NCBI RefSeq assembly: GCF_003334765.1
Contig: NZ_QOWT01000029.1
Strand: one strand, 5' to 3'
Source of the DNA: Escherichia coli
GTDB lineage: Bacteria > Pseudomonadota > Gammaproteobacteria > Enterobacterales > Enterobacteriaceae
DNA length: 51,807 nucleotides
Below are positions 1 through 51,807 of this stretch, piece by piece. Position 1 is the first letter of the stretch; each line of letters starts with the position of its first letter. The notes under the pieces are model-generated. The model did not search any database, was not told where the DNA came from, and saw only the letters and a program-made list of their open reading frames with translations. The position numbers were made by a program, and so were the translations under genes.

Positions 1-190
1 ACCGAGAAAGACACTGAAGTTCAAAACACCGAAAGAGATAATTGAAAGGGGTGTTGCATTGACAGATTGAATCTACAATTACGTACTTTAGTCATGTTAC
101 GCCGATCATGTTAATTTGCAGCATGCATCAGGCAGGTCAGGGACTTTTGTACTTCCTGTTTCGATTTAGTTGGCAATTTAGGTAGCAAAC

Positions 191-907
191 ATGCAGACCC
201 CGCACATTCTTATCGTTGAAGACGAGTTGGTAACACGCAACACGTTGAAAAGTATTTTCGAAGCGGAAGGCTATGATGTTTTCGAAGCGACAGATGGCGC
301 GGAAATGCATCAGATCCTCTCTGAATATGACATCAACCTGGTGATCATGGATATCAATCTGCCGGGTAAGAACGGTCTTCTGTTAGCGCGTGAACTGCGC
401 GAGCAGGCGAATGTTGCGTTGATGTTCCTGACTGGCCGTGACAACGAAGTCGATAAAATTCTCGGCCTCGAAATCGGTGCAGATGACTACATCACCAAAC
501 CGTTCAACCCGCGTGAACTGACGATTCGTGCACGCAACCTGCTGTCCCGTACTATGAATCTGGGTACTGTCAGCGAAGAACGTCGTAGCGTTGAAAGCTA
601 CAAGTTCAATGGTTGGGAACTGGACATCAACAGCCGTTCGTTGATCGGCCCTGATGGCGAGCAGTACAAGCTGCCGCGCAGCGAGTTCCGCGCCATGCTT
701 CACTTCTGTGAAAACCCAGGCAAAATTCAGTCTCGTGCTGAACTGCTGAAGAAAATGACCGGCCGTGAGCTGAAACCGCACGACCGTACTGTAGACGTGA
801 CGATCCGCCGTATTCGTAAACATTTCGAATCTACGCCGGATACGCCGGAAATCATCGCCACCATTCACGGTGAAGGTTATCGCTTCTGCGGTGATCTGGA
901 AGATTAA
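191..907 (+). CDS. arcA: Two-component response regulator ArcA (OmpR/PhoB family)
   Basis: 238-aa ORF; N-terminal CheY-like receiver and C-terminal winged-helix domain; sequence recognised as E. coli ArcA. Confidence 0.97.
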
Positions 908-924
908 TCGGCTTTACCACCGTC

Positions 925-960
925 AAAAAAACGGCGCTTTTTAGCGCCGTTTTTATTTTT
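925..960. terminator. Hairpin terminator between convergent arcA and creD
   Basis: GC stem ACGGCGC/GCGCCGT with A-run on 5' side and T-run on 3' side, so it can work on either strand. Confidence 0.7.
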
Positions 961-965
961 CAACC

Positions 966-2318
966 TTATTTCCAGATACGTAATTCATCGTCCGTTGTAA
1001 CTTCTTTACTGGCTTTCATTTTCGGCAGTGAAAACGCATACCAGTCGATATTACGAGTCACAAACATCATGCCGGCCAGCGCCACCACCAGCACACTGGT
1101 TCCCAACAACAGCGCGCTATCGGCAGAGTTGAGCAGTCCCCACATCACACCATCCAGCAACAACAGCGCGAGGGTAAACAACATGCTGTTGCGCCAGCCT
1201 TTCAATACCGCCTGCAAATAAATACCGTTCATTAACGCCCCAATCAGACTGGCGATTATCCATGCCACGGTAAAACCGGTATGTTCAGAAAGCGCCAGCA
1301 AGAGCAAATAAAACATCACCAATGAAAGCCCCACCAGCAAATATTGCATTGGGTGTAAGCGTTGCGCGGTGAGCGTTTCAAAAACAAAGAACGCCATAAA
1401 AGTCAGCGCAATCAGCAGAATGGCATACTTAGTCGCCCGGTCAGTTAATTGGTATTGATCTGCTGGCGTCGTCACTGCGACGCTAAACGCGGGGAAGTTT
1501 TCCCAGCCGGTATCATTGCCTGAAGCAAAACGCTCACCGAGATTATTAGCAAACCAGCTGCTTTGCCATTGCGCCTGAAAACCTGACTCGCTAACTTCCC
1601 GTTTGGCTGGTAGAAAATCACCTAAAAAACTGGGATGCGGCCAGTTGCTGGTTAAGGTCATTTCGCTATTACGCCCGGCAGGCACCACAGAAAGATCGCC
1701 GGTACCGCTTAAATTCAGTGCCATATTCAGCTGCAGGTTCTGCTTGCGCCAGTCCCCTTCGGGTAAAGGGATATGCACGCCCTGCCCGCCTTGCTCTAAC
1801 CCGGTACCGGGTTCAATGGTCAGCGCTGTTCCGTTAACTTCAGGCGCTTTCACCACACCAATACCACGCGCATCCCCGACGCTAATCACAATAAAGGGCT
1901 TGCCTAAGATGATATTTGGCGCGTTGAGCTCGCTAAGACGCGAAACATCGAAATCGGCTTTTAGCGTTAAATCACTGTGCCAGACCTGACCGGTATAAAT
2001 CCCTATCTTGCGTTCTTCCACGTTCTGATTGCCATCAACCATCAATGACTCAGGTAACCAAAAATGGATAAAACTTCGTTTCCGCTCCACGGTTTTATCC
2101 TCTTCCTGCACCGTATAAAGCTCGATCACAGGAATAGCGATAAGCGGCCCAACGAGTTTTTGCGGCCCGCTGGTACTTTGGCGAATCGCATCTTCCACAT
2201 CGCTACGGTAATCGGCACGTTCGACAATCACTTGCCGAATCAGCATTATCGGAATCAACAACAGCAATACTGCACCAAACAAGGTGGTCATTTTCCAGAA
2301 CAGGGGGGATTTCAACAT
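966..2318 (-). CDS. creD: Inner-membrane protein CreD
   Basis: 450-aa ORF, multi-pass hydrophobic C-terminal half; last gene of creABCD order. Confidence 0.93.
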   Translation of the reverse strand: MLKSPLFWKMTTLFGAVLLLLIPIMLIRQVIVERADYRSDVEDAIRQSTSGPQKLVGPLIAIPVIELYTVQEEDKTVERKRSFIHFWLPESLMVDGNQNVEERKIGIYTGQVWHSDLTLKADFDVSRLSELNAPNIILGKPFIVISVGDARGIGVVKAPEVNGTALTIEPGTGLEQGGQGVHIPLPEGDWRKQNLQLNMALNLSGTGDLSVVPAGRNSEMTLTSNWPHPSFLGDFLPAKREVSESGFQAQWQSSWFANNLGERFASGNDTGWENFPAFSVAVTTPADQYQLTDRATKYAILLIALTFMAFFVFETLTAQRLHPMQYLLVGLSLVMFYLLLLALSEHTGFTVAWIIASLIGALMNGIYLQAVLKGWRNSMLFTLALLLLDGVMWGLLNSADSALLLGTSVLVVALAGMMFVTRNIDWYAFSLPKMKASKEVTTDDELRIWK

Positions 2319-2375
2319 AGTCTTCTCCTTTGCAATGGCAGCAGGATACGAAGGCTATGTGGGAAGAATTTGAAG

Positions 2376-3800
2376 CTATGTGAAGTGACGGTGAAGTCGT
2401 AGCGAGGCCAGCACGCCACCTTCCTGCACGTTGCGCAGCGTGACTTCGCCGTTAAACAAACGGGCGACCTCACTGACGAACGCCAACCCCAGACCGCTGC
2501 TTTTTTGCCCATTTGCACGCGGCAAAGAGTAAAAGCGTTCAAAAATGCGTGACAGCGCGTAGTCAGGAATACCACTACCGGTATCCAGCACCTTAAGCGT
2601 GACGTGTTCCTGATCCACTTCGGCGCTTAGCGTTATACGACCGCTCTCGGGGGTAAAATCGATGGCGTTATCCAGTAAATTCCCCAGCGCCTGATCCAGT
2701 AACGCCGGTTCAGCAGCAACATTAACCTCGGTGGGCGTAACATGTAGAGTGATGTTTTTTTCTGCCAACTGCACGGTGCGCGCTTCGCTGACGCGGCGGA
2801 ATAATGCCGCCACATCAACAGCAGTCAAAACGACTTCCTGACGATTCTCCAGTCTTGCCTGGCGTAGTAACGTTTCCACCAGTGCCTGCATTCGCGCATT
2901 TTGCGTCAGAATGTTGTCGGTAAAACGAGCCACCACTTCCGGCGGCGGACCTTCGCGTAAAATTTCCGCCGCGCCACGAATCGCCGCCAGTGGGCTTTTT
3001 AGCTCATGGGTTAACGCATAAACATACTGCTCAATATAGTTTTTCCCTTCCAGCTTCACGCGCATACTTTCCAGCGCCTGCGCGAGTTTACGCAGTTCGC
3101 TACTACCGAGATCGGGAAGAGGAACGGGCTTATTGTCAGTGACGGAATCAGCATAGCGAGTGAGCCGGGCAATGGAGCGGTTGATCCACCAAACCATGCC
3201 TGCGCCAATCACCAGTGCGATCCCCAACAAAATGGCGCTGGCCCATAAAATTCGCCGCTCGCTGCGTTTAATGACCGGAGCCATCGCCGCGTTCGGTTTG
3301 CCTACGCTCAAAACGCCAATAAGCCGCGAGCCGTCCATAATCGGCGCGGCAACATACATCACCGAACTTTCGGGATCGGCAGGATTTTGCAACGTGCTAC
3401 GCGCACCATACTGACCACGCAACGTTAGCCAGACGTCATTCCAGCGCGAATAATCCTGTCCAACGGCTTTATTTGCCGAATCGAACAATACTTTGCCCTG
3501 CGCATCGGTCATATAGACATGATATTCATTGCGCACTTTGTTAATGCCACCAATATTGGCGCGAAACGGGCGATGTTGTAGCTGATTAAACGCCTGCGCC
3601 AGTTGCCCATGCGTTGGGTCCCCAGAGAGCAAATCGGGACGCGCCAGCTCCGCCAGTAACGTTGCCGTGTCGATCAACGTCCCCTCCGTTGCTCTTCGCA
3701 CGCCCGGTTTAACTTCTTTGACAAAAATAGCCAGTACGAACCAGGCCGCCACCGCCACCAGTAAAAAATAGCCCAGCAGCAACCGCATGCCGATACGCAT
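2376..3800 (-). CDS. creC: Sensor histidine kinase CreC
   Basis: 474-aa ORF with N-terminal TM segment, H-box (LTHELKSPLAAIRG) and ATPase G-boxes; start overlaps creB stop. Confidence 0.95.
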   Translation of the reverse strand: MRIGMRLLLGYFLLVAVAAWFVLAIFVKEVKPGVRRATEGTLIDTATLLAELARPDLLSGDPTHGQLAQAFNQLQHRPFRANIGGINKVRNEYHVYMTDAQGKVLFDSANKAVGQDYSRWNDVWLTLRGQYGARSTLQNPADPESSVMYVAAPIMDGSRLIGVLSVGKPNAAMAPVIKRSERRILWASAILLGIALVIGAGMVWWINRSIARLTRYADSVTDNKPVPLPDLGSSELRKLAQALESMRVKLEGKNYIEQYVYALTHELKSPLAAIRGAAEILREGPPPEVVARFTDNILTQNARMQALVETLLRQARLENRQEVVLTAVDVAALFRRVSEARTVQLAEKNITLHVTPTEVNVAAEPALLDQALGNLLDNAIDFTPESGRITLSAEVDQEHVTLKVLDTGSGIPDYALSRIFERFYSLPRANGQKSSGLGLAFVSEVARLFNGEVTLRNVQEGGVLASLRLHRHFT

Positions 3801-4489
3801 TACAAGCCCCTCAGGCTATATCCCATGCCGCGATGAGTATTAATCGGTGAAAGATCGGGGTTGATGGCGCGCAGCTTGGCACGCAGCGTTTTAATGTGGG
3901 TATCGACGGTGCGATCGTAGGTGTCCTGCGCATCTTCCCACACGCTATCCATTAGTTGCTGGCGGGACCAGACGCGGCCTGGCGACTTGAGTAACGTCTT
4001 CAGCAATAAAAACTCATACCGCGTCAGCGTTAATGGCGTGTCAAACCAGCTGATCTGCGCCGCTGGTTCATTCAATTCAAAATGACCAATACGGATGACG
4101 GGAGACGGCGTCGAGAACTTCTTCACCCGACGCAGTAAGGTGCGCACCCTGGCGCACACTTCGCGGGGTGAAAACGGTTTAGCCACATAGTCGTCAGCGC
4201 CAATTTCCAGCCCAAGCAGGCGATCGACCTCTTCACTTCGGGCCGTCAGGAACAGTACAGGTAACGCCGGATGGAGCGCCAGTAACTGGCGGCACAATTC
4301 AAAGCCACTGATATCAGGCAAACCAACGTCGAGAATCATGACGTCGGGAACCTGCTGGCGAGCTTTATCCAGCACCGGCAAACCTCGCTCAAAGACCTCG
4401 ACGGCAAAACCTTCCTGCTGCAACATGTAGACCAGCGTGTCGGCTATCCCTTGCTCATCTTCCACTAACCAGACCGTTTCCCGTTGCAT
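3800..4489 (-). CDS. creB: Response regulator CreB (OmpR family)
   Basis: 229-aa ORF with receiver and winged-helix domains, directly upstream of creC. Confidence 0.95.
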   Translation of the reverse strand: MQRETVWLVEDEQGIADTLVYMLQQEGFAVEVFERGLPVLDKARQQVPDVMILDVGLPDISGFELCRQLLALHPALPVLFLTARSEEVDRLLGLEIGADDYVAKPFSPREVCARVRTLLRRVKKFSTPSPVIRIGHFELNEPAAQISWFDTPLTLTRYEFLLLKTLLKSPGRVWSRQQLMDSVWEDAQDTYDRTVDTHIKTLRAKLRAINPDLSPINTHRGMGYSLRGL

Positions 4490-4501
4490 AAATCGCCTCT
4501 G

Positions 4502-4975
4502 TTATTGCCGCCACGGCATGACAGGAACCGCGCTAATCGCGTTTTTCGGCGAACCTTCTACAACTTTGTCGGAGTAAGCCAGATAAGCGAGCGCGTTGCG
4601 TTTGGCGTCATAAAAGCGCACGACCTGTAACGACTTAAAGACCAGGGACGTGCGTTTTTTGAATACTACCTCGCCCTGAGCTTTGCCGTTTTTAATACGA
4701 TCCGACAGTTCAATCGGCCCGACTTGCTGACAAGAAATGGCCGCATCGGAGGTATCTTCTGCCAGGCCCAATCCCCCTTTAATACCACCGGTTTTCGCCC
4801 GGCTCACATAACAGGTGACATTTTTCACATCGGGATCGTCAAAGGCTTCCACAACAATTTTGTGATCCGGGCCGATCATTTTAAATACGGTGTCGACCGA
4901 ACCAATCTCTTCTGCATGAGCCAATGGCCCCAGCATTATCAGGCTTAAAGACAGGATCAAATGCTTGTATTTCAT
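4502..4975 (-). CDS. creA: Periplasmic protein CreA
   Basis: 157-aa ORF with signal peptide ([21 protein letters not shown]); first gene of the cre cluster. Confidence 0.9.
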
Positions 4976-5185
4976 ATTGTTACCATTTTTATCTATTACA
5001 CGAGCAATTAGTTCGTCACGGTAAATAACATATTGATTAAGAACAAAATCTCAATTCTTTTATTTCCGTCAAGCCCTAAAACATACTCTACTAAGAAAAA
5101 AACACTGAATGCTAAAACAGCAAAAAATGCTATTATCCAATTACCTGATGTCAGGTGCTCGTTGTTGAAAGGATGAGGATATTTT

Positions 5186-6055
5186 ATGGATCAGGCCGGC
5201 ATTATTCGCGACCTTTTAATCTGGCTGGAAGGTCATCTGGATCAGCCCCTGTCGCTCGACAATGTAGCGGCGAAAGCAGGTTATTCCAAGTGGCACTTAC
5301 AGAGAATGTTTAAAGATGTCACTGGCCATGCTATTGGCGCGTATATTCGTGCTCGTCGTTTGTCGAAATCGGCGGTCGCACTACGCCTGACTGCGCGTCC
5401 GATTCTGGACATCGCGCTGCAATACCGCTTCGACTCTCAACAGACATTTACCCGCGCATTCAAGAAGCAGTTTGCCCAGACTCCTGCACTTTACCGCCGT
5501 TCTCCTGAATGGAGCGCCTTTGGTATTCGCCCGCCGCTACGTCTGGGTGAATTCACAATGCCAGAGCACAAATTTGTCACCCTGGAAGATACGCCGCTGA
5601 TTGGTGTTACCCAGAGCTACTCCTGTTCGCTGGAGCAAATCTCTGATTTCCGCCATGAAATGCGTTATCAGTTCTGGCACGATTTTCTCGGCAACGCGCC
5701 GACCATTCCGCCGGTGCTCTACGGCCTGAATGAAACGCGTCCGAGTCAGGATAAAGACGACGAACAAGAGGTATTCTATACCACCGCGTTAGCCCAGGAT
5801 CAGGCAGATGGCTATGTACTGACAGGGCATCCGGTGATGCTGCAGGGCGGCGAATATGTGATGTTTACCTATGAAGGTCTGGGAACCGGCGTGCAGGAGT
5901 TTATCCTGACGGTATACGGAACGTGCATGCCAATGCTCAATCTGACGCGCCGTAAAGGTCAGGATATTGAGCGATACTACCCGGCAGAAGACGCCAAAGC
6001 GGGAGATCGCCCAATTAATCTGCGCTGTGAACTGCTGATTCCTATCCGCCGTTAA
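5186..6055 (+). CDS. rob: AraC/XylS-family transcriptional regulator Rob
   Basis: 289-aa ORF with N-terminal dual HTH AraC domain and GyrI-like C-terminal domain. Confidence 0.95.
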   Translation: MDQAGIIRDLLIWLEGHLDQPLSLDNVAAKAGYSKWHLQRMFKDVTGHAIGAYIRARRLSKSAVALRLTARPILDIALQYRFDSQQTFTRAFKKQFAQTPALYRRSPEWSAFGIRPPLRLGEFTMPEHKFVTLEDTPLIGVTQSYSCSLEQISDFRHEMRYQFWHDFLGNAPTIPPVLYGLNETRPSQDKDDEQEVFYTTALAQDQADGYVLTGHPVMLQGGEYVMFTYEGLGTGVQEFILTVYGTCMPMLNLTRRKGQDIERYYPAEDAKAGDRPINLRCELLIPIRR

Positions 6056-6699
6056 CGCTGCAGCTCATCTAATGCAGGGGCGTCCAGATGCGAGATGTCC
6101 CCTGCGGTTTCAACGACCCAGCCAGACGCCAGCCACAGGCTTTCCTGATAATCCACGCGCGAAATAGAACAGTTACGTAGACGTAAGCGGCGCTCTGCCC
6201 ATGCTGGTAATCCGAGAATCGTACTCACCAGACATCCCAGTGCAATACCATGGCTCACCAGCAGCGGTCGGCTTCCCTGCGGTAAGTCCCGGCAAGATTC
6301 CAGTGCCGCATTGACGCGATCGCTGAGCTCCTGCATTGACTCGCCTTCAGGAATACGCCCGTCAACGGTGCCATTGACCAGCTGCCGACGCCAGTTCTCT
6401 TCTTCTTCGGTCAGAGAATCGATATGTCTTTTTTCCAGCACACCCATGTTTAATTCACGCAGGCGAGAATCAAAGATGATGTCACAGCCGCAGGCCTGGG
6501 CGATGATTTCCGCCGTACGCCGGGTGCGTCCTAAATCGCTACTGATAATATGCGTAATGCCAAGCTCTTTGGCACGGGTTGCCACCTGCATCGCCTGTTG
6601 CTCACCTTTGGCGGTCAGCGGGCTGTCAGACTGGCCCTGAATACGTCGCTCGGCGTTCCACTGCGTTTCACTGTGGCGGACTAGGTATACCTGTAACAT
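6052..6699 (-). CDS. gpmB: Histidine-phosphatase-family phosphoglycerate mutase-like protein GpmB
   Basis: 215-aa ORF with RHSET/RHG histidine phosphatase motif (LVRHSETQWN); stop overlaps rob stop. Confidence 0.93.
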   Translation of the reverse strand: MLQVYLVRHSETQWNAERRIQGQSDSPLTAKGEQQAMQVATRAKELGITHIISSDLGRTRRTAEIIAQACGCDIIFDSRLRELNMGVLEKRHIDSLTEEEENWRRQLVNGTVDGRIPEGESMQELSDRVNAALESCRDLPQGSRPLLVSHGIALGCLVSTILGLPAWAERRLRLRNCSISRVDYQESLWLASGWVVETAGDISHLDAPALDELQR

Positions 6700-6738
6700 G
6701 CTTTTTTTCCGTATACTGCTGTAACGTTAATTTTCTGA

Positions 6739-7272
<534 letters not shown>

Positions 7273-7356
7273 GACGGATAAGGCGTTCACGCCGCATCCG
7301 GCATTCGGTGCACGATGCCTGATGCGACGCTGCCGCGTCTTATCAGGCCTACAAAA
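7273..7356. repeat. REP element pair (BIME) filling the yjjX-trpR gap
   Basis: GCCGCATCCGGCA ... GCCTGATGCGACGC ... CTTATCAGGCCTACA palindromic units. Confidence 0.75.
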
Positions 7357-7698
<342 letters not shown>

Positions 7699-7730
7699 TT
7701 AGCGGGGGAAGCAAAATGCCTCCCCCGGTT

Positions 7731-7748
7731 GTACTCGCTAAAGAGTAC
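7731..7748 (-). promoter_or_regulatory. TrpR operator in the trpR promoter (autoregulation)
   Basis: Palindrome GTACTCGCTAAAGAGTAC, half-sites GTACT/AGTAC as in trp operators, about 50 bp upstream of trpR ATG. Confidence 0.7.
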
Positions 7749-7772
7749 GATAGCATATCATAAACGTGCGGA

Positions 7773-9710
7773 TCAGTAACGACGTCCCCATTCCGTGGCG
7801 CTCATCAACGTCGGTTTATCCCCCATGAAATAGCGGTAGTAAGCGTCATAAGCCAGCACGTTCTTCACATAACCGCGCGTCTCGGAGAACGGAATACTCT
7901 CGACAAATGCCACAGCGTCGATACGCCCGGCGCTGTTGCCAAGCCAGGTTCGCACCCGTCCAGGTCCGGCGTTATAAGCTGCTGAGGAGAAAATACGGTT
8001 ATTGCCAAACTGCTGATAAACATATTGCAGGTAACTGGTGCCAATGTTGATGTTCGTTTCCGGATCCAGCAATTGCCCAGGGCTGCTATAACTAGGAATA
8101 GAGAACATCTTCACCGTATGGGTCGCTGTACCAGGCATAATCTGCATCAGGCCGCTGGCCCCTACCGGTGATTTCACTTTCGGATTCCAGGCGCTCTCCT
8201 GACGGGCAATCGCCATCGCATAGCTTTGCGGGATCTCTTTCCCACTGGTGTAACGTTTGAAAAGATCGTTGTAAGCCAGCGGGAATCGCTCTTCCAGATG
8301 ATCCCAAAGCTTCCCGGCGATCGTTGCCTGAACGCTAAGATCCCACCATTGGTTATTGAAAGCATACCGAGCCAGTTGAGCCTGCTCTGTTTTTGACTTG
8401 CTCTTCACCAGATTGGCCCACTCGCTACGCGCGGTGTTATCGAGATTCCAGTACATCAACTCGCGCACGCGCGCCATCTCCGGCCCCTGAGTCAGGGCGC
8501 TGTCAACATTCTGCGGCGCTTTATCAATCTTCAGCTCATACTCTTCTCCGATGCGTTGTGCTGCAACCATCGGGTAGAAACCACGCTGTTGCATGAGTTG
8601 ATGCAAAATCTCTTTTGCTTCAGCTTCACGTCCGCGTTCCAGCAATAAATCCGCCTGCCAGTAACGCCATTCATCTTTCTCTTTTGCTTCCATCGGCAGA
8701 CGCGCCAGCCAGGTATTCAGGCCGCGACGATCGCCGGTGCCAAGTGCCATTCGCACACGGCGTTCAATCAACGACGTGGATTGCGAGCGCATAATGGCGT
8801 CATCGCGCCATTTCGCCTGCTCGTCGGTGACATCGTTGCCCATCAAACGCCAGGCGACGATATCGCGCAGCTCCTGAATCTGATCTTCATTAAGCTGCTG
8901 CGCCTGGGCAAGCGACGGGATCATCAGCCGTGCATTTTCAGCATCCTGCCGCGCCACACTGGCAAACGCCACCGCTGCCATTTGACGGGTAAAATCGGTC
9001 GCTCCGGTTGTACGCGCGAAGGTCAGTACCGTATTAGGGTTGTTCGCCAGTGAAATGATTGCCGAGGCGATAGTCTGGTAATCGGCAGGCATCTGCCCTG
9101 CCAGCACTGTTACCAGGCCAGTGTTACCCGCTTTCATCGCCAGACGGATACGCTCTAAATACGCCAGCGGATCTTGTTTACCTGACGCACGCCAGACGCT
9201 AAATAACTTGTCACAGGCGTTAGGCTGGCTCTTGCCGGTTAGCCACAGCTCTTTCGCCCCTTGCCAGGCTTCTTCACTCTGCCCGGTGTTCCATTTCGCA
9301 TAGTAGTAATTACATTGCGCTTCGGTAGTTCCGGGCTTTTCCGGGCTAAAGGCTAACAAGCCACGCCAGTCTTCACGCCGCGCCAGTTCATTGACGAAAC
9401 GAGATTGCAGCGTGCGAGCGGGAGGAAGCGTGGGGTTAGCGCGAACAAAGTTAGTGACCGTCACCGCCGGTTGATTCATCAGATCATCGGTGATCTGGCG
9501 GTATTCCAGGTAGGGATAAAGCGGATAATCCTTCAGTCTAGGCATCATTTGTTCGACCACATCCATCTGTCGATTATCCCAGGCCTGCTTGATTTGCGCG
9601 TAACGGCTACGCTGCTCATCCAGTGAGTCGGCTCGCGCCACGCTGCTGACCGTCAGCAGACAGACACCGGCAGCCAACAGCCGCCAGGTAACTTGTTTGG
9701 CTTTTTCCAC
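7773..9710 (-). CDS. slt: Soluble lytic murein transglycosylase Slt70
   Basis: ORF track 655 aa; start moved to GTG at 9710 to give 645 aa (MEKAKQVTWRLL... signal peptide); C-terminal lysozyme-like domain. Confidence 0.93.
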   Translation of the reverse strand: MEKAKQVTWRLLAAGVCLLTVSSVARADSLDEQRSRYAQIKQAWDNRQMDVVEQMMPRLKDYPLYPYLEYRQITDDLMNQPAVTVTNFVRANPTLPPARTLQSRFVNELARREDWRGLLAFSPEKPGTTEAQCNYYYAKWNTGQSEEAWQGAKELWLTGKSQPNACDKLFSVWRASGKQDPLAYLERIRLAMKAGNTGLVTVLAGQMPADYQTIASAIISLANNPNTVLTFARTTGATDFTRQMAAVAFASVARQDAENARLMIPSLAQAQQLNEDQIQELRDIVAWRLMGNDVTDEQAKWRDDAIMRSQSTSLIERRVRMALGTGDRRGLNTWLARLPMEAKEKDEWRYWQADLLLERGREAEAKEILHQLMQQRGFYPMVAAQRIGEEYELKIDKAPQNVDSALTQGPEMARVRELMYWNLDNTARSEWANLVKSKSKTEQAQLARYAFNNQWWDLSVQATIAGKLWDHLEERFPLAYNDLFKRYTSGKEIPQSYAMAIARQESAWNPKVKSPVGASGLMQIMPGTATHTVKMFSIPSYSSPGQLLDPETNINIGTSYLQYVYQQFGNNRIFSSAAYNAGPGRVRTWLGNSAGRIDAVAFVESIPFSETRGYVKNVLAYDAYYRYFMGDKPTLMSATEWGRRY

Positions 9711-9920
9711 AAGCGCATCCTCTAAGTGTAAATACATCAATGCAGCGTCATGCCGCGTAATAGATTTATGCTAACCAGTCATTGCCGTTTACGCCACGTT
9801 ACGGACACTTTTTTACTTTTACTGCGAAGGTAATCGACCAACTGGGATTAGGCGGGGAAAAAGGCTACACTTCGCCTTTGAAAACTCATCATCACGATAA
9901 ACATAGAGGCGAAGTCCAAC

Positions 9921-11588
9921 GTGGCTCAATTCGTTTATACCATGCATCGTGTCGGCAAAGTTGTTCCGCCGAAACGTCATATTTTGAAAAACATCTCTCT
10001 GAGTTTCTTCCCTGGGGCAAAAATTGGTGTCCTGGGTCTGAACGGCGCGGGTAAGTCTACCCTGCTGCGCATTATGGCGGGCATTGATAAAGACATCGAA
10101 GGTGAAGCACGTCCGCAGCCAGACATCAAGATTGGTTATCTGCCGCAGGAACCGCAGCTGAACCCGGAACACACCGTGCGTGAGTCCATTGAAGAAGCGG
10201 TTTCTGAAGTGGTTAACGCCCTGAAACGCCTGGATGAAGTGTATGCGCTGTACGCCGATCCGGATGCCGATTTTGACAAGCTGGCCGCTGAACAAGGCCG
10301 TCTGGAAGAGATCATTCAGGCTCACGACGGTCATAACCTGAACGTACAGCTGGAGCGTGCGGCGGATGCGCTGCGTCTGCCAGATTGGGACGCGAAAATC
10401 GCTAACCTCTCCGGTGGTGAGCGTCGTCGCGTGGCGTTGTGCCGCCTGCTGCTGGAAAAACCAGACATGCTGCTGCTCGACGAACCGACCAACCACCTGG
10501 ATGCCGAATCCGTGGCGTGGCTGGAACGCTTCCTGCACGACTTCGAAGGCACCGTGGTGGCGATTACTCACGACCGTTACTTCCTCGATAACGTTGCAGG
10601 CTGGATCCTCGAACTGGACCGCGGTGAAGGTATTCCGTGGGAAGGTAACTACTCCTCCTGGCTGGAGCAGAAAGATCAGCGTCTGGCGCAGGAAGCTTCA
10701 CAAGAAGCGGCGCGTCGTAAGTCGATCGAGAAAGAGCTGGAGTGGGTACGTCAGGGTACTAAAGGCCGTCAGTCGAAAGGTAAAGCACGTCTGGCACGTT
10801 TTGAAGAGCTGAACAGCACCGAATATCAGAAACGTAACGAAACCAACGAACTGTTTATTCCACCTGGACCGCGTCTGGGCGATAAAGTGCTGGAAGTCAG
10901 CAACCTGCGTAAATCCTACGGCGATCGCCTGCTGATTGATGACCTGAGCTTCTCGATCCCGAAAGGGGCGATCGTCGGGATCATCGGTCCGAACGGCGCG
11001 GGTAAATCGACCCTGTTCCGTATGATCTCCGGTCAGGAACAGCCGGACAGCGGCACCATCACTTTGGGTGAAACGGTGAAACTGGCATCGGTTGATCAGT
11101 TCCGTGACTCAATGGATAACAGCAAAACCGTTTGGGAAGAAGTTTCCGGCGGGCTGGATATTATGAAGATCGGCAACACCGAGATGCCAAGCCGCGCCTA
11201 CGTTGGCCGCTTTAACTTTAAAGGGGTTGATCAGGGTAAACGTGTTGGCGAACTTTCCGGTGGTGAGCGCGGTCGTCTGCATCTGGCGAAGCTGCTGCAG
11301 GTTGGCGGCAACATGCTGCTGCTCGACGAACCAACCAACGACCTGGATATCGAAACCCTGCGCGCGCTGGAAAACGCCCTGCTGGAGTTCCCGGGCTGTG
11401 CGATGGTTATCTCGCACGACCGTTGGTTCCTCGACCGTATCGCCACGCACATCCTGGACTACCAGGATGAAGGTAAAGTTGAGTTCTTCGAAGGTAACTT
11501 TACTGAGTACGAAGAGTACAAGAAACGCACGCTGGGCGCAGACGCACTGGAGCCGAAGCGTATCAAGTACAAGCGTATTGCGAAGTAA
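9921..11588 (+). CDS. ettA: Energy-dependent translational throttle ABC-F ATPase EttA
   Basis: 555-aa ORF with two ABC cassettes (two Walker A GxxGxGKST, two LSGGE signatures). Confidence 0.96.
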   Translation: MAQFVYTMHRVGKVVPPKRHILKNISLSFFPGAKIGVLGLNGAGKSTLLRIMAGIDKDIEGEARPQPDIKIGYLPQEPQLNPEHTVRESIEEAVSEVVNALKRLDEVYALYADPDADFDKLAAEQGRLEEIIQAHDGHNLNVQLERAADALRLPDWDAKIANLSGGERRRVALCRLLLEKPDMLLLDEPTNHLDAESVAWLERFLHDFEGTVVAITHDRYFLDNVAGWILELDRGEGIPWEGNYSSWLEQKDQRLAQEASQEAARRKSIEKELEWVRQGTKGRQSKGKARLARFEELNSTEYQKRNETNELFIPPGPRLGDKVLEVSNLRKSYGDRLLIDDLSFSIPKGAIVGIIGPNGAGKSTLFRMISGQEQPDSGTITLGETVKLASVDQFRDSMDNSKTVWEEVSGGLDIMKIGNTEMPSRAYVGRFNFKGVDQGKRVGELSGGERGRLHLAKLLQVGGNMLLLDEPTNDLDIETLRALENALLEFPGCAMVISHDRWFLDRIATHILDYQDEGKVEFFEGNFTEYEEYKKRTLGADALEPKRIKYKRIAK

Positions 11589-11595
11589 TGCGTAA

Positions 11596-11752
11596 AATGC
11601 CGGATGCGGCGTGAACGCCTTATCCGGCCTACAAACCAAGAAATTTCAATACGTTGTGAATCTCCAGGCCTGATAAGACGCGGTAAGCGTCGCATCAGGC
11701 ATTGAGCACCGAATGCCGGATGCGGCGTGAACACCTTTTCCGGTCTACAACA
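11596..11752. repeat. BIME cluster of several REP units
   Basis: Repeated GCCGGATGCGGCGTGAACGCCTTATCCGGCCTACA and GCCTGATAAGACGCG...CGCATCAGGC units. Confidence 0.8.
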
Positions 11753-11895
11753 GCCTTAGCATCCTCAATTTCGTGGCGGGTCACCCGTGCAGGTTTTTTC
11801 AAACCTTGTTTAATCTCGACAGCCTCTTCCAGAGAGGTTTTCAACTCATCAAAAAAACTCATTTTATACCTCGCCTTTGAGCAGTTTCGTCACGG

Positions 11896-13128
11896 TTATC
11901 CTTGCTCCCCCATCATCTCCCGCACCAGCTCCACGCAGCGCAGGAAACGGCTGTCGTAATCGTCCTCTTCAACCCGCACGAATTCGATATTGTTCTCTTC
12001 CAGCATCTCCACCAGCAAGTTCTGGAACTCTTTGCGATCCACCGAACTGCCGAGGCTGCGTAAACCATCCGCCACCCACGGCGTGTTGTTCTCCAGCAGG
12101 ATCACCAGATCGAAACGGTATTCATCAATCAGCGCCTGCACGAACGGATGCTCACGCCCTTCGTACTTTTTGCAGAACGCCTGGGTAGTGACAAAATCGG
12201 TGTCAATAAACGCCACTTTATTGGCGTATTTCACTGCAAAATCAATGTATTGTGCGTGGCCCAACGCGATTTTATCGTAGTCGGAATACTGCAATGCGAT
12301 CTCATCACCGCCGAGGTGTGAAAAGACATAATCGCGGCCATATTCCCACGCACTGGTGGTGTTGAAGATATTGGCAAGTTTGTTTACCAGGGTGGATTTA
12401 CCGCTCGACTCGCCGCCAAGGATCGCCACGGTACGCACAAAAAACGGCTTCACTTCGGTAGGAATATATTCCCAGTAGCGGAACGGGTTTTCGCGGATCT
12501 GCGCACCGCTGATACTCATAAAGGTACGTTTCGGATCGACCAGCACCGTCTCGATCCCCAGATGTTCCATATACTGTGGCGCATCGGCTTCTTCCGAGGT
12601 GTAGATCAGATCCGGCTGGATCCCTTTTTCAGCCATAAACTTTTTGATACCGTTGCTCCACACATCCCAGCCGTGCGGATACGGCTCCATGCCCTCTTCG
12701 TTGAAAGCATGAATGCGAATATTTTTCTGATATTTAAAAGTTTGCAATAACCAGCGCAGACGATCCGGCACGGTCGGCTGCTGCGACATGGCACTGTCTT
12801 CGAACAACGCGCGGTCACGGGTATCGTCAAAACCCATAATGATATGCAGCTCGTCAACCTGGCTACAGGCGCGCTGGATAAGATAGATATGTCCGGTATG
12901 CAGCGGGTAGAACTTACCGAATACCACACCGATCGTTTTCTTCTGTCGGGGAAATTCAAGCCCCAAAAAACGGTGCAACGCCTCCAGCTTTTGCGCGCTA
13001 GGGCTTTTGATTTTGGCATTCAGTAACTGGCTTAAATACCCTTTGGTCATACCGCTGGCATCAGCTACCTGCTGTAGCGTGCAGCCCTGTTGCTTGATGG
13101 CAGTTTTCAGGTAATCAAATGACGACAT
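11896..13128 (-). CDS. nadR: Trifunctional NAD biosynthesis regulator and NMN adenylyltransferase NadR
   Basis: ORF track 417 aa; start moved to MSSFDYLK to give 410 aa; N-terminal HTH, HxGH adenylyltransferase motif (YPLHTGH), Walker A GGESSGKST. Confidence 0.93.
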   Translation of the reverse strand: MSSFDYLKTAIKQQGCTLQQVADASGMTKGYLSQLLNAKIKSPSAQKLEALHRFLGLEFPRQKKTIGVVFGKFYPLHTGHIYLIQRACSQVDELHIIMGFDDTRDRALFEDSAMSQQPTVPDRLRWLLQTFKYQKNIRIHAFNEEGMEPYPHGWDVWSNGIKKFMAEKGIQPDLIYTSEEADAPQYMEHLGIETVLVDPKRTFMSISGAQIRENPFRYWEYIPTEVKPFFVRTVAILGGESSGKSTLVNKLANIFNTTSAWEYGRDYVFSHLGGDEIALQYSDYDKIALGHAQYIDFAVKYANKVAFIDTDFVTTQAFCKKYEGREHPFVQALIDEYRFDLVILLENNTPWVADGLRSLGSSVDRKEFQNLLVEMLEENNIEFVRVEEDDYDSRFLRCVELVREMMGEQG

Positions 13129-13148
13129 ATCTCCCTCCGTATCTCTCA

Positions 13149-14531
13149 TTATAAGTCGTCGAACACGCTAAGCGCGTCGGAGAGTTTTTTAACGCCAAAA
13201 ATCTGCATCCCTTCCGGCGCTTTTTTCGGTACGTTAGCCGCCGGAACAATCGCCCGGCGAAAACCGTGTTTCGCCGCTTCAGAGATTCGTTCCTGCCCGC
13301 TGGGCACCGGGCGGATCTCCCCTGCCAGCCCGACTTCACCAAACACCACCAGATCCTGTGGCAGCGGTCTGTCACGCAGGCTGGAAACCATCGCCAGCAG
13401 TAACGCTAAATCGGCACTGGTTTCTGTCACCTTCACGCCGCCGACCACGTTCACAAACACATCCTGATCGGCCATTTGCAGACCACCGTGACGGTGCAAG
13501 ACAGCCAGCAGGATCGCCAGACGGTTTTGCTCCAGACCTACCGCCACGCGGCGCGGATTCGCCATCATCGAGTGATCGACCAGCGCCTGAATCTCCACCA
13601 GCAACGGACGCGTTCCTTCCCACACCACCATCACGGAGCTGCCGGAGGTCACTTCATCTCCGCGACTTAAGAAAATTGCCGAAGGGTTGCTGACTTCACG
13701 CAGCCCCTGTTCGGTCATCGCGAAGACGCCCAGCTCATTCACCGCGCCGAAGCGGTTTTTATGGCTGCGCAAGGTGCGAAAACGGGAGTCGGCATCACCA
13801 TCCAGAAGCACCGAACAGTCGATACAGTGTTCCAGCACTTTAGGGCCAGCCAGCGAGCCATCTTTGGTTACGTGCCCAACCATGACAATCGCCACACCGC
13901 GCGTTTTGGCGAAGCGCGTCAGATAAGCCGCCGTTTCACGCACCTGCGCCACGCTGCCAGGCGATGACTGTACATCCGCCATATGCATCACCTGAATGGA
14001 GTCAATTACCATCAGCTTCGGTTGCTCTTCTTCGGCAATCAGGCAGATCTGCTCGATGCTGGTTTCCGACAACATATTGAGATTGTCAGTCGGCAGGCCA
14101 AGGCGATGAGCGCGCATTGCCACCTGTTGCAGCGACTCTTCGCCAGTGACATATAGCGTTTTCATCTGCTGCGCCAGTTTGCACAGCGTTTGCAGTAGCA
14201 GCGTGGATTTCCCCGCGCCTGGGTTACCGCCAATCAGAATGGCGCTTCCTGGCACTACGCCACCGCCTAATACGCGATCGAACTCTTTAAATCCGGTTGA
14301 AAAACGCGGCAACTCCTCAAGGCTGATATCGGAGAGTTTCTGGACTTTTGCCACCCCGGCGCTACCGGCATAGCCACTGAGACGCTCGTTACGCGCCACC
14401 GTTGGCGACGCAGCAAGACGCACCTCGGTGATGGTGTTCCAGGCATGGCAGGCGTTGCACTGCCCCTGCCAGCGCGGATAATCGGCCCCGCATTCATTAC
14501 AAACAAAGGCGCGTTTTGGAGCTTTTGCCAC
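13149..14531 (-). CDS. radA: DNA repair protein RadA (Sms)
   Basis: ORF track 476 aa; start moved to GTG (VAKAPKRAF) to give 460 aa; zinc finger CxxC-x10-CxxC, RecA-like Walker A GNPGAGKST, Lon-like C-terminus. Confidence 0.93.
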   Translation of the reverse strand: MAKAPKRAFVCNECGADYPRWQGQCNACHAWNTITEVRLAASPTVARNERLSGYAGSAGVAKVQKLSDISLEELPRFSTGFKEFDRVLGGGVVPGSAILIGGNPGAGKSTLLLQTLCKLAQQMKTLYVTGEESLQQVAMRAHRLGLPTDNLNMLSETSIEQICLIAEEEQPKLMVIDSIQVMHMADVQSSPGSVAQVRETAAYLTRFAKTRGVAIVMVGHVTKDGSLAGPKVLEHCIDCSVLLDGDADSRFRTLRSHKNRFGAVNELGVFAMTEQGLREVSNPSAIFLSRGDEVTSGSSVMVVWEGTRPLLVEIQALVDHSMMANPRRVAVGLEQNRLAILLAVLHRHGGLQMADQDVFVNVVGGVKVTETSADLALLLAMVSSLRDRPLPQDLVVFGEVGLAGEIRPVPSGQERISEAAKHGFRRAIVPAANVPKKAPEGMQIFGVKKLSDALSVFDDL

Positions 14532-14579
14532 GGTGTACCTCGTTAATGCTGTGCCGCCCGCAGGATGACGGGCAGGCAA

Positions 14580-15548
14580 TTACTTCTGATTCAGGCTGCC
14601 AGAGAGGATGCAGAATACCCCCATCAGGTCAGCGTGACGGATGGTGACTTCCGTTTTTTCATTCACTTTTGGCTTGGCATGGTAGGCAATCCCCAGCCCT
14701 GCCGCTTTGATCATCGGCAGGTCATTGGCTCCATCGCCAATCGCCACGGTCTGCGCCAGCGGGATTTCATACTCCTGCGCGAGGTGAGTCAGAGTTTTCG
14801 CTTTGTACTGCGCGTCTACGATGTCGCCGATCACATTGCCGGTAAATTTACCGTCCATGATCTCCAGTTCATTGGCTACCACGGCTGTCAGGCGCAGCTT
14901 GTCGCGCAGGTATTCAGCAAAGAAAGTAAAGCCACCGGAGGCAATCGCCACTTTCCAGCCCAGCGTTTCCAGCTTGAGTACCAGTTGCGTTAAGCCTGGC
15001 ATCAGCGGCAGATTTTCACGCACCTGTTGCAGAATATTGGCGTCAGCGCCTTTCAGCGTCGCCACGCGGCTGCGCAGGCTGGCGGTAAAATCGAGTTCGC
15101 CGCGCATCGCCCGTTCGGTTACCTCCGCCACCATCTCGCCCGTTCCGGCCAGTTTGGCAATTTCATCAATACATTCAATCTGGATGGCGGTGGAATCCAT
15201 GTCCATCACCAGCAAACCCGGAGAGCGCAGGTGCGGGATTTTCCCCAACGGCGCGACATCCAGCTGCGCTTCGTGGGCCAGGCGCGTAGCCCGCGCGGTG
15301 AGTGAACCTGCCAGACGAATCACCTGATAATCTTCCACGCACCAGGCGGCAACAATCACCATAGCCGCGCCCAGTTTGCTCTGGTATTGGGTCAGACGTT
15401 GTTTATCCAGCCCACGACCATACAGCAGCCAGCCGCTACGACCTGCGTGGTAATCCAGTGGCATCACTTCATCACCACTTAATGAAAGAGGCAGACCCGG
15501 CCATAAAGAGACATCTTCAGGCAGGTCGCACCAGGTAATGTTAGGCAT
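14580..15548 (-). CDS. serB: Phosphoserine phosphatase SerB
   Basis: ORF track 368 aa; start moved to MPNITWCDL to give 322 aa; HAD motif DMDST. Confidence 0.93.
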   Translation of the reverse strand: MPNITWCDLPEDVSLWPGLPLSLSGDEVMPLDYHAGRSGWLLYGRGLDKQRLTQYQSKLGAAMVIVAAWCVEDYQVIRLAGSLTARATRLAHEAQLDVAPLGKIPHLRSPGLLVMDMDSTAIQIECIDEIAKLAGTGEMVAEVTERAMRGELDFTASLRSRVATLKGADANILQQVRENLPLMPGLTQLVLKLETLGWKVAIASGGFTFFAEYLRDKLRLTAVVANELEIMDGKFTGNVIGDIVDAQYKAKTLTHLAQEYEIPLAQTVAIGDGANDLPMIKAAGLGIAYHAKPKVNEKTEVTIRHADLMGVFCILSGSLNQK

Positions 15549-15653
15549 TAAGGCTCCTGTAAAATCGTTCGAAGCAGGGAAAATAACGCATGAGGCTACC
15601 TTGTATCCATTGCTTCTGGCAACATTAAGTCTCAAATTTTCAAAGGGTGGAAG

Positions 15654-16298
15654 ATGGCTCGCACAAAACTGAAATTCCGGCTGCATCGGGCAGTGATTGT
15701 CCTGTTCTGTCTCGCCTTGTTAGTGGCGCTGATGCAGGGGGCGTCATGGTTTAGTCAAAACCACCAACGACAGCGTAATCCACAGCTGAAAGAACTGGCC
15801 CGCACCCTGGCGCGTCAGGTAACGCTGAATGTTGCACCGCTGATGCGTACCGACTCACCGGATGAAAAACGTATTCAGGCGATCCTTGATCAGTTAACGG
15901 ATGAAAGCCGCATCCTCGACGCGGGCGTGTATGACGAACAAGGCGATCTTATCGCCCGTTCTGGCGAAAGCGTCGAAGTGCGCGACCGGTTGGCGCTCGA
16001 CGGTAAAAAAGCGGGCGGCTATTTTAACCAGCAGATTGTCGAGCCAATTGCGGGTAAAAACGGACCGCTCGGCTATCTGCGCCTGACGCTCGACACCCAT
16101 ACGCTCGCCACCGAAGCCCAACAGGTGGATAACACCACTAACATTTTACGCCTGATGTTGCTGCTCTCACTGGCAATCGGCGTAGTGCTGACCCGCACGC
16201 TGCTACAGGGTAAACGCACCCGCTGGCAGCAATCGCCCTTCCTGTTAACCGCCAGCAAACCGGTGCCGGAAGAGGAAGAAAGCGAGAAAAAAGAGTGA
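15654..16298 (+). CDS. ytjB: Membrane protein YtjB (Smp)
   Basis: 214-aa ORF with N-terminal TM segment, divergent from serB and upstream of lplA. Confidence 0.88.
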   Translation: MARTKLKFRLHRAVIVLFCLALLVALMQGASWFSQNHQRQRNPQLKELARTLARQVTLNVAPLMRTDSPDEKRIQAILDQLTDESRILDAGVYDEQGDLIARSGESVEVRDRLALDGKKAGGYFNQQIVEPIAGKNGPLGYLRLTLDTHTLATEAQQVDNTTNILRLMLLLSLAIGVVLTRTLLQGKRTRWQQSPFLLTASKPVPEEEESEKKE

Positions 16299-16325
16299 CC
16301 CATTACTACAAGAAAGGAAATCGTT

Positions 16326-17342
16326 ATGTCCACATTACGCCTGCTCATCTCTGACTCTTACGACCCGTGGTTTAACCTGGCGGTGGAAGAGTGTATTTTT
16401 CGCCAGATGCCCGCCACGCAGCGCGTTCTGTTTCTCTGGCGCAATGCCGACACCGTGGTGATTGGTCGCGCACAGAACCCGTGGAAAGAGTGTAATACCC
16501 GGCGGATGGAAGAAGATAACGTCCGCCTGGCGCGGCGCAGCAGCGGTGGCGGCGCGGTGTTCCACGATCTCGGTAATACCTGCTTTACCTTTATGGCTGG
16601 CAAGCCGGAGTACGATAAAACTATCTCCACGTCGATTGTGCTCAATGCTCTGAACGCGCTCGGCGTCAGCGCCGAAGCGTCCGGCCGTAACGATCTGGTG
16701 GTGAAAACCGCCGAAGGCGACCGCAAAGTCTCAGGCTCAGCCTATCGCGAAACTAAAGATCGCGGCTTCCATCATGGCACCTTGCTACTCAATGCTGACC
16801 TTAGCCGTCTGGCAAACTATCTCAACCCGGATAAAAAGAAACTGGCGGCGAAAGGCATTACGTCGGTACGTTCCCGCGTGACCAATCTGACCGAATTGCT
16901 GCCGGGGATCACCCATGAGCAGGTTTGCGAGGCCATAACCGAGGCCTTTTTCGCCCATTATGGCGAGCGCGTGGAAGCGGAAATCATCTCCCCGGACAAA
17001 ACGCCAGACTTGCCAAACTTCACCGAAACCTTTGCCCGCCAGAGTAGCTGGGAATGGAACTTCGGTCAGGCTCCGGCATTCTCGCATCTGCTGGATGAAC
17101 GCTTTACCTGGGGCGGCGTGGAACTGCATTTCGACGTTGAAAAAGGCCATATCACCCGCGCCCAGGTGTTTACCGACAGCCTCAACCCCGCACCTCTGGA
17201 AGCTCTCGCCGGGCGACTGCAAGGCTGCCTGTACCGCGCGGATATGCTGCAACAGGAGTGCGAAGCGCTGTTGGTTGACTTCCCGGAACAGGAAAAAGAG
17301 CTACGGGAGTTGTCGACGTGGATAGCGGGGGCGGTAAGGTAA
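16326..17342 (+). CDS. lplA: Lipoate-protein ligase A
   Basis: 338-aa ORF recognised as LplA. Confidence 0.95.
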
Positions 17343-17373
17343 CTCACTGATTTAAATATCCAGGGAAGGAAAT

Positions 17374-17637
17374 ATGATCGATCTGGAAAACCAGGAACGG
17401 GAGATTATCAATTTAATGTTCAGCCAGGGTATATCCTGGCTAACCGCCGTGCGTATCAGGCATAAACTATCACTTGCTGAAGTAAGTAAAATGTTAGGTA
17501 TCTCCATTAATTCTCTAAAACAGATCGAAAAGACGGAACGGCTTAGTTCAAACATCAAAAGCAAAATGGCAGGAATTTATGGTTGTCCACCAGAGTTGCT
17601 GATATGCCCTTCCTGGATGACGGCTGAACATAAATGA
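17374..17637 (+). CDS. Small XRE-type HTH protein; possibly the N-terminal remnant of HipA-like kinase YjjJ/HipH
   Basis: 87-aa ORF with Shine-Dalgarno GGGAAGGA 4 nt before the ATG, 32 bp after lplA stop; helix-turn-helix signature LSLAEVSKMLGISINSLKQIE; no kinase domain follows. Confidence 0.6.
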   Translation: MIDLENQEREIINLMFSQGISWLTAVRIRHKLSLAEVSKMLGISINSLKQIEKTERLSSNIKSKMAGIYGCPPELLICPSWMTAEHK

Positions 17638-17735
17638 ATAGATTCGTGAATAGATACTTGAATGGATTTTATTTTCTATCCATATGAAAAATAATAGTAA
17701 ATCTATAAATCAGTTGCTATTGATGAATAGATGCT

Positions 17736-17764
17736 AAAAAGCCGGAGCAGTCTCCCGCTCCGGC
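17736..17764 (-). terminator. Rho-independent terminator of the deo operon
   Basis: 8-bp stem GCCGGAGC/GCTCCGGC followed on the minus strand by a T-run (AAAAA on plus strand), 35 bp past deoD stop. Confidence 0.7.
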
Positions 17765-17797
17765 TTCACAAGGCAATCGCCTTTCAGCGAAACACAA

Positions 17798-18517
17798 TTA
17801 CTCTTTATCGCCCAACAGAACGGATTCCAGTGCGATTTTGATCATGTCGTTGAAGGTGGTCTGACGCTCAGCGGCAGTGGTCTGCTCGTGAGTGCGGATG
17901 TGGTCAGACACGGTGCAGATGGTCAGGGCTTTCGCGCCAAATTCTGCAGCGACGCCGTAGATACCAGCTGCTTCCATTTCCACGCCGAGGATGCCGTATT
18001 TTTCCATCACGTCGAACATTTCGCCGTCCGGAGAGTAGAACAGGTCAGCGGAGAACAGGTTACCAACGCGAGCATCAACGCCCAGTGCTTTAGCCGCGTC
18101 TACCGCGTTACGCACCATGTCAAAGTCAGCGATAGCGGCAAAGTCATGGTCTTTAAAACGGATACGGTTAACTTTGGAATCGGTGCAGGCACCCATACCG
18201 ATAACGACGTCGCGCAGTTTTACGTGTGGCAGAACAGCGCCACAGGAGCCTACGCGGATAATTTTCTTCACGCCGAAATCGGTGATCAGTTCTTTGGTGT
18301 AGATGGAGCAGGACGGGATACCCATACCGTGACCCATTACGGAAATTTTGCGGCCTTTGTAAGTACCGGTGAAGCCCAGCATACCGCGAACGTTGTTCAC
18401 TTCACGGGCATCTTCAAGGAAAGTTTCAGCAATATACTTCGCACGCAGCGGGTCGCCTGGCATCAAAACTACGTCAGCGAAATCGCCCATTTCTGCATTA
18501 ATGTGTGGGGTAGCCAT
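17798..18517 (-). CDS. deoD: Purine nucleoside phosphorylase DeoD
   Basis: ORF track 258 aa; start moved to [12 protein letters not shown] to give 239 aa. Confidence 0.95.
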
Positions 18518-18573
18518 TGTTTTATCCTTTTTGTGACATAACAAAGGCGGAGTCAACGCTCCGCCCAAATCCA

Positions 18574-19818
<1,245 letters not shown>

Positions 19819-19848
19819 TCAAATTTAAATGATCAGATCAGTATACCG

Positions 19849-21171
19849 TTATTCGCTGATACGGCGATAGACAGTTGGTGTGCTTTCCGGTGCTTTATCG
19901 GCAAGTTTAATTGCCGCTTTCACCGCTTTCGCCGCTTCCTGCCAGCTGTTTTCGTCTTTCGCGTGGATAACTGCCAGCGGACGCTGACCGTCTACCTGGT
20001 CGCCCAGACGCGCCATATCAGTAAAGCCGACGCTGTAATCGATGGTGTCAGATGCCTGACGGCGTCCGCCGCCCATTGCAACCACTGCCATCCCCAGCGC
20101 ACGGGTATCCATTTCACTGACAAAACCTTCGGTATCAGCATAGACTGCTTTCGTCAGCATCGCTGTCGGTAGATACTTCGCGTAGTTCTCAACGAAGTCA
20201 GTCGGGCCTTTTTGTGCCGCTACCATACGACCAAAGACTTCTGCCGCTTTACCGTTGTCCAGCACCGCCTGCAATTTCGCGCGCGCTTCGGCGTCATCTT
20301 TCGCCAGTTTGCCGGAGATAAGCATCTCTACGCACAGCGCCATTGTGACATCAAACAGACGCGGGTTACGATACTCACCCGTCAGGAACTGCACCGCTTC
20401 ACGAACTTCAACCGCGTTACCTGCACTGGAGGCCAGTACCTGATTCATATCGGTGAGCAGCGCGGTGGTACGCACGCCAGCGCCGTTAGCTACGCCAACA
20501 ATCGCTTCGGCAAGGGCTTCAGAAAGTTCGTAGGTCGGCATAAACGCGCCGCTACCCACTTTCACGTCCATCACCAGCGCATCCAGACCTTCCGCCAGTT
20601 TCTTCGCCAGGATCGAGGCAGTGATCAGCGGGATGGAGTCCACGGTTGCGGTAATATCACGGGTCGCGTAGAAACGTTTATCCGCCGGAGCCAGTGAGCT
20701 GGTCTGACCGATAATCGCCACGCCGACGTCTTTAATAATTTCGCGGAAACGGTTGTCATCCGGGAAAATGTCGAAGCCAGGGATGGATTCCAGTTTGTCG
20801 AGCGTACCGCCAGTATGACCGAGGCCGCGACCGGAGATCATCGGAATATAGCCGCCACAGGCAGCGACCATCGGCCCCAACATCAGCGAAGTCACATCGC
20901 CGACACCGCCGGTCGAGTGTTTATCAACAATCGGGCCATTCAGATGCAGGCTTTTCCAGTCGAGAACGGTTCCTGAATCTCGCATCGCCATGGTCAGCGA
21001 GACACGCTCAGGCATTGTCATATCGTGGAAGAAAATGGTCATCGCGAGGGCGGCAATCTGCCCTTCGGAGATAGTGTTGTCGCGAATGCCGTTGATAAAG
21101 AAACGAATTTCTTCATCACTCAGCGCATGACCATCACGTTTTTTACGAATAATTTCTTGTGCGAGAAACAA
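19849..21171 (-). CDS. deoA: Thymidine phosphorylase DeoA
   Basis: ORF track 463 aa; start moved to TTG at 21171 (…[11 protein letters not shown], read as M) preceded by GAGGT, giving 440 aa. Confidence 0.93.
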
Positions 21172-21248
21172 GGTAACCTCCCGTGGAAAAGAGACGAGGT
21201 AATCGGGGAACCGGATGAGCATCGCTGCATCATCCGGCAAATCAAGCC

Positions 21249-22028
21249 TTAGTAGCTGCTGGCGCTCTTACCGTCGCCGTGGCCCAGAGCTTTCAGCAGG
21301 CTTGCCAGCAAGCTGGAAGCACCAAAGCGGTAGTGACGCGCATCAGCCCAGTCAGCACCGAACAGTTCATCTGCAATGGCGAGATATTTCTGCGCATCTT
21401 CCGCAGTACGCACGCCGCCCGCCGGTTTGAAACCAACGGTTTTTTCTACGCCCATATCGCGGATCACTTCCATCATGATGCGCGCGCTTTCCGGCGTCGC
21501 ATTCACAGCCACTTTACCGGTAGAGGTTTTGATGAAGTCAGCACCCGCTTTGATGGAGATTTCAGACGCTTTACGGATCAGCGCTTCGTCTTTCAGTTCG
21601 CCGGTTTCAATAATCACTTTCAGCAGTACGTTCGCCGCAGCGCAAGCCTCTTTACAGGCTTTCACCAGGTCAAAACCAACCTGCTCGTTACCCGCCATCA
21701 GCGCGCGGTACGGGAACACCACGTCAACTTCATCGGCACCGTAGGCGATTGCCGCACGGGTTTCTGCCAGCGCGATTTCGATGTCGTCGTTACCGTGTGG
21801 GAAGTTGGTTACCGTAGCAATACGGATTTCCGGGGTGCCCTGCTCTTTCAGAGTTTTGCGAGCAATCGGGATAAAGCGAGGATAGATACAGATAGCGGCG
21901 GTATTGCCGACCGGAGTTTTGGCCTGATGACACAGGGCGATCACTTTCTCATCGGTGTCGTCGTCATTCAGGGTGGTCAGGTCCATCAATTTCAGTGCAC
22001 GCAGGCTGCTTGCTTTCAGATCAGTCAT
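21249..22028 (-). CDS. deoC: Deoxyribose-phosphate aldolase DeoC
   Basis: ORF track 267 aa; start moved to [13 protein letters not shown] to give 259 aa. Confidence 0.95.
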
Positions 22029-22071
22029 TTCATTCTCCTGGCTTGTCGCCAATAAAATTCACCTTGCGAGT

Positions 22072-22087
22072 TTGTTAGTATTCTAAC
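22072..22087. promoter_or_regulatory. DeoR operator O2 at deoP2
   Basis: 16-bp palindrome TGTTAGTATTCTAACA, 44 bp upstream of deoC start. Confidence 0.75.
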
Positions 22088-22285
22088 ATCTACTCCGCAA
22101 CACACTTCGATGTACATCACAATTAAGGAAATCTACTTACAAGTTTGCATCACTGTAATGCGATTTGGTTCAAATAATTCACTTTCAAATGAATGCGTCA
22201 GTGGTGGCAAACGCATCAGGATCAAAGTGAACATCACGAAACTTCTTACAATGGCGCATCACCTTCGGCATAAAAGGAAAAGAAG

Positions 22286-23836
22286 ATGCCCACTTCTCAT
22301 GAAAATGCACTGCAACAACGTTGCCAGCAAATTGTCACCAGCCCGGTACTTAGCCCGGAGCAGAAGCGCCATTTTCTGGCACTGGAAGCAGAAAACAATC
22401 TGCCTTACCCCGCGTTGCCTGCCGAAGCCCGCCGCGCGCTGGATGAGGGTGTAATCTGCGATATGTTTGAAGGTCATGCGCCGTACAAACCGCGCTATGT
22501 CTTACCCGATTACGCCCGTTTTCTGGCGAACGGTTCCGAATGGCTGGAGCTGGAAGGCGCGAAAGATCTTGATGACGCACTCTCTCTGCTGACCATTCTT
22601 TACCACCACGTACCGTCGGTCACATCGATGCCGGTCTACCTGGGGCAACTGGATGCGTTGTTGCAACCGTATGTTAGAATTCTAACACAAGACGAGATCG
22701 ATATTCGAATAAAACGTTTCTGGCGTTACCTCGACAGAACCCTGCCAGATGCCTTTATGCACGCCAATATCGGCCCGTCTGATTCGCCCATTACCCGCGC
22801 AATCTTACGTGCAGACGCAGAGTTGAAGCAGGTTTCACCGAACCTGACCTTTATCTACGATCCTGAAATCACCCCTGATGACCTGCTGCTGGAAGTGGCG
22901 AAGAACATCTGTGAATGTAGCAAACCGCACATCGCCAACGGTCCGGTGCATGATAAAATTTTCACAAAAGGGGGCTACGGGATTGTGAGCTGTTACAACT
23001 CACTGCCGCTGGCGGGTGGTGGCAGCACGCTGGTACGCCTAAACCTGAAAGCCATTGCCGAGCGCAGTGAATCGCTGGAGGACTTCTTTACGCGCACTCT
23101 ACCGCACTACTGCCAACAGCAGATCGCCATCATCGATGCGCGGTGTGAATTCCTCTATCAACAATCACACTTCTTTGAGAATAGCTTCCTGGTGAAAGAA
23201 GGGCTGATTAACCCTGAACGTTTTGTGCCAATGTTTGGCATGTATGGGCTGGCGGAAGCGGTTAACTTGCTGTGTGAAAAAGAAGGAATTGCCGCGCGTT
23301 ACGGTAAAGAAGCCACCGCAAATGAAGTGGGTTATCGCATCAGCGCGCAACTGGCGGAGTTTGTCGCCAATACCCCTGTGAAATATGGCTGGCAAAAACG
23401 CGCCATGTTACACGCACAGTCGGGGATCAGTTCCGATATCGGCACCACGCCGGGCGCGCGTTTACCATATGGCGATGAGCCAGATCCGATTACCCATCTG
23501 CAAACTGTCGCGCCGCATCATGCTTATTATTATTCCGGCATCAGCGACATTCTGACGCTCGACGAAACCATCAAACGTAATCCGCAGGCGCTGGTACAGC
23601 TTTGCCTCGGTGCCTTTAAAGCCGGAATGCGTGAATTTACCGCCAATGTCAGCGGTAACGATCTGGTTCGCGTTACCGGTTATATGGTGCGTTTGTCGGA
23701 TTTAGAAAAATATCGCGCCGAAGGTTCACGCACCAACACTACCTGGCTGGGAGAAGAAGCCGCACGCAACACTCGTATTCTGGAACGTCAGCCGCGCGTG
23801 ATAAGCCATGAACAGCAGATGCGCTTTAGTCAGTAA
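22286..23836 (+). CDS. yjjI: YjjI, glycyl-radical-enzyme-like protein of unknown function (DUF3029 family)
   Basis: 516-aa ORF; C-terminal LVRVTGYMV resembles the glycyl radical fingerprint RVSGY; overlapped at its 3' end by the activase-like yjjW. Confidence 0.9.
22672..22687. promoter_or_regulatory. DeoR operator O1 (deoP1 region), inside the yjjI coding sequence
   Basis: Perfect 16-bp palindrome TGTTAGAATTCTAACA exactly 600 bp from O2. Confidence 0.75.
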
Positions 23837-24671
23837 GATTATCCCCTTCTCCTGCGTTGACGGGCCAGGCAGTCGTCTGGCTCTGTTTTTGCAGGGCTGC
23901 AATCTGCGCTGCAAAAACTGTCACAATCCGTGGACGATGGGGCGCTGTAATGATTGCGGAGAGTGCGTGCCGCAGTGTCCGCATCAGGCGTTGCAGATTA
24001 TCGACGGCAAAGTGGCGTGGAGCGCGGCTGTTTGCGAGCAATGTGATACCTGCCTGAAGATGTGCCCGCAACATGCCACGCCAATGGCGCAATCCATGAG
24101 CGTGGACGAGGTGCTTAACCATGTCCGCAAAGCGGTGCTGTTTATTGAAGGGATAACGGTAAGCGGCGGCGAAGCCACGACCCAGTTGCCGTTTGTGGTG
24201 GCGCTGTTTACTGCCATCAAAAACGATCCGCAACTGTGCCATCTCACCTGCCTCGTGGACAGTAACGGCATGTTGAGCGAAACCGGCTGGGAAAAATTGC
24301 TCCCGGTGTGTGACGGCGCAATGCTCGATCTCAAAGCGTGGGGAAGCGAATGTCATCAGCAATTAACCGGACGCGATAATCAGCAGATCAAGCGCAGCAT
24401 CTGTTTGCTGGCAGAGCGCGGTAAGCTGGCGGAACTGCGTTTGCTGGTAATCCCTGGCCAGGTGGATTATTTGCAACACATCGAAGAACTGGCGGCGTTA
24501 ATCAAGGGACTTGGCGATGTTCCGGTACGCCTGAACGCGTTTCATGCCCACGGCGTGTATGGCGAGGCGCAAAGCTGGCCGAGCGCCACGCAGGAAGACA
24601 TTGAGCCGTTGGCTGATGCGTTAAAGGTGCGCGGGGTGAGCCGGTTGATATTTCCGGCGCTGTATTTGTGA
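23808..24671 (+). CDS. yjjW: YjjW, radical SAM glycyl-radical activating enzyme-like protein
   Basis: 287-aa ORF; radical SAM CxxxCxxC (CNLRCKNC) plus two ferredoxin-like CxxCxxCxxxC motifs ([22 protein letters not shown]). Confidence 0.9.
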
Positions 24672-24790
24672 CATGCCGGATGTGGCCTACAGTTCGGCAC
24701 AGACTTGTAGGCATGATAAGACGCGTCAAGCGTCGCATCAGGCATTGTGCGCCAACTGCCGGATGCGGCGTGAACGCCTTATCCGGCCTA
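24672..24790. repeat. BIME/REP cluster between yjjW and yjjV
   Basis: GCCGGATGTGGCCTACA, GATAAGACGCG...CGCATCAGGC, GCCGGATGCGGCGTGAACGCCTTATCCGGCCTACA; last unit overlaps the yjjV stop codon. Confidence 0.75.
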
Positions 24791-25567
24791 CAGCACGTTA
24801 AACAACGTATACGTGTTATTAAGCAACACTTCGGCAATTTCATCTGCGGGTTCCAAGCGTAACTCACAAAGCACAGCAAACACCCGCGCGGCCTGTTCCG
24901 GGCGGTTAGGCTGCCCCTGAAAACCGTTGAGCGGCATATCCGGCGCGTCGGTTTCCAGCAACAACGATGCCAGCGGTAATTTTGCGATGACATCGCGGGT
25001 TTTACTGGCGCGTGGATAGGTGATAGTGCCGCCTACGCCAATTTTGTAGCCCAGCTGTACAAACCGTTCAGCCTGTTGCAGGCTGCCGGAAAAACCGTGA
25101 ACCACGCCAGTACGCGGCAAATCGTGGCGTTTAAGATGCATCGCCAGTTTGTCGTGCGTGCGCCGTGAATGCAGGATCACCGGCAGATCGTAGCGTTTCG
25201 CCAGTTTCAGTTGTTCGTCGAGTAACCACTGCTGCCTCTCAAATTGCGGATCGTCGCCAAAGAGATCCAGGCCGATCTCCCCCACCGCCACCACCTTCGC
25301 CGGATGCCTTTCCAGCGCCTGCTGTAACTGCTCCAGCGATGCATCGCTATGTTTTTCTAACATCCCCGGATGCAACCCTAACGCGCCATACAGCGGTTGA
25401 TATTTTTCCGCTAACGCCTGCACGCGGGCAAAATTTTCCGCCTCTGTCGCCGGAACAATGATCTTGCCTACGCCCGCTTGTTCCGCGCGTTGCAGGCTGG
25501 CCTCTTCATCACCACTAAACGGCGGGAAATCAAAATGGCAGTGGGTGTCGATAAAACGGCAAATCAA
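24788..25567 (-). CDS. yjjV: TatD-family metal-dependent hydrolase YjjV
   Basis: 259-aa ORF with N-terminal HxH metal motif (DTHCHFD). Confidence 0.9.
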   Translation of the reverse strand: MICRFIDTHCHFDFPPFSGDEEASLQRAEQAGVGKIIVPATEAENFARVQALAEKYQPLYGALGLHPGMLEKHSDASLEQLQQALERHPAKVVAVGEIGLDLFGDDPQFERQQWLLDEQLKLAKRYDLPVILHSRRTHDKLAMHLKRHDLPRTGVVHGFSGSLQQAERFVQLGYKIGVGGTITYPRASKTRDVIAKLPLASLLLETDAPDMPLNGFQGQPNRPEQAARVFAVLCELRLEPADEIAEVLLNNTYTLFNVL

Positions 25568-26637
25568 GCCAGATCCTCATTGTTAAATGTCGGGTCGTTC
25601 GCCTGCGGAGCGTCGATCACTTCGGCAACCAGCGTATCGTTGGCGACTGACGCAGGCGGAATAACGATCGACTCCGGCGTCACCACCGGCACCAGATGGC
25701 GGGTAAGCGGCGCTTTTTCAGTCAATAACTTACCGACCGTTGCCAGAAAATAACGACCGCATAAACGCCCAAGTTTATAGTCTTCACGCAGCGCCGGAAT
25801 CCGACTGCCAAGCGCGATACTATGCAATGGCTTCGGCGGATAAATTTCGAATATCCGCAGTTTGCCCGGTGGTTTCTCAATAAATTGCTGAATGTCACGA
25901 TAGCTGGTTTCATGATGCTGCACCAGATTGACCAGCGGCTGCAGGCTACTGTCACCCAGCCAGCGTTCCATGCGTTTGAACCACTGCGGCGTGTAGTACA
26001 TTTGCGACGGCACGGTGCGGATGACGACCAACGTTTTAGCGCCCTGCCTTGCCGCCTCTTTAACCGGAATCGCATCACTGATCCCGCCATCCAGGTAGTT
26101 AATGCCTTCCAGCGACACTCCGCTACGATAAAAGCCAGGTATCGCACTGGAGGCGCGAATCACATCCAGCCAGTTTTGTTTGGTTGGTAAAAAGTAATTC
26201 GGCGCGTAGTCATCCTGACGACAGGCGCACATATAAAACGATTTGCCGCTGTCAAACAACCGCGCGGCGGTGTCCATTTGCAACGGCATCTGGCTTGCGG
26301 TGGCCTCCACCAGCCAGTCGAGATCGATAAGATTTCCTCCACGGACAAAGCGCAATGGATCGAAAAATTCGCGTTTTGTGGTATAGCGCATGATGACTTT
26401 ACGCGCGTAACCGGGCTGATTGCAGATATACGCCGAGAGGTTCTGCGCCCCGGCAGATGTGCCGAGATAAAGATCGAAAGGATTAAACTGCGCACGCATA
26501 AACTCATCCAGCACGCCAGCCGTGAAAATTCCACGCTGTCCGCCGCCTTCGCACACCAGAGCAATCCGTCCAGGCTGGAACGGCCTTAGCGACAACGGCG
26601 CAATATTACCAAGCGTTACAGGTATTCGCTGCCCCAC
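25564..26637 (-). CDS. yjjU: Patatin-like phospholipase YjjU
   Basis: ORF track 369 aa; start moved to GTG (VGQRIPV) to give 357 aa; patatin GGGxRG (CEGGGQRG) and GTSAG serine motif. Confidence 0.88.
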   Translation of the reverse strand: MGQRIPVTLGNIAPLSLRPFQPGRIALVCEGGGQRGIFTAGVLDEFMRAQFNPFDLYLGTSAGAQNLSAYICNQPGYARKVIMRYTTKREFFDPLRFVRGGNLIDLDWLVEATASQMPLQMDTAARLFDSGKSFYMCACRQDDYAPNYFLPTKQNWLDVIRASSAIPGFYRSGVSLEGINYLDGGISDAIPVKEAARQGAKTLVVIRTVPSQMYYTPQWFKRMERWLGDSSLQPLVNLVQHHETSYRDIQQFIEKPPGKLRIFEIYPPKPLHSIALGSRIPALREDYKLGRLCGRYFLATVGKLLTEKAPLTRHLVPVVTPESIVIPPASVANDTLVAEVIDAPQANDPTFNNEDLA

Positions 26638-26758
26638 CTCTGCCTTCCTGTTTTTGTTGTGAAAGAATGACAAAGTAACGCAATTTATTATTCGCTAAAA
26701 CCGCAAAAGCCAGTCCGCTGGACTGGCTTTGGATAAAATTTTCTTAATGGTCTGAAAT

Positions 26759-26920
26759 CTAGGGTCGTTTTCGGCCCATGAACAAACTCACCAGGAACAG
26801 AATAATCCCGACGACAAAGACAATTTTAGCTGCGCCTGCAGCGGTACCGGCCAGACCACCAAACCCAAGTGCGGCGGCGATTAACGCGATAACCAGAAAT
26901 ATGATGCCCCAACGAAACAT
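26759..26920 (-). CDS. ytjA: Small membrane protein YtjA (DUF1328)
   Basis: Start moved to [10 protein letters not shown] (53 aa), preceded by AAGGAGA; two hydrophobic helices. Confidence 0.8.
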
Positions 26921-27046
26921 AAGCGTCTCCTTTACCATAGTTAATGTCACCGCTTGATATGAGCGTGAAAATCACACAATGCGATATTTTTAGTGTGGTG
27001 CACATCGCGCCTCCCGACAAAGTTCGGGAGGACGAATTACGACGAA

Positions 27047-27652
27047 TTACTTAGTTTTCAGATCATTTTTAACGCTTTTCACACCATCTACCGCTTTGGC
27101 GATACTTTCAGCACGGTCGCTCTGTGCCTGGGAATCGACGGTACCGGAGAGCTGAACCACGCCGTCGGTGGTTTCAACTTTCACATGACGGGAAGGGACG
27201 ATATCGTCCGCCAGCAGTTTGGCTTTGATTTCACTGGTGGTGGCGGTGTCACCCGCGTAGCCCTTCACCGAGCCTTCTTTAGCGTCGCGAACGTGCAGTT
27301 TGTCGCTGACAGAGGTCACCCCTTCAACGCCTTTCGCCACTTTCACTGCCTCTTCGGCCTGAGCCTGGCTTTCAACGAAACCGCTCAGGGTCACGACTTT
27401 TTGATCGGTTTTGACAGAGATATCGGTGCTCTTAATGTTGTCATGATCCACCAGCGCCGCCTTCACTTTCGCGGTGATGGCGCTGTCATCCATGAAATTA
27501 CCGACTTTATTCATAGAGCTATCGACTTTTTGCCCTGCGCTTTCATTGGTAGTCTGCGCGTTGTTTTCCGCGTAGGCAGAGCCGGTCGCGACGGCAGAGG
27601 TCAACATTACAGCCAGCAGAGTTTTCGAAATCTTCAGTCTTGTCATAGTCAT
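27047..27652 (-). CDS. osmY: Osmotically inducible periplasmic protein OsmY
   Basis: ORF track 227 aa; start moved to [10 protein letters not shown] to give 201 aa; signal peptide and two BON domains. Confidence 0.93.
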
Positions 27653-28009
27653 CGATTTATTCCTGTATGTTTGCTCGTAATTTGAGCCTGGCAACACGAG
27701 GTTGCATTGCTGAATAGGGAGAGACTTCACCCTCTACAGAAGTCAATGGTCGCCATCACAAAAGCGATGGGTGATGAATAACGACCATTACAGCCTCTGA
27801 ATCAGTTATTAATATCGGTAGAATGACAATCGACGGCTTTAGATACTGATATCTACGCATTGAACGGTATTTAACGCCGTCAGAAATGTCATTACTTTGT
27901 TAAATATAGATCACAATTTTGAAACCGCTCGGGATATCAGCGAAAACATAAGCAAAAGTGAATGTTTTAAGAACATTCCGTAAGCGGCTAATAAGGAAGG
28001 GAAATTGAC

Positions 28010-28036
28010 AGGGCGCAGCGGCTACCGCGCCCTGGA
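28010..28036 (-). terminator. GC-rich hairpin just past prfC stop, possible terminator
   Basis: Stem GGGCGC/GCGCCC about 10 bp after prfC stop; no clear T-run. Confidence 0.4.
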
Positions 28037-28044
28037 GGCAAGAA

Positions 28045-29634
28045 TTAATGCTCGCGGGTCTGGTGGAACTGAACGTCCGGATAACGTTCCTGCGCCAGAC
28101 GCAGGTTGACCATGCTGGTAGCGATGTAAGCGAGGTTATCGCCGCCATCAAGCGCCAGTTGGCTTTCGTTCTTACGCTTGAACTCTTCGAATTTCTTCGC
28201 GTCCGCACATTCTACCCAGCGTGCAGTGGCAACGTTGACTGACTCATACACTGCTTCAACGTTGTATTCGCTCTTCAGGCGCGCTACCACCACATCAAAC
28301 TGCAGCACACCAACTGCACCAACGATCAGGTCGTTGTTGGAGATCGGACGGAACACCTGCACTGCGCCCTCTTCGGAAAGCTGTACCAGCCCTTTGAGCA
28401 GCTGTTTTTGCTTCAGTGGATCTTTCAGGCGGATACGACGGAACAGTTCTGGTGCGAAGTTCGGAATACCGGTGAACTTCATCATCTCACCCTGGGTAAA
28501 GGTGTCGCCGATCTGAATGGTGCCGTGGTTGTGCAGGCCGAGGATATCTCCCGGATACGCTTCTTCAACGTGCGAACGGTCGCCCGCCATAAAGGTCAGC
28601 GCGTCGGAGATCACCACATCTTTCGCGGTGCGCACCTGGCGCAGTTTCATGCCTTTTTCATATTTACCGGATACCACGCGCATAAACGCCACGCGGTCAC
28701 GGTGTTTCGGGTCCATGTTGGCCTGAATTTTAAATACGAAGCCGGTAAATTTGTCTTCGCTCGCTTCTACGGTACGGGTATCAGTCTGACGCGGCATCGG
28801 CGCAGGTGCCCACTCCACCAGACCATCCAGCATATGATCGACGCCGAAGTTACCCAGCGCAGTACCAAAGAATACCGGAGTGATTTCGCCCGCAAGGAAC
28901 AATTCTTTGTCGAACTCGTTAGACGCGCCTTTCACCAGCTCCAGTTCATCACGCAGCTGCTGCGCCAGATCTTCACCAACCGCAGCGTCGAGATCCGGGT
29001 TATTCAGCCCTTTAACAATACGGACTTCCTGAATGGTGTGGCCTTTACCGCTCTGATAAAGATAGGTTTCATCTTTATAAAGGTGGTAAACGCCTTTAAA
29101 CAGCTTGCCGCAGCCAATCGGCCAGGTGATCGGTGCGCAGCCGATTTTCAGCTCGTTCTCAACTTCATCGAGCAGTTCCATCGGGTCGCGGATATCACGG
29201 TCAAGTTTGTTCATAAAGGTGAGGATCGGCGTATCGCGCAGACGGGTAACTTCCATCAGCTTGCGGGTACGATCTTCAACACCTTTTGCGGCGTCGATAA
29301 CCATCAGGCAGCAGTCCACCGCCGTCAGGGTACGATAGGTATCTTCCGAGAAGTCTTCGTGCCCCGGGGTGTCGAGCAGGTTAACCAGGCAATCGTGATA
29401 CGGAAACTGCATCACAGACGTAGTAATGGAGATCCCACGCTGCTTTTCCATCTCCATCCAGTCCGACTTAGCGTGCTGGTTGGAACCACGGCCTTTTACT
29501 GTACCGGCGGTCTGAATGGCCTGTCCGAACAGCAGCACCTTCTCGGTGATGGTAGTCTTACCGGCGTCTGGGTGAGAAATAATGGCAAAAGTGCGGCGCT
29601 TCGCCACCTCTTGCAAATAAGGAGACAACGTCAT
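28045..29634 (-). CDS. prfC: Peptide chain release factor 3 (GTPase)
   Basis: ORF track 538 aa; start moved to [10 protein letters not shown] to give 529 aa; GTPase motifs [12 protein letters not shown] and DTPGH. Confidence 0.95.
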
Positions 29635-29724
29635 AATTCTTTCTTCTTGAGTAAGCGGCATCGCGCCGCGCTTGTTGAAAACGAAAAATTGCGGCTATTT
29701 TACCCATCAACGGGGGGGAGGCAA

Positions 29725-30402
29725 TCAGTGTTTACACAGGAGCTGCTCCAGTTCGTGCAACGAAGAAACGGTCCAGGTAGGCGCGATGCCTTCTGGTTGC
29801 TCGCGATTGTGCGCATTCAGCCAGCAGGTCGCAAGCCCGGCGTTGATGCCACCGAGAATATCGGACTCGGCAGTGTCGCCAACCATCAGCACGCGTGAAC
29901 GGTCAGGATTGCCCGCCTGTTCCAGCGCATAATCGAAAATTTTCTTATTCGGTTTGGCAACGCCAACTTCTTCGGAAATCACCAGCAAATCGAAATAATC
30001 ACGCAGGCCCGTGCGTTCCAGACGCACTTGCTGCAAGGCGCTAAAGCCGTTGGTGATGATGCCAATTTTAGCGTTGCCACGAATGGCGTTAAGCAGAGAA
30101 ACCGCGCCCGGCAGCGGCGTACAGATTTCCGCCATCGCATTAATAAAGGCTTCGTTGAGTTTACCCGGCTCGACGTTCAGCCGTTCGGCCCAGCTCTCAA
30201 ACCGCCCGTGCTGAAGCTGTAATGAAGTGATCGCGCCGTTTTGATAATCCACCCACAGTGGCTTGTTAACGGCCTGATAGTCCTGAAAATCTTCAGCGGT
30301 AAAGGTGACGCTGTAATCAAGAAACATCCGCTGCAGGCCGGTGAATGAGTCAAAGGTAAACAGCGTTTCATCGGCATCAAAGAAAATCCAGTCCCACTTC
30401 AT
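29725..30402 (-). CDS. yjjG: HAD-family pyrimidine 5'-nucleotidase YjjG
   Basis: 225-aa ORF with HAD motif I FFDADETL. Confidence 0.9.
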
Positions 30403-30416
30403 TATTCCACCTTGTC

Positions 30417-30863
30417 TTACATACTGATTGGCAACGCCATGATGATGGCGTCTTCGCGACCGTCCGTGGTGGGGTAGTAATTGCGGCGAATCGTCGCCTC
30501 GTTAAAGCCTAAACTTTCGTACAGTGCAATGGCGGCAGCGTTTGAGGCACGGACTTCCAGCCATAGCGTCGCCACGCCGCGTTTTTCCAGTTCGTCGATC
30601 AGATGTTCCAGCAGCGCCCTTCCCAATCCCTGACGCTGATAGTCAGGATCGACCGCAATATTGAACAATGTAGCTTCATCCAGCACCACTTGCGTAATCG
30701 CAAACGCCGCCATTTTGCCGTTTTGCGTTAACTGAAAGTTGAGATAACGCTCGCCCTGGTTGCTGGCAAAGGTTTTCTCACTCCACGGAAAGGCGTGGGC
30801 GCGTTGTTCAATGTGGTAAGCCGCTGGTAAATCAGTCGTTTCGAGGGAAGAAATCGTGTTCAT
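30417..30863 (-). CDS. rimI: Ribosomal protein S18 alanine N-acetyltransferase RimI
   Basis: 148-aa ORF with GNAT acetyl-CoA motif ([13 protein letters not shown]). Confidence 0.92.
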
Positions 30864-31245
30864 ATGTGCAAATTTGTTGCCATAACGCGGCGCGTGCCGT
30901 TGGGTTTGCCCGTAATTCGGTGAGCGCCGGTGATGCCACCTGAGCGCCTTCCAGTGATAGCGGTTCGTCAGTACCCAACCGCCAGCTGTTGCAGCGACTG
31001 CCTTGTGGCAGCATCGAGATTTTTTCTGGCGTCAGTTGCAGCACTTGATCGGGGCTGACGGTTAATGCGCGCAGAACATCGCTCACCAGAGGATCAGTCA
31101 GGGCGGGAAGATCGTTTGCCACCATCACCAGACGGACGTGTGCCGGGATCGCAATGGCAATCTCCCCCTGCAACGCGCCAGGGCGACGCAGCGACCACTG
31201 GGTAATGCCCAGTTGCTGTAACTGCCAGTCTCGTCGGGATGTCAT
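30832..31245 (-). CDS. holD: DNA polymerase III psi subunit HolD
   Basis: 137-aa ORF whose 3' end overlaps the rimI start. Confidence 0.9.
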   Translation of the reverse strand: MTSRRDWQLQQLGITQWSLRRPGALQGEIAIAIPAHVRLVMVANDLPALTDPLVSDVLRALTVSPDQVLQLTPEKISMLPQGSRCNSWRLGTDEPLSLEGAQVASPALTELRANPTARAALWQQICTYEHDFFPRND

Positions 31246-31347
31246 AGCGAATCGCTCCTGTTGTCAGGGGCGCAAATATAGCAAATTCGTCGATACCGCG
31301 CCAACATATGGCTATAATCGCCGCCAGTATCAATTGAGGAGCATTCC

Positions 31348-32379
31348 ATGTCTGCATTTACCCCGGCAAGTGAAGTCTTGCTGCGTCACAGTGATGATTT
31401 CGAACAAAGCCGTATTCTGTTTGCCGGAGACTTACAGGATGACCTGCCCGCGCGTTTAGATACCGCGGCCAGCCGTGCTCATACCCAGCAATTCCACCAT
31501 TGGCAGGTGTTAAGCCGCCAGATGGGGGATAACGCCCGTTTTAGTCTGGTCGCAACGGCAGATGACGTCGCAGATTGCGATACGCTGATCTACTACTGGC
31601 CGAAGAATAAACCGGAAGCCCAGTTCCAGTTGATGAATTTACTTTCTCTGCTGCCGGTGGGCACGGATATTTTTGTCGTTGGCGAGAACCGCAGCGGCGT
31701 GCGCAGCGCCGAACAGATGCTGGCAGATTATGCGCCGTTGAATAAAGTCGACAGCGCCCGTCGCTGCGGCCTCTATTTTGGTCGTCTGGAAAAACAGCCG
31801 GAATTTGATGCGGATAAATTCTGGGGCGAATATAACGTGGATGGCCTGACGGTCAAAACGCTGCCGGGCGTGTTTAGCCGCGACGGTCTGGATGTCGGTA
31901 GCCAGTTACTGCTCTCGACGTTAACTCCGCACACGAAAGGTAAAGTGCTGGATGTCGGCTGTGGCGCGGGCGTGCTTTCTGTTGCCTTTGCGCGCCATTC
32001 GCCGAAAATTCGTCTCACTCTGTGCGATGTCTCTGCGCCAGCGGTAGAAGCCAGCCGCGCAACACTTGCGGCCAACGGTGTTGAAGGTGAAGTCTTTGCC
32101 AGTAACGTCTTTTCCGAGGTGAAAGGTCGTTTTGATATGATCATCTCCAACCCGCCGTTCCACGATGGGATGCAAACCAGCCTCGATGCGGCGCAAACGC
32201 TGATTCGCGGCGCGGTGCGTCATCTTAATAGCGGCGGCGAGCTGCGAATTGTAGCGAACGCCTTCCTGCCTTATCCGGACGTGCTGGATGAGACATTTGG
32301 CTTCCACGAAGTGATCGCGCAAACCGGGCGCTTCAAGGTGTATCGCGCCATTATGACCCGCCAGGCGAAGAAAGGTTAA
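31348..32379 (+). CDS. rsmC: 16S rRNA (guanine1207-N2)-methyltransferase RsmC
   Basis: 343-aa ORF with SAM-binding motif [12 protein letters not shown] and NPPFH catalytic motif. Confidence 0.93.
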
Positions 32380-32509
32380 GTATCTGATATCTGTCGCCGC
32401 ATACCGTGTCGGATGCGGCGTACACGCCTTCTCTGACCGACAAACGAATTATCCACAATCCGCTGATGGACATTTTTCCAGCAATTACACCTCCGGCGAT
32501 AATTAACTA

Positions 32510-32537
32510 TTGACGAAAAGCTGAAAACCACTAGAAT
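32510..32537 (+). promoter_or_regulatory. Sigma-70 promoter of the tRNA-Leu gene
   Basis: -35 TTGACG, 16-bp spacer, -10 TAGAAT, about 40 bp upstream of the mature tRNA 5' end. Confidence 0.7.
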
Positions 32538-32578
32538 GCGCCTCCGTGGTAGCAATTCTTTTTAAGAATTGATGGTAT

Positions 32579-32665
32579 GCGAAGGTGGCGGAATTGGTAG
32601 ACGCGCTAGCTTCAGGTGTTAGTGTCCTTACGGACGTGGGGGTTCAAGTCCCCCCCCTCGCACCA
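32579..32665 (+). tRNA. leuV: tRNA-Leu (anticodon CAG)
   Basis: 87-nt sequence GCGAAGGTGGCGGAATTGGTAGACGCG...GGTTCAAGTCCCCCCCCTCGCACCA with anticodon loop CTTCAGGTG and encoded CCA; only one copy present. Confidence 0.95.
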
Positions 32666-32703
32666 ATTATCTTTACTTCCTTTCTTGTTTCTTCCCTGAT
32701 TTT

Positions 32704-32940
32704 TCATCCCTGATTCAAATTCATTATCATCAGCATGATGCCAGCAATAAGCGCCAGGCACGATGGCAGCAAAACGTAATGCCGCAACTGTTTGTGATAC
32801 AGCATCACCGGCGTCAATATTAATCCCATCAGAATGACAATCCGCCACTGATCCGGCGATAAATCCGCATACATCAGCCCTGCAATCAGCAATCCCGGCA
32901 GCAACACTCCCCAGCCACTGCCCAGCGTACGTTGCAACAT
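32704..32940 (-). CDS. yjjZ: Small membrane protein YjjZ (DUF1435)
   Basis: ORF track 115 aa; start moved to MLQRTLGSGW to give 78 aa; Fur box immediately upstream. Confidence 0.75.
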   Translation of the reverse strand: MLQRTLGSGWGVLLPGLLIAGLMYADLSPDQWRIVILMGLILTPVMLYHKQLRHYVLLPSCLALIAGIMLMIMNLNQG

Positions 32941-32958
32941 GGTTTCATCTCTTTCATT

Positions 32959-32995
32959 GATAATGATAACTAATATCATATGATAATTTTTATCA
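32959..32995. promoter_or_regulatory. Fur boxes in the yjjZ/fhuF divergent control region
   Basis: GATAATGATAACTAATATC closely matches the Fur consensus GATAATGATAATCATTATC; adjacent TGATAATTTTTATCA palindrome. Confidence 0.7.
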
Positions 32996-33047
32996 TTTGC
33001 AAGCCAGAGAAATCCCTTGCTATCGGGTAAACCTATCGCTAGGATTA

Positions 33048-33068
33048 GCAATCATTATCATTTAGATT
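33048..33068. promoter_or_regulatory. Fur-box-like site next to the fhuF start
   Basis: GCAATCATTATCATTTAGATT (AATCATTATC core) 13 bp upstream of the fhuF ATG. Confidence 0.55.
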
Positions 33069-33080
33069 ACTATCCCGATT

Positions 33081-33869
33081 ATGGCCTATCGTTCCGCACC
33101 GCTCTATGAAGATGTTATCTGGCGAACGCATCTCCAGCCGCAGGATGCTGGGCTTGCACAAGCCATACGGGCGACGATCGCCGAACATCGTGAACATTTG
33201 CTCGAGTTTATCCGCCTGGATGAACCCGCTCCGCTTAACGCCATGACGCTGGCGCAATGGTCATCAACGAATGCGCTAAGTTCTCTACTGGCGGTCTATT
33301 CCGATCATATCTATCGCAACCAACCAACGATGATCCGCGAGAACAAACCGCTGATCTCACTATGGGCGCAATGGTATATCGGCCTGATGGTGCCACCATT
33401 AATGTTGGCGCTGCTGACGCAGGAAAAAGCATTAGATGTGTCGCCGGAACATTTCCACGTTGAGTTTCACGAAACCGGACGCGCCGCCTGTTTCTGGGTC
33501 GATGTGTGTGAAGATAAAAACGCAACACTACATTCGCCGCAGCAGCGAATGGAAACGTTAATCAGTCAGGCGCTGGTTCCGGTAGTGCAGGCATTAGAAG
33601 CAACGGGAGAGATCAACGGCAAACTTATCTGGAGCAATACCGGTTATTTGATCAACTGGTATCTGACTGAGATGAAACAGCTGCTTGGCGAGGCGACGGT
33701 TGAATCGCTGCGCCATGCCCTCTTTTTTGAGAAAATGCTCACGAACGGTGAAGATAATCCACTCTGGCGTACCGTGGTACTGCGCGACGGCCTGCTGGTG
33801 CGCCGCACTTGCTGCCAGCGTTATCGCTTACCGGATGTGCAGCAATGTGGCGATTGTACGCTGAAATGA
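33081..33869 (+). CDS. fhuF: Ferric-siderophore reductase FhuF (2Fe-2S)
   Basis: 262-aa ORF with C-terminal C-C-x10-C-x2-C cluster motif (RRTCCQRYRLPDVQQCGDC). Confidence 0.93.
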   Translation: MAYRSAPLYEDVIWRTHLQPQDAGLAQAIRATIAEHREHLLEFIRLDEPAPLNAMTLAQWSSTNALSSLLAVYSDHIYRNQPTMIRENKPLISLWAQWYIGLMVPPLMLALLTQEKALDVSPEHFHVEFHETGRAACFWVDVCEDKNATLHSPQQRMETLISQALVPVVQALEATGEINGKLIWSNTGYLINWYLTEMKQLLGEATVESLRHALFFEKMLTNGEDNPLWRTVVLRDGLLVRRTCCQRYRLPDVQQCGDCTLK

Positions 33870-33906
33870 AAGCACTGCCGGGGAAGTAAACCCGGCATCA
33901 TGCGGA

Positions 33907-34584
33907 TTAATAGGGATGCAACACATTACTTGCTTCGCAATGCCGCATACATAACAGAATATCTGCGGCCTCCAACAACCCTGCATCAGAACTGACGCCC
34001 AGTTTCGACATCACATTAAATTTATGTGCACGGATCGTTTTGATATTGCGTTTAAGCTGCTCGGCAATTTGTGTCATTGAGTAGCCACGCGACATAAAGC
34101 GCAATATTTCTCTCTCCGTCGGGCTTAGCGTTCGGCTTTGATTAATGTACCACTGATTGTTCAGTCGGTCGGTCGCCTGACGTACACCATTTAATGACAA
34201 AAAGAGTTCCTGATGAAAAATCTCCAGCGTTGACGCTTTACTTAATACACCGTCCAACGGTGATGGCGACAATGAACCAATCAGCCGAGCTTCAATATCA
34301 TCATCCGCAATAACTAAACGCCGGGTACGCGGAAACTTAATCGCCAGTTCAGTCAGGCAAGATAATCCCTCTCTGCGCTCACTTCTCATGGCAGAAAAAG
34401 AAAAAATGACCGCCGCAAACGAGATCCGCGACATGGCATCCTGAAATGACTCCTGACTGGTATAGGTATGGAGCTTATAAGGGTTACCCGCAAACTTTCT
34501 GAATAAACTCTCAATACCGATACTACTCATGACGCATTTTTCTATGAGTGCGACATTTCTCTTCTTAATTCGGCTGTGTTCCAT
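33907..34584 (-). CDS. bglJ: LuxR-family transcriptional activator BglJ
   Basis: 225-aa ORF with C-terminal LuxR HTH; 5' end overlaps yjjQ. Confidence 0.9.
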
Positions 34585-35267
34585 TCTGCGGCATCTCCAT
34601 AAACAGAAGGCAAGTTAAGTTCTCTTGCACCCTGCGCGCTATTTATCCATGCATACATTTCAGCGTTGCTGTGAATTGCCAGTCGACGCATCGCACTGTT
34701 TTTTTGGGCGCTGATAGTTTTATTACTTTTCTTAAGCAATGAAGCTATCTGGTTGATGCCCCATCCTTTACCTAATAGCCGCAGTACCTTGCGCTCTGAA
34801 AGAGTGAGAATGACGGAGCGATAGCTAAAATCATGAGTTTCAGTCATTGCCGGAGAGGTCAGCATGGCGCTGATACGCTCTGCGTGCGTATTACCGGAAC
34901 GTACGGTCTTGACCAGATTCTCAATGGGTTCAACATCAGACAATAACGTCGCCGTAGGGCACATGAGCAATTCTACTGCCTGGGAATACCAGGATCGTGA
35001 CACCATGAAAACCCAGTGAATTTCCCGATATTGTGAGATTAAAGAATAATAATGTTCACAAACAGAACGTGGATCTTCACTTTCACCGGCTAAATCAGCA
35101 ATGACTAATCCGGAACGACGTAATTGTAATAAGGTAAGGTCCTCCGCAGAGGCGCTGGATATTATTTCATATTCAGGGAAGTGAGTCCTCATGACCTCTT
35201 TTAACCCTGCTTGCATAACAGGTATTTTACTGATAACAATTCCATTTTTGCAGCATCCTGGCAACAT
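34542..35267 (-). CDS. yjjQ: LuxR-family transcriptional regulator YjjQ
   Basis: 241-aa ORF with C-terminal LuxR HTH; AT-rich upstream region. Confidence 0.9.
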
Positions 35268-35885
35268 ATTTCCTCCACATCCACTGTCTAAAAATTATGA
35301 TGGTTTATTCAGGATATTCATTCCTTAAATGTTTCCAGCAAATTAATAGATTAAGCGAATAAATTATCCTTAGCATTCACTTTCATATCAGCATACTCCT
35401 GCTGCACAACAACTCCACTGCATGTGTCAGAAGGTTAGCATCAAATGATAACCTAGTGAAATAGCCTGGAGACATTTAAAATATCTACATTAAGTTGTTA
35501 GAAATACTTAATGAAAAACAGAATTCTCATTCATTTAATTTATAATTAACTGATATCCCTTCCAGTAGAATGCAAAATCACACAATCAATATTTATTCAA
35601 TAAAATCTGATAGTTTTAACTTGTAAAAATTAAAAAACGCGCCCAGTTATCTTTTATCCTGATTCGTAAAGGCTAAACAATAAATTCATTATAGTGATAA
35701 TATTCATGTGATAATTTATTTGCGACGAGAGATAATTCGCTTTTTATCACCGAGCTTCTCCCGATAACCAGGATTAATCAGCGCAATTTTGATCTTAACC
35801 TACCGCAAAACAACCGTGCTTCATGATACAAATGGATTCTCATTATCTGAACAATACGCAGCACGTCTATGACAAAGGGCGAGTT

Positions 35886-36656
35886 ATGCAAACTGAGCAA
35901 CAGCGAGCCGTAACACGGCTTTGTATCCAGTGTGGATTATTTCTTTTGCAACATGGTGCGGAAAGCGCGTTGGTTGATGAGCTTTCCTCACGACTGGGTC
36001 GGGCGCTGGGAATGGACAGCGTCGAAAGTTCTATCTCTTCGAACGCCATAGTGCTGACAACTATTAAAGATGGGCAATGCCTGACATCGACACGAAAAAA
36101 TCAAGATCGCGGCATTAATATGCATGTGGTGACTGAAGTCCAGCACATTGTGATTCTGGCGGAGCATCATCTGCTGGATTACAAAGGTGTAGAGAAACGA
36201 TTTAGCCAAATTCAGCCATTACGTTACCCGAGATGGCTGGTAGCCTTAATGGTCGGCCTTTCTTGCGCCTGTTTCTGTAAACTCAATAAAGGTGGCTGGG
36301 ATGGTGCCGTCATCACCTTCTTTGCCAGTACGGTCGCGATGTATATCCGCCAGCTGCTGGCACAACGTCATCTTCATCCACAGATCAACTTTTGCCTCAC
36401 CGCTTTCGCCGCCACCACCATTTCCGGTTTGCTTTTGCAACTTCCCACTTTCAGCAATACACCCACCATCGCGATGGCCGCCAGCGTTCTGCTGCTGGTG
36501 CCGGGTTTTCCGTTGATTAATGCCGTCGCCGATATGTTTAAAGGCCACATCAATACCGGACTGGCACGCTGGGCGATCGCCAGTCTGCTGACACTGGCTA
36601 CCTGCGTCGGCGTGGTGATGGCACTGACGATTTGGGGGCTACGCGGATGGGTGTGA
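35886..36656 (+). CDS. yjjP: Inner-membrane protein YjjP (succinate exporter subunit)
   Basis: ORF track 277 aa from 35823; start moved to [12 protein letters not shown] to give 256 aa. Confidence 0.85.
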
Positions 36657-37120
36657 TCGAATTTCTGTTAGCGTTGGCGCAGGATATGATCCTCGCCGCC
36701 ATTCCTGCGGTCGGCTTTGCGATGGTGTTCAACGTTCCCGTGCGGGCGTTACGCTGGTGTGCGCTGCTTGGCTCGATAGGTCATGGTTCCCGAATGATCT
36801 TAATGACCAGCGGGCTGAATATTGAGTGGTCAACTTTTATGGCTTCTATGCTGGTCGGCACCATTGGTATTCAATGGTCGCGCTGGTATCTGGCGCATCC
36901 GAAAGTGTTTACCGTGGCGGCTGTTATTCCTATGTTCCCTGGCATATCGGCTTATACCGCAATGATTTCGGCGGTAAAAATCAGCCAGCTAGGTTACAGC
37001 GAACCGTTGATGATTACCCTGTTAACCAACTTTCTTACAGCTTCATCAATTGTTGGTGCGTTATCCATCGGTCTTTCCATTCCTGGATTATGGTTGTACC
37101 GCAAGCGCCCTCGCGTATAA
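36647..37120 (+). CDS. yjjB: Inner-membrane protein YjjB (succinate exporter subunit)
   Basis: ORF track 162 aa; start moved to [10 protein letters not shown] to give 157 aa; hydrophobic; overlaps yjjP stop. Confidence 0.85.
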
Positions 37121-37226
37121 AATTGCCTCGCTTAAGCACACGGATGAGAGACAGCCTCCTCTCCTCCGTGTGTTACTATAAAAGTTATCTCCCTTCTCGT
37201 TCATCGTTCCATATTTGAGAAACAGT

Positions 37227-37766
37227 ATGTCTTCCAGAGTTTTGACCCCGGACGTCGTTGGTATTGACGCCCTGGTACACGATCACCAAACCGTTCTGGC
37301 AAAAGCTGAAGGCGGTGTGGTTGCCGTATTTGCTAACAATGCCCCGGCGTTTTATGCCGTCACGCCTGCACGCCTGGCTGAACTGCTGGCGCTGGAAGAA
37401 AAGCTGGCGCGTCCGGGAAGCGATGTCGCTCTGGACGATCAACTCTATCAGGAACCGCAAGCTGCTCCCGTAGCTGTACCCATGGGGAAATTCGCCATGT
37501 ATCCGGACTGGCAACCCGATGCCGACTTTATCCGCCTGGCGGCGCTATGGGGCGTGGCGCTAAGAGAGCCGGTGACCACCGAAGAACTGGCCTCATTCAT
37601 TGCCTACTGGCAGGCGGAAGGTAAAGTCTTTCACCATGTGCAGTGGCAACAAAAACTGGCGCGCAGCCTGCAAATCGGTCGTGCCAGCAACGGCGGACTG
37701 CCGAAACGAGATGTGAATACGGTCAGTGAACCTGACAGCCAAATTCCACCAGGATTCAGAGGGTAA
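37227..37766 (+). CDS. dnaT: Primosomal protein DnaT
   Basis: ORF track 183 aa; start moved to [12 protein letters not shown] to give 179 aa. Confidence 0.92.
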
Positions 37767-37768
37767 CG

Positions 37769-38506
37769 ATGAAAAACGTTGGCGACCTGATGCAACGCCT
37801 GCAAAAAATGATGCCTGCCCATATCAAACCTGCTTTCAAAACGGGTGAAGAACTACTGGCCTGGCAGAAAGAACAAGGGGCGATCCGCTCCGCCGCTCTC
37901 GAACGTGAAAATCGGGCGATGAAAATGCAGCGCACCTTTAACCGCTCCGGTATTCGTCCACTGCATCAGAACTGCTCCTTTGAGAACTATCGCGTTGAGT
38001 GTGAAGGGCAGATGAATGCGTTAAGCAAAGCGCGCCAGTATGTCGAAGAGTTTGACGGCAACATCGCCAGCTTCATCTTTTCTGGTAAGCCAGGAACCGG
38101 CAAAAACCATCTGGCGGCGGCAATCTGCAACGAGCTGCTGCTACGCGGTAAATCCGTATTGATCATCACCGTGGCCGATATTATGTCGGCGATGAAAGAT
38201 ACCTTCAGGAATAGCGGTACCAGCGAAGAACAACTGCTTAACGATCTGAGCAACGTTGATCTGCTGGTGATCGATGAGATCGGCGTGCAGACCGAATCGA
38301 AATACGAAAAAGTGATCATCAACCAGATCGTCGATCGCCGCTCTTCTTCCAAACGCCCAACCGGGATGCTGACCAACAGTAATATGGAAGAGATGACCAA
38401 GTTGCTGGGCGAACGCGTGATGGACCGTATGCGCCTGGGTAACAGTTTATGGGTGATCTTCAACTGGGATAGCTACCGTAGCCGGGTAACAGGTAAAGAG
38501 TATTAA
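37769..38506 (+). CDS. dnaC: Helicase loader DnaC (AAA+)
   Basis: 245-aa ORF with Walker A GKPGTGKNHLA and Walker B LLVIDEIG; starts 3 bp after dnaT. Confidence 0.95.
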   Translation: MKNVGDLMQRLQKMMPAHIKPAFKTGEELLAWQKEQGAIRSAALERENRAMKMQRTFNRSGIRPLHQNCSFENYRVECEGQMNALSKARQYVEEFDGNIASFIFSGKPGTGKNHLAAAICNELLLRGKSVLIITVADIMSAMKDTFRNSGTSEEQLLNDLSNVDLLVIDEIGVQTESKYEKVIINQIVDRRSSSKRPTGMLTNSNMEEMTKLLGERVMDRMRLGNSLWVIFNWDSYRSRVTGKEY

Positions 38507-38554
38507 TCCCCGTTTCTGGCGGTATACTGCGACACAATTCCACCTTGAGTAATG

Positions 38555-39049
38555 ATGATGAAAACTGTTAAACACCTTCTGTGCTGTGCCATTGCCGCCA
38601 GCGCATTAATTTCCACCGGGGTGCATGCTGCGTCCTGGAAAGATGCGCTCTCCAGCGCCGCCAGCGAACTTGGCAACCAAAACAGCACGACACAGGAAGG
38701 CGGTTGGTCGCTCGCGTCATTAACTAACTTGCTTAGCAGCGGGAACCAGGCCTTAAGCGCAGATAACATGAACAACGCCGCAGGCATTCTGCAATACTGC
38801 GCGAAGCAAAAGCTGGCTTCGGTAACCGATGCCGAAAACATCAAGAACCAGGTGCTGGAAAAGCTGGGCCTGAACAGTGAAGAACAAAAAGAAGACACCA
38901 ACTATCTGGATGGCATTCAGGGTTTGCTGAAAACCAAAGATGGTCAGCAACTCAATCTGGATAACATCGGAACGACTCCGCTGGCAGAAAAGGTGAAAAC
39001 CAAAGCCTGCGATCTGGTGTTAAAGCAGGGGCTGAACTTCATTTCCTGA
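38555..39049 (+). CDS. yjjA: Periplasmic protein YjjA (DUF2501)
   Basis: ORF track 165 aa; start moved to MMKTVKHLLCCAIAASALI (164 aa, signal peptide). Confidence 0.8.
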   Translation: MMKTVKHLLCCAIAASALISTGVHAASWKDALSSAASELGNQNSTTQEGGWSLASLTNLLSSGNQALSADNMNNAAGILQYCAKQKLASVTDAENIKNQVLEKLGLNSEEQKEDTNYLDGIQGLLKTKDGQQLNLDNIGTTPLAEKVKTKACDLVLKQGLNFIS

Positions 39050-39302
39050 ACCGCGAAACGCCGCGTTTTAGCTGTTACCCGGCTGACGCGGCTCTCTCCT
39101 GCCCTTTTCCCTGCTCCTGGACGGTTTTCCCCCTGTTACACGGGAAGCGACCGCGATCAAAAAAGTCTGTTTATAAACTAATTCCTAACAACATCGCATT
39201 TTTTTGACACTAGAATTGCAGCAATATGGCGACGCCATTACATTGTGCTTCTCAAAAAGCTTAAACGTTGGCTAAACAGCCCGGTTTAGTGAGGATCGCC
39301 CG

Positions 39303-41594
39303 TTGTCAGAACTACTCTCTTTCGCCCTTTTTCTCGCCTCTGTGCTGATTTACGCATGGAAAGCGGGACGTAACACCTGGTGGTTTGCAGCCACATTAAC
39401 AGTGCTGGGGCTATTTGTCGTTTTAAATATCACCCTGTTTGCCAGCGACTATTTTACTGGCGATGGTATTAACGACGCGGTTCTCTATACCTTAACCAAC
39501 AGCCTGACCGGTGCTGGCGTCAGCAAATACATCCTGCCGGGTATCGGCATTGTGCTGGGGCTGACAGCGGTGTTCGGTGCGCTGGGCTGGATCCTGCGCC
39601 GTCGTCGCCATCATCCGCACCATTTTGGTTACAGCCTGCTGGCGCTCTTACTGGCGCTGGGTTCGGTGGACGCCAGCCCGGCATTTCGTCAGATAACGGA
39701 ACTGGTGAAATCCCAGTCACGCGATGGCGACCCGGACTTTGCGGCTTATTATAAAGAGCCGTCGAAAACTATCCCTGACCCGAAACTCAACCTGGTTTAT
39801 ATCTACGGCGAAAGTCTCGAGCGGACCTATTTTGATAACGAGGCTTTCCCGGATCTCACGCCTGAACTGGGCGCGTTGAAAAATGAAGGCCTGGATTTCA
39901 GCCACACGCAGCAGCTGCCAGGAACGGATTACACGATTGCGGGCATGGTGGCTTCTCAGTGCGGCATACCGCTGTTTGCCCCCTTTGAAGGCAACGCCTC
40001 CGCCTCTGTCTCCAGCTTCTTCCCGCAGAACATCTGTCTGGGCGATATCCTGAAAAACTCGGGTTATCAGAACTATTTCGTGCAGGGCGCAAATCTGCGT
40101 TTTGCCGGTAAAGATGTGTTCCTGAAATCGCACGGCTTCGACCACTTATACGGCTCAGAAGAGCTGAAAAGCGTGGTAGCCGACCCGCACTATCGCAACG
40201 ACTGGGGATTCTACGACGATACCGTTCTCGATGAAGCGTGGAAAAAGTTTGAAGAGCTTTCCCGCTCAGGTCAGCGATTCTCACTGTTTACCCTGACAGT
40301 CGATACCCATCACCCGGATGGTTTTATTTCTCGTACCTGTAACCGCAAAAAATATGATTTTGACGGTAAACCGAATCAGTCATTCAGCGCGGTAAGTTGC
40401 AGCCAGGAGAATATCGCGACGTTTATCAACAAAATCAAAGCGTCACCGTGGTTTAAAGATACTGTCATCGTCGTCTCTTCTGACCATTTAGCGATGAACA
40501 ACACGGCGTGGAAATACCTCAATAAGCAGGATCGCAATAACCTGTTTTTTGTCATTCGTGGCGACAAGCCGCAGCAAGAGACGCTGGCAGTGAAGCGTAA
40601 CACGATGGATAACGGCGCGACGGTGCTGGACATTCTCGGTGGCGATAACTATCTCGGACTTGGTCGTAGCAGTTTATCCGGGCAGTCGATGTCGGAAATC
40701 TTCCTCAATATCAAAGAGAAAACATTGGCGTGGAAGCCAGATATCATCCGCCTGTGGAAATTCCCTAAAGAGATGAAAGAGTTCACCATCGACCAGCAGA
40801 AAAACATGATTGCCTTCTCGGGTAGCCATTTCCGTTTGCCGCTGCTGTTGCGGGTTTCAGACAAACGCGTGGAACCGCTGCCGGAAAGCGAATACTCAGC
40901 ACCGCTGCGTTTCCAGCTGGCCGATTTCGCTCCACGCGACAATTTCGTCTGGGTTGACCGTTGCTATAAGATGGCACAACTCTGGGCTCCGGAACTGGCA
41001 CTCTCCACCGACTGGTGTGTCTCGCAAGGGCAGCTTGGCGGTCAGCAAATTGTTCAGCATGTTGACAAAACAACATGGCAGGGCAAAACGGCATTTAAAG
41101 ATACGGTCATCGACATGGCGCGTTATAAAGGCAATGTCGATACGCTGAAAATTGTTGATAACGATATTCGCTACAAAGCCGACAGTTTCATCTTCAACGT
41201 CGCCGGTGCGCCAGAAGAGGTGAAACAGTTTAGTGGGATTTCCCGTCCAGAGTCGTGGGGCCGCTGGTCCAACGCGCAGCTGGGCGATGAAGTAAAAATC
41301 GAGTACAAGCATCCGCTGCCGAAGAAATTTGACCTGGTGATTACCGCCAAAGCATACGGCAATAACGCCAGCCGTCCTATTCCGGTACGCGTAGGCAATG
41401 AAGAAAAAACTCTTGTGCTGGGCAATGAAGTGACCACCACCACACTGCATTTCGATAACCCAACCGATGCCGACACACTGGTAATTGTGCCGCCGGAACC
41501 TGTCTCAACCAACGAAGGGAATATCCTCGGACACTCGCCGCGTAAGCTCGGGATCGGCATGGTGGAAATTAAAGTTGTGGAACGTGAAGGGTAA
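39303..41594 (+). CDS. opgB: Phosphoglycerol transferase I OpgB (MdoB)
   Basis: 763-aa ORF starting at TTG (…[14 protein letters not shown]); N-terminal TM helices and sulfatase-like periplasmic domain. Confidence 0.93.
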
Positions 41595-41603
41595 TTTCTG
41601 ACT

Positions 41604-41655
41604 GATGTGTAGGTCGCATAAGGTGCGACCTACACATCTTCTCCGGCCTACAAAA
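41604..41655. repeat. REP-like palindromic element after opgB
   Basis: Palindrome TGTGTAGGTCGCA...TGCGACCTACACA followed by CTCCGGCCTACAAAA. Confidence 0.6.
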
Positions 41656-41733
41656 CATCATTGAGAAACAGAAAAAAAACAGCGCCCAACACTTCCCCGG
41701 ACGCTGCATGGCAACTTTAATAATCTCGCCTTA

Positions 41734-42756
41734 TCAGAAAGTAATTACACCCTTAATCAACTCACGATTGTTAATCACATCACGCTCGTAGGTTTCTGCC
41801 AGCGTGGCGAACGGGTAGCGATGGGTTAACATCATGTCGGCAGTGATTTTCCCTTCCGCCATCAGTCGACCGACTTTAGCGAAATCTTCCGGCGTGGCGT
41901 TGCGGCTACCCATCATCGTCGTTTCTTTTTTATGGAATTCTGGATCGGAGAACTGCAACTCACCTTTAAACAGACCGACAAATACCACCGTGCCGCCGTG
42001 ACGAATCAGATTCACGGTGTTATTCATCGCATGTTGATTACCTGTCGCGTCGATCACTTTCTGCGCCAGAGAACCACCAAACTGCGCCCGCAGCTGCGCG
42101 TCAAAATCTTCGGCTGATGGGTCCAGCACGGGCAACTCCAGACGCGTTGCCACATGTTCACGGCGCGCCGGACTGGTATCCGCCACCACCACCTGTGCGC
42201 CATCGGCTTTAGCGATTGCCGCCGCGCCCAGACCGATTGGCCCCGCCCCGACCACCAGCACCTGCTCGCCGGGAGCAATGGCTGCGCGACGTACCGCATG
42301 AGCGCTAATAGCGAAAGGTTCAATCAATGCTGCCGCCTGCGGGTCAATACCATCTGCGGGCAAAATGTTCGCCACCGGCACGCTCAAATACTCACTAAAA
42401 CCGCCATCCTGATGCACGCCAATGACTGAAATTTTTTCACAGCAATTGGTACGCCCGCTTTTACACGCCGGGCATTGCTGACAGGCAACATAAGGGATCA
42501 CCGCTACTTGCTGTCCATTTTTAAGATTTGCAATATTTTTACCCAGCCCAACAATCTCCCCACATATTTCATGGCCTAAAACCCGTGGATAACTAAAAAA
42601 TGGTTGATTTCCACCCCAGGCATGAATATCGGTACCGCAAATCCCGACAGACTTAATTTTTATTAATGCTTCATTGTCACCCGGAATAGGTATCTCGCGT
42701 TGTTTCCAGACTAATTCTTTCGGCTGCTGGCAAATTAAAACATTCATCGTAGACAT
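41734..42756 (-). CDS. lgoD: Zn-dependent alcohol-dehydrogenase-family L-galactonate oxidoreductase LgoD (YjjN)
   Basis: ORF track 345 aa; start moved to MSTMNVLICQQ (about 340 aa); GHE...GxGxxG MDR-family motifs (GHEICGEI, VVGAGPIGLG). Confidence 0.88.
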   Translation of the reverse strand: MSTMNVLICQQPKELVWKQREIPIPGDNEALIKIKSVGICGTDIHAWGGNQPFFSYPRVLGHEICGEIVGLGKNIANLKNGQQVAVIPYVACQQCPACKSGRTNCCEKISVIGVHQDGGFSEYLSVPVANILPADGIDPQAAALIEPFAISAHAVRRAAIAPGEQVLVVGAGPIGLGAAAIAKADGAQVVVADTSPARREHVATRLELPVLDPSAEDFDAQLRAQFGGSLAQKVIDATGNQHAMNNTVNLIRHGGTVVFVGLFKGELQFSDPEFHKKETTMMGSRNATPEDFAKVGRLMAEGKITADMMLTHRYPFATLAETYERDVINNRELIKGVITF

Positions 42757-42894
42757 GATTCGGCTCTCCATTTTTTGTTGCCTTAGATATCAATGAAAAT
42801 GAAAAATGGCAGCGGAACGGAAAATCTGTTTTGTGAAAACACACGCATAAAAATGTTTTAAATCGGGTTTTAATGGACTCACAAGGAGGAAAAT

Positions 42895-43809
42895 ATGAGT
42901 CGTTCACAAAATTTACGCCACAATGTGATTAACCAGGTCATTGATGATATGGCGCGGGGTCATATCCCTTCCCCACTTCCATCGCAAAGTGCGCTGGCGG
43001 AAATGTACAACATCAGCCGCACTACAGTGCGTCATATTCTCAGCCACTTACGCGAATGCGGCGTCTTAACGCAGGTTGGAAACGACTATGTGATTGCGCG
43101 TAAACCTGACCATGATGACGGTTTCGCCTGTACTACCGCTTCAATGAGTGAACAAAACAAAGTGTTTGAGCAGGCTTTTTTCACGATGATAAACCAGCGC
43201 CAGTTACGCCCTGGGGAAACTTTTTCTGAACTGCAACTGGCTCGGGCCGCGGGTGTCAGCCCGGTTGTAGTAAGAGAATATCTTTTAAAATTCGGCCGTT
43301 ATAATCTTATTCAAAGCGAAAAGCGCGGCCAGTGGAGCATGAAGCAATTCGATCAATCCTACGCCGAGCAGCTGTTTGAACTACGCGAAATGCTCGAAAC
43401 ACATTCACTTCAGCACTTTCTCAACCTGCCTGATCATGATCCCCGCTGGCTGCAGGCGAAAACCATGCTCGAACGTCATCGGCTACTGCGTGACAACATC
43501 GGCAATAGCTTTCGCATGTTCTCGCAACTTGACAGAGATTTTCACTCCTTACTGCTTTCAGCTGCCGACAATATCTTTTTTGATCAATCTCTTGAGATCA
43601 TCTCAGTCATCTTTCATTTTCACTATCAATGGGACGAAAGCGATCTTAAACAGCGCAATATCATTGCCGTCGATGAGCATATGACCATTCTCAGCGCTCT
43701 GATTTGCCGCAGTGACCTTGATGCCACCCTTGCGCTCCGTAACCATTTGAATTCAGCTAAACAATCAATGATTCGATCCATTAATGAGAACACGCGTTAT
43801 GCTCATTAA
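42895..43809 (+). CDS. lgoR: GntR-family regulator LgoR (YjjM)
   Basis: 304-aa ORF with GntR-type HTH and FadR-like C-terminal domain, divergent from lgoD. Confidence 0.88.
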   Translation: MSRSQNLRHNVINQVIDDMARGHIPSPLPSQSALAEMYNISRTTVRHILSHLRECGVLTQVGNDYVIARKPDHDDGFACTTASMSEQNKVFEQAFFTMINQRQLRPGETFSELQLARAAGVSPVVVREYLLKFGRYNLIQSEKRGQWSMKQFDQSYAEQLFELREMLETHSLQHFLNLPDHDPRWLQAKTMLERHRLLRDNIGNSFRMFSQLDRDFHSLLLSAADNIFFDQSLEIISVIFHFHYQWDESDLKQRNIIAVDEHMTILSALICRSDLDATLALRNHLNSAKQSMIRSINENTRYAH

Positions 43810-44023
43810 GTACGGATTAAAAACAGCAAACTATTAGCGGGTGCACGGTTTTATCAAAAGATAAATACCGGGAAATTCCCGCTTACCTATGCTCACAATC
43901 AGTCGACTAAAAATGTTTTTGTGAGCGGTAGTAAAGTCCTAAAACTTTAACCTGCCGTTAATGTCAACCTTGCGTAATGCACAATTACGTAAACAATTAA
44001 AATTATAAATACAGGAGTCCGGC

Positions 44024-45385
44024 GTGGAAAAAGAAAATATCACCCTCGATCCGCGTTCTTCATTTACTCCATCTTCGTCGGCAGATATTCCCGTGCCACC
44101 AGATGGATTAGTTCAACGCAGTACCCGAATTAAACGCATTCAAACCACCGCCATGTTGTTATTATTTTTTGCGGCGGTAATCAATTATCTCGACCGCAGT
44201 TCGCTGTCGGTAGCAAATTTAACGATTCGTGAAGAATTGGGATTAAGTGCCACCGAAATCGGCGCTTTGCTCTCCGTGTTTTCACTCGCTTACGGGATTG
44301 CGCAACTTCCTTGCGGCCCACTATTGGATCGTAAAGGCCCACGCCTGATGCTGGGACTGGGGATGTTCTTCTGGTCACTGTTCCAGGCCATGTCTGGCAT
44401 GGTGCACAGCTTTACGCAGTTCGTGTTGGTGCGTATCGGTATGGGGATTGGTGAAGCGCCGATGAACCCATGTGGCGTAAAAGTCATTAACGACTGGTTC
44501 AACATCAAAGAGCGCGGACGCCCGATGGGCTTCTTCAACGCAGCTTCTACCATTGGCGTTGCCGTAAGCCCACCGATTCTGGCGGCGATGATGCTGGTGA
44601 TGGGCTGGCGTGGGATGTTTATTACCATTGGTGTGCTGGGGATTTTTCTCGCCATTGGCTGGTATATGCTCTATCGCAACCGCGAGCACGTAGAACTGAC
44701 TGCCGTTGAACAAGCTTATCTCAATGCAGGTAGCGTCAATGCCCGCCGAGATCCGCTCAGTTTTGCCGAATGGCGCAGCCTGTTCCGTAACCGCACAATG
44801 TGGGGAATGATGCTCGGATTCAGTGGCATCAACTACACTGCGTGGCTGTATCTGGCCTGGCTTCCTGGTTACCTGCAAACAGCCTATAACCTGGATTTAA
44901 AAAGCACAGGGTTGATGGCGGCTATCCCTTTCCTGTTTGGGGCTGCCGGGATGCTGGTCAACGGTTACGTTACTGACTGGCTGGTCAAAGGGGGAATGGC
45001 TCCGATTAAAAGCCGTAAGATCTGCATTATTGCCGGGATGTTCTGTTCTGCCGCCTTTACGCTGGTCGTACCGCAAGCGACAACATCCATGACGGCGGTT
45101 CTGCTGATTGGCATGGCACTGTTCTGTATTCACTTTGCCGGAACATCCTGCTGGGGCTTGATCCACGTCGCAGTTGCTTCTCGCATGACGGCGTCGGTGG
45201 GCAGTATCCAGAACTTTGCCAGCTTCATCTGCGCCTCTTTTGCGCCGATCATTACTGGTTTTATTGTTGATACCACCCACTCATTCCGTCTGGCACTAAT
45301 CATCTGCGGTTGCGTCACCGCAGCGGGAGCACTGGCGTACATCTTCCTGGTTCGTCAGCCGATCAACGACCCGCGTAAAGATTAA
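44024..45385 (+). CDS. lgoT: MFS transporter LgoT (YjjL), L-galactonate uptake
   Basis: 453-aa ORF, 12-TM major facilitator profile. Confidence 0.88.
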   Translation: MEKENITLDPRSSFTPSSSADIPVPPDGLVQRSTRIKRIQTTAMLLLFFAAVINYLDRSSLSVANLTIREELGLSATEIGALLSVFSLAYGIAQLPCGPLLDRKGPRLMLGLGMFFWSLFQAMSGMVHSFTQFVLVRIGMGIGEAPMNPCGVKVINDWFNIKERGRPMGFFNAASTIGVAVSPPILAAMMLVMGWRGMFITIGVLGIFLAIGWYMLYRNREHVELTAVEQAYLNAGSVNARRDPLSFAEWRSLFRNRTMWGMMLGFSGINYTAWLYLAWLPGYLQTAYNLDLKSTGLMAAIPFLFGAAGMLVNGYVTDWLVKGGMAPIKSRKICIIAGMFCSAAFTLVVPQATTSMTAVLLIGMALFCIHFAGTSCWGLIHVAVASRMTASVGSIQNFASFICASFAPIITGFIVDTTHSFRLALIICGCVTAAGALAYIFLVRQPINDPRKD

Positions 45386-45392
45386 ACTCCCT

Positions 45393-45428
45393 ATGCCCGA
45401 TAACATTTTGCTTATCGGGCATTTTTAT
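45393..45428. terminator. Rho-independent terminator between convergent lgoT and tsr
   Basis: Stem ATGCCCGATAA/TTATCGGGCAT followed by TTTTTA on the plus strand. Confidence 0.7.
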
Positions 45429-45433
45429 GGCGA

Positions 45434-47098
45434 TTAAAACGTTTCCCAGTTCTCCCCGCTATCTGCCACTGCCATTTTACGCGGCGTAGCTGGCGTCACG
45501 TTTTTTACCACAGCCGATGTTTCACGCTGCTGTTGCTGCTGTTGCTGAATCCGGAACACTGCCACAGCTTCGGTCAGGCGACTGGCCTGCTCTTCCAGCG
45601 CGGCGGCGGCAGCGGCAGATTCTTCCACCAGCGCAGCGTTCTGTTGAGTTACCCGGTCCATCTCAGCAACCGCTAAGCCAACCTGATCGATACCACGGCT
45701 CTGCTCATCAGAAGCAGAAGCAATTTCGCCCATAATGTCCGTCACGCGGGTCACGGCACTGACAATCTCCGCCATTGTTTCCCCTGCGCTTTCGACCAGC
45801 GTAGAGCCAACATCTACTTTCCCCACCGAGTCTTCAATCAGGCTTTTAATTTCACGAGCCGCCTGAGCGCTGCGCTGAGCCAGATTACGCACTTCACCCG
45901 CGACCACCGCAAAACCGCGCCCTTGCTCACCCGCGCGCGCTGCTTCAACCGCCGCGTTCAAAGCCAGAATATTGGTCTGGAAGGCAATGCCGTCAATTAC
46001 GCTGATAATATCGGCGATTTTCTGCGAACTGGTGGAGATATCGCGCATGGTCTGTACTACGTTATCCACCACTTTGCCGCCGCGTTGCGCCGTTTCAGAA
46101 GCACTTAACGCCAGATGGCTGGCCTGACGCGCATTCTCGGCGTTCTGTTTCACCGTTGCGGTCAGTTGCTCCATGCTGGCTGCCGTCTCTTCCAGCGAAG
46201 CGGCCTGTTGCTCGGTGCGCGAAGAGAGATCGTTATTGCCGGTGGCGATTTCGCTGGCACCGCTATAGATGGCATTGGCCCCGTTGCGCACATCACCGAC
46301 GGTACGCATCAGCTCTCCCTGCATATGGCGCAAACTCTCTGCCAGTTGCCCCATCTCATTAGAGCCATCCACCTCAATCGGTTTCACCAGATCGCCGCCT
46401 GCAATATGACGAATGCTGTCAATCAGGCGATTCATTGGCGCTACCAGCGAGGCTTTAATACCGAACCAGACGGCGAAGATGACCGCCAGTACGACGATCA
46501 TCACGCCCACCAGAATCCACATCGCCTGGCTGTAGGAGGCATTGTTATCGCTGACGGCGATATCATAGAGCCGATCGTCTTGCTCCATGTAAGCCACATA
46601 CTGCTTCTCGAAACCGTCCTGATATCCCTGGGTCGGCTGATCAAAGAACTCGTTGATTTTGCCTGCACCTAATAGTTGGATCAGCTCCGCCAGCGCATTG
46701 TGATAAATATCGTAATTACGTTTGATCTCTGCCGCTGCGGCGGTGCTCTGACGCGGGTCACGCGGCAACGCTTCGTAATCCGCCCAGTTTTTTTCCGCCT
46801 GTTTCAGCGAAATACTGGCACTCTGCATCAGCTCAGCAACGGTTGAACCGCTACCAATATTATTCTGATCCATCATGTAGCGGATACCCGCGCGGTTGAG
46901 GGTGTTACGCGTCTGCAACAACGCGACCCAGCTGCCATTCAGCGTGGATTGCTGCTGGCGAATGGTTTGTAAAACAGTGAAATTTTCTTTGTCATTCTTT
47001 AAGGCATTAAAGAACAGACCGCCTGATGTCAGTTGTAAAAGGCCAAAAACGGCCAAAACCAGCAGTAAGCTGGTCACAATTTTGATACGTTTTAACAT
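45434..47098 (-). CDS. tsr: Methyl-accepting chemotaxis protein I (serine chemoreceptor) Tsr
   Basis: 554-aa ORF with two TM segments, HAMP, methyl-accepting signalling domain and C-terminal NWETF pentapeptide; contains a 7-glutamine tract. Confidence 0.95.
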
Positions 47099-47127
47099 GG
47101 TTTCTCTTTCCTGTGGACCGATGCAAG

Positions 47128-47154
47128 ATTTTCGGCCTGGAAAGGAAAAACTTT
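47128..47154 (-). promoter_or_regulatory. Sigma-28 (FliA) promoter of tsr
   Basis: On the minus strand TAAAGTTT-11 nt-GCCGAAAA matches the FliA consensus TAAAGTTT-N11-GCCGATAA, about 30 bp upstream of tsr ATG. Confidence 0.7.
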
Positions 47155-47246
47155 ATGAATATCCCGCGGAGATTACGCCGAGTAATTTTATTCACACTCT
47201 GAATTTAAAAAGCCATTATTTACATAAATTATTCACAATATAAATA

Positions 47247-47262
47247 TGTGATATGAATCACA
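47247..47262. promoter_or_regulatory. CRP binding site upstream of btsT
   Basis: TGTGA-tatgaa-TCACA, a perfect match to both CRP consensus half-sites. Confidence 0.65.
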
Positions 47263-47310
47263 TATTTATCGTCACTTAAACGACGCCTTTGCCGCTCAAC
47301 CGCAAAACTG

Positions 47311-47339
47311 ACCGCTTACATCCCTAAAATAACCACTCA
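47311..47339 (+). promoter_or_regulatory. BtsR (YehT) binding site: direct repeat with 13-bp spacer
   Basis: ACCGCTTA-13 nt-ACCACTCA matches the ACC(G/A)CT(C/T)A direct-repeat motif, about 135 bp upstream of btsT ATG. Confidence 0.7.
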
Positions 47340-47474
47340 GTTATTTACCTTACTTTACGCGCGCGTAACTCTGGCAACATCACTACAGGATAGCGGTCAA
47401 TTTACCTCCTCAAACGCAACGCAAACCTAGAACGGCTTCGGCCAACTATTAATCAATACATGCCAGGTTTTACT

Positions 47475-49625
47475 ATGGATACTAAAAAGATATTCAAGCA
47501 CATACCCTGGGTGATTCTCGGAATCATCGGTGCATTCTGCCTCGCGGTAGTTGCATTACGTCGGGGGGAGCACGTCAGCGCCCTGTGGATCGTGGTCGCC
47601 TCTGTATCGGTGTATCTGGTGGCGTATCGCTACTACAGTCTGTACATCGCCCAGAAGGTGATGAAACTCGACCCCACGCGCGCGACGCCTGCGGTTATTA
47701 ACAACGACGGTCTGAACTACGTTCCGACCAACCGTTACGTGTTGTTTGGTCACCACTTCGCCGCTATCGCCGGTGCTGGTCCGCTGGTGGGTCCGGTTCT
47801 CGCCGCGCAGATGGGCTACCTGCCTGGCACGCTGTGGCTGCTGGCGGGGGTCGTGCTGGCCGGTGCGGTTCAGGACTTTATGGTGCTGTTTATCTCCTCT
47901 CGCCGTAATGGCGCATCTCTTGGTGAGATGATCAAAGAAGAGATGGGACCAGTACCGGGGACTATCGCGCTGTTTGGCTGTTTCTTAATCATGATCATCA
48001 TCCTCGCCGTCCTGGCGCTGATTGTGGTTAAAGCCCTGGCCGAAAGTCCGTGGGGTGTCTTCACCGTTTGCTCAACCGTACCGATTGCGCTGTTTATGGG
48101 TATCTACATGCGCTTTATTCGTCCGGGGCGTGTGGGTGAAGTCTCTGTCATTGGTATCGTGCTGCTGGTTGCCTCTATCTACTTCGGTGGCGTGATTGCT
48201 CACGATCCGTACTGGGGTCCGGCACTGACCTTTAAAGACACCACCATTACCTTCGCGCTGATTGGCTATGCGTTTGTTTCCGCACTGCTGCCGGTGTGGC
48301 TGATCCTCGCACCGCGCGACTATCTGGCAACCTTCCTGAAAATCGGCGTTATCGTCGGCCTGGCGCTGGGTATCGTGGTGCTGAACCCGGAACTGAAAAT
48401 GCCTGCCATGACCCAGTACATTGACGGTACTGGCCCGCTGTGGAAAGGCGCTCTGTTCCCGTTCCTGTTCATCACCATCGCCTGTGGTGCGGTATCTGGC
48501 TTCCACGCGCTGATCTCTTCCGGTACGACGCCAAAACTGCTGGCTAATGAAACCGACGCGCGTTTCATCGGCTACGGCGCAATGCTGATGGAGTCCTTCG
48601 TGGCGATTATGGCGCTGGTTGCTGCGTCCATCATCGAACCGGGTCTTTACTTCGCGATGAACACCCCGCCTGCTGGCCTTGGCATCACCATGCCTAACCT
48701 GCATGAAATGGGTGGCGAGAACGCGCCGATCATCATGGCGCAGCTGAAAGACGTTACCGCACACGCGGCAGCGACCGTCAGCTCCTGGGGCTTCGTGATT
48801 TCGCCAGAGCAGATCCTGCAAACCGCGAAAGACATTGGTGAGCCTTCTGTCCTGAACCGTGCAGGTGGTGCGCCGACGCTGGCGGTAGGTATCGCTCACG
48901 TGTTCCACAAAGTGCTGCCGATGGCTGACATGGGCTTCTGGTATCACTTCGGTATTCTGTTCGAAGCACTGTTCATCCTGACCGCGCTGGATGCGGGTAC
49001 CCGTTCTGGCCGCTTTATGCTGCAAGACCTGCTGGGTAACTTCATCCCGTTCCTGAAAAAAACCGACTCTCTGGTTGCCGGTATCATCGGTACTGCGGGC
49101 TGTGTGGGTCTGTGGGGCTACCTGCTGTATCAGGGCGTGGTCGATCCGCTGGGCGGCGTTAAGAGCCTGTGGCCGCTGTTCGGTATTTCCAACCAGATGC
49201 TGGCAGCCGTAGCGCTGGTACTGGGCACCGTTGTGCTGATTAAGATGAAGCGCACCCAATACATCTGGGTAACTGTTGTTCCGGCTGTATGGCTGCTTAT
49301 CTGCACCACCTGGGCGCTGGGCCTGAAACTGTTCAGCACCAACCCGCAGATGGAAGGCTTCTTCTACATGGCAAGCCAGTACAAAGAGAAGATTGCTAAC
49401 GGTACTGACCTGACGGCGCAGCAGATTGCCAACATGAACCACATCGTTGTGAACAACTACACCAACGCAGGTCTGAGTATTCTGTTCCTGATTGTGGTGT
49501 ACAGCATCATCTTCTACGGTTTCAAAACCTGGCTTGCGGTGCGTAACAGCGACAAACGTACTGACAAAGAAACACCGTACGTTCCAATCCCGGAAGGCGG
49601 CGTGAAGATCTCTTCGCACCACTAA
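47475..49625 (+). CDS. btsT: CstA-family pyruvate/H+ symporter BtsT (YjiY)
   Basis: ORF track 721 aa; start moved to MDTKKIFKHIPW to give 716 aa; polytopic membrane protein. Confidence 0.93.
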   Translation: MDTKKIFKHIPWVILGIIGAFCLAVVALRRGEHVSALWIVVASVSVYLVAYRYYSLYIAQKVMKLDPTRATPAVINNDGLNYVPTNRYVLFGHHFAAIAGAGPLVGPVLAAQMGYLPGTLWLLAGVVLAGAVQDFMVLFISSRRNGASLGEMIKEEMGPVPGTIALFGCFLIMIIILAVLALIVVKALAESPWGVFTVCSTVPIALFMGIYMRFIRPGRVGEVSVIGIVLLVASIYFGGVIAHDPYWGPALTFKDTTITFALIGYAFVSALLPVWLILAPRDYLATFLKIGVIVGLALGIVVLNPELKMPAMTQYIDGTGPLWKGALFPFLFITIACGAVSGFHALISSGTTPKLLANETDARFIGYGAMLMESFVAIMALVAASIIEPGLYFAMNTPPAGLGITMPNLHEMGGENAPIIMAQLKDVTAHAAATVSSWGFVISPEQILQTAKDIGEPSVLNRAGGAPTLAVGIAHVFHKVLPMADMGFWYHFGILFEALFILTALDAGTRSGRFMLQDLLGNFIPFLKKTDSLVAGIIGTAGCVGLWGYLLYQGVVDPLGGVKSLWPLFGISNQMLAAVALVLGTVVLIKMKRTQYIWVTVVPAVWLLICTTWALGLKLFSTNPQMEGFFYMASQYKEKIANGTDLTAQQIANMNHIVVNNYTNAGLSILFLIVVYSIIFYGFKTWLAVRNSDKRTDKETPYVPIPEGGVKISSHH

Positions 49626-49674
49626 CCGTGTTTAGCCCCGCTTCGGCGGGGCTTTGTTCTTATCAGAGTGAACT

Positions 49675-49878
49675 ATGTTTGGTAACTTAGGACAGGCAAA
49701 AAAATATCTCGGCCAGGCGGCGAAGATGTTGATTGGCATTCCAGACTACGACAACTACGTCGAGCATATGAAGACCAACCATCCCGACAAGCCGTACATG
49801 AGCTATGAAGAATTCTTCCGCGAACGCCAGAACGCACGCTACGGCGGCGATGGTAAAGGCGGTATGCGCTGTTGTTAA
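49675..49878 (+). CDS. yjiX: Small protein YjiX (DUF466/YbdD family), partner of the CstA-like transporter
   Basis: 67-aa ORF immediately downstream of btsT. Confidence 0.85.
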
Positions 49879-49888
49879 TGGAGAGAGC

Positions 49889-50845
49889 ATGAACCCGATT
49901 GCAGTTACCCTACTCACCGGTTTTTTAGGCGCGGGCAAAACCACCCTGCTGCGCCATATTCTTAACGAACAACACGGCTACAAGATTGCCGTGATTGAAA
50001 ACGAATTCGGCGAAGTCTCCGTTGATGATCAACTGATTGGCGACCGCGCCACGCAGATCAAAACGCTGACCAACGGCTGCATCTGCTGTTCGCGCTCCAA
50101 CGAGCTGGAAGACGCACTACTCGACCTGCTGGATAATCTCGACAAGGGCAATATTCAGTTCGACCGTCTGGTCATTGAATGCACCGGCATGGCCGATCCC
50201 GGCCCGATTATTCAGACCTTTTTCTCCCATGAGATTTTATGCCAGCGCTACCTGCTGGACGGCGTGATTGCGCTGGTGGATGCGGTACATGCCGATGAGC
50301 AGATGAACCAGTTCACCATCGCCCAGTCCCAGGTTGGCTACGCCGACCGTATTCTGCTGACGAAAACCGACGTCGCAGGCGAAGCAGAGAAACTGCGTGA
50401 ACGCCTGGCGCGCATCAACGCCCGCGCACCGGTCTACACCGTTACCCACGGCGATATCGACCTGGGCCTTCTGTTCAACACCAACGGTTTTATGCTGGAA
50501 GAAAACGTCGTCAGCACCAAACCGCGTTTCCACTTTATCGCGGACAAACAAAACGATATTTCGTCGATTGTGGTGGAACTGGATTACCCGGTAGATATCA
50601 GCGAAGTTTCCCGGGTGATGGAAAACCTGCTGCTGGAGTCGGCGGATAAACTACTGCGTTACAAAGGGATGCTATGGATTGACGGCGAACCTAACCGCCT
50701 GCTATTCCAGGGCGTCCAACGCCTCTACAGCGCCGACTGGGACCGCCCGTGGGGCGATGAAAAACCGCATAGCACGATGGTGTTTATCGGGATTCAGTTG
50801 CCGGAGGAAGAGATTCGGGCAGCGTTTGCGGGGTTGAGGAAGTAA
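49889..50845 (+). CDS. yjiA: COG0523 metal-chaperone GTPase YjiA
   Basis: ORF track 346 aa; start moved to MNPIAVTLLTGFLGAGKTT to give 318 aa; Walker A and CxCC metal motif GCICCS. Confidence 0.9.
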   Translation: MNPIAVTLLTGFLGAGKTTLLRHILNEQHGYKIAVIENEFGEVSVDDQLIGDRATQIKTLTNGCICCSRSNELEDALLDLLDNLDKGNIQFDRLVIECTGMADPGPIIQTFFSHEILCQRYLLDGVIALVDAVHADEQMNQFTIAQSQVGYADRILLTKTDVAGEAEKLRERLARINARAPVYTVTHGDIDLGLLFNTNGFMLEENVVSTKPRFHFIADKQNDISSIVVELDYPVDISEVSRVMENLLLESADKLLRYKGMLWIDGEPNRLLFQGVQRLYSADWDRPWGDEKPHSTMVFIGIQLPEEEIRAAFAGLRK

Positions 50846-50878
50846 TTTTGGATGATGGCCGCCATGTGGCGGCCTGAA

Positions 50879-51181
50879 TTATTTTTTGTTCTGATCGCGC
50901 AGCATCGCTTCACGTAAAATTGCGTTCAGGCGAGTTTGATAGCCTTTACCTGGTCGCTTCAACCATTCCATCACATCAGCATCAATACGCACCGAAGCCT
51001 GAGTTTTCAATGGCCGATAAAACTTACCGCGTTCGGCGTTAGACCATTGCTCATCGCTGGAAGGTGGGATATCACTGTAATCAATATCTTCGTCGGATTT
51101 ATTCGCCAGCGCCTTCAGTTCGGCCTCATGCTGCACATCGAGTGTAGAGGAGGTCCCTCGTTTATGTTTAACCATGCTCAT
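50879..51181 (-). CDS. brnA: BrnA-like antitoxin (DUF4415, ribbon-helix-helix-like)
   Basis: ORF track 147 aa; start moved to ATG at 51181 (MSMVKHKRG..., 100 aa), overlapping the upstream toxin stop by 14 nt; C-terminal GKGYQTRLNAILREAM motif. Confidence 0.75.
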   Translation of the reverse strand: MSMVKHKRGTSSTLDVQHEAELKALANKSDEDIDYSDIPPSSDEQWSNAERGKFYRPLKTQASVRIDADVMEWLKRPGKGYQTRLNAILREAMLRDQNKK

Positions 51182-51455
51182 AGCGATTCCTCTCTTTACG
51201 ATCTGCTTTTCGTGCACTGATGATTCGAATAATTTCATTTCCGCTTTCGAAACGGATGGTATGCGCAACCAGAATAACCACGATGCCGTAAACCAGGCCG
51301 ATTGTCTGCCAGCGATACTCACCGTTTTCTATGCGTTCTTGCTGTGACAAATGTTGTGGATCATCAAACAATAACACCGCATCTTCAAAGCGGATGCCAT
51401 GTTTCACCCGATTACTTTTGGCCTTGTTTTCATCCCATTCAAACTCCATTGGCAT
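51168..51455 (-). CDS. brnT: BrnT-like toxin (DUF497 family)
   Basis: ORF track 104 aa; start set at MPMEFEWDE with AGGGA 8 nt upstream; signature EFEWDENKAKSNRVKHGIRFEDAVLLFDDP; about 95 aa. Confidence 0.78.
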   Translation of the reverse strand: MPMEFEWDENKAKSNRVKHGIRFEDAVLLFDDPQHLSQQERIENGEYRWQTIGLVYGIVVILVAHTIRFESGNEIIRIISARKADRKERNRYEHG

Positions 51456-51638
51456 AATTGCCATCCCTAATTGTATATACAAAAATGTATCTACAATTAT
51501 TCTGCAATTATAGCGTTGATGTTGGAAATAGCATCACGTTTCGAATAATCAACCATGAAATTGACAATGAGTAAGTTGGACTTGATTCATCCAATAGAAT
51601 TTCTCGCCTGACATGGCACACTAAACACCTCGCTGTCG

Positions 51639-51807
51639 GGTAATGACTCCAACTTACTGATAGTGTTTTATGTTCAGATAATGCCCGATGACCTTGTCAT
51701 GCAGCTCCACCGATTTTGAGAACGACAGTGACTTCCGTCCCAGCCTTGCCAGATGTTGTCTCAGATTCAGATTATGTCGCTCAATGCGCTGAGTGTAACG
51801 CTTGCTG
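51639..51807 (-). mobile_element. insB: IS1-family insertion sequence, terminal inverted repeat and 3' end of insB, truncated by the window edge
   Basis: Begins with the IS1 terminal repeat GGTAATGACTCCAACTTACTGATAGTG; minus strand encodes the InsB C-terminus (…[44 protein letters not shown]); roughly 90% identical to canonical IS1 as I remember it. Confidence 0.85.

What the first reader, a model, noticed from the sequence alone, without database searches (positions are those of the whole stretch)
32500..32700. Single tRNA-Leu(CAG) gene where K-12 has the leuQ-leuP-leuV tandem triplet
One promoter (TTGACG, 16 bp, TAGAAT) is followed by exactly one 87-nt tRNA-Leu(CAG), with no second or third copy before yjjZ. 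From memory, K-12 has three identical tandem copies here. Loss by recombination between repeats would cut the dosage of the major leucine tRNA, unless this is an assembly collapse of identical repeats.
Basis: partly seen in the sequence, partly recalled or inferred. Interest (0 to 1): 0.35.

Follow-up and report, generated by a model that had tools for sequence, protein, structure and literature searches.

The report
One-copy version of leuQPV tRNA array
This E. coli sequence has one leucine-tRNA gene where most strains have three in a row; this copy-number variant is already visible in public genomes such as O157:H7 Sakai, and here it is either a very recent small deletion or an assembly error.

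Summary
The window holds exactly one tRNA-Leu(CAG) gene (32579-32665, +). It sits behind an intact TTGACG-16-TAGAAT promoter, between rsmC and yjjZ. K-12 has leuQ-leuP-leuV at this site.

The single copy is a derived state:
- 92 of 99 readable species representatives across Enterobacterales have three copies behind this promoter.
- All 12 complete E. coli genomes that are 100.0% identical to the window over 35 kb of flanks carry about 236 more bases here, which equals two tRNAs plus the 28-nt and 34-nt spacers.
- The window keeps the leuQ leader and the leuV trailer and shows no scar.

The variant is not new. About 427 of 5,426 complete E. coli genomes (7.9%) have no tandem junction, about 82 have two copies, and about 4,917 have three or more. 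O157:H7 Sakai has one copy, annotated leuQ. One-copy alleles occur on at least seven flank haplotypes.

The window cannot show whether this instance is a real, strain-private deletion between perfect 87-bp repeats or an assembly collapse. In the nearest relative examined, all three copies are identical, and two public draft contigs break inside the array. I put a real deletion at about 0.5 and collapse at about 0.42. It is ordinary and of low interest.

The parts
31348..32379 (+). rsmC (16S rRNA m2G1207 methyltransferase), the upstream neighbour
   Evidence: A 343-aa ORF. Syntenic genomes annotate it as rsmC.
32395..32445 (.). REP-like palindromic element between rsmC and the tRNA promoter. 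K-12 carries an extra insert of about 77 nt here.
   Evidence: Sequence and alignment A1. The boundaries are approximate.
32463..32509 (+). Region upstream of the promoter, conserved among E. coli strains. I infer that it holds the UP-element/Fis region of the leuQPV (leuV) promoter.
   Evidence: Identical in three strains and two substitutions away from K-12. The function rests on my recollection of the literature and was not tested.
32510..32537 (+). Sigma-70 promoter: -35 TTGACG, 16-nt spacer, -10 TAGAAT
   Evidence: 10 of 12 consensus positions. Base-for-base identical to the K-12 leuQPV promoter. The -10 plus GCGCCTCC plus the tRNA start is conserved in at least 120 Enterobacterales species representatives.
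32538..32578 (+). GC-rich discriminator (GCGCCTCC) and 5' leader, removed by RNase P
   Evidence: Identical to the K-12 leuQ leader. RNase P processing of leuQPV was shown in K-12 (PMC2190699). The transcription start is inferred.
32579..32665 (+). The single tRNA-Leu(CAG) gene: 87 nt, long variable arm, encoded CCA
   Evidence: ARAGORN and Rfam RF00005. Identical to K-12 leuQ and leuV and to all three copies of clone relative 14EC017.
32666..32703 (+). 3' trailer, identical to the trailer after K-12 leuV. Pyrimidine-rich with no hairpin, so termination is presumed to be Rho-dependent.
   Evidence: Alignment A1. No terminator-like site on the + strand. Rho-dependent termination and trimming by PNPase and RNase II are reported for K-12 (PMC2190699).
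32704..32940 (-). yjjZ (DUF1435), the convergent downstream neighbour
   Evidence: Coordinates transferred from GF131 and LH85-a, which are collinear with the window. It lies within the ORF 32704..33051 listed.
33081..33869 (+). fhuF (siderophore-iron reductase)
   Evidence: A 262-aa ORF with matching annotation in syntenic genomes.

Best explanation
This is the leuQPV tRNA operon reduced to a single gene. The promoter, discriminator and leuQ leader are intact. They are followed by one 87-nt tRNA-Leu(CAG) gene and then directly by the trailer that normally follows leuV. The 236 bp that hold two tRNA copies and the 28-nt and 34-nt spacers are absent.

The most likely origin is a recent deletion private to this strain. 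It would arise by misalignment of the perfect 87-bp direct repeats, either as replication slippage or sister-strand exchange, or as RecA-dependent unequal crossing-over. It could happen in one step (leuQ with leuV) or through a two-copy intermediate.

The remaining unit should work as a monocistronic operon. It would be transcribed from a stringently controlled sigma-70 promoter, have its 5' end cut by RNase P, terminate by Rho, and have its 3' end trimmed by exonucleases. If the strain has the usual leuT, genome-wide tRNA-Leu(CAG) genes fall from four to two. The expected effect is a modest growth cost in rich medium and little or none in poor medium.

Shown here: the anatomy, the direction of change (loss), and that the state is private to this genome within its clone. 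Inferred: the deletion mechanism, expression, and fitness effect.
For: - Anatomy.
- The triplet is ancestral: 92 of 99 readable species representatives across Enterobacterales have three copies behind the same promoter, 5 have two and 2 have one. E. albertii has three, with the same spacers.
- The state is private: 12 complete genomes are 100.0% identical to window 12500-32500 and 32700-47700. In all 12 the stretch between the two matches is 434-435 nt, against 199 nt in the window. Strain 300709 has 0 differences over 2 x 1100 nt of flank and three copies. 14EC017 has three copies.
- Real one-copy alleles exist and persist. About 427 of 5,426 complete genomes have no tandem junction. Finished O157:H7 Sakai has one copy. 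One-copy alleles occur on at least 7 flank haplotypes in the top 30 hits.
- Genomes with the same flanking proteins differ in copy number: LH85-a has 1, WP4-S17 has 2 and 300709 has 3; AVS0543 has 1 and 1324KP has 2.
- Both kinds of two-copy intermediate exist, one keeping the 28-nt spacer and one the 34-nt spacer.
- Viability: a K-12 strain lacking leuVPQ altogether was built and its tRNA pool measured. In that study tRNA gene loss was costly in rich media and often beneficial in poor media (PMC9981150).
Against: - Nothing in the sequence separates a real deletion from an assembly collapse. Both give exactly leader, one tRNA, trailer.
- None of the 12 clone-mates shares the state, so if it is real it is very young. 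That is also what an artefact would look like.
- In the nearest relative examined the three repeats are identical to one another, which is the easiest case for a collapse.
- Two public draft contigs with the same RsmC allele end inside the array, so short-read assemblers have trouble here.
- The sequencing technology of the window is unknown.
Confidence: 0.5

Rival explanations
1. Assembly collapse. The isolate really has three tandem copies, like all of its clone-mates. The assembler passed through the shared 87-nt repeat once and dropped the two short spacer loops.
For: - All 12 complete genomes with 100.0% identical flanks have three copies.
- In the nearest relative examined the three copies are identical to one another.
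- Two draft contigs, L141 and L142, end inside the array.
- The state is seen in this one sequence only within its clone.
Against: - A collapsed path of leader, tRNA, trailer is supported by no read longer than about 90-100 nt from a three-copy genome. From general knowledge of assemblers, modern ones tend to resolve or break such arrays. Among the 9 places retrieved with the same RsmC allele, 7 were resolved to three copies, 2 were broken and none was collapsed.
- The rest of the 27-kb tract shared with 14EC017 has no indels at all, so the sequence is otherwise clean.
- Genuine one-copy alleles are common in finished genomes.
Confidence: 0.42
2. The one-copy allele was imported by homologous recombination from another E. 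coli lineage that already had it, such as an O157:H7-like, AVS-type or LH85-a-type strain.
For: - The window is a recombination mosaic relative to 14EC017, with a switch point near 24.8 kb.
- One-copy alleles circulate in several lineages.
Against: - The flanks are identical to three-copy clone-mates for 20 kb upstream and 15 kb downstream.
- Every sampled one-copy donor haplotype differs from the window at 21-94 sites in the 2.2-kb flanks.
- An import would have to begin and end inside the array itself, which makes it the same event as an unequal exchange.
Confidence: 0.03
3. One copy is the ancestral state, and K-12 and most strains gained two copies by duplication.
For: None, beyond the existence of one-copy genomes.
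Against: - Three copies with homologous spacers occur in E. albertii and other Escherichia species, and 92 of 99 readable species representatives across Enterobacterales have three copies behind the same promoter, in genera such as Citrobacter, Enterobacter, Klebsiella, Pantoea, Erwinia and Dickeya.
- Clone-mates have three copies.
Confidence: 0.01

Closest known systems
E. coli K-12 leuQ-leuP-leuV operon (b4370, b4369, b4368), also called the leuV operon
   Same: Same chromosomal site between rsmC and yjjZ. The -35, spacer, -10, discriminator and 41-nt leader are identical, the tRNA is identical to leuQ and leuV, and the 3' trailer is identical apart from one base.
   Different: One gene instead of three, and both intergenic spacers (28 and 34 nt) are missing. 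K-12 also has a C48T variant in leuP and an extra REP-containing insert of about 77 nt upstream of the promoter.
The single 'leuQ' locus of E. coli O157:H7 Sakai (ECs_R0127) and other one-copy E. coli genomes (GF131, LH85-a, the AVS strains, TUM1226, GF43)
   Same: Same architecture: rsmC, promoter, one tRNA-Leu(CAG), yjjZ.
   Different: Different flank haplotypes, 21-94 differences in 2.2 kb, so these are independent events. In O157:H7 the state is shared by every O157:H7-type genome seen here (Sakai, RIMD 0509939, 493/89). In the window it is private within the clone.
Two-copy alleles of the same array (WP4-S17-ESBL-08 keeps the 28-nt spacer; 1324KP and LR-33 keep the 34-nt spacer)
   Same: The same kind of contraction between 87-bp repeats at the same locus.
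   Different: They lost one repeat unit (115 or 121 bp). The window lost two (236 bp).

Membership tests
tRNA-Leu(CAG), a class II tRNA with a long variable arm | Cloverleaf with anticodon CAG and a long variable arm | tested here: met
   ARAGORN: tRNA-Leu, anticodon cag at position 35, 87 nt. Rfam RF00005: 48.5 bits against a gathering score of 29.
tRNA-Leu(CAG), a class II tRNA with a long variable arm | Sequence identity to the characterised E. coli tRNA-Leu1 genes, with the 3' CCA encoded | tested here: met
   87 of 87 identical to K-12 leuQ and leuV and to all three copies in 14EC017. The gene ends in ...CACCA.
leuQPV operon orthologue | Position between rsmC and yjjZ/fhuF | tested here: met
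leuQPV operon orthologue | The leuQPV promoter and leader upstream, and the leuV trailer downstream | tested here: met
   Alignment A1: identical from the -35 to the tRNA, and identical trailer apart from one base.
leuQPV operon orthologue | Three tandem tRNA-Leu(CAG) genes | tested here: not met
   One gene only. It is a contracted allele of the operon, not the canonical triplet.
Stringently controlled sigma-70 stable-RNA promoter | Near-consensus -35 and -10 hexamers with a 16-nt spacer and a GC-rich discriminator | tested here: met
   TTGACG-16-TAGAAT followed by GCGCCTCC.
Stringently controlled sigma-70 stable-RNA promoter | Growth-rate and ppGpp control, and Fis/UP-element activation | not testable with these tools
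   This needs expression experiments. I recall it being reported for the K-12 leuV promoter, but no paper held in the library could be cited for it.
Rho-dependent tRNA operon end | No intrinsic terminator after the last tRNA | tested here: met
   No terminator-like site on the + strand in 32300-33100. Agrees with PMC2190699.

The most novel reading that the evidence does not exclude
The deletion is real and very recent. One member of a globally spread E. coli clone, whose 12 finished relatives all keep the triplet, has halved its gene dosage for the tRNA that reads CUG, the most used codon. That would be one more independent contraction of an array conserved across Enterobacterales. With matched three-copy clone-mates it would be a natural isogenic pair for measuring the fitness cost or benefit of tRNA gene dosage.
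Probability: 0.5. Interest if true: 0.2.

Novelty: already known. Interest (0 to 1): 0.1.

Why it matters
It matters little on its own. Copy-number variation of the leuQPV array (one, two or three copies) is already visible in the annotation of public genomes, and the fitness effects of losing tRNA genes have been measured experimentally. If the deletion is real, this strain and its three-copy clone-mates form a natural pair for testing dosage effects of the major leucine tRNA. If it is an artefact, it is a reminder that tRNA gene counts from assemblies with short tandem repeats need read-level confirmation.

Tried and rejected
- **False lead on the nearest relatives.** (22 kb spanning the array) suggested the nearest genomes were only 98.8% identical. 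The search tool splits three-copy genomes at the array, so one- and two-copy genomes rank first. Queries that avoid the array showed 12 complete genomes at 100.0%.
- **Junction queries with 40-nt tRNA flanks.** both gave 4,999. I take this to be the number of genomes with any tandem pair, because collinear flank pieces are joined. Spacer-only queries gave 4,739 for the 28-nt spacer and 4,944 for the 34-nt spacer. These fit 55 plus 27 two-copy genomes and about 233 three-copy genomes whose 28-nt spacer is too divergent for a 28-mer seed. I did not check that last group directly.
- **Window ends as a clue to a draft contig.** The right end lies 168 nt inside an IS1. The left end lies in unique yjjY sequence, with no repeat there in clone-mate HSP425. 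No conclusion is possible.
- **Finding the source record.** I searched by the exact RsmC protein. The allele is too common (13,907 blocks) and the source was not identified.
- **Prior literature.** Withers et al. 2006 (RNA 12:933), probably the first description of tRNA gene differences among E. coli genomes, is not held. McDonald et al. 2015 does not mention this locus.
- **Recombination breakpoint at the array.** Rejected. The nearest difference from 14EC017 is 2.2 kb upstream, at position 30393.

Full report
**1. The observation**

ARAGORN finds exactly one tRNA gene in the 51,807-base window: tRNA-Leu(CAG) at 32579-32665 on the + strand. Rfam's tRNA model hits the same place. It is followed by the GC-rich GCGCCTCC. 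The neighbours are rsmC (31348-32379, +), yjjZ (32704-32940, -) and fhuF (33081-33869, +). K-12 MG1655 has three 87-nt tRNA-Leu(CAG) genes at this site, separated by 28 and 34 nt. The observation and the recalled K-12 state are both correct.

**2. Anatomy**

I aligned the window with K-12 (three copies), WP4-S17-ESBL-08 (two) and GF131 (one).
- The window is identical to K-12 from the -35 hexamer through the 41-nt leader.
- The tRNA is identical to leuQ and leuV. K-12 leuP differs by C48T.
- The trailer matches the one after leuV apart from one base.
- What is missing is exactly 236 bp: two tRNA copies plus both spacers. There is no scar.
- No intrinsic terminator follows the gene. That fits published work showing that leuQPV ends at an unstructured, presumably Rho-dependent terminator, is separated and 5'-matured by RNase P, and is trimmed at the 3' end by PNPase and RNase II (PMC2190699).
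- As written, the locus is an intact monocistronic version of the leuQPV operon.

**3. Direction of change**

I scanned species-representative genomes for the -10 hexamer plus discriminator, followed by the start of the tRNA. Of the 99 loci long enough to read the whole array, 92 have three tandem copies, 5 have two and 2 have one. E. albertii and two other Escherichia species have three copies, with spacers homologous to those of K-12. The triplet is therefore ancestral and the single copy is a loss.

**4. How common it is in E. coli**

The collection holds 5,426 complete E. coli genomes.
- 4,999 contain a tRNA-spacer-tRNA junction. About 427 (7.9%) therefore have none. Up to 14 of these may instead have a disrupted locus.
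- 509 match the window's 1-kb locus over at least 80% of its length. These are the one-copy and two-copy genomes, which gives about 82 with two copies and about 4,917 with three or more.
- Spacer-only searches found the 28-nt spacer in 4,739 genomes and the 34-nt spacer in 4,944. These numbers are consistent with that split.
- An even-step sample of 60 genomes, searched with the flanks only, gave 55 with three copies, 3 with one, 1 with two and 1 disrupted.
- The finished O157:H7 Sakai reference has one copy, annotated leuQ.
- In the top 30 hits, one-copy alleles sit on at least seven flank haplotypes.
- Genomes with identical flanking proteins can differ in copy number. LH85-a has 1, WP4-S17 has 2 and 300709 has 3. 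AVS0543 has 1 and 1324KP has 2.

Contraction of this array is recurrent, and it is already visible in public annotation.

**5. The window's own lineage**

My first search across the array was misleading, because three-copy genomes are split at the array and rank low. Searches that avoid the array gave a different picture.
- Twelve complete genomes are 100.0% identical to window 12500-32500 and also to 32700-47700: HSP425, OZ547038, H3, EH09-18-41, CPF6, IAL7250, IAL7252, IAL7254, IAL7255, WS4437A-1, BS74R-D and 300709.
- In every one of them the two matches lie 434-435 nt apart, against 199 nt in the window. That is 235-236 nt more, or two further repeat units.
- Strain 300709 has 0 differences from the window in 2 x 1100 nt of flank and carries three copies.
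- 14EC017 differs from the window by 9 substitutions and no other indel from about 24.9 kb to the end of the window. It also has three copies, all identical to one another and to the window's copy.

The one-copy state is therefore private to this sequence within its clone.

**6. Real deletion or artefact**

Both routes give exactly the observed sequence, so the window cannot decide.

*For a real deletion:*
- One-copy alleles are heritable and common in finished genomes, including the finished O157:H7 Sakai reference.
- Both kinds of two-copy intermediate exist.
- Of 9 public places with the same RsmC allele, 7 were resolved to three copies, 2 were broken inside the array and none was collapsed.
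- The rest of the shared 27-kb tract has no indels.

*For a collapse:*
- None of the 12 clone-mates shares the state.
- The repeats in the nearest relative examined are perfect copies.
- Draft contigs do break inside the array.

The window's ends give no clue to the assembly type. The right end is 168 nt inside an IS1, but the left end is in unique sequence. I put a real, strain-private deletion at about 0.5, a collapse at about 0.42, import of a foreign one-copy allele at about 0.03 (the flanks exclude every sampled donor), and an ancestral single copy at about 0.01.

**7. Mechanism and consequence if real**

This section is inference. Perfect 87-bp direct repeats with a period of 115-121 bp are well-known substrates for two processes: RecA-independent slipped misalignment or sister-strand exchange, and RecA-dependent unequal crossing-over. 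That is established knowledge about how tandem repeats are deleted in E. coli; I did not test it here.

One-copy relatives show two matching places for this tRNA in their genomes. That fits leuT plus this one gene and no compensating extra copy. If the window's genome is the same, dosage falls from four genes to two.

Experimental work in K-12 built a strain lacking leuVPQ altogether and measured its tRNA pool. In that study tRNA gene loss slowed growth and translation elongation in rich media and was often beneficial in poor media (PMC9981150). A mutation-accumulation preprint also reported indels in leuP, leuQ, leuV and leuT associated with larger colonies (bioRxiv 10.1101/355404).

**8. Verdict**

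The finding is accurate but ordinary. It is a known copy-number polymorphism of a well-studied tRNA operon. Its only open point is whether this instance is biological, and that needs the reads.

Noticed in passing
window 2500-24900 versus 24900-51807: Compared with strain 14EC017 the window is 2-3% divergent up to about 24.8 kb. From there to the end it is nearly identical (9 substitutions, no indels apart from the tRNA array). The switch coincides with a naRNA4/REP325-type repeat at 24710-24788 in the yjjW-yjjV spacer. This looks like a recombination mosaic whose boundary lies at a repeat element.
   Followed up: partly
window 7272-7349 (+), 11667-11745 (-), 24710-24788 (-): Three matches to Rfam naRNA4 (RF02564, a nucleoid-associated RNA of the REP325/BIME type), each above the gathering score.
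   Followed up: no
window 51640-51807: The end of an IS1 element (inverted repeat GGTAATGACTCCAACTTACTGATAGTG...), cut off by the end of the window. It lies next to a brnT/brnA toxin-antitoxin pair. The same insertion is present in 14EC017 and HSP425, where a dienelactone hydrolase gene fragment lies on the far side.
   Followed up: partly
window 32380-32460; L001 (K-12) 1903-2170: K-12 carries an extra REP-containing insert of about 77 nt between rsmC and the leu promoter, which the window and most sampled strains lack. In two other genomes (L135, L138) the stretch between rsmC and the first tRNA is 101 nt longer (300 against 199 nt).
   Followed up: partly
L126 (strain 300709) 1617-1702; the IAL7250/52/54/55 genomes: In strain 300709 the first tRNA-Leu copy is 86 nt, with a run of 7 C instead of 8. 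In 300709 and the four IAL genomes the stretch across the array is 434 nt rather than 435. This is probably a homopolymer error in long-read assemblies rather than a real variant.
   Followed up: no
L141 (DAGHWO010000037.1) and L142 (PNVH01000038.1): Two public draft contigs that carry the same RsmC allele end inside the tRNA array. One ends 17 nt into the second spacer and the other 54 nt into the first tRNA. Short-read assemblies often fail at this locus.
   Followed up: partly
L053 (Enterobacter sichuanensis), L060 (Winslowiella iniecta), L021, L046, L055, L088, L116: Species representatives outside Escherichia with only one or two copies behind the conserved promoter. These are either parallel contractions in other Enterobacterales or collapses in draft assemblies.
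   Followed up: no
H149, NZ_AP045770.1 (strain 23CRST011), around 4344015-4344130: In this complete genome only the promoter-leader half of the flank query matches, and no feature is annotated under the match. The array or its downstream side may be disrupted or replaced.
   Followed up: no

What the first reader, a model, noticed from the sequence alone, without database searches (positions are those of the whole stretch)
33907..35822. Low-GC yjjQ-bglJ operon with a 555-bp AT-rich upstream region typical of H-NS-silenced DNA
The 35268-35822 interval is strikingly AT-rich with long A/T tracts, and the two overlapping LuxR-type regulator genes have visibly lower GC than the flanking core genes. 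This is the sequence signature of xenogeneically silenced DNA. From the literature, H-NS represses and LeuO activates this locus.
Basis: partly seen in the sequence, partly recalled or inferred. Interest (0 to 1): 0.3.

Follow-up and report, generated by a model that had tools for sequence, protein, structure and literature searches.

The report
Known H-NS-silenced yjjQ-bglJ regulator operon
This is the well-studied E. coli yjjQ-bglJ regulator operon with its AT-rich, H-NS-silenced and LeuO-activated control region, so the finding is correct but ordinary; the one correction is that the DNA is an ancient resident of the enterobacterial chromosome, not recently imported.

Summary
bglJ (33907-34584, -) and yjjQ (34542-35267, -) overlap by 43 nt. 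They have the lowest GC (0.450, 0.445) and GC3 of 46 long ORFs in a window averaging 0.520. The interval 35268-35822 has GC 0.317, and no equal-length stretch elsewhere in the window is as low.

Two refinements apply. The AT-rich block really spans about 35028-35856, running about 240 nt into yjjQ. The conserved yjjP start is 35886, so the spacer is 618 bp, not 555.

Identity is certain. The locus is present in 5425 of 5426 complete E. coli genomes. BglJ passes the NCBIfam equivalog cut-off, and both proteins carry a GerE/LuxR helix-turn-helix. Papers held in the library state that H-NS represses and LeuO activates the operon, and flag an H-NS SELEX site in this spacer.

The word "xenogeneic" needs correcting. 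Orthologues sit between fhuF and yjjP in every informative locus from about 20 Enterobacteriaceae genera. They are always AT-richer than their flanks, although synonymous sites are saturated and the spacer is unalignable between genera. The low GC is therefore an old, maintained property.

Verdict: already known, low interest.

The parts
33907..34584 (-). bglJ, a LuxR/GerE-type transcription factor of 225 aa. According to the literature it is the partner of RcsB.
   Evidence: ORF. NCBIfam equivalog NF008548 'BglJ' scores 383 bits against a cut-off of 176. Pfam GerE at residues 152-203. Annotated bglJ in RefSeq E. coli genomes. GC 0.450, GC3 0.473.
34542..35267 (-). yjjQ, a LuxR/GerE-type transcription factor of 241 aa and the first gene of the operon.
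   Evidence: ORF. Pfam GerE at residues 153-206. Weak full-length resemblance to NarL-type response regulators. Annotated yjjQ. GC 0.445 and GC3 0.421, the lowest of 46 ORFs.
34542..34584 (-). 43-nt overlap between the end of yjjQ and the start of bglJ. This points to one transcription unit and probably to translational coupling (inferred).
   Evidence: Coordinates. The first 18 residues of BglJ are conserved in the Klebsiella oxytoca and Salmonella arizonae ORFs, which also overlap yjjQ. The upstream start and the overlap are therefore real.
35268..35885 (.). Divergent yjjQ/yjjP regulatory spacer.
   Evidence: GC 0.317 (555 bp) or 0.325 (618 bp); no equal-length stretch elsewhere in the window is as low. 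The TpA frequency of 0.097 is the highest of 22 spacers. PMC3946193 flags it as holding an H-NS SELEX site. No Rfam family matches here.
35028..35856 (.). Maximum-likelihood AT-rich block of the window, with its core at 35473-35722 (GC 0.236). It includes the first ~240 nt of the yjjQ coding region.
   Evidence: Change-point scan: GC 0.337, log-likelihood ratio 57.
35363..35391 (-). Candidate yjjQ promoter, CTGATA-17-GATAAT.
   Evidence: Found by the consensus scan. The hexamers are identical to those PMC3946193 lists for yjjQ-bglJ. The -10 region (GGATAA) is conserved in Escherichia, Salmonella and Citrobacter in the upstream alignment. No transcription start was mapped here.
35511..35539 (+). 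Candidate yjjP promoter, ATGAAA-17-TTTAAT.
   Evidence: It is the only exact match in the window, against 0.02 expected. The hexamers are identical to those PMC3946193 lists for yjjP. That listing is a prediction. Other promoter-like sites lie at 35674-35701 and 35708-35736.
35272..35276 (-). Shine-Dalgarno GGAGG of yjjQ.
   Evidence: Read from the sequence. Together with the ATG, it is the only spacer element conserved across all 27 aligned genera and species.
35886..36656 (+). yjjP, the divergent membrane-protein gene (ThrE-family exporter annotation). The literature reports it as co-repressed by H-NS.
   Evidence: RefSeq annotation. Invariant columns begin at M22 of the long ORF, which is window 35886. 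The title of Stratmann et al. 2008 names yjjP as regulated by H-NS and LeuO.
33874..33899 (-). Hairpin in the 37-bp gap between the convergent genes fhuF and bglJ. It is a possible terminator of the operon.
   Evidence: RNA fold of -17.8 kcal/mol, z -2.65. The trailing U-run is weak, and the terminator scan did not call it.

Best explanation
This is the chromosomal yjjQ-bglJ operon of Escherichia coli together with its divergent yjjP/yjjQ control region.

Shown here: two overlapping genes encode LuxR/GerE-type DNA-binding proteins. They are the AT-richest genes in the window. An AT-rich block of about 830 bp covers the spacer and the 5' end of yjjQ.

Taken from the literature: H-NS binds this AT-rich DNA and keeps both divergent promoters off under laboratory conditions. 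The LysR-type regulator LeuO binds in the same spacer and counteracts H-NS, turning the operon on. BglJ then pairs with RcsB to activate bgl, leuO and other loci. YjjQ represses flhDC and other loci.

Inferred: H-NS nucleates in the GC 0.24 core and spreads or bridges over both promoters and into the yjjQ coding region. The 43-nt gene overlap couples bglJ translation to that of yjjQ.

It is ancestral to the sampled Enterobacteriaceae, and its AT-richness has been maintained in every lineage while the sequence itself has turned over.
For: Identity:
- 95-100% nucleotide identity to annotated yjjQ, bglJ, yjjP and fhuF in 5425 of 5426 complete E. coli genomes.
- Gene order matches RefSeq.
- BglJ is above the NCBIfam equivalog cut-off.
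- Both proteins have a GerE helix-turn-helix, and their closest solved relatives are RcsB DNA-binding domains.

Composition.

Regulation (literature):
[quoted passage not shown] - H-NS SELEX site in the yjjP/yjjQ spacer (PMC3946193). The two promoter predictions of that paper are found exactly in the window.

Ancestry:
- A YjjP-anchored scan of one genome per species gave 80 loci. yjjQ and bglJ orthologues lie between fhuF and yjjP, divergent from yjjP, in all 72 loci with complete flanks.
- They are AT-richer than the flanks in all of them: yjjQ by 9.3 points, bglJ by 7.7, and the 400 bp upstream of yjjQ by 20.
- GC3 is lower in 70 of 70 loci, by 17.5 and 13 points.
- Four-fold sites are at or near random identity between genera.
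- The spacer is unalignable beyond the Shine-Dalgarno sequence and ATG.
Against: No binding or expression data exist for this particular strain. Its spacer differs from K-12 by 3.6%.

The primary paper with the mapped promoters and the H-NS and LeuO footprints (Stratmann et al. 2008, PMC2223560) is not held. Site positions within the spacer therefore cannot be placed on the window. My recollection of its abstract (H-NS binding at the centre of a 555-bp spacer, LeuO sites at the centre and over the yjjP promoter) is unverified.

The H-NS 10-mer TCGATAAATT has no match with one mismatch or fewer in the spacer.

The 72 loci are phylogenetically related, so they are not 72 independent observations. 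The survey did not reach beyond Enterobacteriaceae, so a very old acquisition before the family radiated is not excluded.
Confidence: 0.9

Rival explanations
1. The locus is genuinely xenogeneic. On this reading it is a recently acquired low-GC island that has not yet drifted to host composition and is silenced by H-NS for that reason.
For: Low GC and GC3, rare-codon enrichment and a sharp AT-rich block are the classic signature. The encoded proteins evolve much faster than their neighbours: YjjQ is 47-74% and BglJ 35-69% identical across genera, against 83-92% for YjjP.
Against: The locus is present in 5425 of 5426 E. coli genomes. It sits in the same fhuF-yjjP slot in all 72 informative loci from about 20 genera. 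No tRNA is adjacent to the operon, and no integrase gene or IS is annotated or seen as an ORF in the window's copy. Synonymous sites are saturated between genera yet remain AT-rich, so the composition is not left over from a recent import.
Confidence: 0.04
2. The low GC is a passive by-product. On this reading a rarely expressed operon escapes selection on codon usage and GC content and drifts towards the AT-biased mutational equilibrium. H-NS binding is then a consequence of the AT-richness, not something selected for.
For: The deficit is largest at third codon positions. The proteins evolve fast. The spacer sequence is not conserved between genera. The literature says no laboratory condition expresses the operon.
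Against: GC1 is also lower in every lineage, and GC2 in all but one locus for bglJ, which points to AT-rich amino-acid usage rather than synonymous drift alone. Other poorly expressed genes of unknown function in the window do not fall this low. The spacer stays 20 points below its flanks in every lineage. These data cannot separate selection from mutation bias.
Confidence: 0.3
3. The AT-rich interval is just an ordinary divergent promoter region. All E. coli spacers are AT-rich, and nothing special happens here.
For: Two other divergent spacers in the window have GC 0.314 and 0.333.
Against: Those two are 210 and 123 bp long. This block is about 830 bp, extends into coding DNA and is joined to two low-GC genes. 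Direct literature evidence exists for H-NS repression and an H-NS SELEX site.
Confidence: 0.03

Closest known systems
E. coli K-12 yjjP / yjjQ-bglJ locus (b4364-b4366; Stratmann, Madhusudan and Schnetz 2008, J Bacteriol 190:926)
   Same: Same genes, order, overlap and divergent AT-rich spacer. It is the same locus in another strain.
   Different: The window's spacer is 96.4% identical to K-12. No regulatory site has been verified in this strain.
bgl operon of E. coli, the classical H-NS-silenced 'cryptic' locus
   Same: AT-rich DNA silenced by H-NS and relieved by LeuO and BglJ-RcsB. IS insertions are reported in the regulatory region of both: at bgl they activate the operon; here the tested clone showed two-fold higher yjjP expression (PMC2646131; PMC5094792). 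The AT-rich block extends downstream of the promoter in both.
   Different: According to PMC2646131, bgl is patchily distributed and eroding among E. coli phylogroups and was probably acquired horizontally. yjjQ-bglJ is universal in E. coli and syntenic across the family.
leuO locus, an H-NS/StpA-repressed regulator gene
   Same: A regulator gene kept off by H-NS. It forms a reciprocal positive loop with this operon: LeuO activates yjjQ-bglJ, and BglJ-RcsB activates leuO (PMC5025477).
   Different: LeuO is a LysR-type tetramer, not a LuxR-type protein. PMC5025477 found the loop not relevant under laboratory conditions.
RcsA and other auxiliary LuxR-type partners of RcsB
   Same: Small proteins with a GerE/LuxR helix-turn-helix that act with RcsB. 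BglJ's closest solved relatives are RcsB DNA-binding domains, and it weakly matches the RcsA model.
   Different: BglJ-RcsB acts independently of RcsB phosphorylation (PMC5025477). YjjQ and BglJ share only the helix-turn-helix, at 40% identity over 53 residues.
True xenogeneic islands silenced by H-NS (for example Salmonella pathogenicity islands)
   Same: Low GC, rare codons, H-NS repression and dedicated counter-silencers.
   Different: Those islands are lineage-specific insertions. This locus is ancestral and syntenic.

Membership tests
yjjQ-bglJ operon (orthology with the E. coli K-12 locus) | BglJ protein scores above the curated equivalog threshold | tested here: met
   NCBIfam NF008548 scores 383 bits against a cut-off of 176.
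yjjQ-bglJ operon (orthology with the E. coli K-12 locus) | Gene order fhuF / bglJ-yjjQ / yjjP-yjjB-dnaT, with yjjQ divergent from yjjP | tested here: met
   ORF map against RefSeq annotation; 95-100% DNA identity in 5425 of 5426 genomes.
LuxR/FixJ/NarL (GerE helix-turn-helix) transcription factors | C-terminal GerE/LuxR helix-turn-helix domain | tested here: met
   Pfam PF00196: YjjQ residues 153-206 (E 1e-7) and BglJ residues 152-203 (E 2e-12).
Two-component response regulators of the NarL type | Recognisable N-terminal receiver domain with phospho-acceptor residues | tested here: inconclusive
   Neither protein has a Pfam Response_reg hit. YjjQ aligns weakly over its full length to NarL models and structure, far below cut-offs (27 bits against 250; PDB 1a04, E 0.007). 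Catalytic residues were not examined.
H-NS-silenced loci | An extended tract much richer in AT than the genome | tested here: met
   35028-35856 has GC 0.337 against 0.520, and the core has GC 0.236. It is unmatched elsewhere in the window.
H-NS-silenced loci | H-NS occupancy and derepression in hns mutants | not testable with these tools
   Literature only: H-NS SELEX site in the spacer (PMC3946193); operon described as H-NS repressed and expressed in hns stpA strains (PMC3950696; PMC5025477).
Xenogeneic (horizontally acquired) DNA | Patchy, lineage-specific distribution or an insertion that breaks synteny | tested here: not met
   Universal in E. coli. Syntenic in all 72 informative loci of about 20 Enterobacteriaceae genera.
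LeuO regulon | LeuO binding in the promoter region and LeuO-dependent activation | not testable with these tools
   Literature only. No dependable LeuO motif was available to scan with.

The most novel reading that the evidence does not exclude
The AT-richness of this locus is an actively maintained trait of an ancestral regulator pair, not a relic of import. Throughout the history of the Enterobacteriaceae, selection (or an H-NS-linked mutational regime) would have kept the spacer and both genes AT-rich enough to stay under H-NS control. Meanwhile the spacer sequence and synonymous sites turned over completely and the proteins diverged fast. 'Xenogeneic' silencing would then serve here as a conserved switch on a core developmental or virulence regulator.
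Probability: 0.45. Interest if true: 0.3.

Novelty: already known. Interest (0 to 1): 0.1.

Why it matters
The locus itself adds nothing new.

The modest added value is a caution for genome scans. A low-GC, rare-codon, H-NS-type signature does not by itself show foreign origin. Here it marks a family-wide syntenic operon whose AT bias has persisted through saturation of synonymous sites.

That persistence makes the locus a clean test case for a specific question: is AT-richness of H-NS targets maintained by selection for silencing, or by mutation bias in silent chromatin?

Tried and rejected
- The primary paper (PMC2223560) and two follow-ups (PMC4507341, PMC3008536) are not held. Published promoter, H-NS and LeuO site maps could therefore not be transferred to window coordinates.
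- The scan for the H-NS high-affinity 10-mer TCGATAAATT with up to 2 mismatches gave 65 hits in the window against about 50 expected. Four are in the spacer, none with one mismatch or fewer. This is uninformative, because the enrichment follows from AT content.
- The Rfam scan of 32300-37300 found only the tRNA and a sub-threshold REP-like hit. There is no RNA family in the spacer.
- The multiple alignment of 420 nt upstream of yjjQ from 27 taxa showed no conserved block across genera except the Shine-Dalgarno sequence and ATG. A -10-like GGATAA is conserved only in Escherichia, Salmonella and Citrobacter.
- My first ORF caller accepted ATG starts only and made radA, opgB and others look truncated. 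Rechecking showed intact ORFs with TTG starts. The pseudogene idea is withdrawn.
- One script failed because L002 was not yet on disk. I used window-internal ORFs instead.
- A search for STM4547 found only one paper (PMC2837388). Its genome-wide SsrB interaction table lists an SsrB site in the spacer next to Salmonella yjjQ. It gives no H-NS data for the Salmonella orthologue.

Full report
**1. Observation**

The ORF list gives bglJ at 33907-34584 (-, 225 aa) and yjjQ at 34542-35267 (-, 241 aa), overlapping by 43 nt. A divergent ORF starts at 35823.

GC content is as follows:

| Region | GC |
|---|---|
| Whole window | 0.520 |
| bglJ | 0.450 |
| yjjQ | 0.445 |
| 35268-35822 | 0.317 |

The lowest 555-bp stretch of the whole window is 35191-35745 (0.306). 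The next lowest elsewhere is 0.387.

Among 46 long ORFs, yjjQ and bglJ rank lowest and second lowest for GC (z -3.3, -3.1) and GC3 (z -3.9, -2.8), and occupy the two lowest ranks for GC1. GC2 is unremarkable. Their synonymous-codon distance from the pooled window genes is the largest in absolute terms (0.50-0.52). The other strong outliers are highly biased genes with almost no rare codons, whereas these two have the highest AGA/AGG/ATA/CTA share, at 4.1% and 3.6%.

Outside the locus, no equal-length stretch matches the spacer, and only 0.9% match the operon's coding DNA.

Three refinements follow.
- A change-point scan puts the AT-rich block at 35028-35856 (GC 0.337, log-likelihood ratio 57), with a core at 35473-35722 (GC 0.236). 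It runs about 240 nt into yjjQ.
- RefSeq starts yjjP at window 35886. In an alignment of six genera the invariant columns start exactly at that methionine, and the 21 upstream codons are not conserved. The spacer is therefore 618 bp, and 555 bp is the distance to the longest-ORF ATG.
- Two short divergent spacers in the window are just as AT-rich (GC 0.314 over 210 bp; 0.333 over 123 bp). The distinguishing features are the tract length and the low-GC genes.

**2. Identity**

A megablast of 33700-36100 hits 5425 of 5426 complete E. coli genomes, all at 95-100% identity except three records at 80-90%. The annotated features are yjjQ, bglJ, yjjP and fhuF.

The neighbourhood matches RefSeq: holD, rsmC, tRNA-Leu, yjjZ, fhuF / bglJ, yjjQ / yjjP, yjjB, dnaT, dnaC.

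BglJ scores 383 bits on the NCBIfam BglJ equivalog, against a cut-off of 176. Both proteins have a single Pfam domain, the GerE/LuxR helix-turn-helix, at the C-terminus. Their nearest solved relatives are RcsB DNA-binding domains.

YjjQ and BglJ resemble each other only in the helix-turn-helix, at 40% over 53 residues. YjjQ aligns weakly over its full length to NarL-type regulators. Neither has a detectable Pfam receiver domain.

The N-terminal 18 residues of BglJ are conserved in the Klebsiella and Salmonella ORFs, which likewise overlap yjjQ. The overlap is therefore genuine and conserved.

**3. Regulation (from papers, not tested here)**

- PMC5025477 states that LeuO activates the yjjQ-bglJ operon, that the operon is repressed by H-NS, and that H-NS repression dominates and keeps it off under laboratory conditions.
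- PMC3950696 states the same. It adds that LeuO is the only known activator and that BglJ-RcsB activates many loci.
- PMC3946193 lists the spacer as 'yjjP < HNS > yjjQ-bglJ', meaning it contains an H-NS genomic-SELEX site. It predicts promoters ATGAAA-17-TTTAAT for yjjP and CTGATA-17-GATAAT for yjjQ. Both occur exactly in the window, at 35511-35539 (+) and 35391 to 35363 (-).
- PMC5094792 reports IS insertions in the yjjP/yjjQ spacer recurrently detected in different mice during gut colonisation, read there as adaptive. The tested clone expressed yjjP two-fold higher in aerobic conditions.
- In natural isolates the spacer is intact in 5411 of 5424 genomes.

The primary paper (Stratmann et al. 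2008) is not held. From memory of its abstract, H-NS binds the centre of a 555-bp spacer, and LeuO sites lie at the centre and over the yjjP promoter. That is a recollection, not a checked source.

**4. Is it foreign DNA?**

I anchored on the conserved neighbour YjjP and scanned one genome per species. This returned 80 loci from Escherichia, Citrobacter, Salmonella, Enterobacter, Klebsiella, Raoultella, Kluyvera, Kosakonia, Lelliottia, Leclercia, Phytobacter and others.

tblastn shows yjjQ and bglJ orthologues between fhuF and yjjP, divergent from yjjP, in all 72 loci with complete flanks.

Escherichia has the most compact form, with a 43-44 bp gap between fhuF and bglJ. Most other genera carry about 2.2 kb of extra genes there (a PTS EIIC-like and a YbaK-like ORF). 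Klebsiella, Raoultella, Kluyvera and some Citrobacter have ORFs that look like pobA and pobR between yjjQ and yjjP.

In every lineage the pair is AT-richer than its flanks:

| Measure | yjjQ | bglJ | 400 bp upstream of yjjQ | Source |
|---|---|---|---|---|
| GC relative to flanks | -9.3 points | -7.7 points | -20 points | |
| GC3 relative to flanks (lower in 70 of 70 loci) | -17.5 points | -13 points | n/a | |

Identity at four-fold sites between E. coli and other genera is at or near the level expected from composition alone. The upstream region cannot be aligned between genera apart from the Shine-Dalgarno GGAGG and the ATG. A -10-like GGATAA is shared by Escherichia, Salmonella and Citrobacter.

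The proteins diverge much faster than their neighbours: YjjQ 47-74% and BglJ 35-69% identity, against 83-92% for YjjP.

The low GC is therefore not the residue of a recent import. It is an old property that has been kept while the sequence itself changed. Whether selection for H-NS control or AT-biased drift in a silent region keeps it cannot be decided from these data. An acquisition before the family radiated is not excluded either.

**5. Mechanism**

Shown: the anatomy, the composition, the conservation of synteny and the conservation of AT bias.

From the literature: H-NS repression of both divergent promoters; LeuO counter-silencing; BglJ-RcsB as activator; YjjQ as repressor of flhDC (reference list).

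Inferred: nucleation of H-NS in the GC 0.24 core, with spreading or bridging over both promoters and into the 5' coding region of yjjQ; translational coupling through the 43-nt overlap; termination at the hairpin in the 37-bp gap between fhuF and bglJ (-17.8 kcal/mol, z -2.65, weak U-run).

**6. Verdict**

The correction is that the locus is ancestral rather than xenogeneic in origin. It is already known and of low interest. The persistence of AT-richness across the family is a small additional observation that could serve as a test case for how H-NS targets keep their composition.

Noticed in passing
window 32579-32665 (context 32380-32760): There is only one tRNA-Leu(CAG) gene between rsmC and yjjZ. 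The two E. coli genomes fetched for comparison have three tandem copies. The window joins the upstream flank of copy 1 to the downstream flank of copy 3, which suggests a recombinational deletion of about 235 bp or an assembly collapse. Only 431 of 5426 genomes give a colinear match of 80% or more to this junction.
   Followed up: partly
L002 (E. coli WS4437A-1) 18059-18756; hit H12 (NZ_CP180597.1): In the strain whose locus is otherwise 100% identical to the window, an IS1 sits at the 3' end of bglJ and shortens it to 654 nt. In another strain, IS1 is annotated under the match, yjjQ is not, and only 35% of the query is covered. Such disruptions are rare, because 5409 of 5425 genomes have the locus intact.
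   Followed up: partly
L036 841-2984 and 4640-6717; L011 4395-4919: Outside Escherichia the slot holds extra genes. A PTS EIIC-like ORF and a YbaK-like ORF lie between fhuF and bglJ in most genera. ORFs that look like pobR and pobA (judged by eye; no family search run) lie between yjjQ and yjjP in Klebsiella, Raoultella, Kluyvera and some Citrobacter. Escherichia has the minimal arrangement.
   Followed up: partly
window 42400-44100: This is the second lowest-GC coding region of the window, around lgoR (42895-43809, GC 0.469) and the lgoR/lgoD and lgoR/lgoT spacers (GC 0.333 and 0.414). It is the only place whose 700-1400 bp stretches approach the GC of yjjQ-bglJ.
   Followed up: no
window 17343-17797: The gap between lplA and deoD (GC 0.391) holds only an 87-aa helix-turn-helix ORF (17374-17637, +). 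From memory, K-12 has the much longer yjjJ gene there. PMC3946193 marks the deoD/yjjJ spacers as H-NS sites.
   Followed up: partly
window 35823-35885: The longest yjjP ORF starts at 35823 (277 aa). Conservation across genera and RefSeq support 35886 (256 aa). The upstream 21 codons are conserved only within Escherichia.
   Followed up: yes
window 33874-33899: A stable hairpin (-17.8 kcal/mol) fills most of the 37-bp gap between the convergent genes fhuF and bglJ. It may act as a terminator in both directions, but it lacks a clear U-run.
   Followed up: partly
window 4976-5185: The creA/robA divergent spacer is as AT-rich as the yjjQ spacer (GC 0.314) but only 210 bp long. It serves as a reminder that spacer AT-richness alone is not diagnostic of silencing.
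   Followed up: no

What the first reader, a model, noticed from the sequence alone, without database searches (positions are those of the whole stretch)
45526..45546. Expanded 7-glutamine tract (CAG/CAA repeat) in the Tsr C-terminal linker
Just before the C-terminal tail (…[16 protein letters not shown]…NWETF) Tsr has seven consecutive Gln encoded by CAG CAA CAG CAG CAA CAG CAG. I recall a shorter Q-run in K-12 Tsr (551 aa against 554 here). The tract lies in the flexible tether that presents the NWETF pentapeptide to CheR/CheB, so repeat slippage could tune adaptation-enzyme recruitment.
Basis: partly seen in the sequence, partly recalled or inferred. Interest (0 to 1): 0.3.

Follow-up and report, generated by a model that had tools for sequence, protein, structure and literature searches.

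The report
Common glutamine-repeat allele of Tsr
The seven-glutamine run near the end of the E. coli serine chemoreceptor Tsr is real, but it is the normal form found in about three quarters of E. coli genomes; the laboratory strain K-12 is the unusual one, having lost one 9-base repeat unit.

Summary
The tract is real: seven Gln codons (CAG CAA CAG CAG CAA CAG CAG) at window 45527-45547, minus strand, residues 518-524 of an intact 554-aa Tsr. The reported coordinates are one base off.

"Expanded" is the wrong polarity. Among 5,383 complete E. coli genomes with this part of tsr, about 4,057 (75%) have the seven-codon length, about 1,211 (22%, including K-12, BL21 and MC4100) have Q4, 74 have Q10, and 40 have an interrupted seven-residue form, QQEQQRQ. 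I detected no single-codon length variants.

The variable unit is 9 bp (CAGCAACAG): one, two or three copies plus CAG. Orthologues in other Enterobacteriaceae carry QQEQQR-x at the same seven positions, and their tether length is 32 residues in 36 of 55 species, the same as here. K-12 has 29 and Q10 has 35. So the seven-residue length is ancestral, the all-Gln purity is specific to Escherichia, and Q4 and Q10 are derived. Unit loss and gain arose repeatedly (6-8 changes on a 17-allele tsr tree).

A functional effect is untested. Published Tar data suggest about 0.4-0.7 nm of CheR reach per three-residue step. This is an ordinary, already catalogued allele.

The parts
45434..47098 (-). tsr coding sequence (554 codons plus stop), the serine chemoreceptor / methyl-accepting chemotaxis protein I
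   Evidence: ORF list. 100% identical over the last 300 nt to genes annotated tsr in RefSeq E. coli genomes. About 98.5% nt identity to K-12 tsr over the first 1,550 nt. lgoT and lgoR lie next to it, as in K-12.
45527..45547 (-). Seven-Gln tract, residues Q518-Q524: CAG CAA CAG CAG CAA CAG CAG
   Evidence: Sequence and translation.
45539..45547 (-). First copy of the 9-bp unit CAGCAACAG (QQQ). The register is arbitrary: it can equally be read as CAG + 2 x CAACAGCAG.
   Evidence: TRF period 9, 2.4 copies, 100% matches. Alignment of Q4, Q7 and Q10 alleles shows indels of exactly one unit.
45530..45538 (-). Second copy of the 9-bp unit CAGCAACAG. This is the unit absent from K-12-type Q4 alleles; Q10 alleles have three copies.
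45527..45529 (-). Partial third copy (CAG) closing the tract before CGT (R525)
45452..45550 (-). C-terminal tether, I517-E549 (33 residues counted from I517; 32 between FRI and the pentapeptide)
   Evidence: The boundary at I517 is taken from PMC10561060. The deposited Tsr array model 8C5V ends at R516 and the 1QU7 construct ends at about Q520. Conservation drops after I517 in 34 orthologues.
45437..45451 (-). [quoted passage not shown]
   Evidence: Translation. Its role is as described in PMC7390727 and PMC10561060. W, E and F are invariant in orthologues.

Best explanation
This is the ordinary, majority allele of E. coli tsr. SHOWN: the seven Gln form a perfect 9-bp tandem repeat (two copies plus CAG). 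E. coli carries four allele classes at this site: two copies (Q7, about 75%), one copy (Q4, about 22%, including K-12), three copies (Q10, about 1.4%) and an interrupted seven-residue form QQEQQRQ (0.7%). INFERRED (polarity): a seven-residue Gln-rich segment, QQ-x-QQ-R-x, is the ancestral state in Enterobacteriaceae. Substitutions in the Escherichia lineage (GAG to CAG, CGC to CAG) turned an imperfect 9-bp periodicity (CAGCAAGAG / CAGCAACGC) into a perfect repeat. After that, replication slippage or unequal recombination removed or added one unit several independent times. K-12's Q4 is therefore a contraction; the window's Q7 is not an expansion. INFERRED (function): the tract supplies the first seven residues of the roughly 32-residue flexible tether that holds NWETF, and so CheR and CheB, near the methylation sites. 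It gives the tether length typical of the family. One unit more or less changes tether length by about 10%. By extrapolation from Tar, this shifts the most probable position of tethered CheR by about 0.4-0.7 nm, which is probably a small and nearly neutral quantitative effect.
For: Allele counts. 5,383 of 5,426 genomes carry the tsr 3' end. Q7-length: 4,052 by megablast and 4,057 by gapped blastn, made up of 3,350 exact plus 707 with 1-2 mismatches in 50 nt. Q4: 1,208, or 1,137 exact plus 74 with a mismatch. Q10: 74, or 61 exact plus 13. QQEQQRQ: 40. The classes sum to about 5,382. No genome falls in the identity band expected for +/-1 codon. Unit structure: indels are exactly one 9-bp unit and TRF reports period 9. 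Polarity: orthologues read QQEQQR-A/Q-R in Salmonella, Citrobacter and others. E. coli LR-58-1 and TW10598 have CAG CAA GAG CAG CAA CGC CAG at the same seven codons in a 554-aa protein, and they branch as sister to all pure-Gln alleles when the tree is rooted with Escherichia sp. E1V33. E. whittamii also has two CAACAGCAG units. The tether is 32 residues in 36 of 55 orthologues (range 29-34); Q7 gives 32, Q4 gives 29, Q10 gives 35. Most full-length orthologues are 554 aa. Recurrence: Fitch parsimony needs 7 tract changes on a 17-allele tsr tree, 6-8 in 200 bootstraps. The O104:H21 Q10 allele matches the window's Q7 allele at all 21 variable sites near the tract. Function: the tether and pentapeptide roles, and the linear dependence of tethered-CheR position on tether length (0.128 +/- 0.048 or 0.233 +/- 0.100 nm per residue in Tar with 22-46-residue tethers), come from PMC10561060 and PMC7390727. 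A Q7 Tsr fragment is already deposited in PDB 3ZX6.
Against: Polarity rests on a single-gene tree in a recombining species and on an outgroup set that lacks E. albertii, E. fergusonii and S. enterica proper; the scan did not return them. The QQEQQRQ allele is most divergent in its 3' 400 nt, so it could have been imported rather than being a relic. That would not change the positional homology with other genera. The 707 'Q7-length' genomes with 1-2 mismatches were not inspected one by one, so some could carry a substitution inside the tract. The 17-allele sample was chosen to include non-Q7 alleles from different backgrounds, so 6-8 events is not a rate, and recombination could account for some of the apparent recurrence. 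The functional estimate is extrapolated from Tar to Tsr and assumes the Gln run is disordered. The low-confidence AF2 model instead continues the last helix through it.
Confidence: 0.82

Rival explanations
1. One reading: the tract in this genome is an expansion, and slippage-driven length changes serve as an adaptive tuning knob for CheR/CheB recruitment, so that lineages are selected for different tether lengths.
For: Length changes recur on different tsr backgrounds. Tether length measurably shifts tethered-CheR geometry in Tar. All changes are in frame and leave NWETF intact.
Against: Q7 is the majority and ancestral-length state, not an expansion. There are only three length states, with 2.3 repeat copies. 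Laboratory and clonal sets seen in the sampled rows are uniform: K-12 derivatives are all Q4, the HS assemblies all Q10, the O157:H7 genomes all Q7. That indicates a slow mutation process, not a fast switch. The predicted effect per step is small. No phenotype data exist; no paper in the searchable library mentions polyglutamine in Tsr.
Confidence: 0.1
2. The Gln run is not part of the flexible tether. It is a helical continuation of the last cytoplasmic helix, so each 9-bp unit adds about 0.8 helical turn (about 0.45 nm) and moves the tether's anchor point rather than lengthening the disordered chain.
For: In the AF2 model the last helix runs 438-528, through Q518-Q524. The 1QU7 crystallisation construct extends to about Q520. 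From my own knowledge, polyGln that follows a helix can propagate helicity.
Against: The model has low confidence (mean pLDDT 52.9; 52-68 across the tract), so its helix end is not reliable. The array model 8C5V stops at R516, and PMC10561060 treats I517 as the first tether residue. Sequence conservation collapses right after I517 in 34 orthologues, as expected for a linker.
Confidence: 0.15
3. The length difference is a sequencing or assembly artefact in a low-complexity stretch.
For: None specific; repeats are in general prone to such errors.
Against: The same 21-nt tract is found exactly in 3,350 independent complete genomes. The alternatives differ by exact 9-bp units and track strain identity: several independent assemblies of HS, of LF82 and of K-12 agree with each other.
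Confidence: 0.01

Closest known systems
E. coli K-12 Tsr (methyl-accepting chemotaxis protein I, 551 aa) with its C-terminal tether and NWETF pentapeptide
   Same: Same gene at the same locus next to lgoT. About 98.5% nucleotide identity over the first 1,550 nt and 99% protein identity. Same NWETF and same tail sequence apart from three substitutions.
   Different: The window has two copies of the 9-bp CAGCAACAG unit (Q7, 554 aa, 32-residue tether) where K-12 has one (Q4, 551 aa, 29 residues). K-12 is the minority form (about 22%).
Tsr fragment in PDB 3ZX6 (HAMP-Tsr fusion)
   Same: It carries the Q7 tract followed by [30 protein letters not shown], one residue different from the window over the 148 aligned residues. 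The Q7 allele has therefore already been cloned and deposited.
   Different: It is an engineered fusion. Nothing in that entry's record addresses tract length.
Engineered tether-length variants of Tar (22, 29, 34 and 46 residues; PMC10561060)
   Same: Same functional element: a disordered tether between the receptor body and NWETF. They show that length changes shift the position of tethered CheR linearly.
   Different: They are engineered in Tar, with changes of 5-12 residues made near the pentapeptide. Here the variation is natural, in Tsr, in steps of 3 residues at the body-proximal end, and untested.
In-frame coding tandem-repeat (VNTR-type) polymorphisms in bacterial genes
   Same: A perfect short tandem repeat; copy-number alleles differing by whole units; recurrent gain and loss on different haplotypes.
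   Different: Very low copy number (1.3 to 3.3) and only three length states. It does not behave like a hypervariable typing locus or a phase-variable contingency locus.
Tsr orthologues of Salmonella, Citrobacter, Enterobacter and other Enterobacteriaceae
   Same: Same architecture...AVAVFRI, then a seven-residue Gln-rich segment, then about 25 residues, then xWExF. The tether is 32 residues in most, and most proteins are 554 aa.
   Different: Their segment is interrupted (QQEQQRA, QQEQMKA and similar), with at most 2-4 consecutive Gln, so it is not a perfect DNA repeat. No length instability of this kind was seen between those species.

Membership tests
Tsr / pentapeptide-bearing methyl-accepting chemotaxis protein | Orthology to E. 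coli tsr (sequence identity and conserved genomic position) | tested here: met
   300-nt 3' end is 100% identical to annotated tsr genes, found in 5,383 of 5,426 genomes. 99% protein identity to K-12 Tsr. lgoT lies downstream as in K-12.
Tsr / pentapeptide-bearing methyl-accepting chemotaxis protein | C-terminal xWxxF pentapeptide (NWETF) at the end of a poorly conserved linker | tested here: met
   The protein ends in NWETF. Conservation collapses after I517 and recovers at the pentapeptide in 34 orthologues.
Tsr / pentapeptide-bearing methyl-accepting chemotaxis protein | Intact reading frame with methylation-site glutamates (E493, E502) and the signalling hairpin | tested here: met
   Single 554-codon ORF. 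Residues 485-516 are identical to K-12, including VEES and LEEQ. Matches the chains of 1QU7, 6S1K and 8C5V.
Tsr / pentapeptide-bearing methyl-accepting chemotaxis protein | The linker is disordered and actually recruits CheR and CheB | not testable with these tools
   Taken from the literature for K-12 Tar and Tsr. The AF2 model is too uncertain to say whether residues 518-524 are helical.
In-frame coding tandem-repeat copy-number polymorphism | Perfect tandem repeat at the DNA level | tested here: met
   TRF: period 9, 2.4 copies, 100% matches, no indels.
In-frame coding tandem-repeat copy-number polymorphism | Alleles differ by whole repeat units | tested here: met
   Q4, Q7 and Q10 differ by exactly 9 bp. 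No alleles appear in the identity bands expected for +/-1 codon. The classes sum to essentially all 5,383 genomes.
In-frame coding tandem-repeat copy-number polymorphism | Recurrent, independent copy-number changes (homoplasy) | tested here: met
   7 changes on a 17-allele tsr tree, 6-8 in bootstraps, against a minimum of 2. Caveat: recombination could mimic some of these events.
Phase-variable contingency locus (simple-sequence-repeat switch) | Repeat changes switch expression on and off, through a unit length that is not a multiple of three or a promoter location | tested here: not met
   The unit is 9 bp and lies inside the coding region. All alleles remain in frame with an intact NWETF.
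Phase-variable contingency locus (simple-sequence-repeat switch) | Long tract with high within-lineage variability | tested here: not met
   Only 1.3 to 3.3 copies. In the sampled rows, several independent genomes of K-12 derivatives (all Q4), HS (all Q10), LF82 (Q10) and O157:H7 (Q7) are uniform within each lineage.

The most novel reading that the evidence does not exclude
The natural tether-length series in E. coli Tsr (29, 32 or 35 residues, set by one, two or three copies of a 9-bp unit) measurably changes serine adaptation kinetics or precision. The recurrent independent gains and losses would then reflect selection in different niches. K-12, the reference for essentially all quantitative chemotaxis work, would carry an atypically short Tsr tether that three quarters of E. 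coli and nearly all related genera do not have.
Probability: 0.12. Interest if true: 0.4.

Novelty: already known. Interest (0 to 1): 0.1.

Why it matters
Mostly as a correction. The tract is not an anomaly of this genome but the standard E. coli form, so it needs no special explanation. Two modest points are useful. First, K-12's Tsr tether (29 residues between FRI and NWETF) is the short outlier relative to most E. coli and to orthologues in 55 related species. People who fit tether-geometry models of CheR and CheB action to K-12 data may want to know this. Second, the Q4, Q7, Q10 and QQEQQRQ alleles form a ready-made natural series for testing how tether length, or the helix-tether junction, affects adaptation. 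The locus is also a small, clean example of substitutions turning an imperfect periodic coding sequence into a perfect repeat that then becomes unstable in length.

Tried and rejected
1. A short allele-specific megablast query for Q10 returned 'no match'. This was an artefact of the low-complexity filter masking the 30-nt tract, not absence. Repeating it with a 50-nt unmasked flank found 74 genomes.

2. I hypothesised that the roughly 40 unassigned genomes carried the E. whittamii arrangement (QQTQQQQQQ). An allele-specific query found no full-length exact match in E. coli, so this was rejected.

3. I tried to infer the unassigned class from identity bands alone. The bands mix gapped, partial and two-piece alignments, so this misled me towards a possible Q9 allele. 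Reading one example directly showed it is the interrupted QQEQQRQ allele, and its count of 40 closed the accounting.

4. AF2 structure prediction on a 34-sequence orthologue alignment gave mean pLDDT 52.9 and pTM 0.29. That is too poor to decide whether the Gln run is helical, so I made no fold searches.

The closest outgroups available were therefore E. whittamii and two cryptic-clade Escherichia.

6. The EPR paper on the Tar linker (PMC3267950) is not held, so the helix-tether boundary is taken second-hand from PMC10561060.

7. A literature search for polyglutamine in Tsr found nothing.

8. Assembly artefact and chance were both considered and rejected.

Full report
OBSERVATION. The finding points to window 45526-45546. 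The sequence there lies on the minus strand inside a 554-codon ORF, 45434..47098. The C-terminus of that ORF reads ...[47 protein letters not shown]. Tandem Repeats Finder sees a perfect 9-bp period with 2.4 copies. Seven Gln in a row is not a chance event: about 6e-6 such runs are expected in the window's ORFs. The gene is tsr. Its last 300 nt are 100% identical to genes annotated tsr in many RefSeq E. coli chromosomes, and 5,383 of 5,426 complete genomes carry this segment. lgoT and lgoR sit beside it as in K-12.

WHAT VARIES. I aligned the 3' end of tsr from K-12 MG1655, O157:H7, O104:H21 and other strains. The length differences fall exactly inside the tract and are whole 9-bp units:
- K-12: ATT CAGCAACAG CAG CGT (Q4, 551 aa).
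- The window: two CAGCAACAG units plus CAG (Q7, 554 aa).
- O104:H21, HS and LF82: three units plus CAG (Q10, 557 aa).
PMC10561060 also prints K-12 Tsr as IQQQQRETS....

ALLELE FREQUENCIES. I used short allele-specific queries whose flanks are too short to seed megablast on another allele, and then gapped blastn with the same queries.
- Q7-length: 4,052 genomes by megablast and 4,057 by gapped search, made up of 3,350 exact plus 707 with one or two mismatches in the 50-nt probe.
- Q4: 1,208 genomes, or 1,137 exact plus 74 with a mismatch. This class includes K-12 derivatives, BL21 and MC4100, and also O18 and BEN2908.
- Q10: 74 genomes, or 61 exact plus 13. This class includes HS, LF82, NRG 857C, O104:H21 and MP1.
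- About 40 genomes remained unassigned.
A first Q10 query returned nothing because the low-complexity filter masked it. That is a tool artefact. No genome fell in the identity band expected for a one-codon difference, with either the Q7 or the Q4 probe. So the tract changes in three-codon steps, not by single CAG/CAA slippage.

THE FOURTH ALLELE AND THE POLARITY. I first guessed that the remainder carried the E. whittamii arrangement; a specific query rejected this. Reading one member directly (strain LR-58-1) showed a 554-aa Tsr whose seven codons at this position are CAG CAA GAG CAG CAA CGC CAG, that is QQEQQRQ followed by R-E. Exactly 40 genomes carry it, among them O6:H16 strains and TW10598, which closes the accounting (4,057 + about 1,211 + 74 + 40, approximately 5,383). 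This allele is informative for three reasons:
- It has the same length as Q7.
- It already shows an imperfect 9-bp periodicity (CAGCAAGAG / CAGCAACGC).
- It resembles the segment in other genera.
A scan of one genome per species for AVAVFRIQQ returned 55 Enterobacteriaceae orthologue tails. After FRI they read QQEQQRA-R in Salmonella and Citrobacter, and QQEQMKA-R or similar in Enterobacter and others. Cryptic-clade Escherichia have QQTQQRQ or QQAQQRQ. E. whittamii has QQT followed by two CAACAGCAG units. Three further observations bear on polarity:
- The number of residues between FRI and the pentapeptide is 32 in 36 of 55 species, range 29-34. The window's Q7 gives 32, K-12's Q4 gives 29 (the short extreme), and Q10 gives 35 (beyond the range).
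- Most full-length orthologues are 554 aa, as here.
- On a tsr tree rooted with Escherichia sp. E1V33, the two QQEQQRQ alleles branch as sister to all pure-Gln alleles.
Together these indicate that the seven-residue length is ancestral. The all-Gln composition arose by substitution, creating a perfect repeat. K-12's Q4 is a derived 9-bp deletion and Q10 a derived duplication. "Expanded" is therefore the wrong description of the window's allele.

RECURRENCE. On a neighbour-joining tree of 17 full-length E. coli tsr alleles (1,623 ungapped columns, 83 variable sites, tract columns removed), the three length states are interspersed. Fitch parsimony needs 7 changes, 6-8 in 200 bootstraps, against a minimum of 2. 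The O104:H21 Q10 allele is identical to the window's Q7 allele at all 21 variable sites in the last ~260 nt. In addition, O18 (Q4), ECONIH2 (Q7) and MP1 (Q10) are each other's nearest relatives. The sample was chosen to include non-Q7 alleles from different backgrounds, so this shows recurrence but is not a rate, and recombination could explain part of it. Within clonal sets seen in the sampled rows the allele is stable: K-12 derivatives are Q4, several HS assemblies are Q10, and O157:H7 genomes are Q7. The locus behaves as a slowly mutating in-frame repeat, not as a contingency switch.

HOW IT MOST LIKELY WORKS.
- Established knowledge: the NWETF pentapeptide of Tar and Tsr binds CheR and phospho-CheB, and it is tethered to the receptor body by an unstructured linker of about 30-35 residues (PMC7390727; PMC10561060).
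- Position of the tract: PMC10561060 counts the K-12 Tsr tether as 30 residues beginning at I517, with R516 as the anchor. The tract is therefore the body-proximal end of the tether. Consistent with this, the deposited array model 8C5V ends at R516 and the 1QU7 construct ends at about Q520. Conservation among 34 orthologues collapses right after I517.
- Effect of length: in Tar, tethers of 22, 29, 34 and 46 residues shift the most probable position of tethered CheR linearly, by 0.128 +/- 0.048 nm per residue, or 0.233 +/- 0.100 under a second model.
- Inference: extrapolated to Tsr, one 9-bp unit changes this position by about 0.4-0.7 nm on roughly 10 nm. I infer that Q7 simply provides the family-typical tether length, and that one unit more or less has a small quantitative effect at most. 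This step is inferred, not shown.
- Rival: the Gln run may continue the last helix. The AF2 model does extend the helix to residue 528, but its confidence is low (mean pLDDT 52.9; 52-68 over the tract), so this stays open.

COMPARISON WITH WHAT IS KNOWN. The protein is Tsr by every feature I could test. The Q7 form is present in thousands of RefSeq genomes and in PDB 3ZX6, whose Tsr part carries Q7 and differs from the window by one residue over 148. I found no paper discussing this polymorphism. It is nevertheless an ordinary in-frame tandem-repeat copy-number polymorphism in a disordered linker. It does not meet the criteria for a phase-variable contingency locus: the unit is in frame, there are about two copies, and clones are stable.

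VERDICT. K-12 is indeed shorter, the tract is in the tether, and its length varies by repeat-unit change. But the polarity is reversed, the unit is 9 bp, and tuning is untested and predicted to be weak. Novelty: already known. Interest is low. The one point worth keeping is that K-12's Tsr tether is atypically short compared with most E. coli and related genera.

Noticed in passing
window 45595-45604 and 45629-45638 (minus strand); locus L080: tsr of E. coli strain 3PT (mink) has a 33-bp in-frame deletion between two near-identical 10-bp direct repeats, GCYGCGCTGG, both of which are present in the window. It removes 11 residues ([11 protein letters not shown] or an equivalent register), including methylation site E493, and gives a 543-aa Tsr that still carries Q7 and NWETF.
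   Followed up: partly
window 45385-45434 (tsr/lgoT junction); loci L070-L085: The gene immediately downstream of tsr alternates between strains. It is lgoT (MFS transporter) in the window, K-12, O157:H7, HS, Nissle and UMNF18. It is a TRAP-transporter large permease in O18, LF82, MP1, ECONIH2, 3PT and O68:H12. Upstream, hpaR lies about 120 nt from tsr in many strains, but not in the K-12 record; in the window I did not identify the genes upstream of tsr.
   Followed up: no
locus L013 (NZ_JAATUR010000013.1) and L046: A record titled 'Escherichia coli strain SCPM-O-B-8794' has a Tsr tail (QQAQQRQHEALPVVKTVTPVASRK...) like that of Escherichia sp. E1V33 and unlike the tail seen in the E. coli genomes examined. 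It is probably a cryptic-clade Escherichia rather than E. coli proper.
   Followed up: no
Genome-contig scan: The pattern GCNGTNGCNGTNTTYMGNATHCARCAR fits the E. coli tsr sequence, yet the scan returned no typical E. coli representative and no E. albertii, E. fergusonii or S. enterica subsp. enterica. The reason is unknown; their representative genomes may differ at these codons or may lack the gene.
   Followed up: no
window 45600-45618 (minus strand): The Ala6 run (A495-A500, between methylation sites E493 and E502) is encoded by a 6-bp GCGGCA-type repeat with 3.2 copies. Unlike the Gln tract, it is invariant in all 34 orthologues aligned. This fits its position inside the structured methylation helix.
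   Followed up: partly
locus L087/L088 (E. coli LR-58-1): In this strain, one of the 40 with the interrupted QQEQQRQ tsr allele, the neighbouring lgoT is annotated as a pseudogene with an internal stop.
   Followed up: no
loci L088, L089 compared with the window's tsr: The QQEQQRQ alleles differ from other E. coli tsr alleles mainly in the last ~400 nt (12-17 differences per 200 nt, against 3-5 in the 5' part). This mosaic pattern suggests either an old polymorphism confined to the 3' end or a recombination import.
   Followed up: partly

What the first reader, a model, noticed from the sequence alone, without database searches (positions are those of the whole stretch)
47247..47339. Composite control region for btsT: perfect CRP site plus BtsR direct repeat, back-to-back with the sigma-28 tsr promoter
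The tsr-btsT intergenic region contains a consensus CRP palindrome (TGTGA-N6-TCACA) and, 49 bp downstream, ACCGCTTA-13 nt-ACCACTCA matching the BtsS/BtsR response-regulator motif. On the opposite strand the FliA promoter for tsr sits about 100 bp away. This is a compact divergent unit coupling carbon starvation and pyruvate sensing with chemoreceptor expression.
Basis: partly seen in the sequence, partly recalled or inferred. Interest (0 to 1): 0.3.

Follow-up and report, generated by a model that had tools for sequence, protein, structure and literature searches.

The report
Known btsT promoter control region
This is the already published control region of the E. coli pyruvate transporter gene btsT, with a CRP site and BtsR response-regulator repeats, and it sits next to the tsr chemoreceptor promoter without being coupled to it.

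Summary
The window is E. coli. Its tsr-btsT spacer differs from K-12 MG1655 by one base. It holds a perfect CRP core (47247-47262), the published BtsR/YehT repeat ACCGCTTA-N13-ACCACTCA (47311-47339) and, on the other strand, a sigma-28 promoter for tsr (47129-47155). All three are far beyond chance and conserved across Enterobacterales.

The "compact divergent unit coupling" part is not supported:
- The gap between the tsr promoter and the CRP site varies from 35 to 97 bp between species.
- At least 42% of complete E. coli genomes carry a different btsT upstream allele. In both genomes I opened, a genomic island (hpa cluster or another) sits in that gap.
- More than half of the sampled species have no tsr promoter within 1.5 kb of btsT.
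- The CRP site always stays with btsT, at a fixed 44-bp offset from the first repeat.

Increments beyond the published description, as far as I could check it:
- A third, equally conserved repeat lies 20 bp upstream (47291-47298). It is degenerate in this allele.
- An extended -10 element is conserved.
- The inferred start site places CRP at -132.5.

Verdict: real, ordinary, already known.

The parts
45434..47098 (-). tsr coding sequence (serine chemoreceptor)
   Evidence: ORF listed. RefSeq genomes 100% identical over the compared 46900-47700 annotate tsr here.
47129..47155 (-). Sigma-28 (FliA) promoter of tsr: TAAAGTTT (47148-47155), 11-nt spacer, GCCGAAAA (47129-47136)
   Evidence: One mismatch to the consensus and the only hit in the window. 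The same element is found in 35 other species loci with 1-2 mismatches. An RpoF holoenzyme SELEX peak falls in the yjiY/tsr spacer (PMC5493296).
47160..47246 (.). Variable spacer between the two promoters; insertion hot spot for genomic islands
   Evidence: The tsr-side breakpoint in the hpa-positive strain HB101 falls after window 47159. Islands occupy this gap in L085 and L086. Gap length varies from 35 to 97 bp between species.
47247..47262 (.). CRP binding site with a perfect core, TGTGATATGAATCACA; centre at about -132.5 from the inferred btsT start
   Evidence: A core with 0-2 mismatches is present in all 81 orthologous upstream regions. All 10 consensus bases are kept in the otherwise unalignable E. 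coli allele 2. CRP dependence of btsT comes from the literature.
47271..47278 (+). Possible vestigial repeat R0 (GTCACTTA), 20 bp upstream of R1
   Evidence: Two mismatches here. Only 22 of 81 species have 2 or fewer mismatches at this offset. Weak, and probably not functional.
47291..47298 (+). Repeat R1 (GCCGCTCA, 1 mismatch), a third BtsR-type repeat that the finding did not list
   Evidence: The three-repeat pattern with 1 mismatch or fewer had 0 hits in 100 shuffles. R1 has 1 mismatch or fewer in 80 of 81 species and is perfect in 57. It lies 20 bp before R2 in 76 of 81. It is perfect (ACCGCTCA) in E. coli allele 2. It lies inside the published YehT-site oligonucleotide.
47311..47318 (+). 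Repeat R2 (ACCGCTTA), the first of the two published BtsR/YehT motifs
   Evidence: It has 1 mismatch or fewer in 81 of 81 species and is perfect in 72.
47332..47339 (+). Repeat R3 (ACCACTCA), the second of the two published BtsR/YehT motifs
   Evidence: It has 1 mismatch or fewer in 81 of 81 species and is perfect in 58. It lies 20 bp (53 species) or 21 bp (27 species, including E. coli) after R2.
47343..47365 (+). Conserved block ATTTACC..CTTTACGCGCGCG between R3 and the -10 element (the -35 region; exact role unknown)
   Evidence: Column conservation in the R3-anchored comparison of 81 sequences.
47372..47380 (+). Probable extended -10 element of the btsT promoter (TGgCAACAT)
   Evidence: TGnCAnn[A/T]T lies 39-40 bp after the start of R3 in 67 of 81 species. 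Its position fits the inferred start site exactly.
47387..47474 (+). Inferred btsT transcription start (47387) and 88-nt 5' untranslated region
   Evidence: Inference. The standard reporter fragment is named PbtsT -212/+88 (PMC10653868). That name fits a 300-bp fragment ending at the start codon. 47387 is also 7 nt after the conserved -10 hexamer. No start-site data were held in the library.
47475..49625 (+). btsT (yjiY) coding sequence, pyruvate/H+ symporter
   Evidence: The K-12 annotation starts at the same codon (MDTKK...).

Best explanation
Window 47247-47339 is the upstream activating region of the E. coli btsT (yjiY) promoter, and it is essentially as published.

**How it most likely works**
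- The phosphorylated LytTR-type response regulator BtsR (YehT) binds direct repeats of ACC[G/A]CT[C/T]A at about -76 and -55. A third repeat at about -96 is probably also bound. The repeats follow a 20-21 bp period, so they lie on one face of the helix.
- From there BtsR recruits RNA polymerase to a weak promoter that relies on an extended -10 element (TGgCAACAT, 47372-47380).
- cAMP-CRP binds the perfect site centred near -132.5, at a fixed distance from the repeats, and acts as an obligatory co-activator.
- A site that far upstream cannot contact polymerase in the usual class I or class II way. I therefore infer that CRP works by bending DNA or by stabilising the BtsR array (class III-like).
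- Transcription thus needs both external pyruvate (through BtsS/BtsR) and the absence of a preferred carbon source (through cAMP-CRP).

**Relation to tsr.** The divergent sigma-28 tsr promoter is an independent neighbour, not part of the same switch.

**Shown here:** the motifs, their non-random occurrence, their conservation and their fixed geometry.
**From the literature:** dependence on BtsR and on CRP.
**Inferred:** the start site, the role of R1 and the way CRP acts.
For: - The motifs are present and non-random.
- The spacer is identical to K-12 MG1655 except for a 1-bp indel near 47183.
- The published YehT-site oligonucleotide equals window 47287-47343 (PMC4847170).
- btsT is reported as BtsS/BtsR-activated and cAMP-CRP-dependent (PMC5431176; PMC10653868). 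A crp deletion abolishes PbtsT-lux (PMC7730263).
- Footprint across 80 Enterobacterales species plus E. coli alleles: the CRP core is present in 81 of 81; R1, R2 and R3 have 1 mismatch or fewer in 80, 81 and 81 of 81; the CRP-to-R1 offset is 44 bp in 71 of 81; the repeat period is 20-21 bp; the spacers between these elements are not conserved.
- Natural experiment within E. coli: allele 2 shares only 29% identity in the 28-nt CRP-R1 spacer and 16% upstream of CRP. It still keeps the CRP consensus bases and the exact spacing.
- A conserved extended -10 lies at a fixed 39-40 bp from R3.
- Independence from tsr: the gap is variable or interrupted.
Against: - I could not read Kraxenberger et al. 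2012. The motif wording, whether the CRP site itself was ever mutated, and the mapped start site therefore rest on my memory of the abstract and on citing papers.
- The crp-deletion effect could be partly indirect.
- A CRP site at about -132.5 is unusually far upstream for direct activation.
- The start site is inferred from a plasmid name and a conserved motif, not from data.
- No binding data for R1 are available to me.
Confidence: 0.86

Rival explanations
1. The spacer is a truly bidirectional control region. The CRP site, and perhaps BtsR, also modulates the divergent sigma-28 tsr promoter, coupling serine chemotaxis to pyruvate and carbon status.
For: - The CRP centre is roughly equidistant from both promoters in this window (about 130 bp each way; and my arithmetic).
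- The tsr-btsT adjacency is old. A FliA promoter lies within 100 bp of the CRP site in 23 other species and within 1.5 kb in 34, not counting the 3-mismatch L060 hit.
- There is a physiological link. BtsS/BtsR responds to serine depletion and pyruvate (PMC5431176), and Tsr senses serine.
Against: - The gap between the FliA promoter and the CRP site varies from 35 to 97 bp, so there is no fixed helical phase.
- 2262 of 5426 E. coli genomes carry the other btsT upstream allele. In the two such genomes inspected, islands of about 6-11 kb separate the promoters.
- About 44 of 80 species have no tsr promoter within 1.5 kb.
- The CRP site always stays with btsT.
- The literature describes btsT as the single target of BtsR (PMC5936718).
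Confidence: 0.07
2. CRP control of btsT is indirect, for example through cAMP effects on btsSR expression or on pyruvate metabolism, and the perfect CRP palindrome is not functionally used at this promoter.
For: - The site lies about 130 bp upstream of the inferred start, outside the classical class I and class II positions.
- The evidence I could read is genetic (crp deletion), not site-directed.
Against: - The core is conserved in 81 of 81 orthologous regions at a fixed offset from the BtsR repeats, while the flanking bases are free to vary.
- It is kept in E. coli allele 2 even though the surrounding sequence has been replaced.
- Only 0.06 perfect sites are expected by chance in the whole window.
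Confidence: 0.06
3. The motif matches are chance similarities in an AT-rich intergenic region.
For: - Single ACCRCTYA octamers are common: 8 in the window against about 5 expected.
- A 1-mismatch CRP-like site also occurs inside a coding region at 4814-4829.
Against: - The composite patterns are unique in the window, with shuffle expectations of 0.06, 0.19 and 0.00.
- They are conserved across more than 20 genera.
- They match a published binding-site oligonucleotide.
Confidence: 0.01

Closest known systems
E. coli K-12 yjiY (btsT) promoter as described by Kraxenberger, Fried, Behr and Jung (J Bacteriol 2012) and follow-up papers from the Jung laboratory
   Same: The sequence is the same, with one indel elsewhere in the spacer. 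The two ACC[G/A]CT[C/T]A motifs with a 13-bp spacer are the same. The cAMP-CRP dependence is the same. The published YehT-site oligonucleotide equals window 47287-47343.
   Different: Nothing differs in the sequence. Comparative analysis adds a third conserved repeat (R1, 47291-47298) and a fixed CRP-to-repeat geometry.
LytTR-family response-regulator sites (AgrA P2/P3, ComE, PlnC, YpdB at yhjX)
   Same: Direct repeats of 8-10 bp separated by 11-13 bp, upstream of a weak promoter (general description in PMC4847170).
   Different: Here three repeats at a 20-21 bp period are conserved, rather than the usual two. An obligatory CRP site also lies at a fixed distance upstream.
CRP-dependent co-activated (class III) promoters with distal CRP sites, such as acsP2, malK/malE and araBAD (from my own knowledge)
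   Same: A CRP site lies far upstream of the core promoter and acts together with a second, signal-specific activator.
   Different: The partner is a LytTR response regulator. The CRP centre, inferred at about -132.5, is more distal than most characterised cases. The mechanism has not been tested.
Class 3 flagellar sigma-28 promoters (tar, fliC, motA, tsr)
   Same: TAAAGTTT-N11-GCCGAAAA lies just upstream of tsr, is conserved across species and is bound by RpoF holoenzyme in SELEX.
   Different: None; this is the known tsr promoter.

Membership tests
CRP (cAMP receptor protein) binding site | 16-bp palindromic core TGTGA-N6-TCACA | tested here: met
   Perfect core at 47247-47262, unique in the window, against 0.06 expected.
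CRP (cAMP receptor protein) binding site | Conserved in orthologous promoter regions | tested here: met
   A core with 0-2 mismatches is present in 81 of 81 btsT upstream regions. It sits at a fixed 44-bp offset from R1 in 71 of 81. It is retained in the diverged E. coli allele 2.
CRP (cAMP receptor protein) binding site | Downstream gene is cAMP-CRP dependent | not testable with these tools
   Literature only. A crp deletion abolishes PbtsT-lux (PMC7730263), and CRP-cAMP is stated to be required (PMC10653868).
CRP (cAMP receptor protein) binding site | Physical binding of CRP to this sequence, and loss of regulation on site mutation | not testable with these tools
   No footprint or ChIP data were found in the accessible papers.
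   0 mismatches at 47311-47339. The site is contained in the published 'yjiY YehT bs' oligonucleotide.
BtsR/YehT (LytTR response regulator) binding site | General LytTR architecture: 9-11 nt repeats with 11-13 nt spacers (PMC4847170) | tested here: met
   Spacers are 12 nt (R1-R2) and 13 nt (R2-R3) here, and 12 or 13 nt across species. Three repeats are conserved, not two.
BtsR/YehT (LytTR response regulator) binding site | Located just upstream of the core promoter of the regulated gene | tested here: inconclusive
   R3 would span -55 to -48 if the start is 47387. That start is inferred from the fragment name -212/+88 and the conserved extended -10. No start-site data were held.
Sigma-28 (FliA) promoter | TAAAGTTT-N11-GCCGATAA upstream of a flagellar or chemotaxis gene | tested here: met
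   One mismatch at 47129-47155 on the minus strand, 31 bp upstream of the tsr start codon. Conserved in 35 other loci with 1-2 mismatches. SELEX peak reported in PMC5493296.
Shared bidirectional control region (one regulator site serving two divergent promoters) | Fixed spacing or phase between the shared site and both promoters | tested here: not met
   The gap from the CRP site to the FliA promoter varies from 35 to 97 bp, whereas the CRP-to-R1 offset is fixed at 44 bp.
Shared bidirectional control region (one regulator site serving two divergent promoters) | The adjacency of the two promoters is maintained in evolution | tested here: not met
   Only 2752 of 5390 E. coli genomes have the contiguous spacer. 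Islands are inserted in the others I examined. About 44 of 80 species have no tsr promoter within 1.5 kb.

The most novel reading that the evidence does not exclude
The btsT promoter is a fixed-geometry, four-site nucleoprotein switch. One CRP dimer and three BtsR protomers sit at a 20-21 bp period, CRP lies 44 bp from the first repeat, and the arrangement is conserved across Enterobacterales. On this reading the third repeat (R1) is a functional BtsR site that the two-repeat description missed. The K-12-type allele in this window carries a rare weakened R1 (G in place of the A found in 78 of 81 sequences). About 42% of E. coli genomes carry a perfect R1 on a diverged upstream allele; in both genomes I opened, that allele accompanies a genomic island. 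E. coli lineages would then differ in how strongly or how sharply they induce pyruvate uptake.
Probability: 0.3. Interest if true: 0.35.

Novelty: already known. Interest (0 to 1): 0.12.

Why it matters
It matters little as a discovery. The CRP and BtsR control of btsT and the sigma-28 promoter of tsr are textbook-level entries for E. coli K-12.

The modest added value is comparative:
- The data show which bases and which spacings are under constraint.
- They point to a third repeat that may be needed for full BtsR activation.
- They show that adjacency to tsr is dispensable.
- They identify the gap between the two promoters as a recurrent landing site for catabolic islands.

This is useful for anyone engineering PbtsT as a pyruvate biosensor, or comparing pyruvate scavenging between E. 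coli lineages.

Tried and rejected
- **Primary papers.** Kraxenberger 2012 (PMC3416263) and Behr 2014 (PMC4010973) are not held. I relied on citing papers instead.
- **CRP binding data.** I searched for CRP ChIP, SELEX or regulon papers naming yjiY. None gave binding data for this site.
- **Mapped btsT start site.** The Cappable-seq supplements (PMC4782308) contained none of the expected coordinates.
- **Structured RNA.** An Rfam scan of 46900-47700 gave only sub-threshold chance hits (Pistol at E = 0.29; NRON). I rejected a structured RNA element.
- **Generic sigma-70 promoter scan.** It found three weak AT-rich hits around 47191-47257, against 1.1 +/- 1.2 expected, and no hit at the real btsT promoter. 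This is uninformative, as expected for an activator-dependent promoter.
- **A CRP-proximal second promoter (class I or II) for btsT.** I considered and rejected it. The DNA at the required -10 positions is occupied by the conserved BtsR repeats and has no -10-like hexamer (by eye).
- **A fourth repeat (R0, 47271-47278).** It is only weakly conserved, with 2 or fewer mismatches in 22 of 81 species, so I do not claim it.

Full report
**1. What is there**

The window is Escherichia coli. Positions 46900-47700 are 100% identical to many RefSeq genomes, including Nissle 1917, and those genomes annotate tsr and btsT on either side. The 376-bp spacer (47099-47474) differs from K-12 MG1655 only by a 1-bp indel near 47183. 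tsr runs leftward from 47098. btsT (yjiY) runs rightward from 47475.

- TGTGATATGAATCACA at 47247-47262.
- ACCGCTTA at 47311-47318, a 13-nt spacer, then ACCACTCA at 47332-47339.
- On the minus strand, TAAAGTTT-N11-GCCGAAAA at 47129-47155.

Each composite pattern is unique in the 51.8-kb window. Dinucleotide-preserving shuffles give these expectations:
- 0.06 for a perfect CRP core.
- 0.19 for the two-repeat pattern, even with 2 mismatches allowed.
- 0.37 for the FliA pattern with up to 3 mismatches.

Single ACCRCTYA octamers are not rare: there are 8 against about 5 expected. The spaced repeat is what carries the signal.

**2. What the literature says**

- The oligonucleotide the Jung laboratory used as the 'yjiY YehT binding site' in surface plasmon resonance work is CCTTTGCCGCTCAACCGCAAAACTGACCGCTTACATCCCTAAAATAACCACTCAGTTA. 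That is window 47287-47343 exactly (PMC4847170).
- btsT/yjiY transcription is described as BtsS/BtsR (YehU/YehT)-mediated and cAMP-CRP-dependent, with post-transcriptional control by CsrA (PMC5431176; PMC10653868; PMC5936718).
- A crp deletion abolishes the PbtsT-lux reporter (PMC7730263).
- RNA polymerase carrying sigma-28 gave a genomic SELEX peak in the yjiY/tsr divergent spacer, and tsr is marked there as the known target (PMC5493296).
- The founding paper (Kraxenberger et al. 2012) is not held. I recall its abstract describing two direct repeats of ACC[G/A]CT[C/T]A separated by 13 bp, and cAMP/CRP dependence. That recollection is from memory and was not checked.

**3. Comparative anatomy**

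A scan of one genome per species returned 80 loci with BtsT orthologues of at least 90% amino-acid identity. They come from more than 20 genera of Enterobacterales, from Escherichia to Rahnella and Erwinia, mostly with 1.5 kb of upstream sequence. I anchored the upstream regions on the CRP core. The sample of 81 consists of 78 of these loci (two had too little upstream sequence) plus the window and two extra E. coli loci, L002 and L003.

| Element | Result across the 81 sequences |
|---|---|
| CRP core | 0-2 mismatches in all 81 |
| R1 | 1 mismatch or fewer in 80; perfect in 57; at CRP+44 in 71 |
| R2 | 1 mismatch or fewer in 81; perfect in 72 |
| R3 | 1 mismatch or fewer in 81; perfect in 58 |
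| R1-to-R2 period | 20 bp in 76 |
| R2-to-R3 period | 20 bp in 53; 21 bp in 27, including E. coli |

- So there are three conserved ACCRCTYA repeats, not two.
- The CC, C and T core positions of each repeat are invariant or nearly so. The spacers between elements carry almost no information.
- In the window, R1 is GCCGCTCA at 47291-47298. Its first base is G, whereas 78 of 81 sequences have A. The three-repeat pattern with 1 mismatch or fewer had no hit in 100 shuffles.
- A possible fourth repeat, 20 bp further upstream (47271-47278), is only weakly conserved, and I do not claim it.
- Downstream of R3 lies a conserved block, ATTTACC..CTTTACGCGCGCG (47343-47365).
- After that comes TGnCAnn[A/T]T, at 39-40 bp from the start of R3 in 67 of 81 sequences. 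I read this as an extended -10 element (TGgCAACAT, 47372-47380).

**4. Inferred start site and positions**

The standard reporter is named PbtsT -212/+88. If that is the 300 bp ending at the start codon, then +1 is 47387. That position is an A lying 7 nt after the conserved -10 hexamer, so the two lines of inference agree. On that basis:
- R3 spans -55 to -48.
- R2 spans -76 to -69.
- R1 spans -96 to -89.
- The CRP centre is at -132.5.

This is inference. I found no start-site data.

**5. A natural experiment inside E. coli**

- Only 2752 of 5390 genomes carry the contiguous spacer.
- 2262 genomes carry a different btsT upstream allele, which I call allele 2.
- In the examples I opened, allele 2 goes with an island between tsr and btsT. 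One is the 11-gene hpa (4-hydroxyphenylacetate) cluster (L085; tsr-side junction in HB101). The other is a 5-gene island encoding a MurR/RpiR regulator, a sodium:solute symporter, a RidA protein, an N-acyl-D-amino-acid deacylase and an amino acid deaminase (L086).

Comparison of allele 2 with the window:

| Segment | Identity to the window |
|---|---|
| 25 nt upstream of CRP | 16% |
| CRP 16-mer | 14 of 16, with all 10 consensus positions kept |
| 28-nt CRP-R1 spacer | 29%, same length |
| R1 | 7 of 8 (perfect ACCGCTCA in allele 2) |
| R2 to start codon | 99% or more |

The surrounding DNA has effectively been replaced, yet the CRP site and its distance to the repeats are preserved. This is good evidence that both the site and the spacing are under selection for btsT.

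**6. Relation to tsr**

- The FliA promoter is conserved wherever tsr is nearby (35 other loci with 1-2 mismatches).
- Its distance to the CRP site is 35-97 bp in the 23 species with direct adjacency. It is 0.7-1.2 kb in 11 species with small insertions.
- About 44 species have no FliA promoter within 1.5 kb.
- Taken with the E. coli islands, this shows that the gap 47160-47246 is where the two modules come apart.

There is no fixed phasing and no conserved adjacency, so I reject the idea of a coupled divergent unit. The adjacency itself is old. It may reflect a loose functional relation, since serine is sensed by Tsr and serine depletion and pyruvate are sensed by BtsS. But it is not a shared regulatory device.

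**7. Mechanism**

This is inference layered on published genetics.
- BtsR~P occupies the phased repeats and recruits RNA polymerase to an extended -10 promoter that has a poor -35.
- cAMP-CRP, bound four helical turns upstream of R1, is an obligatory co-activator.
- At about -132.5 it is too distal for classical class I or class II contacts. It probably works by bending DNA or by stabilising the BtsR array.
- The result is AND logic between external pyruvate and relief of catabolite repression.

**8. Verdict**

The coupling to tsr is not supported. The increments are the third repeat, the fixed geometry, the allele replacement and the island hot spot. They are minor, and the first of these may already be in the paper I could not read.

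Noticed in passing
window 47160-47246; L085 4125-15855; L086 8831-14986: The gap between the tsr promoter and the btsT CRP site is a recurrent island insertion site in E. coli. It is empty here and in K-12. It holds the 11-gene hpa cluster in strain 2013C-4538 and a 5-gene island (MurR/RpiR regulator, sodium:solute symporter, RidA, N-acyl-D-amino-acid deacylase, amino acid deaminase) in strain CUVET19-1704. Only 2752 of 5390 genomes are contiguous.
   Followed up: partly
L002 1456-1527 and L003 1456-1527, compared with window 47247-47318: E. coli has two highly diverged alleles of the btsT upstream region. Allele 2 is found in 2262 genomes. It keeps the CRP core and the exact spacing, has a perfect R1, and is preceded by a terminator-like hairpin (ccccttc...gaagggg followed by a T run) 6 nt from the CRP site.
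   Followed up: partly
L002 1655-1795; the same element in L005 1349-1489 and L007 1349-1489: An imperfect palindromic element of about 125 bp (predicted fold -59.9 kcal/mol) is inserted in the btsT 5' untranslated region just upstream of the ribosome-binding region. It resembles the ERIC/IRU repeat as I remember its consensus. It lengthens the leader from 88 to about 211 nt in some E. coli, a cryptic Escherichia clade and E. albertii. It could affect CsrA control or mRNA stability.
   Followed up: partly
window 47343-47365: A conserved block, ATTTACC..CTTTACGCGCGCG, lies between the last BtsR repeat and the -10 element. It contains a short TTTAC direct repeat. Its role is not known to me; it could be the -35 region, a polymerase alpha-subunit contact or the site of another regulator such as LeuO.
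   Followed up: no
window 47271-47278: GTCACTTA lies 20 bp upstream of R1 and looks like a decayed fourth repeat. Only 22 of 81 species have 2 or fewer mismatches at this offset.
   Followed up: yes
yhjX oligonucleotide printed in PMC4847170 (not in the window): The paralogous YpdB target site in the yhjX promoter also seems to have a degenerate third copy (CGTCATTCAT) 21 bp upstream of site A. This hints that three phased repeats may be common to both pyruvate-sensing LytTR systems. Seen by eye only.
   Followed up: no
window 4814-4829: GGTGACATTTTTCACA is the only other CRP-like match in the window, with 1 mismatch. It lies inside an ORF (4502-4975, minus strand) and fits the chance expectation of 1.3 such hits.
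   Followed up: yes
L007 (Escherichia albertii) 662-919: Upstream of btsT in E. albertii the FliA promoter motif is intact, 91 bp from the CRP site. However, the only Tsr-like match is a short segment of 52% identity, which suggests a decayed or replaced chemoreceptor gene.
   Followed up: no

What the first reader, a model, noticed from the sequence alone, without database searches (positions are those of the whole stretch)
50879..51455. brnT/brnA-like toxin-antitoxin pair where K-12 carries mrr and hsdRMS
Two minus-strand ORFs are arranged as a classic type II operon, toxin first, with the toxin stop overlapping the antitoxin ATG by 14 nt. The upstream product has the DUF497/BrnT signature and the downstream one a BrnA/DUF4415-like C-terminus. 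As I recall the K-12 map, the gene after yjiA is mrr followed by hsdRMS, so this pair sits at the entry to the variable restriction/defence island. Whatever lies beyond the window is likely strain-specific and is the most promising place for new defence content.
Basis: partly seen in the sequence, partly recalled or inferred. Interest (0 to 1): 0.6.

Follow-up and report, generated by a model that had tools for sequence, protein, structure and literature searches.

The report
Known BrnT/BrnA toxin-antitoxin beside yjiA
This is an ordinary BrnT/BrnA toxin-antitoxin gene pair, already annotated and present in about 39% of complete E. coli genomes at the yjiA edge of the restriction-gene island; in this strain's lineage the rest of that island has been wiped out by an IS1 event, so no new defence genes are expected beyond the window.

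Summary
brnT (51168-51455, minus strand) and brnA (50879-51181, minus strand) overlap by 14 nt. They match Pfam BrnT_toxin (E=4.7e-24) and BrnA_antitoxin (E=3.1e-17). NCBI's pipeline annotates exactly these coordinates as a BrnT family toxin and a BrnA antitoxin.

The pair is not new. It is single-copy next to yjiA in 2113 of 5426 complete E. coli genomes. A 2025 review lists brnAT among the toxin-antitoxin systems of the immigration control region (ICR). A toxin-antitoxin complex with an 86% identical toxin is solved (PDB 7VD7).

The pair does not replace mrr and hsd. In Salmonella it lies between yjiA and a K-12-like mrr-hsdRMS. In 880 E. coli genomes it adjoins an Mrr-family nuclease plus a type I system.

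The window ends inside an IS1 that starts at 51639. In the closest genomes, and in 1024 genomes overall, that IS1 (a pseudogene) is followed by a roughly 240-bp copy of yghX'-yghW' fused to mdtM. The island is empty.

Evidence for function: dN/dS against Salmonella is 0.02-0.06; a palindrome and a TATAAT upstream are conserved; 331 genomes have a decayed brnT with brnA kept, and the searches found none with the reverse.

Interest is low.

The parts
49889..50845 (+). yjiA (COG0523 GTPase), the conserved left anchor of the immigration control region. The variable cassette starts right after its stop codon.
   Evidence: PGAP CDS L001 19290-20246, which maps to window 49889-50845. The alignment of window, K-12, ST131 and E. 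coli C loses homology immediately after the TAA. The review defines yjiA and yjiN as the anchors.
50857..50874 (+). GC-rich hairpin GGCCGCCATGTGGCGGCC followed by a T-run. It looks like a plus-strand intrinsic terminator for yjiA. It lies inside the cassette, and its T-run is the complement of the last Lys codons of brnA.
   Evidence: It is the only terminator-like site in the scan of 50700-51807. It is absent from K-12 and E. coli C at this position.
50879..51181 (-). brnA antitoxin (100 aa). The N-terminal half contacts the toxin. The C-terminal half is the family's DNA-binding part.
   Evidence: Pfam PF14384, E=3.1e-17, residues 37-93. Residues 14-57 match the antitoxin chain of the 7VD7 complex, E=1.4e-16. 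PGAP names it 'BrnA antitoxin family protein', WP_000063156.1. dN/dS against Salmonella is 0.06.
51168..51455 (-). brnT toxin (95 aa), RelE/ParE-superfamily ribonuclease family.
   Evidence: Pfam PF04365, E=4.7e-24, full model length. Sequence match to the 7VD7 toxin at E=4.1e-52 and to Brucella BrnT 3U97 at E=1.6e-4. PGAP names it 'BrnT family toxin', WP_001297643.1. dN/dS against Salmonella is 0.02.
51468..51499 (.). Inverted repeat TAATTGTATATACA / TGTATCTACAATTA with 14-nt arms and a 4-nt gap, lying between the -10 element and the ribosome-binding site of brnT. Probable BrnA operator.
   Evidence: Pair I1 in the repeat finder, 93% complementary. The block ATAATTGTA(G/T)ATACATTTTTGTATATACAATTAGGGA is conserved between E. 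coli and Salmonella while flanking spacers diverge, and it is a perfect palindrome in Salmonella. Operator function is inferred.
51507..51512 (-). Perfect TATAAT (-10) for brnTA on the minus strand. No good -35 element accompanies it.
   Evidence: Read directly from the sequence. It is conserved in Salmonella. The consensus scan did not list it because its -35 hexamer fails the threshold.
51456..51638 (.). brnT upstream region. In undeleted relatives it is the divergent intergenic region shared with an Mrr-family nuclease gene whose GTG start lies 13 nt past the point where the IS1 now sits.
   Evidence: ST131 locus L003 is collinear up to ...cacctcgctgtcg and then continues ttaagggattaccGTG, the start of the nuclease gene.
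51639..51807 (-). The insB-side end of an IS1 (inverted repeat GGTAATGACTCCAACTTACTGAT...), running off the end of the window.
   Evidence: Sequence. PGAP annotates 'IS1 family transposase, programmed frameshift; internal stop' (a pseudogene) in identical relatives. The 9-bp flanks differ (tcgctgtcg against cggattcca), so there is no target-site duplication.

Best explanation
The two ORFs are a canonical chromosomal BrnT/BrnA type II toxin-antitoxin operon. It is the resident module at the yjiA edge of the enterobacterial immigration control region (ICR).

The working model is inferred from the family, not tested here. A promoter with a perfect TATAAT drives brnT then brnA, which are translationally coupled through the 14-nt overlap. 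BrnT is a small RelE-like ribonuclease that arrests translation when free. BrnA wraps its N-terminal half (about residues 14-57) around BrnT to neutralise it. BrnA uses its C-terminal domain to bind the conserved palindrome between the -10 element and the ribosome-binding site, which represses the operon.

In this strain's lineage, everything between the brnT upstream region and about codon 9 of mdtM has been replaced by an IS1 (now a pseudogene) plus a roughly 240-bp copy of yghX'-yghW'. The lost segment is the Mrr-family nuclease, the type I R-M system, symE, yjiS, yjiR and rpn of undeleted relatives such as ST131. The toxin-antitoxin pair is therefore the only conflict-type module left in an otherwise emptied island.
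For: Family membership:
- Pfam hits are full-length and strong.
- The toxin is 86% identical to the toxin of a solved toxin-antitoxin complex, 7VD7, whose antitoxin chain aligns to BrnA residues 14-57.
- The 7VD7 toxin differs at one residue from the Salmonella STM4528-type protein.
- There is a weaker but significant match to Brucella BrnT, 3U97.

Family properties, taken from a paper: in vitro RNase activity, toxin-then-antitoxin gene order, and a BrnA C-terminal RHH domain that controls transcription (PMC11980606).

Already catalogued: PGAP names both genes, and the review PMC12707154 lists brnAT among the ICR toxin-antitoxin systems.

Evidence that the genes are functional:
- dN/dS against Salmonella is 0.02 for brnT and 0.06 for brnA.
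- The palindrome and TATAAT are conserved across the two genera.
- brnA is essentially full-length in 2111 genomes, but brnT reaches at least 80% coverage in only 1781.
- So 331 genomes have a decayed toxin gene with the antitoxin kept, and the searches found no genome with the reverse.

Emptied island:
- Searches show IS1 followed by mdtM.
- Searches show that the patch is a second copy of yghX'-yghW', joined to mdtM at the microhomology CATGCCG.
Against: - Nothing here tests toxicity, RNase activity, neutralisation or operator binding for the E. coli proteins.
- NCBIfam and PADLOC hold no model that matches either protein.
- Within E. coli, brnT looks less constrained than brnA. Window against ST131 gives 5 non-synonymous and 3 synonymous changes (omega about 0.4), compared with 2 and 7 for brnA. 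The counts are tiny.
- One arm of the palindrome carries a mismatch in E. coli.
- The window's own genome was not identified, so what lies past the IS1 is inferred from relatives. These are 100% identical over the tested parts, and 1024 genomes share the arrangement.
Confidence: 0.88

Rival explanations
1. Inert relic. The pair is a decaying remnant with no present activity, kept only by drift and linkage to yjiA.
For: In 331 of about 2112 carrier genomes, less than 80% of brnT survives. The examples seen are internal deletions or truncations and brnA-only loci. Within E. coli, brnT shows 5 non-synonymous against 3 synonymous changes between two alleles.
Against: Both ORFs are intact in 1781 genomes. 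dN/dS against Salmonella is 0.02-0.06. The operator and -10 element are conserved across genera. Decay is one-sided: the toxin gene is lost and the antitoxin gene is kept, which is what an active toxin predicts.
Confidence: 0.06
2. Dedicated defence module. BrnTA is an abortive-infection or anti-plasmid system that works with, or regulates, the neighbouring Mrr-family nuclease and type I R-M system, rather than being a generic addiction module.
For: The pair always sits in a known defence island. In 880 genomes it is transcribed divergently from a 196-bp intergenic region shared with an Mrr_cat nuclease. That nuclease matches the PADLOC candidate system PDC-S02 at E=7.7e-207. Some relatives in the RelE/ParE superfamily have known defence roles.
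Against: Neither protein matches any PADLOC model. The pair persists without any neighbouring restriction genes in at least 1024 genomes. It sits next to a different, K-12-type mrr in Salmonella, in tandem rather than divergent orientation. Homologues at 55-58% identity are mostly on small Acinetobacter plasmids (563 of the 766 plasmid hits), a setting typical of plasmid-maintenance modules.
Confidence: 0.1
3. The pair marks the entrance to a strain-specific island of new defence genes just beyond the window.
For: The locus is indeed the ICR hotspot, and its content varies widely. Besides the K-12 set, the loci seen carry an Mrr-family nuclease plus type I, GmrSD-like DUF262/DUF1524 proteins, or a Fic protein.
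Against: The window ends in an IS1. In every close relative examined that IS1 leads straight to mdtM-yjiN, and 1024 genomes share this arrangement.
Confidence: 0.03

Closest known systems
Salmonella enterica BrnTA at yjiA (LT2 tags STM4528/STM4529); PDB 7VD7 toxin-antitoxin complex
   Same: The chromosomal position next to yjiA is the same, as are the toxin-first order and overlapping genes. Amino-acid identity is 85% for BrnT and 84% for BrnA. The operator palindrome and -10 element are the same. The 7VD7 toxin differs at only one residue from the Salmonella protein.
   Different: In Salmonella the next gene is a K-12-like mrr, followed by type IA hsdRMS. Here the next element is an IS1. Synonymous sites are saturated (dS above 1.4, against 0.67 for yjiA), so the cassette alleles are older than, or exchanged independently of, the core genome. 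Assigning 7VD7 to Salmonella is my inference from sequence identity. No paper describing the entry was found.
Brucella abortus BrnT/BrnA (PDB 3U97), the founding members of the family
   Same: Same Pfam families and the same toxin-then-antitoxin gene order. The shared motifs W-D-x2-K-x3-N-x2-KHG-x2-F and S-x-R-x-A-x2-KER appear in the alignment. Family properties are taken from PMC11980606.
   Different: The sequence match is weak (E=1.6e-4). The genomic setting is different. Ribosome dependence of cleavage is unknown even for the Brucella protein.
BrnTA modules of small Acinetobacter plasmids
   Same: These are annotated BrnT/BrnA pairs with 55-58% identity to this BrnT over its full length.
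   Different: They are plasmid-borne (563 Acinetobacter plasmids among 766 plasmid hits). The E. coli pair is chromosomal in 2112 of 2113 genomes that carry it.
ICR haplotype of E. coli ST131 and relatives (brnTA, Mrr-family nuclease, type I hsdMSR, symE)
   Same: Identical left junction at yjiA. The brnTA region is 97.3% identical and the upstream region is collinear up to the IS1 insertion point.
   Different: The window's lineage has lost everything from 13 nt before the nuclease start through the first codons of mdtM.

Membership tests
BrnT toxin family (Pfam PF04365, RelE/ParE superfamily) | Significant full-length match to the family profile | tested here: met
   PF04365, E=4.7e-24, model positions 1-77 of 77, residues 7-88
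BrnT toxin family (Pfam PF04365, RelE/ParE superfamily) | Sequence homology to structurally characterised BrnT proteins with the RelE-like fold | tested here: met
   7VD7 toxin at E=4.1e-52 (86% identity) and Brucella BrnT 3U97 at E=1.6e-4. The fold itself was not modelled.
BrnT toxin family (Pfam PF04365, RelE/ParE superfamily) | Toxin gene upstream of the antitoxin gene in one operon | tested here: met
   brnT 51168-51455 precedes brnA 50879-51181 on the minus strand with a 14-nt overlap. The family's toxin-then-antitoxin order is stated.
BrnT toxin family (Pfam PF04365, RelE/ParE superfamily) | Ribonuclease activity and growth inhibition | not testable with these tools
   Indirect support only: purifying selection and one-sided loss of the toxin gene
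BrnA antitoxin family (Pfam PF14384) | Significant full-length match to the family profile | tested here: met
   PF14384, E=3.1e-17, model positions 1-68 of 68, residues 37-93
BrnA antitoxin family (Pfam PF14384) | Direct binding of the cognate toxin | tested here: inconclusive
   BrnA residues 14-57 align to the antitoxin chain co-crystallised with the toxin in 7VD7, E=1.4e-16. This is homology, not a test of these proteins.
BrnA antitoxin family (Pfam PF14384) | C-terminal ribbon-helix-helix domain that autoregulates the operon through an operator | tested here: inconclusive
   A conserved palindrome lies between the -10 element and the ribosome-binding site. The C-terminal 46 residues of BrnA are nearly identical between E. 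coli and Salmonella. The RHH fold was not modelled and binding was not tested.
Immigration control region (ICR; hotspot bounded by yjiA and yjiN) | Located between the conserved anchors yjiA and yjiN, starting where core homology ends | tested here: met
   Homology breaks at the yjiA stop codon. Relatives run brnAT-IS1-mdtM-yjiN. The anchors are defined in PMC12707154, which also lists brnAT as an ICR toxin-antitoxin system.
Catalogued anti-phage defence system (PADLOC-DB v2) | Match to a model of a known or candidate defence protein | tested here: not met
   No families matched BrnT or BrnA at E up to 0.01. The neighbouring nuclease of ST131 does match PDC-S02 and mREase_IV.

The most novel reading that the evidence does not exclude
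BrnTA may act as an 'edge guard' of the immigration control region. Losing brnA while brnT is still active would be lethal, so deletions and cassette swaps that start inside the island could stop at the pair but not remove it outright. That would explain three observations: the IS1-associated replacement ends 183 bp upstream of brnT; brnA survives in all of roughly 2111 carrier genomes, even where the cargo has been exchanged (Fic and GmrSD-like genes); and brnT decays first. On this reading the module shapes how the defence island turns over, and may also act as an abortive-infection back-up to the adjacent Mrr-family nuclease.
Probability: 0.1. Interest if true: 0.4.

Novelty: already known. 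Interest (0 to 1): 0.1.

Why it matters
It matters little as a discovery. The pair is already named in RefSeq annotation, listed in a 2025 review of the ICR, and represented by a solved structure of a near-identical complex.

The useful outcome is negative. This locus should not be chased for new defence systems, because the island next to it has been erased in this lineage.

Two small by-products may interest people who study the ICR:
- A census of the haplotypes across 5426 genomes: 39% carry brnA, about 16% carry the pair with an Mrr-family nuclease and a type I system, about 19% have the IS1-emptied form, and 6% have a decayed brnT.
- In the emptied form, mdtM has acquired the upstream region and first codons of yghW.

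Tried and rejected
- NCBIfam has no family for either protein, so naming rests on Pfam and PGAP's own labels.
- PADLOC has no hit for BrnT or BrnA.
- An Rfam scan of 50600-51807 gave only a sub-threshold drz-agam-1 hit (21.5 bits against a gathering score of 37, E=0.16), which I treat as chance.
- The promoter scan found no minus-strand site upstream of brnT at its thresholds. The TATAAT was read by eye and supported by conservation.
- I tested whether this emptied island is the historical E. coli C 'empty site'. It is not. E. coli C has yjiA, a DUF262 gene, an hsdR remnant and yjiS, with no brnTA.
- I first read the 'dienelactone hydrolase fragment' beside the IS1 as a remnant of deleted island cargo. 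That was wrong: it is a second copy of the yghX 3' end from elsewhere on the chromosome.
- The founding papers (Heaton 2012; Sibley and Raleigh 2004) are not in the library. No paper mentioning 7VD7 in a relevant context was found, nor any functional study of STM4528/4529.
- Strain 14EC017 looked like the source (100.0% over the last 25 kb). It differs by BrnA N86K and is only about 98% identical over the first 32 kb. Strain 300709 is a better proxy.
- I did not run structure prediction or the large protein-database searches. A solved structure at 86% identity and thousands of annotated copies already answer the question.

Full report
**What is in the sequence.** The window is an E. coli chromosomal segment running creD ... 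lgoDRT, tsr, btsT, yjiX, yjiA. After the yjiA stop codon at 50845 there are two minus-strand ORFs.
- brnT is 51168-51455 (95 aa).
- brnA is 50879-51181 (100 aa).
- brnT lies upstream, and the two genes share 14 nt, ATGAGCATGGTTAA.

These are exactly the boundaries PGAP uses for the identical sequence in other genomes: 'BrnT family toxin' WP_001297643.1 and 'BrnA antitoxin family protein' WP_000063156.1. The Salmonella record starts the antitoxin at the second ATG, which would give an 8-nt overlap. A GAGAGG Shine-Dalgarno sequence 7 nt before the first ATG makes the 14-nt version the likelier one in E. coli. That is my reading of the sequence.

**Family assignment.** Pfam gives BrnT_toxin PF04365 at E=4.7e-24 and BrnA_antitoxin PF14384 at E=3.1e-17, both over the whole model. 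Against solved structures, BrnT matches the toxin chain of 7VD7 at E=4.1e-52 (about 86% identity) and Brucella abortus BrnT (3U97) at E=1.6e-4. BrnA residues 14-57 match the 44-residue antitoxin chain of 7VD7 at E=1.4e-16. The 7VD7 toxin differs at a single residue from the protein encoded next to yjiA in Salmonella Infantis SARB27 (LT2 tag STM4528), so the structure very probably comes from the Salmonella orthologue. That is an inference. NCBIfam and PADLOC have no model for either protein.

**How it most likely works.** All of this is inferred from the family. According to PMC11980606, BrnT belongs to the BECR-fold RelE/ParE superfamily and has RNase activity in vitro, with ribosome dependence unknown. 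[quoted passage not shown] The locus fits that scheme in three ways.
- A perfect TATAAT lies at 51507-51512 on the minus strand.
- It is followed by a 14-nt-arm inverted repeat at 51468-51499, then the ribosome-binding site and the ATG.
- In an E. coli/Salmonella alignment, the conserved blocks are the TATAAT, the palindrome with the ribosome-binding site, and a stretch GTGA(T/A)GCTATTTCCAACA. The spacers between them diverge, and in Salmonella the palindrome is perfect.

The C-terminal 46 residues of BrnA are almost identical in the two genera, whereas the toxin-binding N-terminal half varies.

**Are the genes alive?** Three observations bear on this.
- Against Salmonella, brnT has 45 synonymous and 19 non-synonymous differences (omega about 0.02, with dS saturated). 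brnA has 42 and 20 (omega about 0.06). For comparison, yjiA gives 0.08. Both genes have been under purifying selection.
- Within E. coli the counts are tiny. Window against ST131 gives 5 non-synonymous and 3 synonymous changes for brnT, and 2 and 7 for brnA.
- The brnA-specific 289 bp is at least 80% present in 2111 genomes, while the brnT-specific 274 bp reaches that level in only 1781. That leaves 331 genomes with a truncated or deleted toxin gene beside an intact antitoxin gene; examples are. These searches found no genome with the reverse arrangement. This asymmetry is what an active toxin predicts.

**Distribution and context.** The pair is present once, next to yjiA, in 2113 of 5426 complete E. 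coli genomes. It is chromosomal in 2112 of them. K-12 lacks it; there, yjiA is followed by mrr, hsdR, hsdM, hsdS, symE and mcrBC. Homology among K-12, E. coli C, ST131 and the window stops within a base or two of the yjiA stop codon, so the pair is the first element of the variable cassette.

In ST131 and many other strains the pair is followed, after a 196-bp divergent intergenic region, by these genes:
- a 388-aa Mrr_cat nuclease (PF04471, E=3.8e-29; PADLOC PDC-S02, E=7.7e-207)
- hsdM, hsdS and hsdR
- symE, yjiS, yjiR, rpn and mdtM

That arrangement covers 880 genomes. In Salmonella the pair lies between yjiA and a K-12-like mrr-hsdRMS-symE.

The literature already records this. [quoted passage not shown]

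Homologues at 55-58% identity are common on small Acinetobacter plasmids, which account for 563 of the 766 plasmid hits. The only hit in the phage collection is the Salmonella chromosomal contig, filed there in error.

**What lies beyond the window.** An IS1 end starts at 51639 (GGTAATGACTCC...), 183 bp upstream of brnT and exactly 13 nt before the point where the nuclease gene starts in ST131. I examined these relatives:
- strain 300709, 100% identical to window 76-25000 and 50600-51807
- strain 14EC017, one mismatch over the last 4.4 kb
- strain W5-6
- isolate w264

In the first three the IS1 is a pseudogene followed by a 96-bp 'dienelactone hydrolase' fragment and then mdtM, yjiN and yjiM. 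In w264 the IS1 pseudogene is also followed by mdtM and yjiN, but no such fragment is annotated. A query spanning brnA-brnT-IS1-fragment-mdtM is at least 80% covered in 1024 genomes. The 9-bp flanks of the IS1 differ, so this is not a simple insertion.

The 'fragment' is not island cargo. It is a second copy of the yghX 3' end, the yghX-yghW spacer and the first 18 codons of yghW. That sequence sits at its normal locus in 5423 genomes. Here it is joined to mdtM at the microhomology CATGCCG, which replaces the first 8 or so codons of mdtM. So the island has been replaced by IS1 plus a roughly 240-bp patch, and no defence genes remain except brnTA.

This is not the classical E. coli C 'empty site', which holds a DUF262 gene and an hsdR remnant and has no brnTA.

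**Verdict.**
- Observation: confirmed.
- Interpretation: partly supported. The family and location are right. The 'in place of mrr/hsd' idea and the forecast of new defence content are wrong.
- Novelty: already known.
- Interest: about 0.1.

The most novel reading still open is that the pair acts as an addiction-based 'edge guard' shaping turnover of the island, or as an abortive-infection partner of the neighbouring nuclease. The one-sided decay and the position of the deletion end-point are compatible with this, but they do not demonstrate it.

Noticed in passing
beyond the window end; L001:21809-22075 (also L005:5006-5270 and L018:8950-9222): In the IS1 haplotype, the DNA between the IS1 and mdtM is a second copy of the yghX 3' end, the yghX-yghW spacer and the first 18 codons of yghW (MNNHFGKGLMAGLKATHA). 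It is fused in frame to mdtM at the microhomology CATGCCG. mdtM has therefore lost its own upstream region and first 8 or so codons and sits behind the yghW upstream region. At least 1024 genomes share this. PGAP labels the patch a 'dienelactone hydrolase fragment' and starts mdtM at an internal Met of the yghW part. No paper linking yghW and mdtM in this way was found.
   Followed up: partly
window 51639-51807: The IS1 end adjoining the brnT upstream region has no target-site duplication in relatives (tcgctgtcg against cggattcca). In all relatives examined the element is a pseudogene with an internal stop. This points to an old, widely inherited rearrangement rather than a recent insertion.
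   Followed up: yes
related loci L006:7351-7452, L017:3357-3452, L007:7034-7336: In 331 genomes brnT is decayed (internal deletions of about 160-170 bp, or complete loss) while brnA is kept. In strain GF60 an orphan brnA sits next to different cargo: a Fic protein, DUF1524 and DUF262 (GmrSD-like) genes, and another type I system.
   Followed up: partly
window 32579-32665: ARAGORN finds only one tRNA-Leu(CAG) gene in the window. The close relatives carry three tandem copies after rsmC, and the window is 235 bp shorter there. This is either a real recombinational collapse of the tandem tRNA genes or an assembly collapse.
   Followed up: partly
window 1-75: The first 75 bases of the window are not covered by the otherwise 100% identical matches in the best 12 genomes, where matches start at base 76. 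Something differs at the very left end, upstream of the arcA/creD region.
   Followed up: no
window 50857-50874: The terminator-like hairpin after yjiA belongs to the variable cassette and is absent in K-12 and E. coli C. Its T-run is the reverse complement of the final Lys codons and stop codon of brnA, so the yjiA terminator and the brnA 3' end overlap.
   Followed up: partly
L016 (NZ_LT985269.1, a 22-kb record labelled 'plasmid RCS63_p'): This is the single plasmid-borne copy. A chromosomal block yjiL-yjiM-yjiN-mdtM-brnT-brnA lies next to sul2, aph(3'')-Ib and aph(6)-Id on a small mobilizable replicon. It may be an IS-mediated capture of the chromosomal segment or a misassembly.
   Followed up: no
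L010:368-11588 and L004:2655-8362 (between tsr and btsT): The tsr-btsT spacer is another variable spot. E. coli C carries the hpa (4-hydroxyphenylacetate) operon there, and strain E20 carries a D-amino-acid deacylase/RidA/symporter cluster. The window has neither.
   Followed up: no
L005:3477-3779: Strain 14EC017 is otherwise identical to the window over the last 19 kb. It carries a private BrnA substitution, N86K, in the presumed DNA-binding C-terminal part.
   Followed up: no

Follow-up and report, generated by a model that had tools for sequence, protein, structure and literature searches.

The window, by which we mean the whole 51,807-nucleotide stretch of Escherichia coli DNA that we analyzed, closes on a compact run of features: its last 1 kb contains, in order, the end of yjiA, a GC-rich hairpin, brnA, brnT, 183 bp of non-coding DNA, and one end of an IS1 element (Table 1). 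The type II toxin-antitoxin system BrnTA is known originally from Brucella abortus. The predicted system in the window shares with known BrnTA systems both Pfam domains (PF04365 and PF14384, in adjacent, co-oriented genes), the toxin-first gene order, and a 14-nt overlap of the two genes. A scan of the BrnT and BrnA proteins against NCBIfam gave no matching model, and an Rfam scan of positions 49500-51807 (E<=0.1) gave no RNA family.

The original prediction put IS1 about 180 bp upstream of the operon and drew attention to a minus-strand TATAAT at 51506-51511 and to a CAATTAT direct repeat in the DNA between. The spacing is right, at 183 bp from the RefSeq-annotated ATG at 51455, and the TATAAT motif exists, with coordinates that were one base off (51512-51507). 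The CAATTAT repeat is indeed there, at 51494-51500 and 51505-51511, within an 11-nt tandem repeat of TCTRCAATTAT (51490-51511). This region also contains a 32-bp palindrome with 14-nt arms (51468-51481 and 51486-51499, together 51468-51499). A fourth motif, ATAATTG at 51454-51460, overlaps the brnT start codon; in total ATAATTG/CAATTAT occurs four times between 51454 and 51511, two per orientation, spanning the -10. From their layout, these operator-like repeats may form a putative BrnA binding site. The minus-strand TATAAT was not called by our consensus promoter scan, and the -35, read by eye, matches at best 3/6; the TATAAT is a plausible candidate for the brnTA promoter, weak when taken alone.

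Closer to IS1, the flank contains the 11-mer AGTAAGTTGGA, the exact inverse of the core of the IS1 right-end repeat (51648-51658). There are two copies of this 11-mer in the window compared to 0.01 expected, and it is also found in the IS1-free genome Ecol_732; its significance becomes borderline once all IS1 11-mers are allowed. IS1 reportedly likes targets that resemble its own ends, and the inverse copy could reflect this liking or chance. We considered and rejected a degenerate, older IS1 end in the brnT flank: the score of a local alignment of the whole flank to the whole of IS1 was reached by 16/300 shuffles.

Table 1 Coordinates of the features discussed, in the window unless another locus is named.
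Feature	Coordinates	Strand	Basis or remark
GC-rich hairpin, terminator-like	50857..50874	.	between convergent yjiA and brnA
brnA, antitoxin, 100 aa	50879..51181	-	Pfam PF14384 (BrnA_antitoxin) 3.1e-17; RefSeq WP_000063156.1
brnT, type II toxin, 95 aa	51168..51455	-	Pfam PF04365 (BrnT_toxin) 4.7e-24; RefSeq WP_001297643.1
Putative brnTA promoter/operator	51454..51512	-	motif layout, function inferred
Retained part of former brnT/Mrr-type nuclease divergent intergenic region	51456..51638	.	alignment to IS1-free alleles
11-nt exact inverse of IS1 IRR core	51570..51580	+	in target flank; 58 bp from IS1 end
Left breakpoint, …TCGCTGTCG/G(GTAATG…)	51630..51639	.	alignment and blast against IS1-free alleles
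IS1F-type IS1, IRR end, 169 bp of 768-bp element	51639..51807	-	alignment to K-12 IS1A/IS1F
IS1 terminal inverted repeat IRR, GGTAATGACTCCAACTTACTGAT	51639..51661	.	1 mismatch (T>C, position 19) to IS1A IRR
yghX'-yghW'-mdtM chimera region	H10407 (L001) 9558-11032		just past window end; same annotated layout in L002, L009, L010
AF3 inverted IS1F copies	L012 4191-4958 and L015 about 9490-10300		

The IS1F element

The 3' end of the window is the right end of IS1; its inverted repeat begins with GGTAATGACTCCAACTTACTGATAG at 51639, and IS1 homology continues to the last base at 51807. Both claims made for this end from the sequence alone, that an IS1 end starts at 51639 and the element runs off the window and that several substitutions mark it as an isoform, are borne out. 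Using references that both come from the K-12 MG1655 record (NC_000913.3), we found 13 mismatches (92.3% identity) and no indels between the 169-bp piece and IS1A, and only 2/169 mismatches to IS1F; the isoform is IS1F. This piece includes the 3' end of insB; the transposase genes are on the minus strand and point toward brnT.

The window itself carries only this one end, and we describe the rest of the element and its right side from matching genomes. Many complete genomes match the window tail (50850-51807) at 100%, among them H10407 (an ETEC strain), SE15, and 300709; a further genome, HSP425, matches positions 8000-30000 of the window at 100% and has the same annotated layout. The 169-bp piece itself is identical to positions 8790-8958 of the H10407 locus (L001), where the complete element occupies 8790-9557. 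It is 768 bp long and bounded by imperfect terminal inverted repeats of ~23 bp (GGTRATG…), with IRR GGTAATGACTCC… and IRL GGTAATGCTGCC…. Looking for the second IS1 end thus yielded a full-length element, and no fragment.

Over its whole length the H10407 copy has 70 ungapped differences to IS1A (90.9% identity) and 5 to K-12 IS1F (99.3%), and the IS1F copy at the junction is 99.2-99.7% identical to other chromosomal copies. In our counts, K-12 IS1F has 73 mismatches to IS1A and the copy at the island has 70; the published figure for IS1F is 73 mismatches relative to the IS1A/E consensus (PMC12428005). The insA gene is intact and the A6C -1 frameshift site (CTTAAAAAAC) is present. The insB frame is readable and is interrupted by a TAG stop, a TGG>TAG change immediately before the conserved MTDGW (TDGW motif) that would fall at window position 51865, past the window end. 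RefSeq labels this insB copy a pseudogene ('programmed frameshift; internal stop') and already marks the IS1 pseudogene in >1000 genomes. The element is a full-length, transposase-dead IS1F.

The closest known relative is the K-12 IS1F beside fecIR, the type IV IS1 of PMC12428005, which is likewise 768 bp long, is 99.3% identical to the present copy, has the same insB stop, and is ~91% identical to IS1A/IS1E. In laboratory assays this K-12 element shows very little transposition, if any (PMC12428005). The present copy differs in that it lies at another chromosomal site, has no flanking duplication and sits at a deletion breakpoint, and has a counterpart with an intact insB in isolate AF3. The K-12 copy (L013 973-1740) carries the identical insB TGG>TAG stop at a different locus. 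The shared TAG stop is compatible with transposase supplied in trans, with spread of the stop by gene conversion, or with AF3 having regained the TGG; if the stop is older than the rearrangements described below, transposase would have been needed in trans.

Farther upstream, around window positions ~29570-32666, synteny with H10407 (L008) stops upstream of 29570. At the matching place H10407 has an integrase gene, the defence gene Dsr1, and a prophage beside yjjG; in the window, the core genes prfC, yjjI, radA, ettA, and sltY lie upstream of 29570.

The left junction and the island genes

The left junction, …CTCGCTGTCG/GGTAATG… (the slash marks the breakpoint), is present in 1112/5426 complete E. 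coli genomes, as counted with a junction-centered query consisting of 139 bp of flank and 169 bp of IS1. We discarded an earlier count of 1774 genomes, obtained with a window-tail query, because the non-IS part alone gives >80% coverage and the query does not discriminate; junction-centered queries were used instead. The brnT flank is present in 2003 genomes (2005 places), at full length in 1770, and all but one of the 2005 places are chromosomal.

There is no 8-9 bp target-site duplication: the nine bases on the left are TCGCTGTCG and those on the right, in the H10407 copy, are CGGATTCCA. An element located on a deletion breakpoint would be expected to lack one, and this tells us about the past of this copy rather than about the family to which it belongs. 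The absence of a duplication, together with the identical junction in 1112 genomes, H10407 and SE15 among them, contradicts the original view of a simple or recent accessory insertion.

Comparison with genomes lacking IS1 reveals what the element replaced. Ecol_732 and SCU-113 carry brnTA and the same flank without IS1; they align to the window with 97-98% identity, and homology stops at exactly 51638. Past the breakpoint, the IS1-free alleles read TTAAGGGATTACCGTG… into a 388-aa gene whose GTG start lies 14 bp away and whose product is an Mrr_cat nuclease that matches the PADLOC family PDC-S02. The order after this Mrr-type nuclease gene is type I hsdM, hsdS, and hsdR, then symE, yjiS, yjiR, the Rpn nuclease gene rpnD, and mdtM. 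The nuclease, the type I restriction-modification genes, symE, yjiS, yjiR, and rpnD are all missing from the IS1 allele. The DNA that should be contiguous with the flank is absent and the breakpoint coincides exactly with the IS terminus, as in adjacent deletions. The suggestion that a rearrangement in the restriction island might have its breakpoint here thus proved correct, given that the island genes continue from the first base of IS1 in IS1-free genomes and are missing here. Judged from these alignments, IS1 stands at the edge of a fixed deletion that removed ~11.3 kb and left the immigration control region (ICR) empty. There are ~660 genomes in which brnTA and the full upstream flank lie in the same place beside yjiA without IS1.

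Two promoter-like sites on the plus strand of the retained DNA, at 51458-51486 and 51522-51549, point rightward. Where IS1 is absent, these sites would be directed at the Mrr-type nuclease gene; in the window they are orphaned and aim into IS1, antisense to insB.

On the brnTA side, all 183 bp between brnT and the breakpoint are retained, including the repeats and the TATAAT, with 3-6 differences to the IS1-free alleles over 199 aligned columns. With the promoter region intact, no large change in brnTA expression is expected. Weak read-through from IS1 transcription toward brnT is conceivable, and we saw no sign of a new promoter in the sequence; an effect of IS1 on brnTA expression is unsupported either way.

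The allele is shared across lineages. Over the 16,958 bp of this locus from lgoR to kptA, H10407 and SE15, which we take to belong to phylogroups A and B2, respectively, differ at only 12 positions. In the mdtM region, the H10407/SE15 allele is 94.4% identical to Ecol_732. The near-identity of the two loci fits horizontal spread of the allele by recombination, in a region known to be recombination-prone and polymorphic (review PMC12707154).

Right-hand arrangements at the shared junction

Using a 1.4-kb query that spans the whole structure, we told apart three right-hand variants that share the one left junction: the yghX-yghW/mdtM type found in the window (variant a), a simple deletion (variant b), and an IS1-mediated inversion (variant c). 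The IRL terminus abuts different DNA in these lineages, namely yghX'-yghW', a point 260 bp upstream of mdtM, or inverted yjiC.

Variant b is the simplest. Here, for example in EC0900, IS1 is followed by the last 260 bp upstream of mdtM, which amounts to a clean 11,270-bp deletion relative to Ecol_732. It is found in ~358 genomes, a number obtained by subtraction (1021 minus 663).

Variant a, defined by its IS1/yghX' junction, is found in 663 complete genomes, including H10407, SE15, 300709, and HSP425. The 768-bp IS1 is followed by CGGATTCCAT… (yghX') and then by yghW'-'mdtM; the ~270 bp after IS1 comprise 97 bp from the 3' end of yghX, the spacer between yghX and yghW, and the opening codons of yghW. 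Almost all E. coli genomes have the same ~270-bp sequence elsewhere. Because IMT16316, which matches the window at 100% over the brnT flank, retains an intact native yghX-yghW locus, the fragment beside IS1 is a duplicate. The join between yghW and mdtM falls inside a 7-nt microhomology, CATGCCG, common to all three sequences compared. It is in frame (MNNHFGKGLMAGLKATHA/ATLFFPMAL…) and fuses yghW codons 1-16 to mdtM in a 419-aa chimera, which RefSeq labels as plain mdtM with an internal Met start.

Isolate AF3 represents variant c: a segment of ~13 kb from mdtM to yjiC' is inverted and lies between two IS1F copies in opposite orientation, each of which has an intact insB. Each end of the inverted segment carries one half of yjiC, and brnT is frameshifted. 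By its layout, the AF3 arrangement is a textbook product of replicative intramolecular transposition starting from the arrangement of variant b and shows that the element at the island site has been active. In the literature, we found no paper on the yghW'-'mdtM chimera and none on the present ICR allele.

Origin and significance of the restriction-less allele

Promotion of adjacent deletions and inversions through intramolecular replicative transposition is classical IS1 genetics. We think it likely that an IS1-promoted deletion emptied the ICR and that the IS1F in which the window ends is its fixed scar. An initial event, insertion or another, would have placed IS1F 14 bp upstream of the nuclease gene, after which several independent intramolecular transposition events at the IRL end of the element would have given rise to the adjacent deletions and the inversion. 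Events of this kind preserve a single IS copy with exact termini and create no duplication. The restriction-less allele, with brnTA as the sole cargo between yjiA and mdtM, would finally have spread among lineages by homologous recombination. We rank adjacent deletion and inversion first because the breakpoints are exact IS termini in every case, there is no duplication, and several IRL events proceed from a fixed IRR junction.

The presumed intermediate, in which an intact ICR would still stand next to an IS1 that occupies the left site and is flanked by a 9-bp duplication, is absent among the 5426 genomes, and we therefore infer the order of events from its products. A synthetic query joining the IS1 end, the 9-bp duplication, and the nuclease gene had one match, an independent insertion in Ec-91 that narrowly misses the site, where IS1 lies ~200 bp farther from the nuclease sequence than in the query.

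The same signatures (exact termini, no duplication, and a single copy) are also predicted if homologous recombination between two direct-repeat IS1F copies, one upstream of brnT and the other upstream of mdtM or in the displaced yghX fragment, deleted the island, with a single hybrid IS1 that lacks a target duplication remaining in place. E. coli chromosomes contain many IS1F copies, and the broken transposase of the element favors a RecA route. We nevertheless consider this explanation unlikely: neither parental single insertion (the left site with the ICR, or the native yghX breakpoint) occurs in the 5426 genomes, three right partners at one left junction would require three separate second insertions, and the AF3 inversion, with its duplicated, inverted IS copies and split yjiC, has the form that replicative intramolecular transposition classically produces. 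The AF3 inversion and the absence of double-IS parents lend indirect support to the IS transposase, as opposed to host recombination, as the probable catalyst of the deletion.

A recent, simple insertion of IS1 upstream of brnTA that changed toxin-antitoxin expression, through a hybrid promoter or read-through, is highly improbable. The transposase genes are indeed transcribed in the direction of brnT, and IS1 ends are said to be able to supply -35 elements and create hybrid promoters. However, 126 bp separate the IS1 end from the only good -10 downstream of it, too great a distance for a hybrid promoter; the repeats and the -10 are unchanged compared to the IS1-free alleles; and such an insertion would account neither for the missing duplication and the loss of ~11.3 kb of neighboring DNA nor for an identical junction in 1112 genomes. 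Least credible of all is that IS1 and brnTA entered the island as a mobile cassette, an IS1-associated toxin-antitoxin module: their adjacency is kept in all 1112 genomes, but ~660 others have brnTA with its full flank in the same place beside yjiA and no IS1, there is a single IS1 rather than two copies bracketing a cargo, with no IS1 end on the yjiA side (none between yjiA and brnA), the brnT flank is chromosomal in all but one of its 2005 places, and we saw no case of brnTA with IS1 and a target duplication at unrelated loci or on plasmids.

Returning to deletion promoted by IS1, the alleles described here share with known adjacent deletions and inversions the retention of one IS copy, breakpoints at the IS terminus, the lack of a duplication, repeated use of the same end, and an inversion accompanied by two inverted copies; adjacent deletion is among the recorded IS1 outcomes (PMC4498929). 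Unlike laboratory IS1 deletion mutants, the present alleles are natural, fixed, and widespread. Variant a also departs from a single adjacent deletion, which is insufficient to explain it given the ectopic 270-bp fragment from 1.4 Mb away and the microhomology join. The CATGCCG join would have arisen by illegitimate recombination, for example through a transient tandem duplication of ~1.4 Mb (yghW to mdtM, in K-12 coordinates); alternatively, a captured second copy of the chromosome or an incoming fragment may have supplied the partner. The IS1 end would then have attacked the duplicated yghX, deleting the extra copy together with the ICR while the native yghX-yghW locus was kept.

We considered two other origins for the fragment and rejected both. 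One-ended (pseudo-end) transposition of IS1 with the 270 bp fits poorly with a yghW/mdtM join that lies in a 7-nt microhomology and, as we read it, has no likeness to an IS1 end, which is why we prefer illegitimate recombination. Transfer of the yghX flank by IS1 from a resident insertion is unsupported: a search for IS1 at the yghX breakpoint of the native locus gave only a near miss, in STK78-E, with IS1 ~60 bp away.

We put forward a more specific reading of variant a only tentatively. The scar in these 663 genomes would record a transient tandem duplication of ~1.4 Mb in which yghW codon 18 was joined to mdtM codon 9 through the 7-nt microhomology, with the IS1 end deleting back into the duplicated yghX. 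MdtM, a multidrug and bile-salt efflux pump, would as a result now be made from the promoter, ribosome-binding site, and first 16 codons of yghW, in an allele without restriction genes.

Natural ICRs without restriction genes have been described before. That of E. coli C has been called 'empty' (Sibley & Raleigh 2004, as cited in PMC12707154), and those of E. coli W and Crooks are restriction-less, with the loss in Crooks put down to IS elements (PMC3032704). Like these, the present allele is a natural form of the yjiA-to-yjiN/mdtM island without hsd, mcrBC, and mrr. The island in the E. coli C genome that we inspected (L018 23502-29000) still contains yjiS, yjiR, and rpn, along with a DUF262 (GmrSD-like) gene and an hsdR fragment; brnTA and IS1 are both absent. 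In contrast, the present allele has lost the framework genes as well, and brnTA and IS1 alone are left.

Both the IS1F element and IS1-promoted deletion in a variable island are already established; the chimera and the ICR allele, as we read them from genome comparisons, add modest detail to known biology and represent no new kind of system. For annotation, these findings mean that the IS1 at this site is neither a fresh insertion nor a regulator of brnTA; it marks a common ICR allele without restriction genes, carried by ~20% of complete E. coli genomes. The allele is useful for predicting restriction phenotypes, for explaining why short-read assemblies tend to break here, and for studying recombination in a polymorphic region. 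The in-frame yghW'-'mdtM fusion in 663 genomes may matter to studies of efflux-pump expression and, if it changes the expression of mdtM, could explain the spread of variant a across E. coli lineages.
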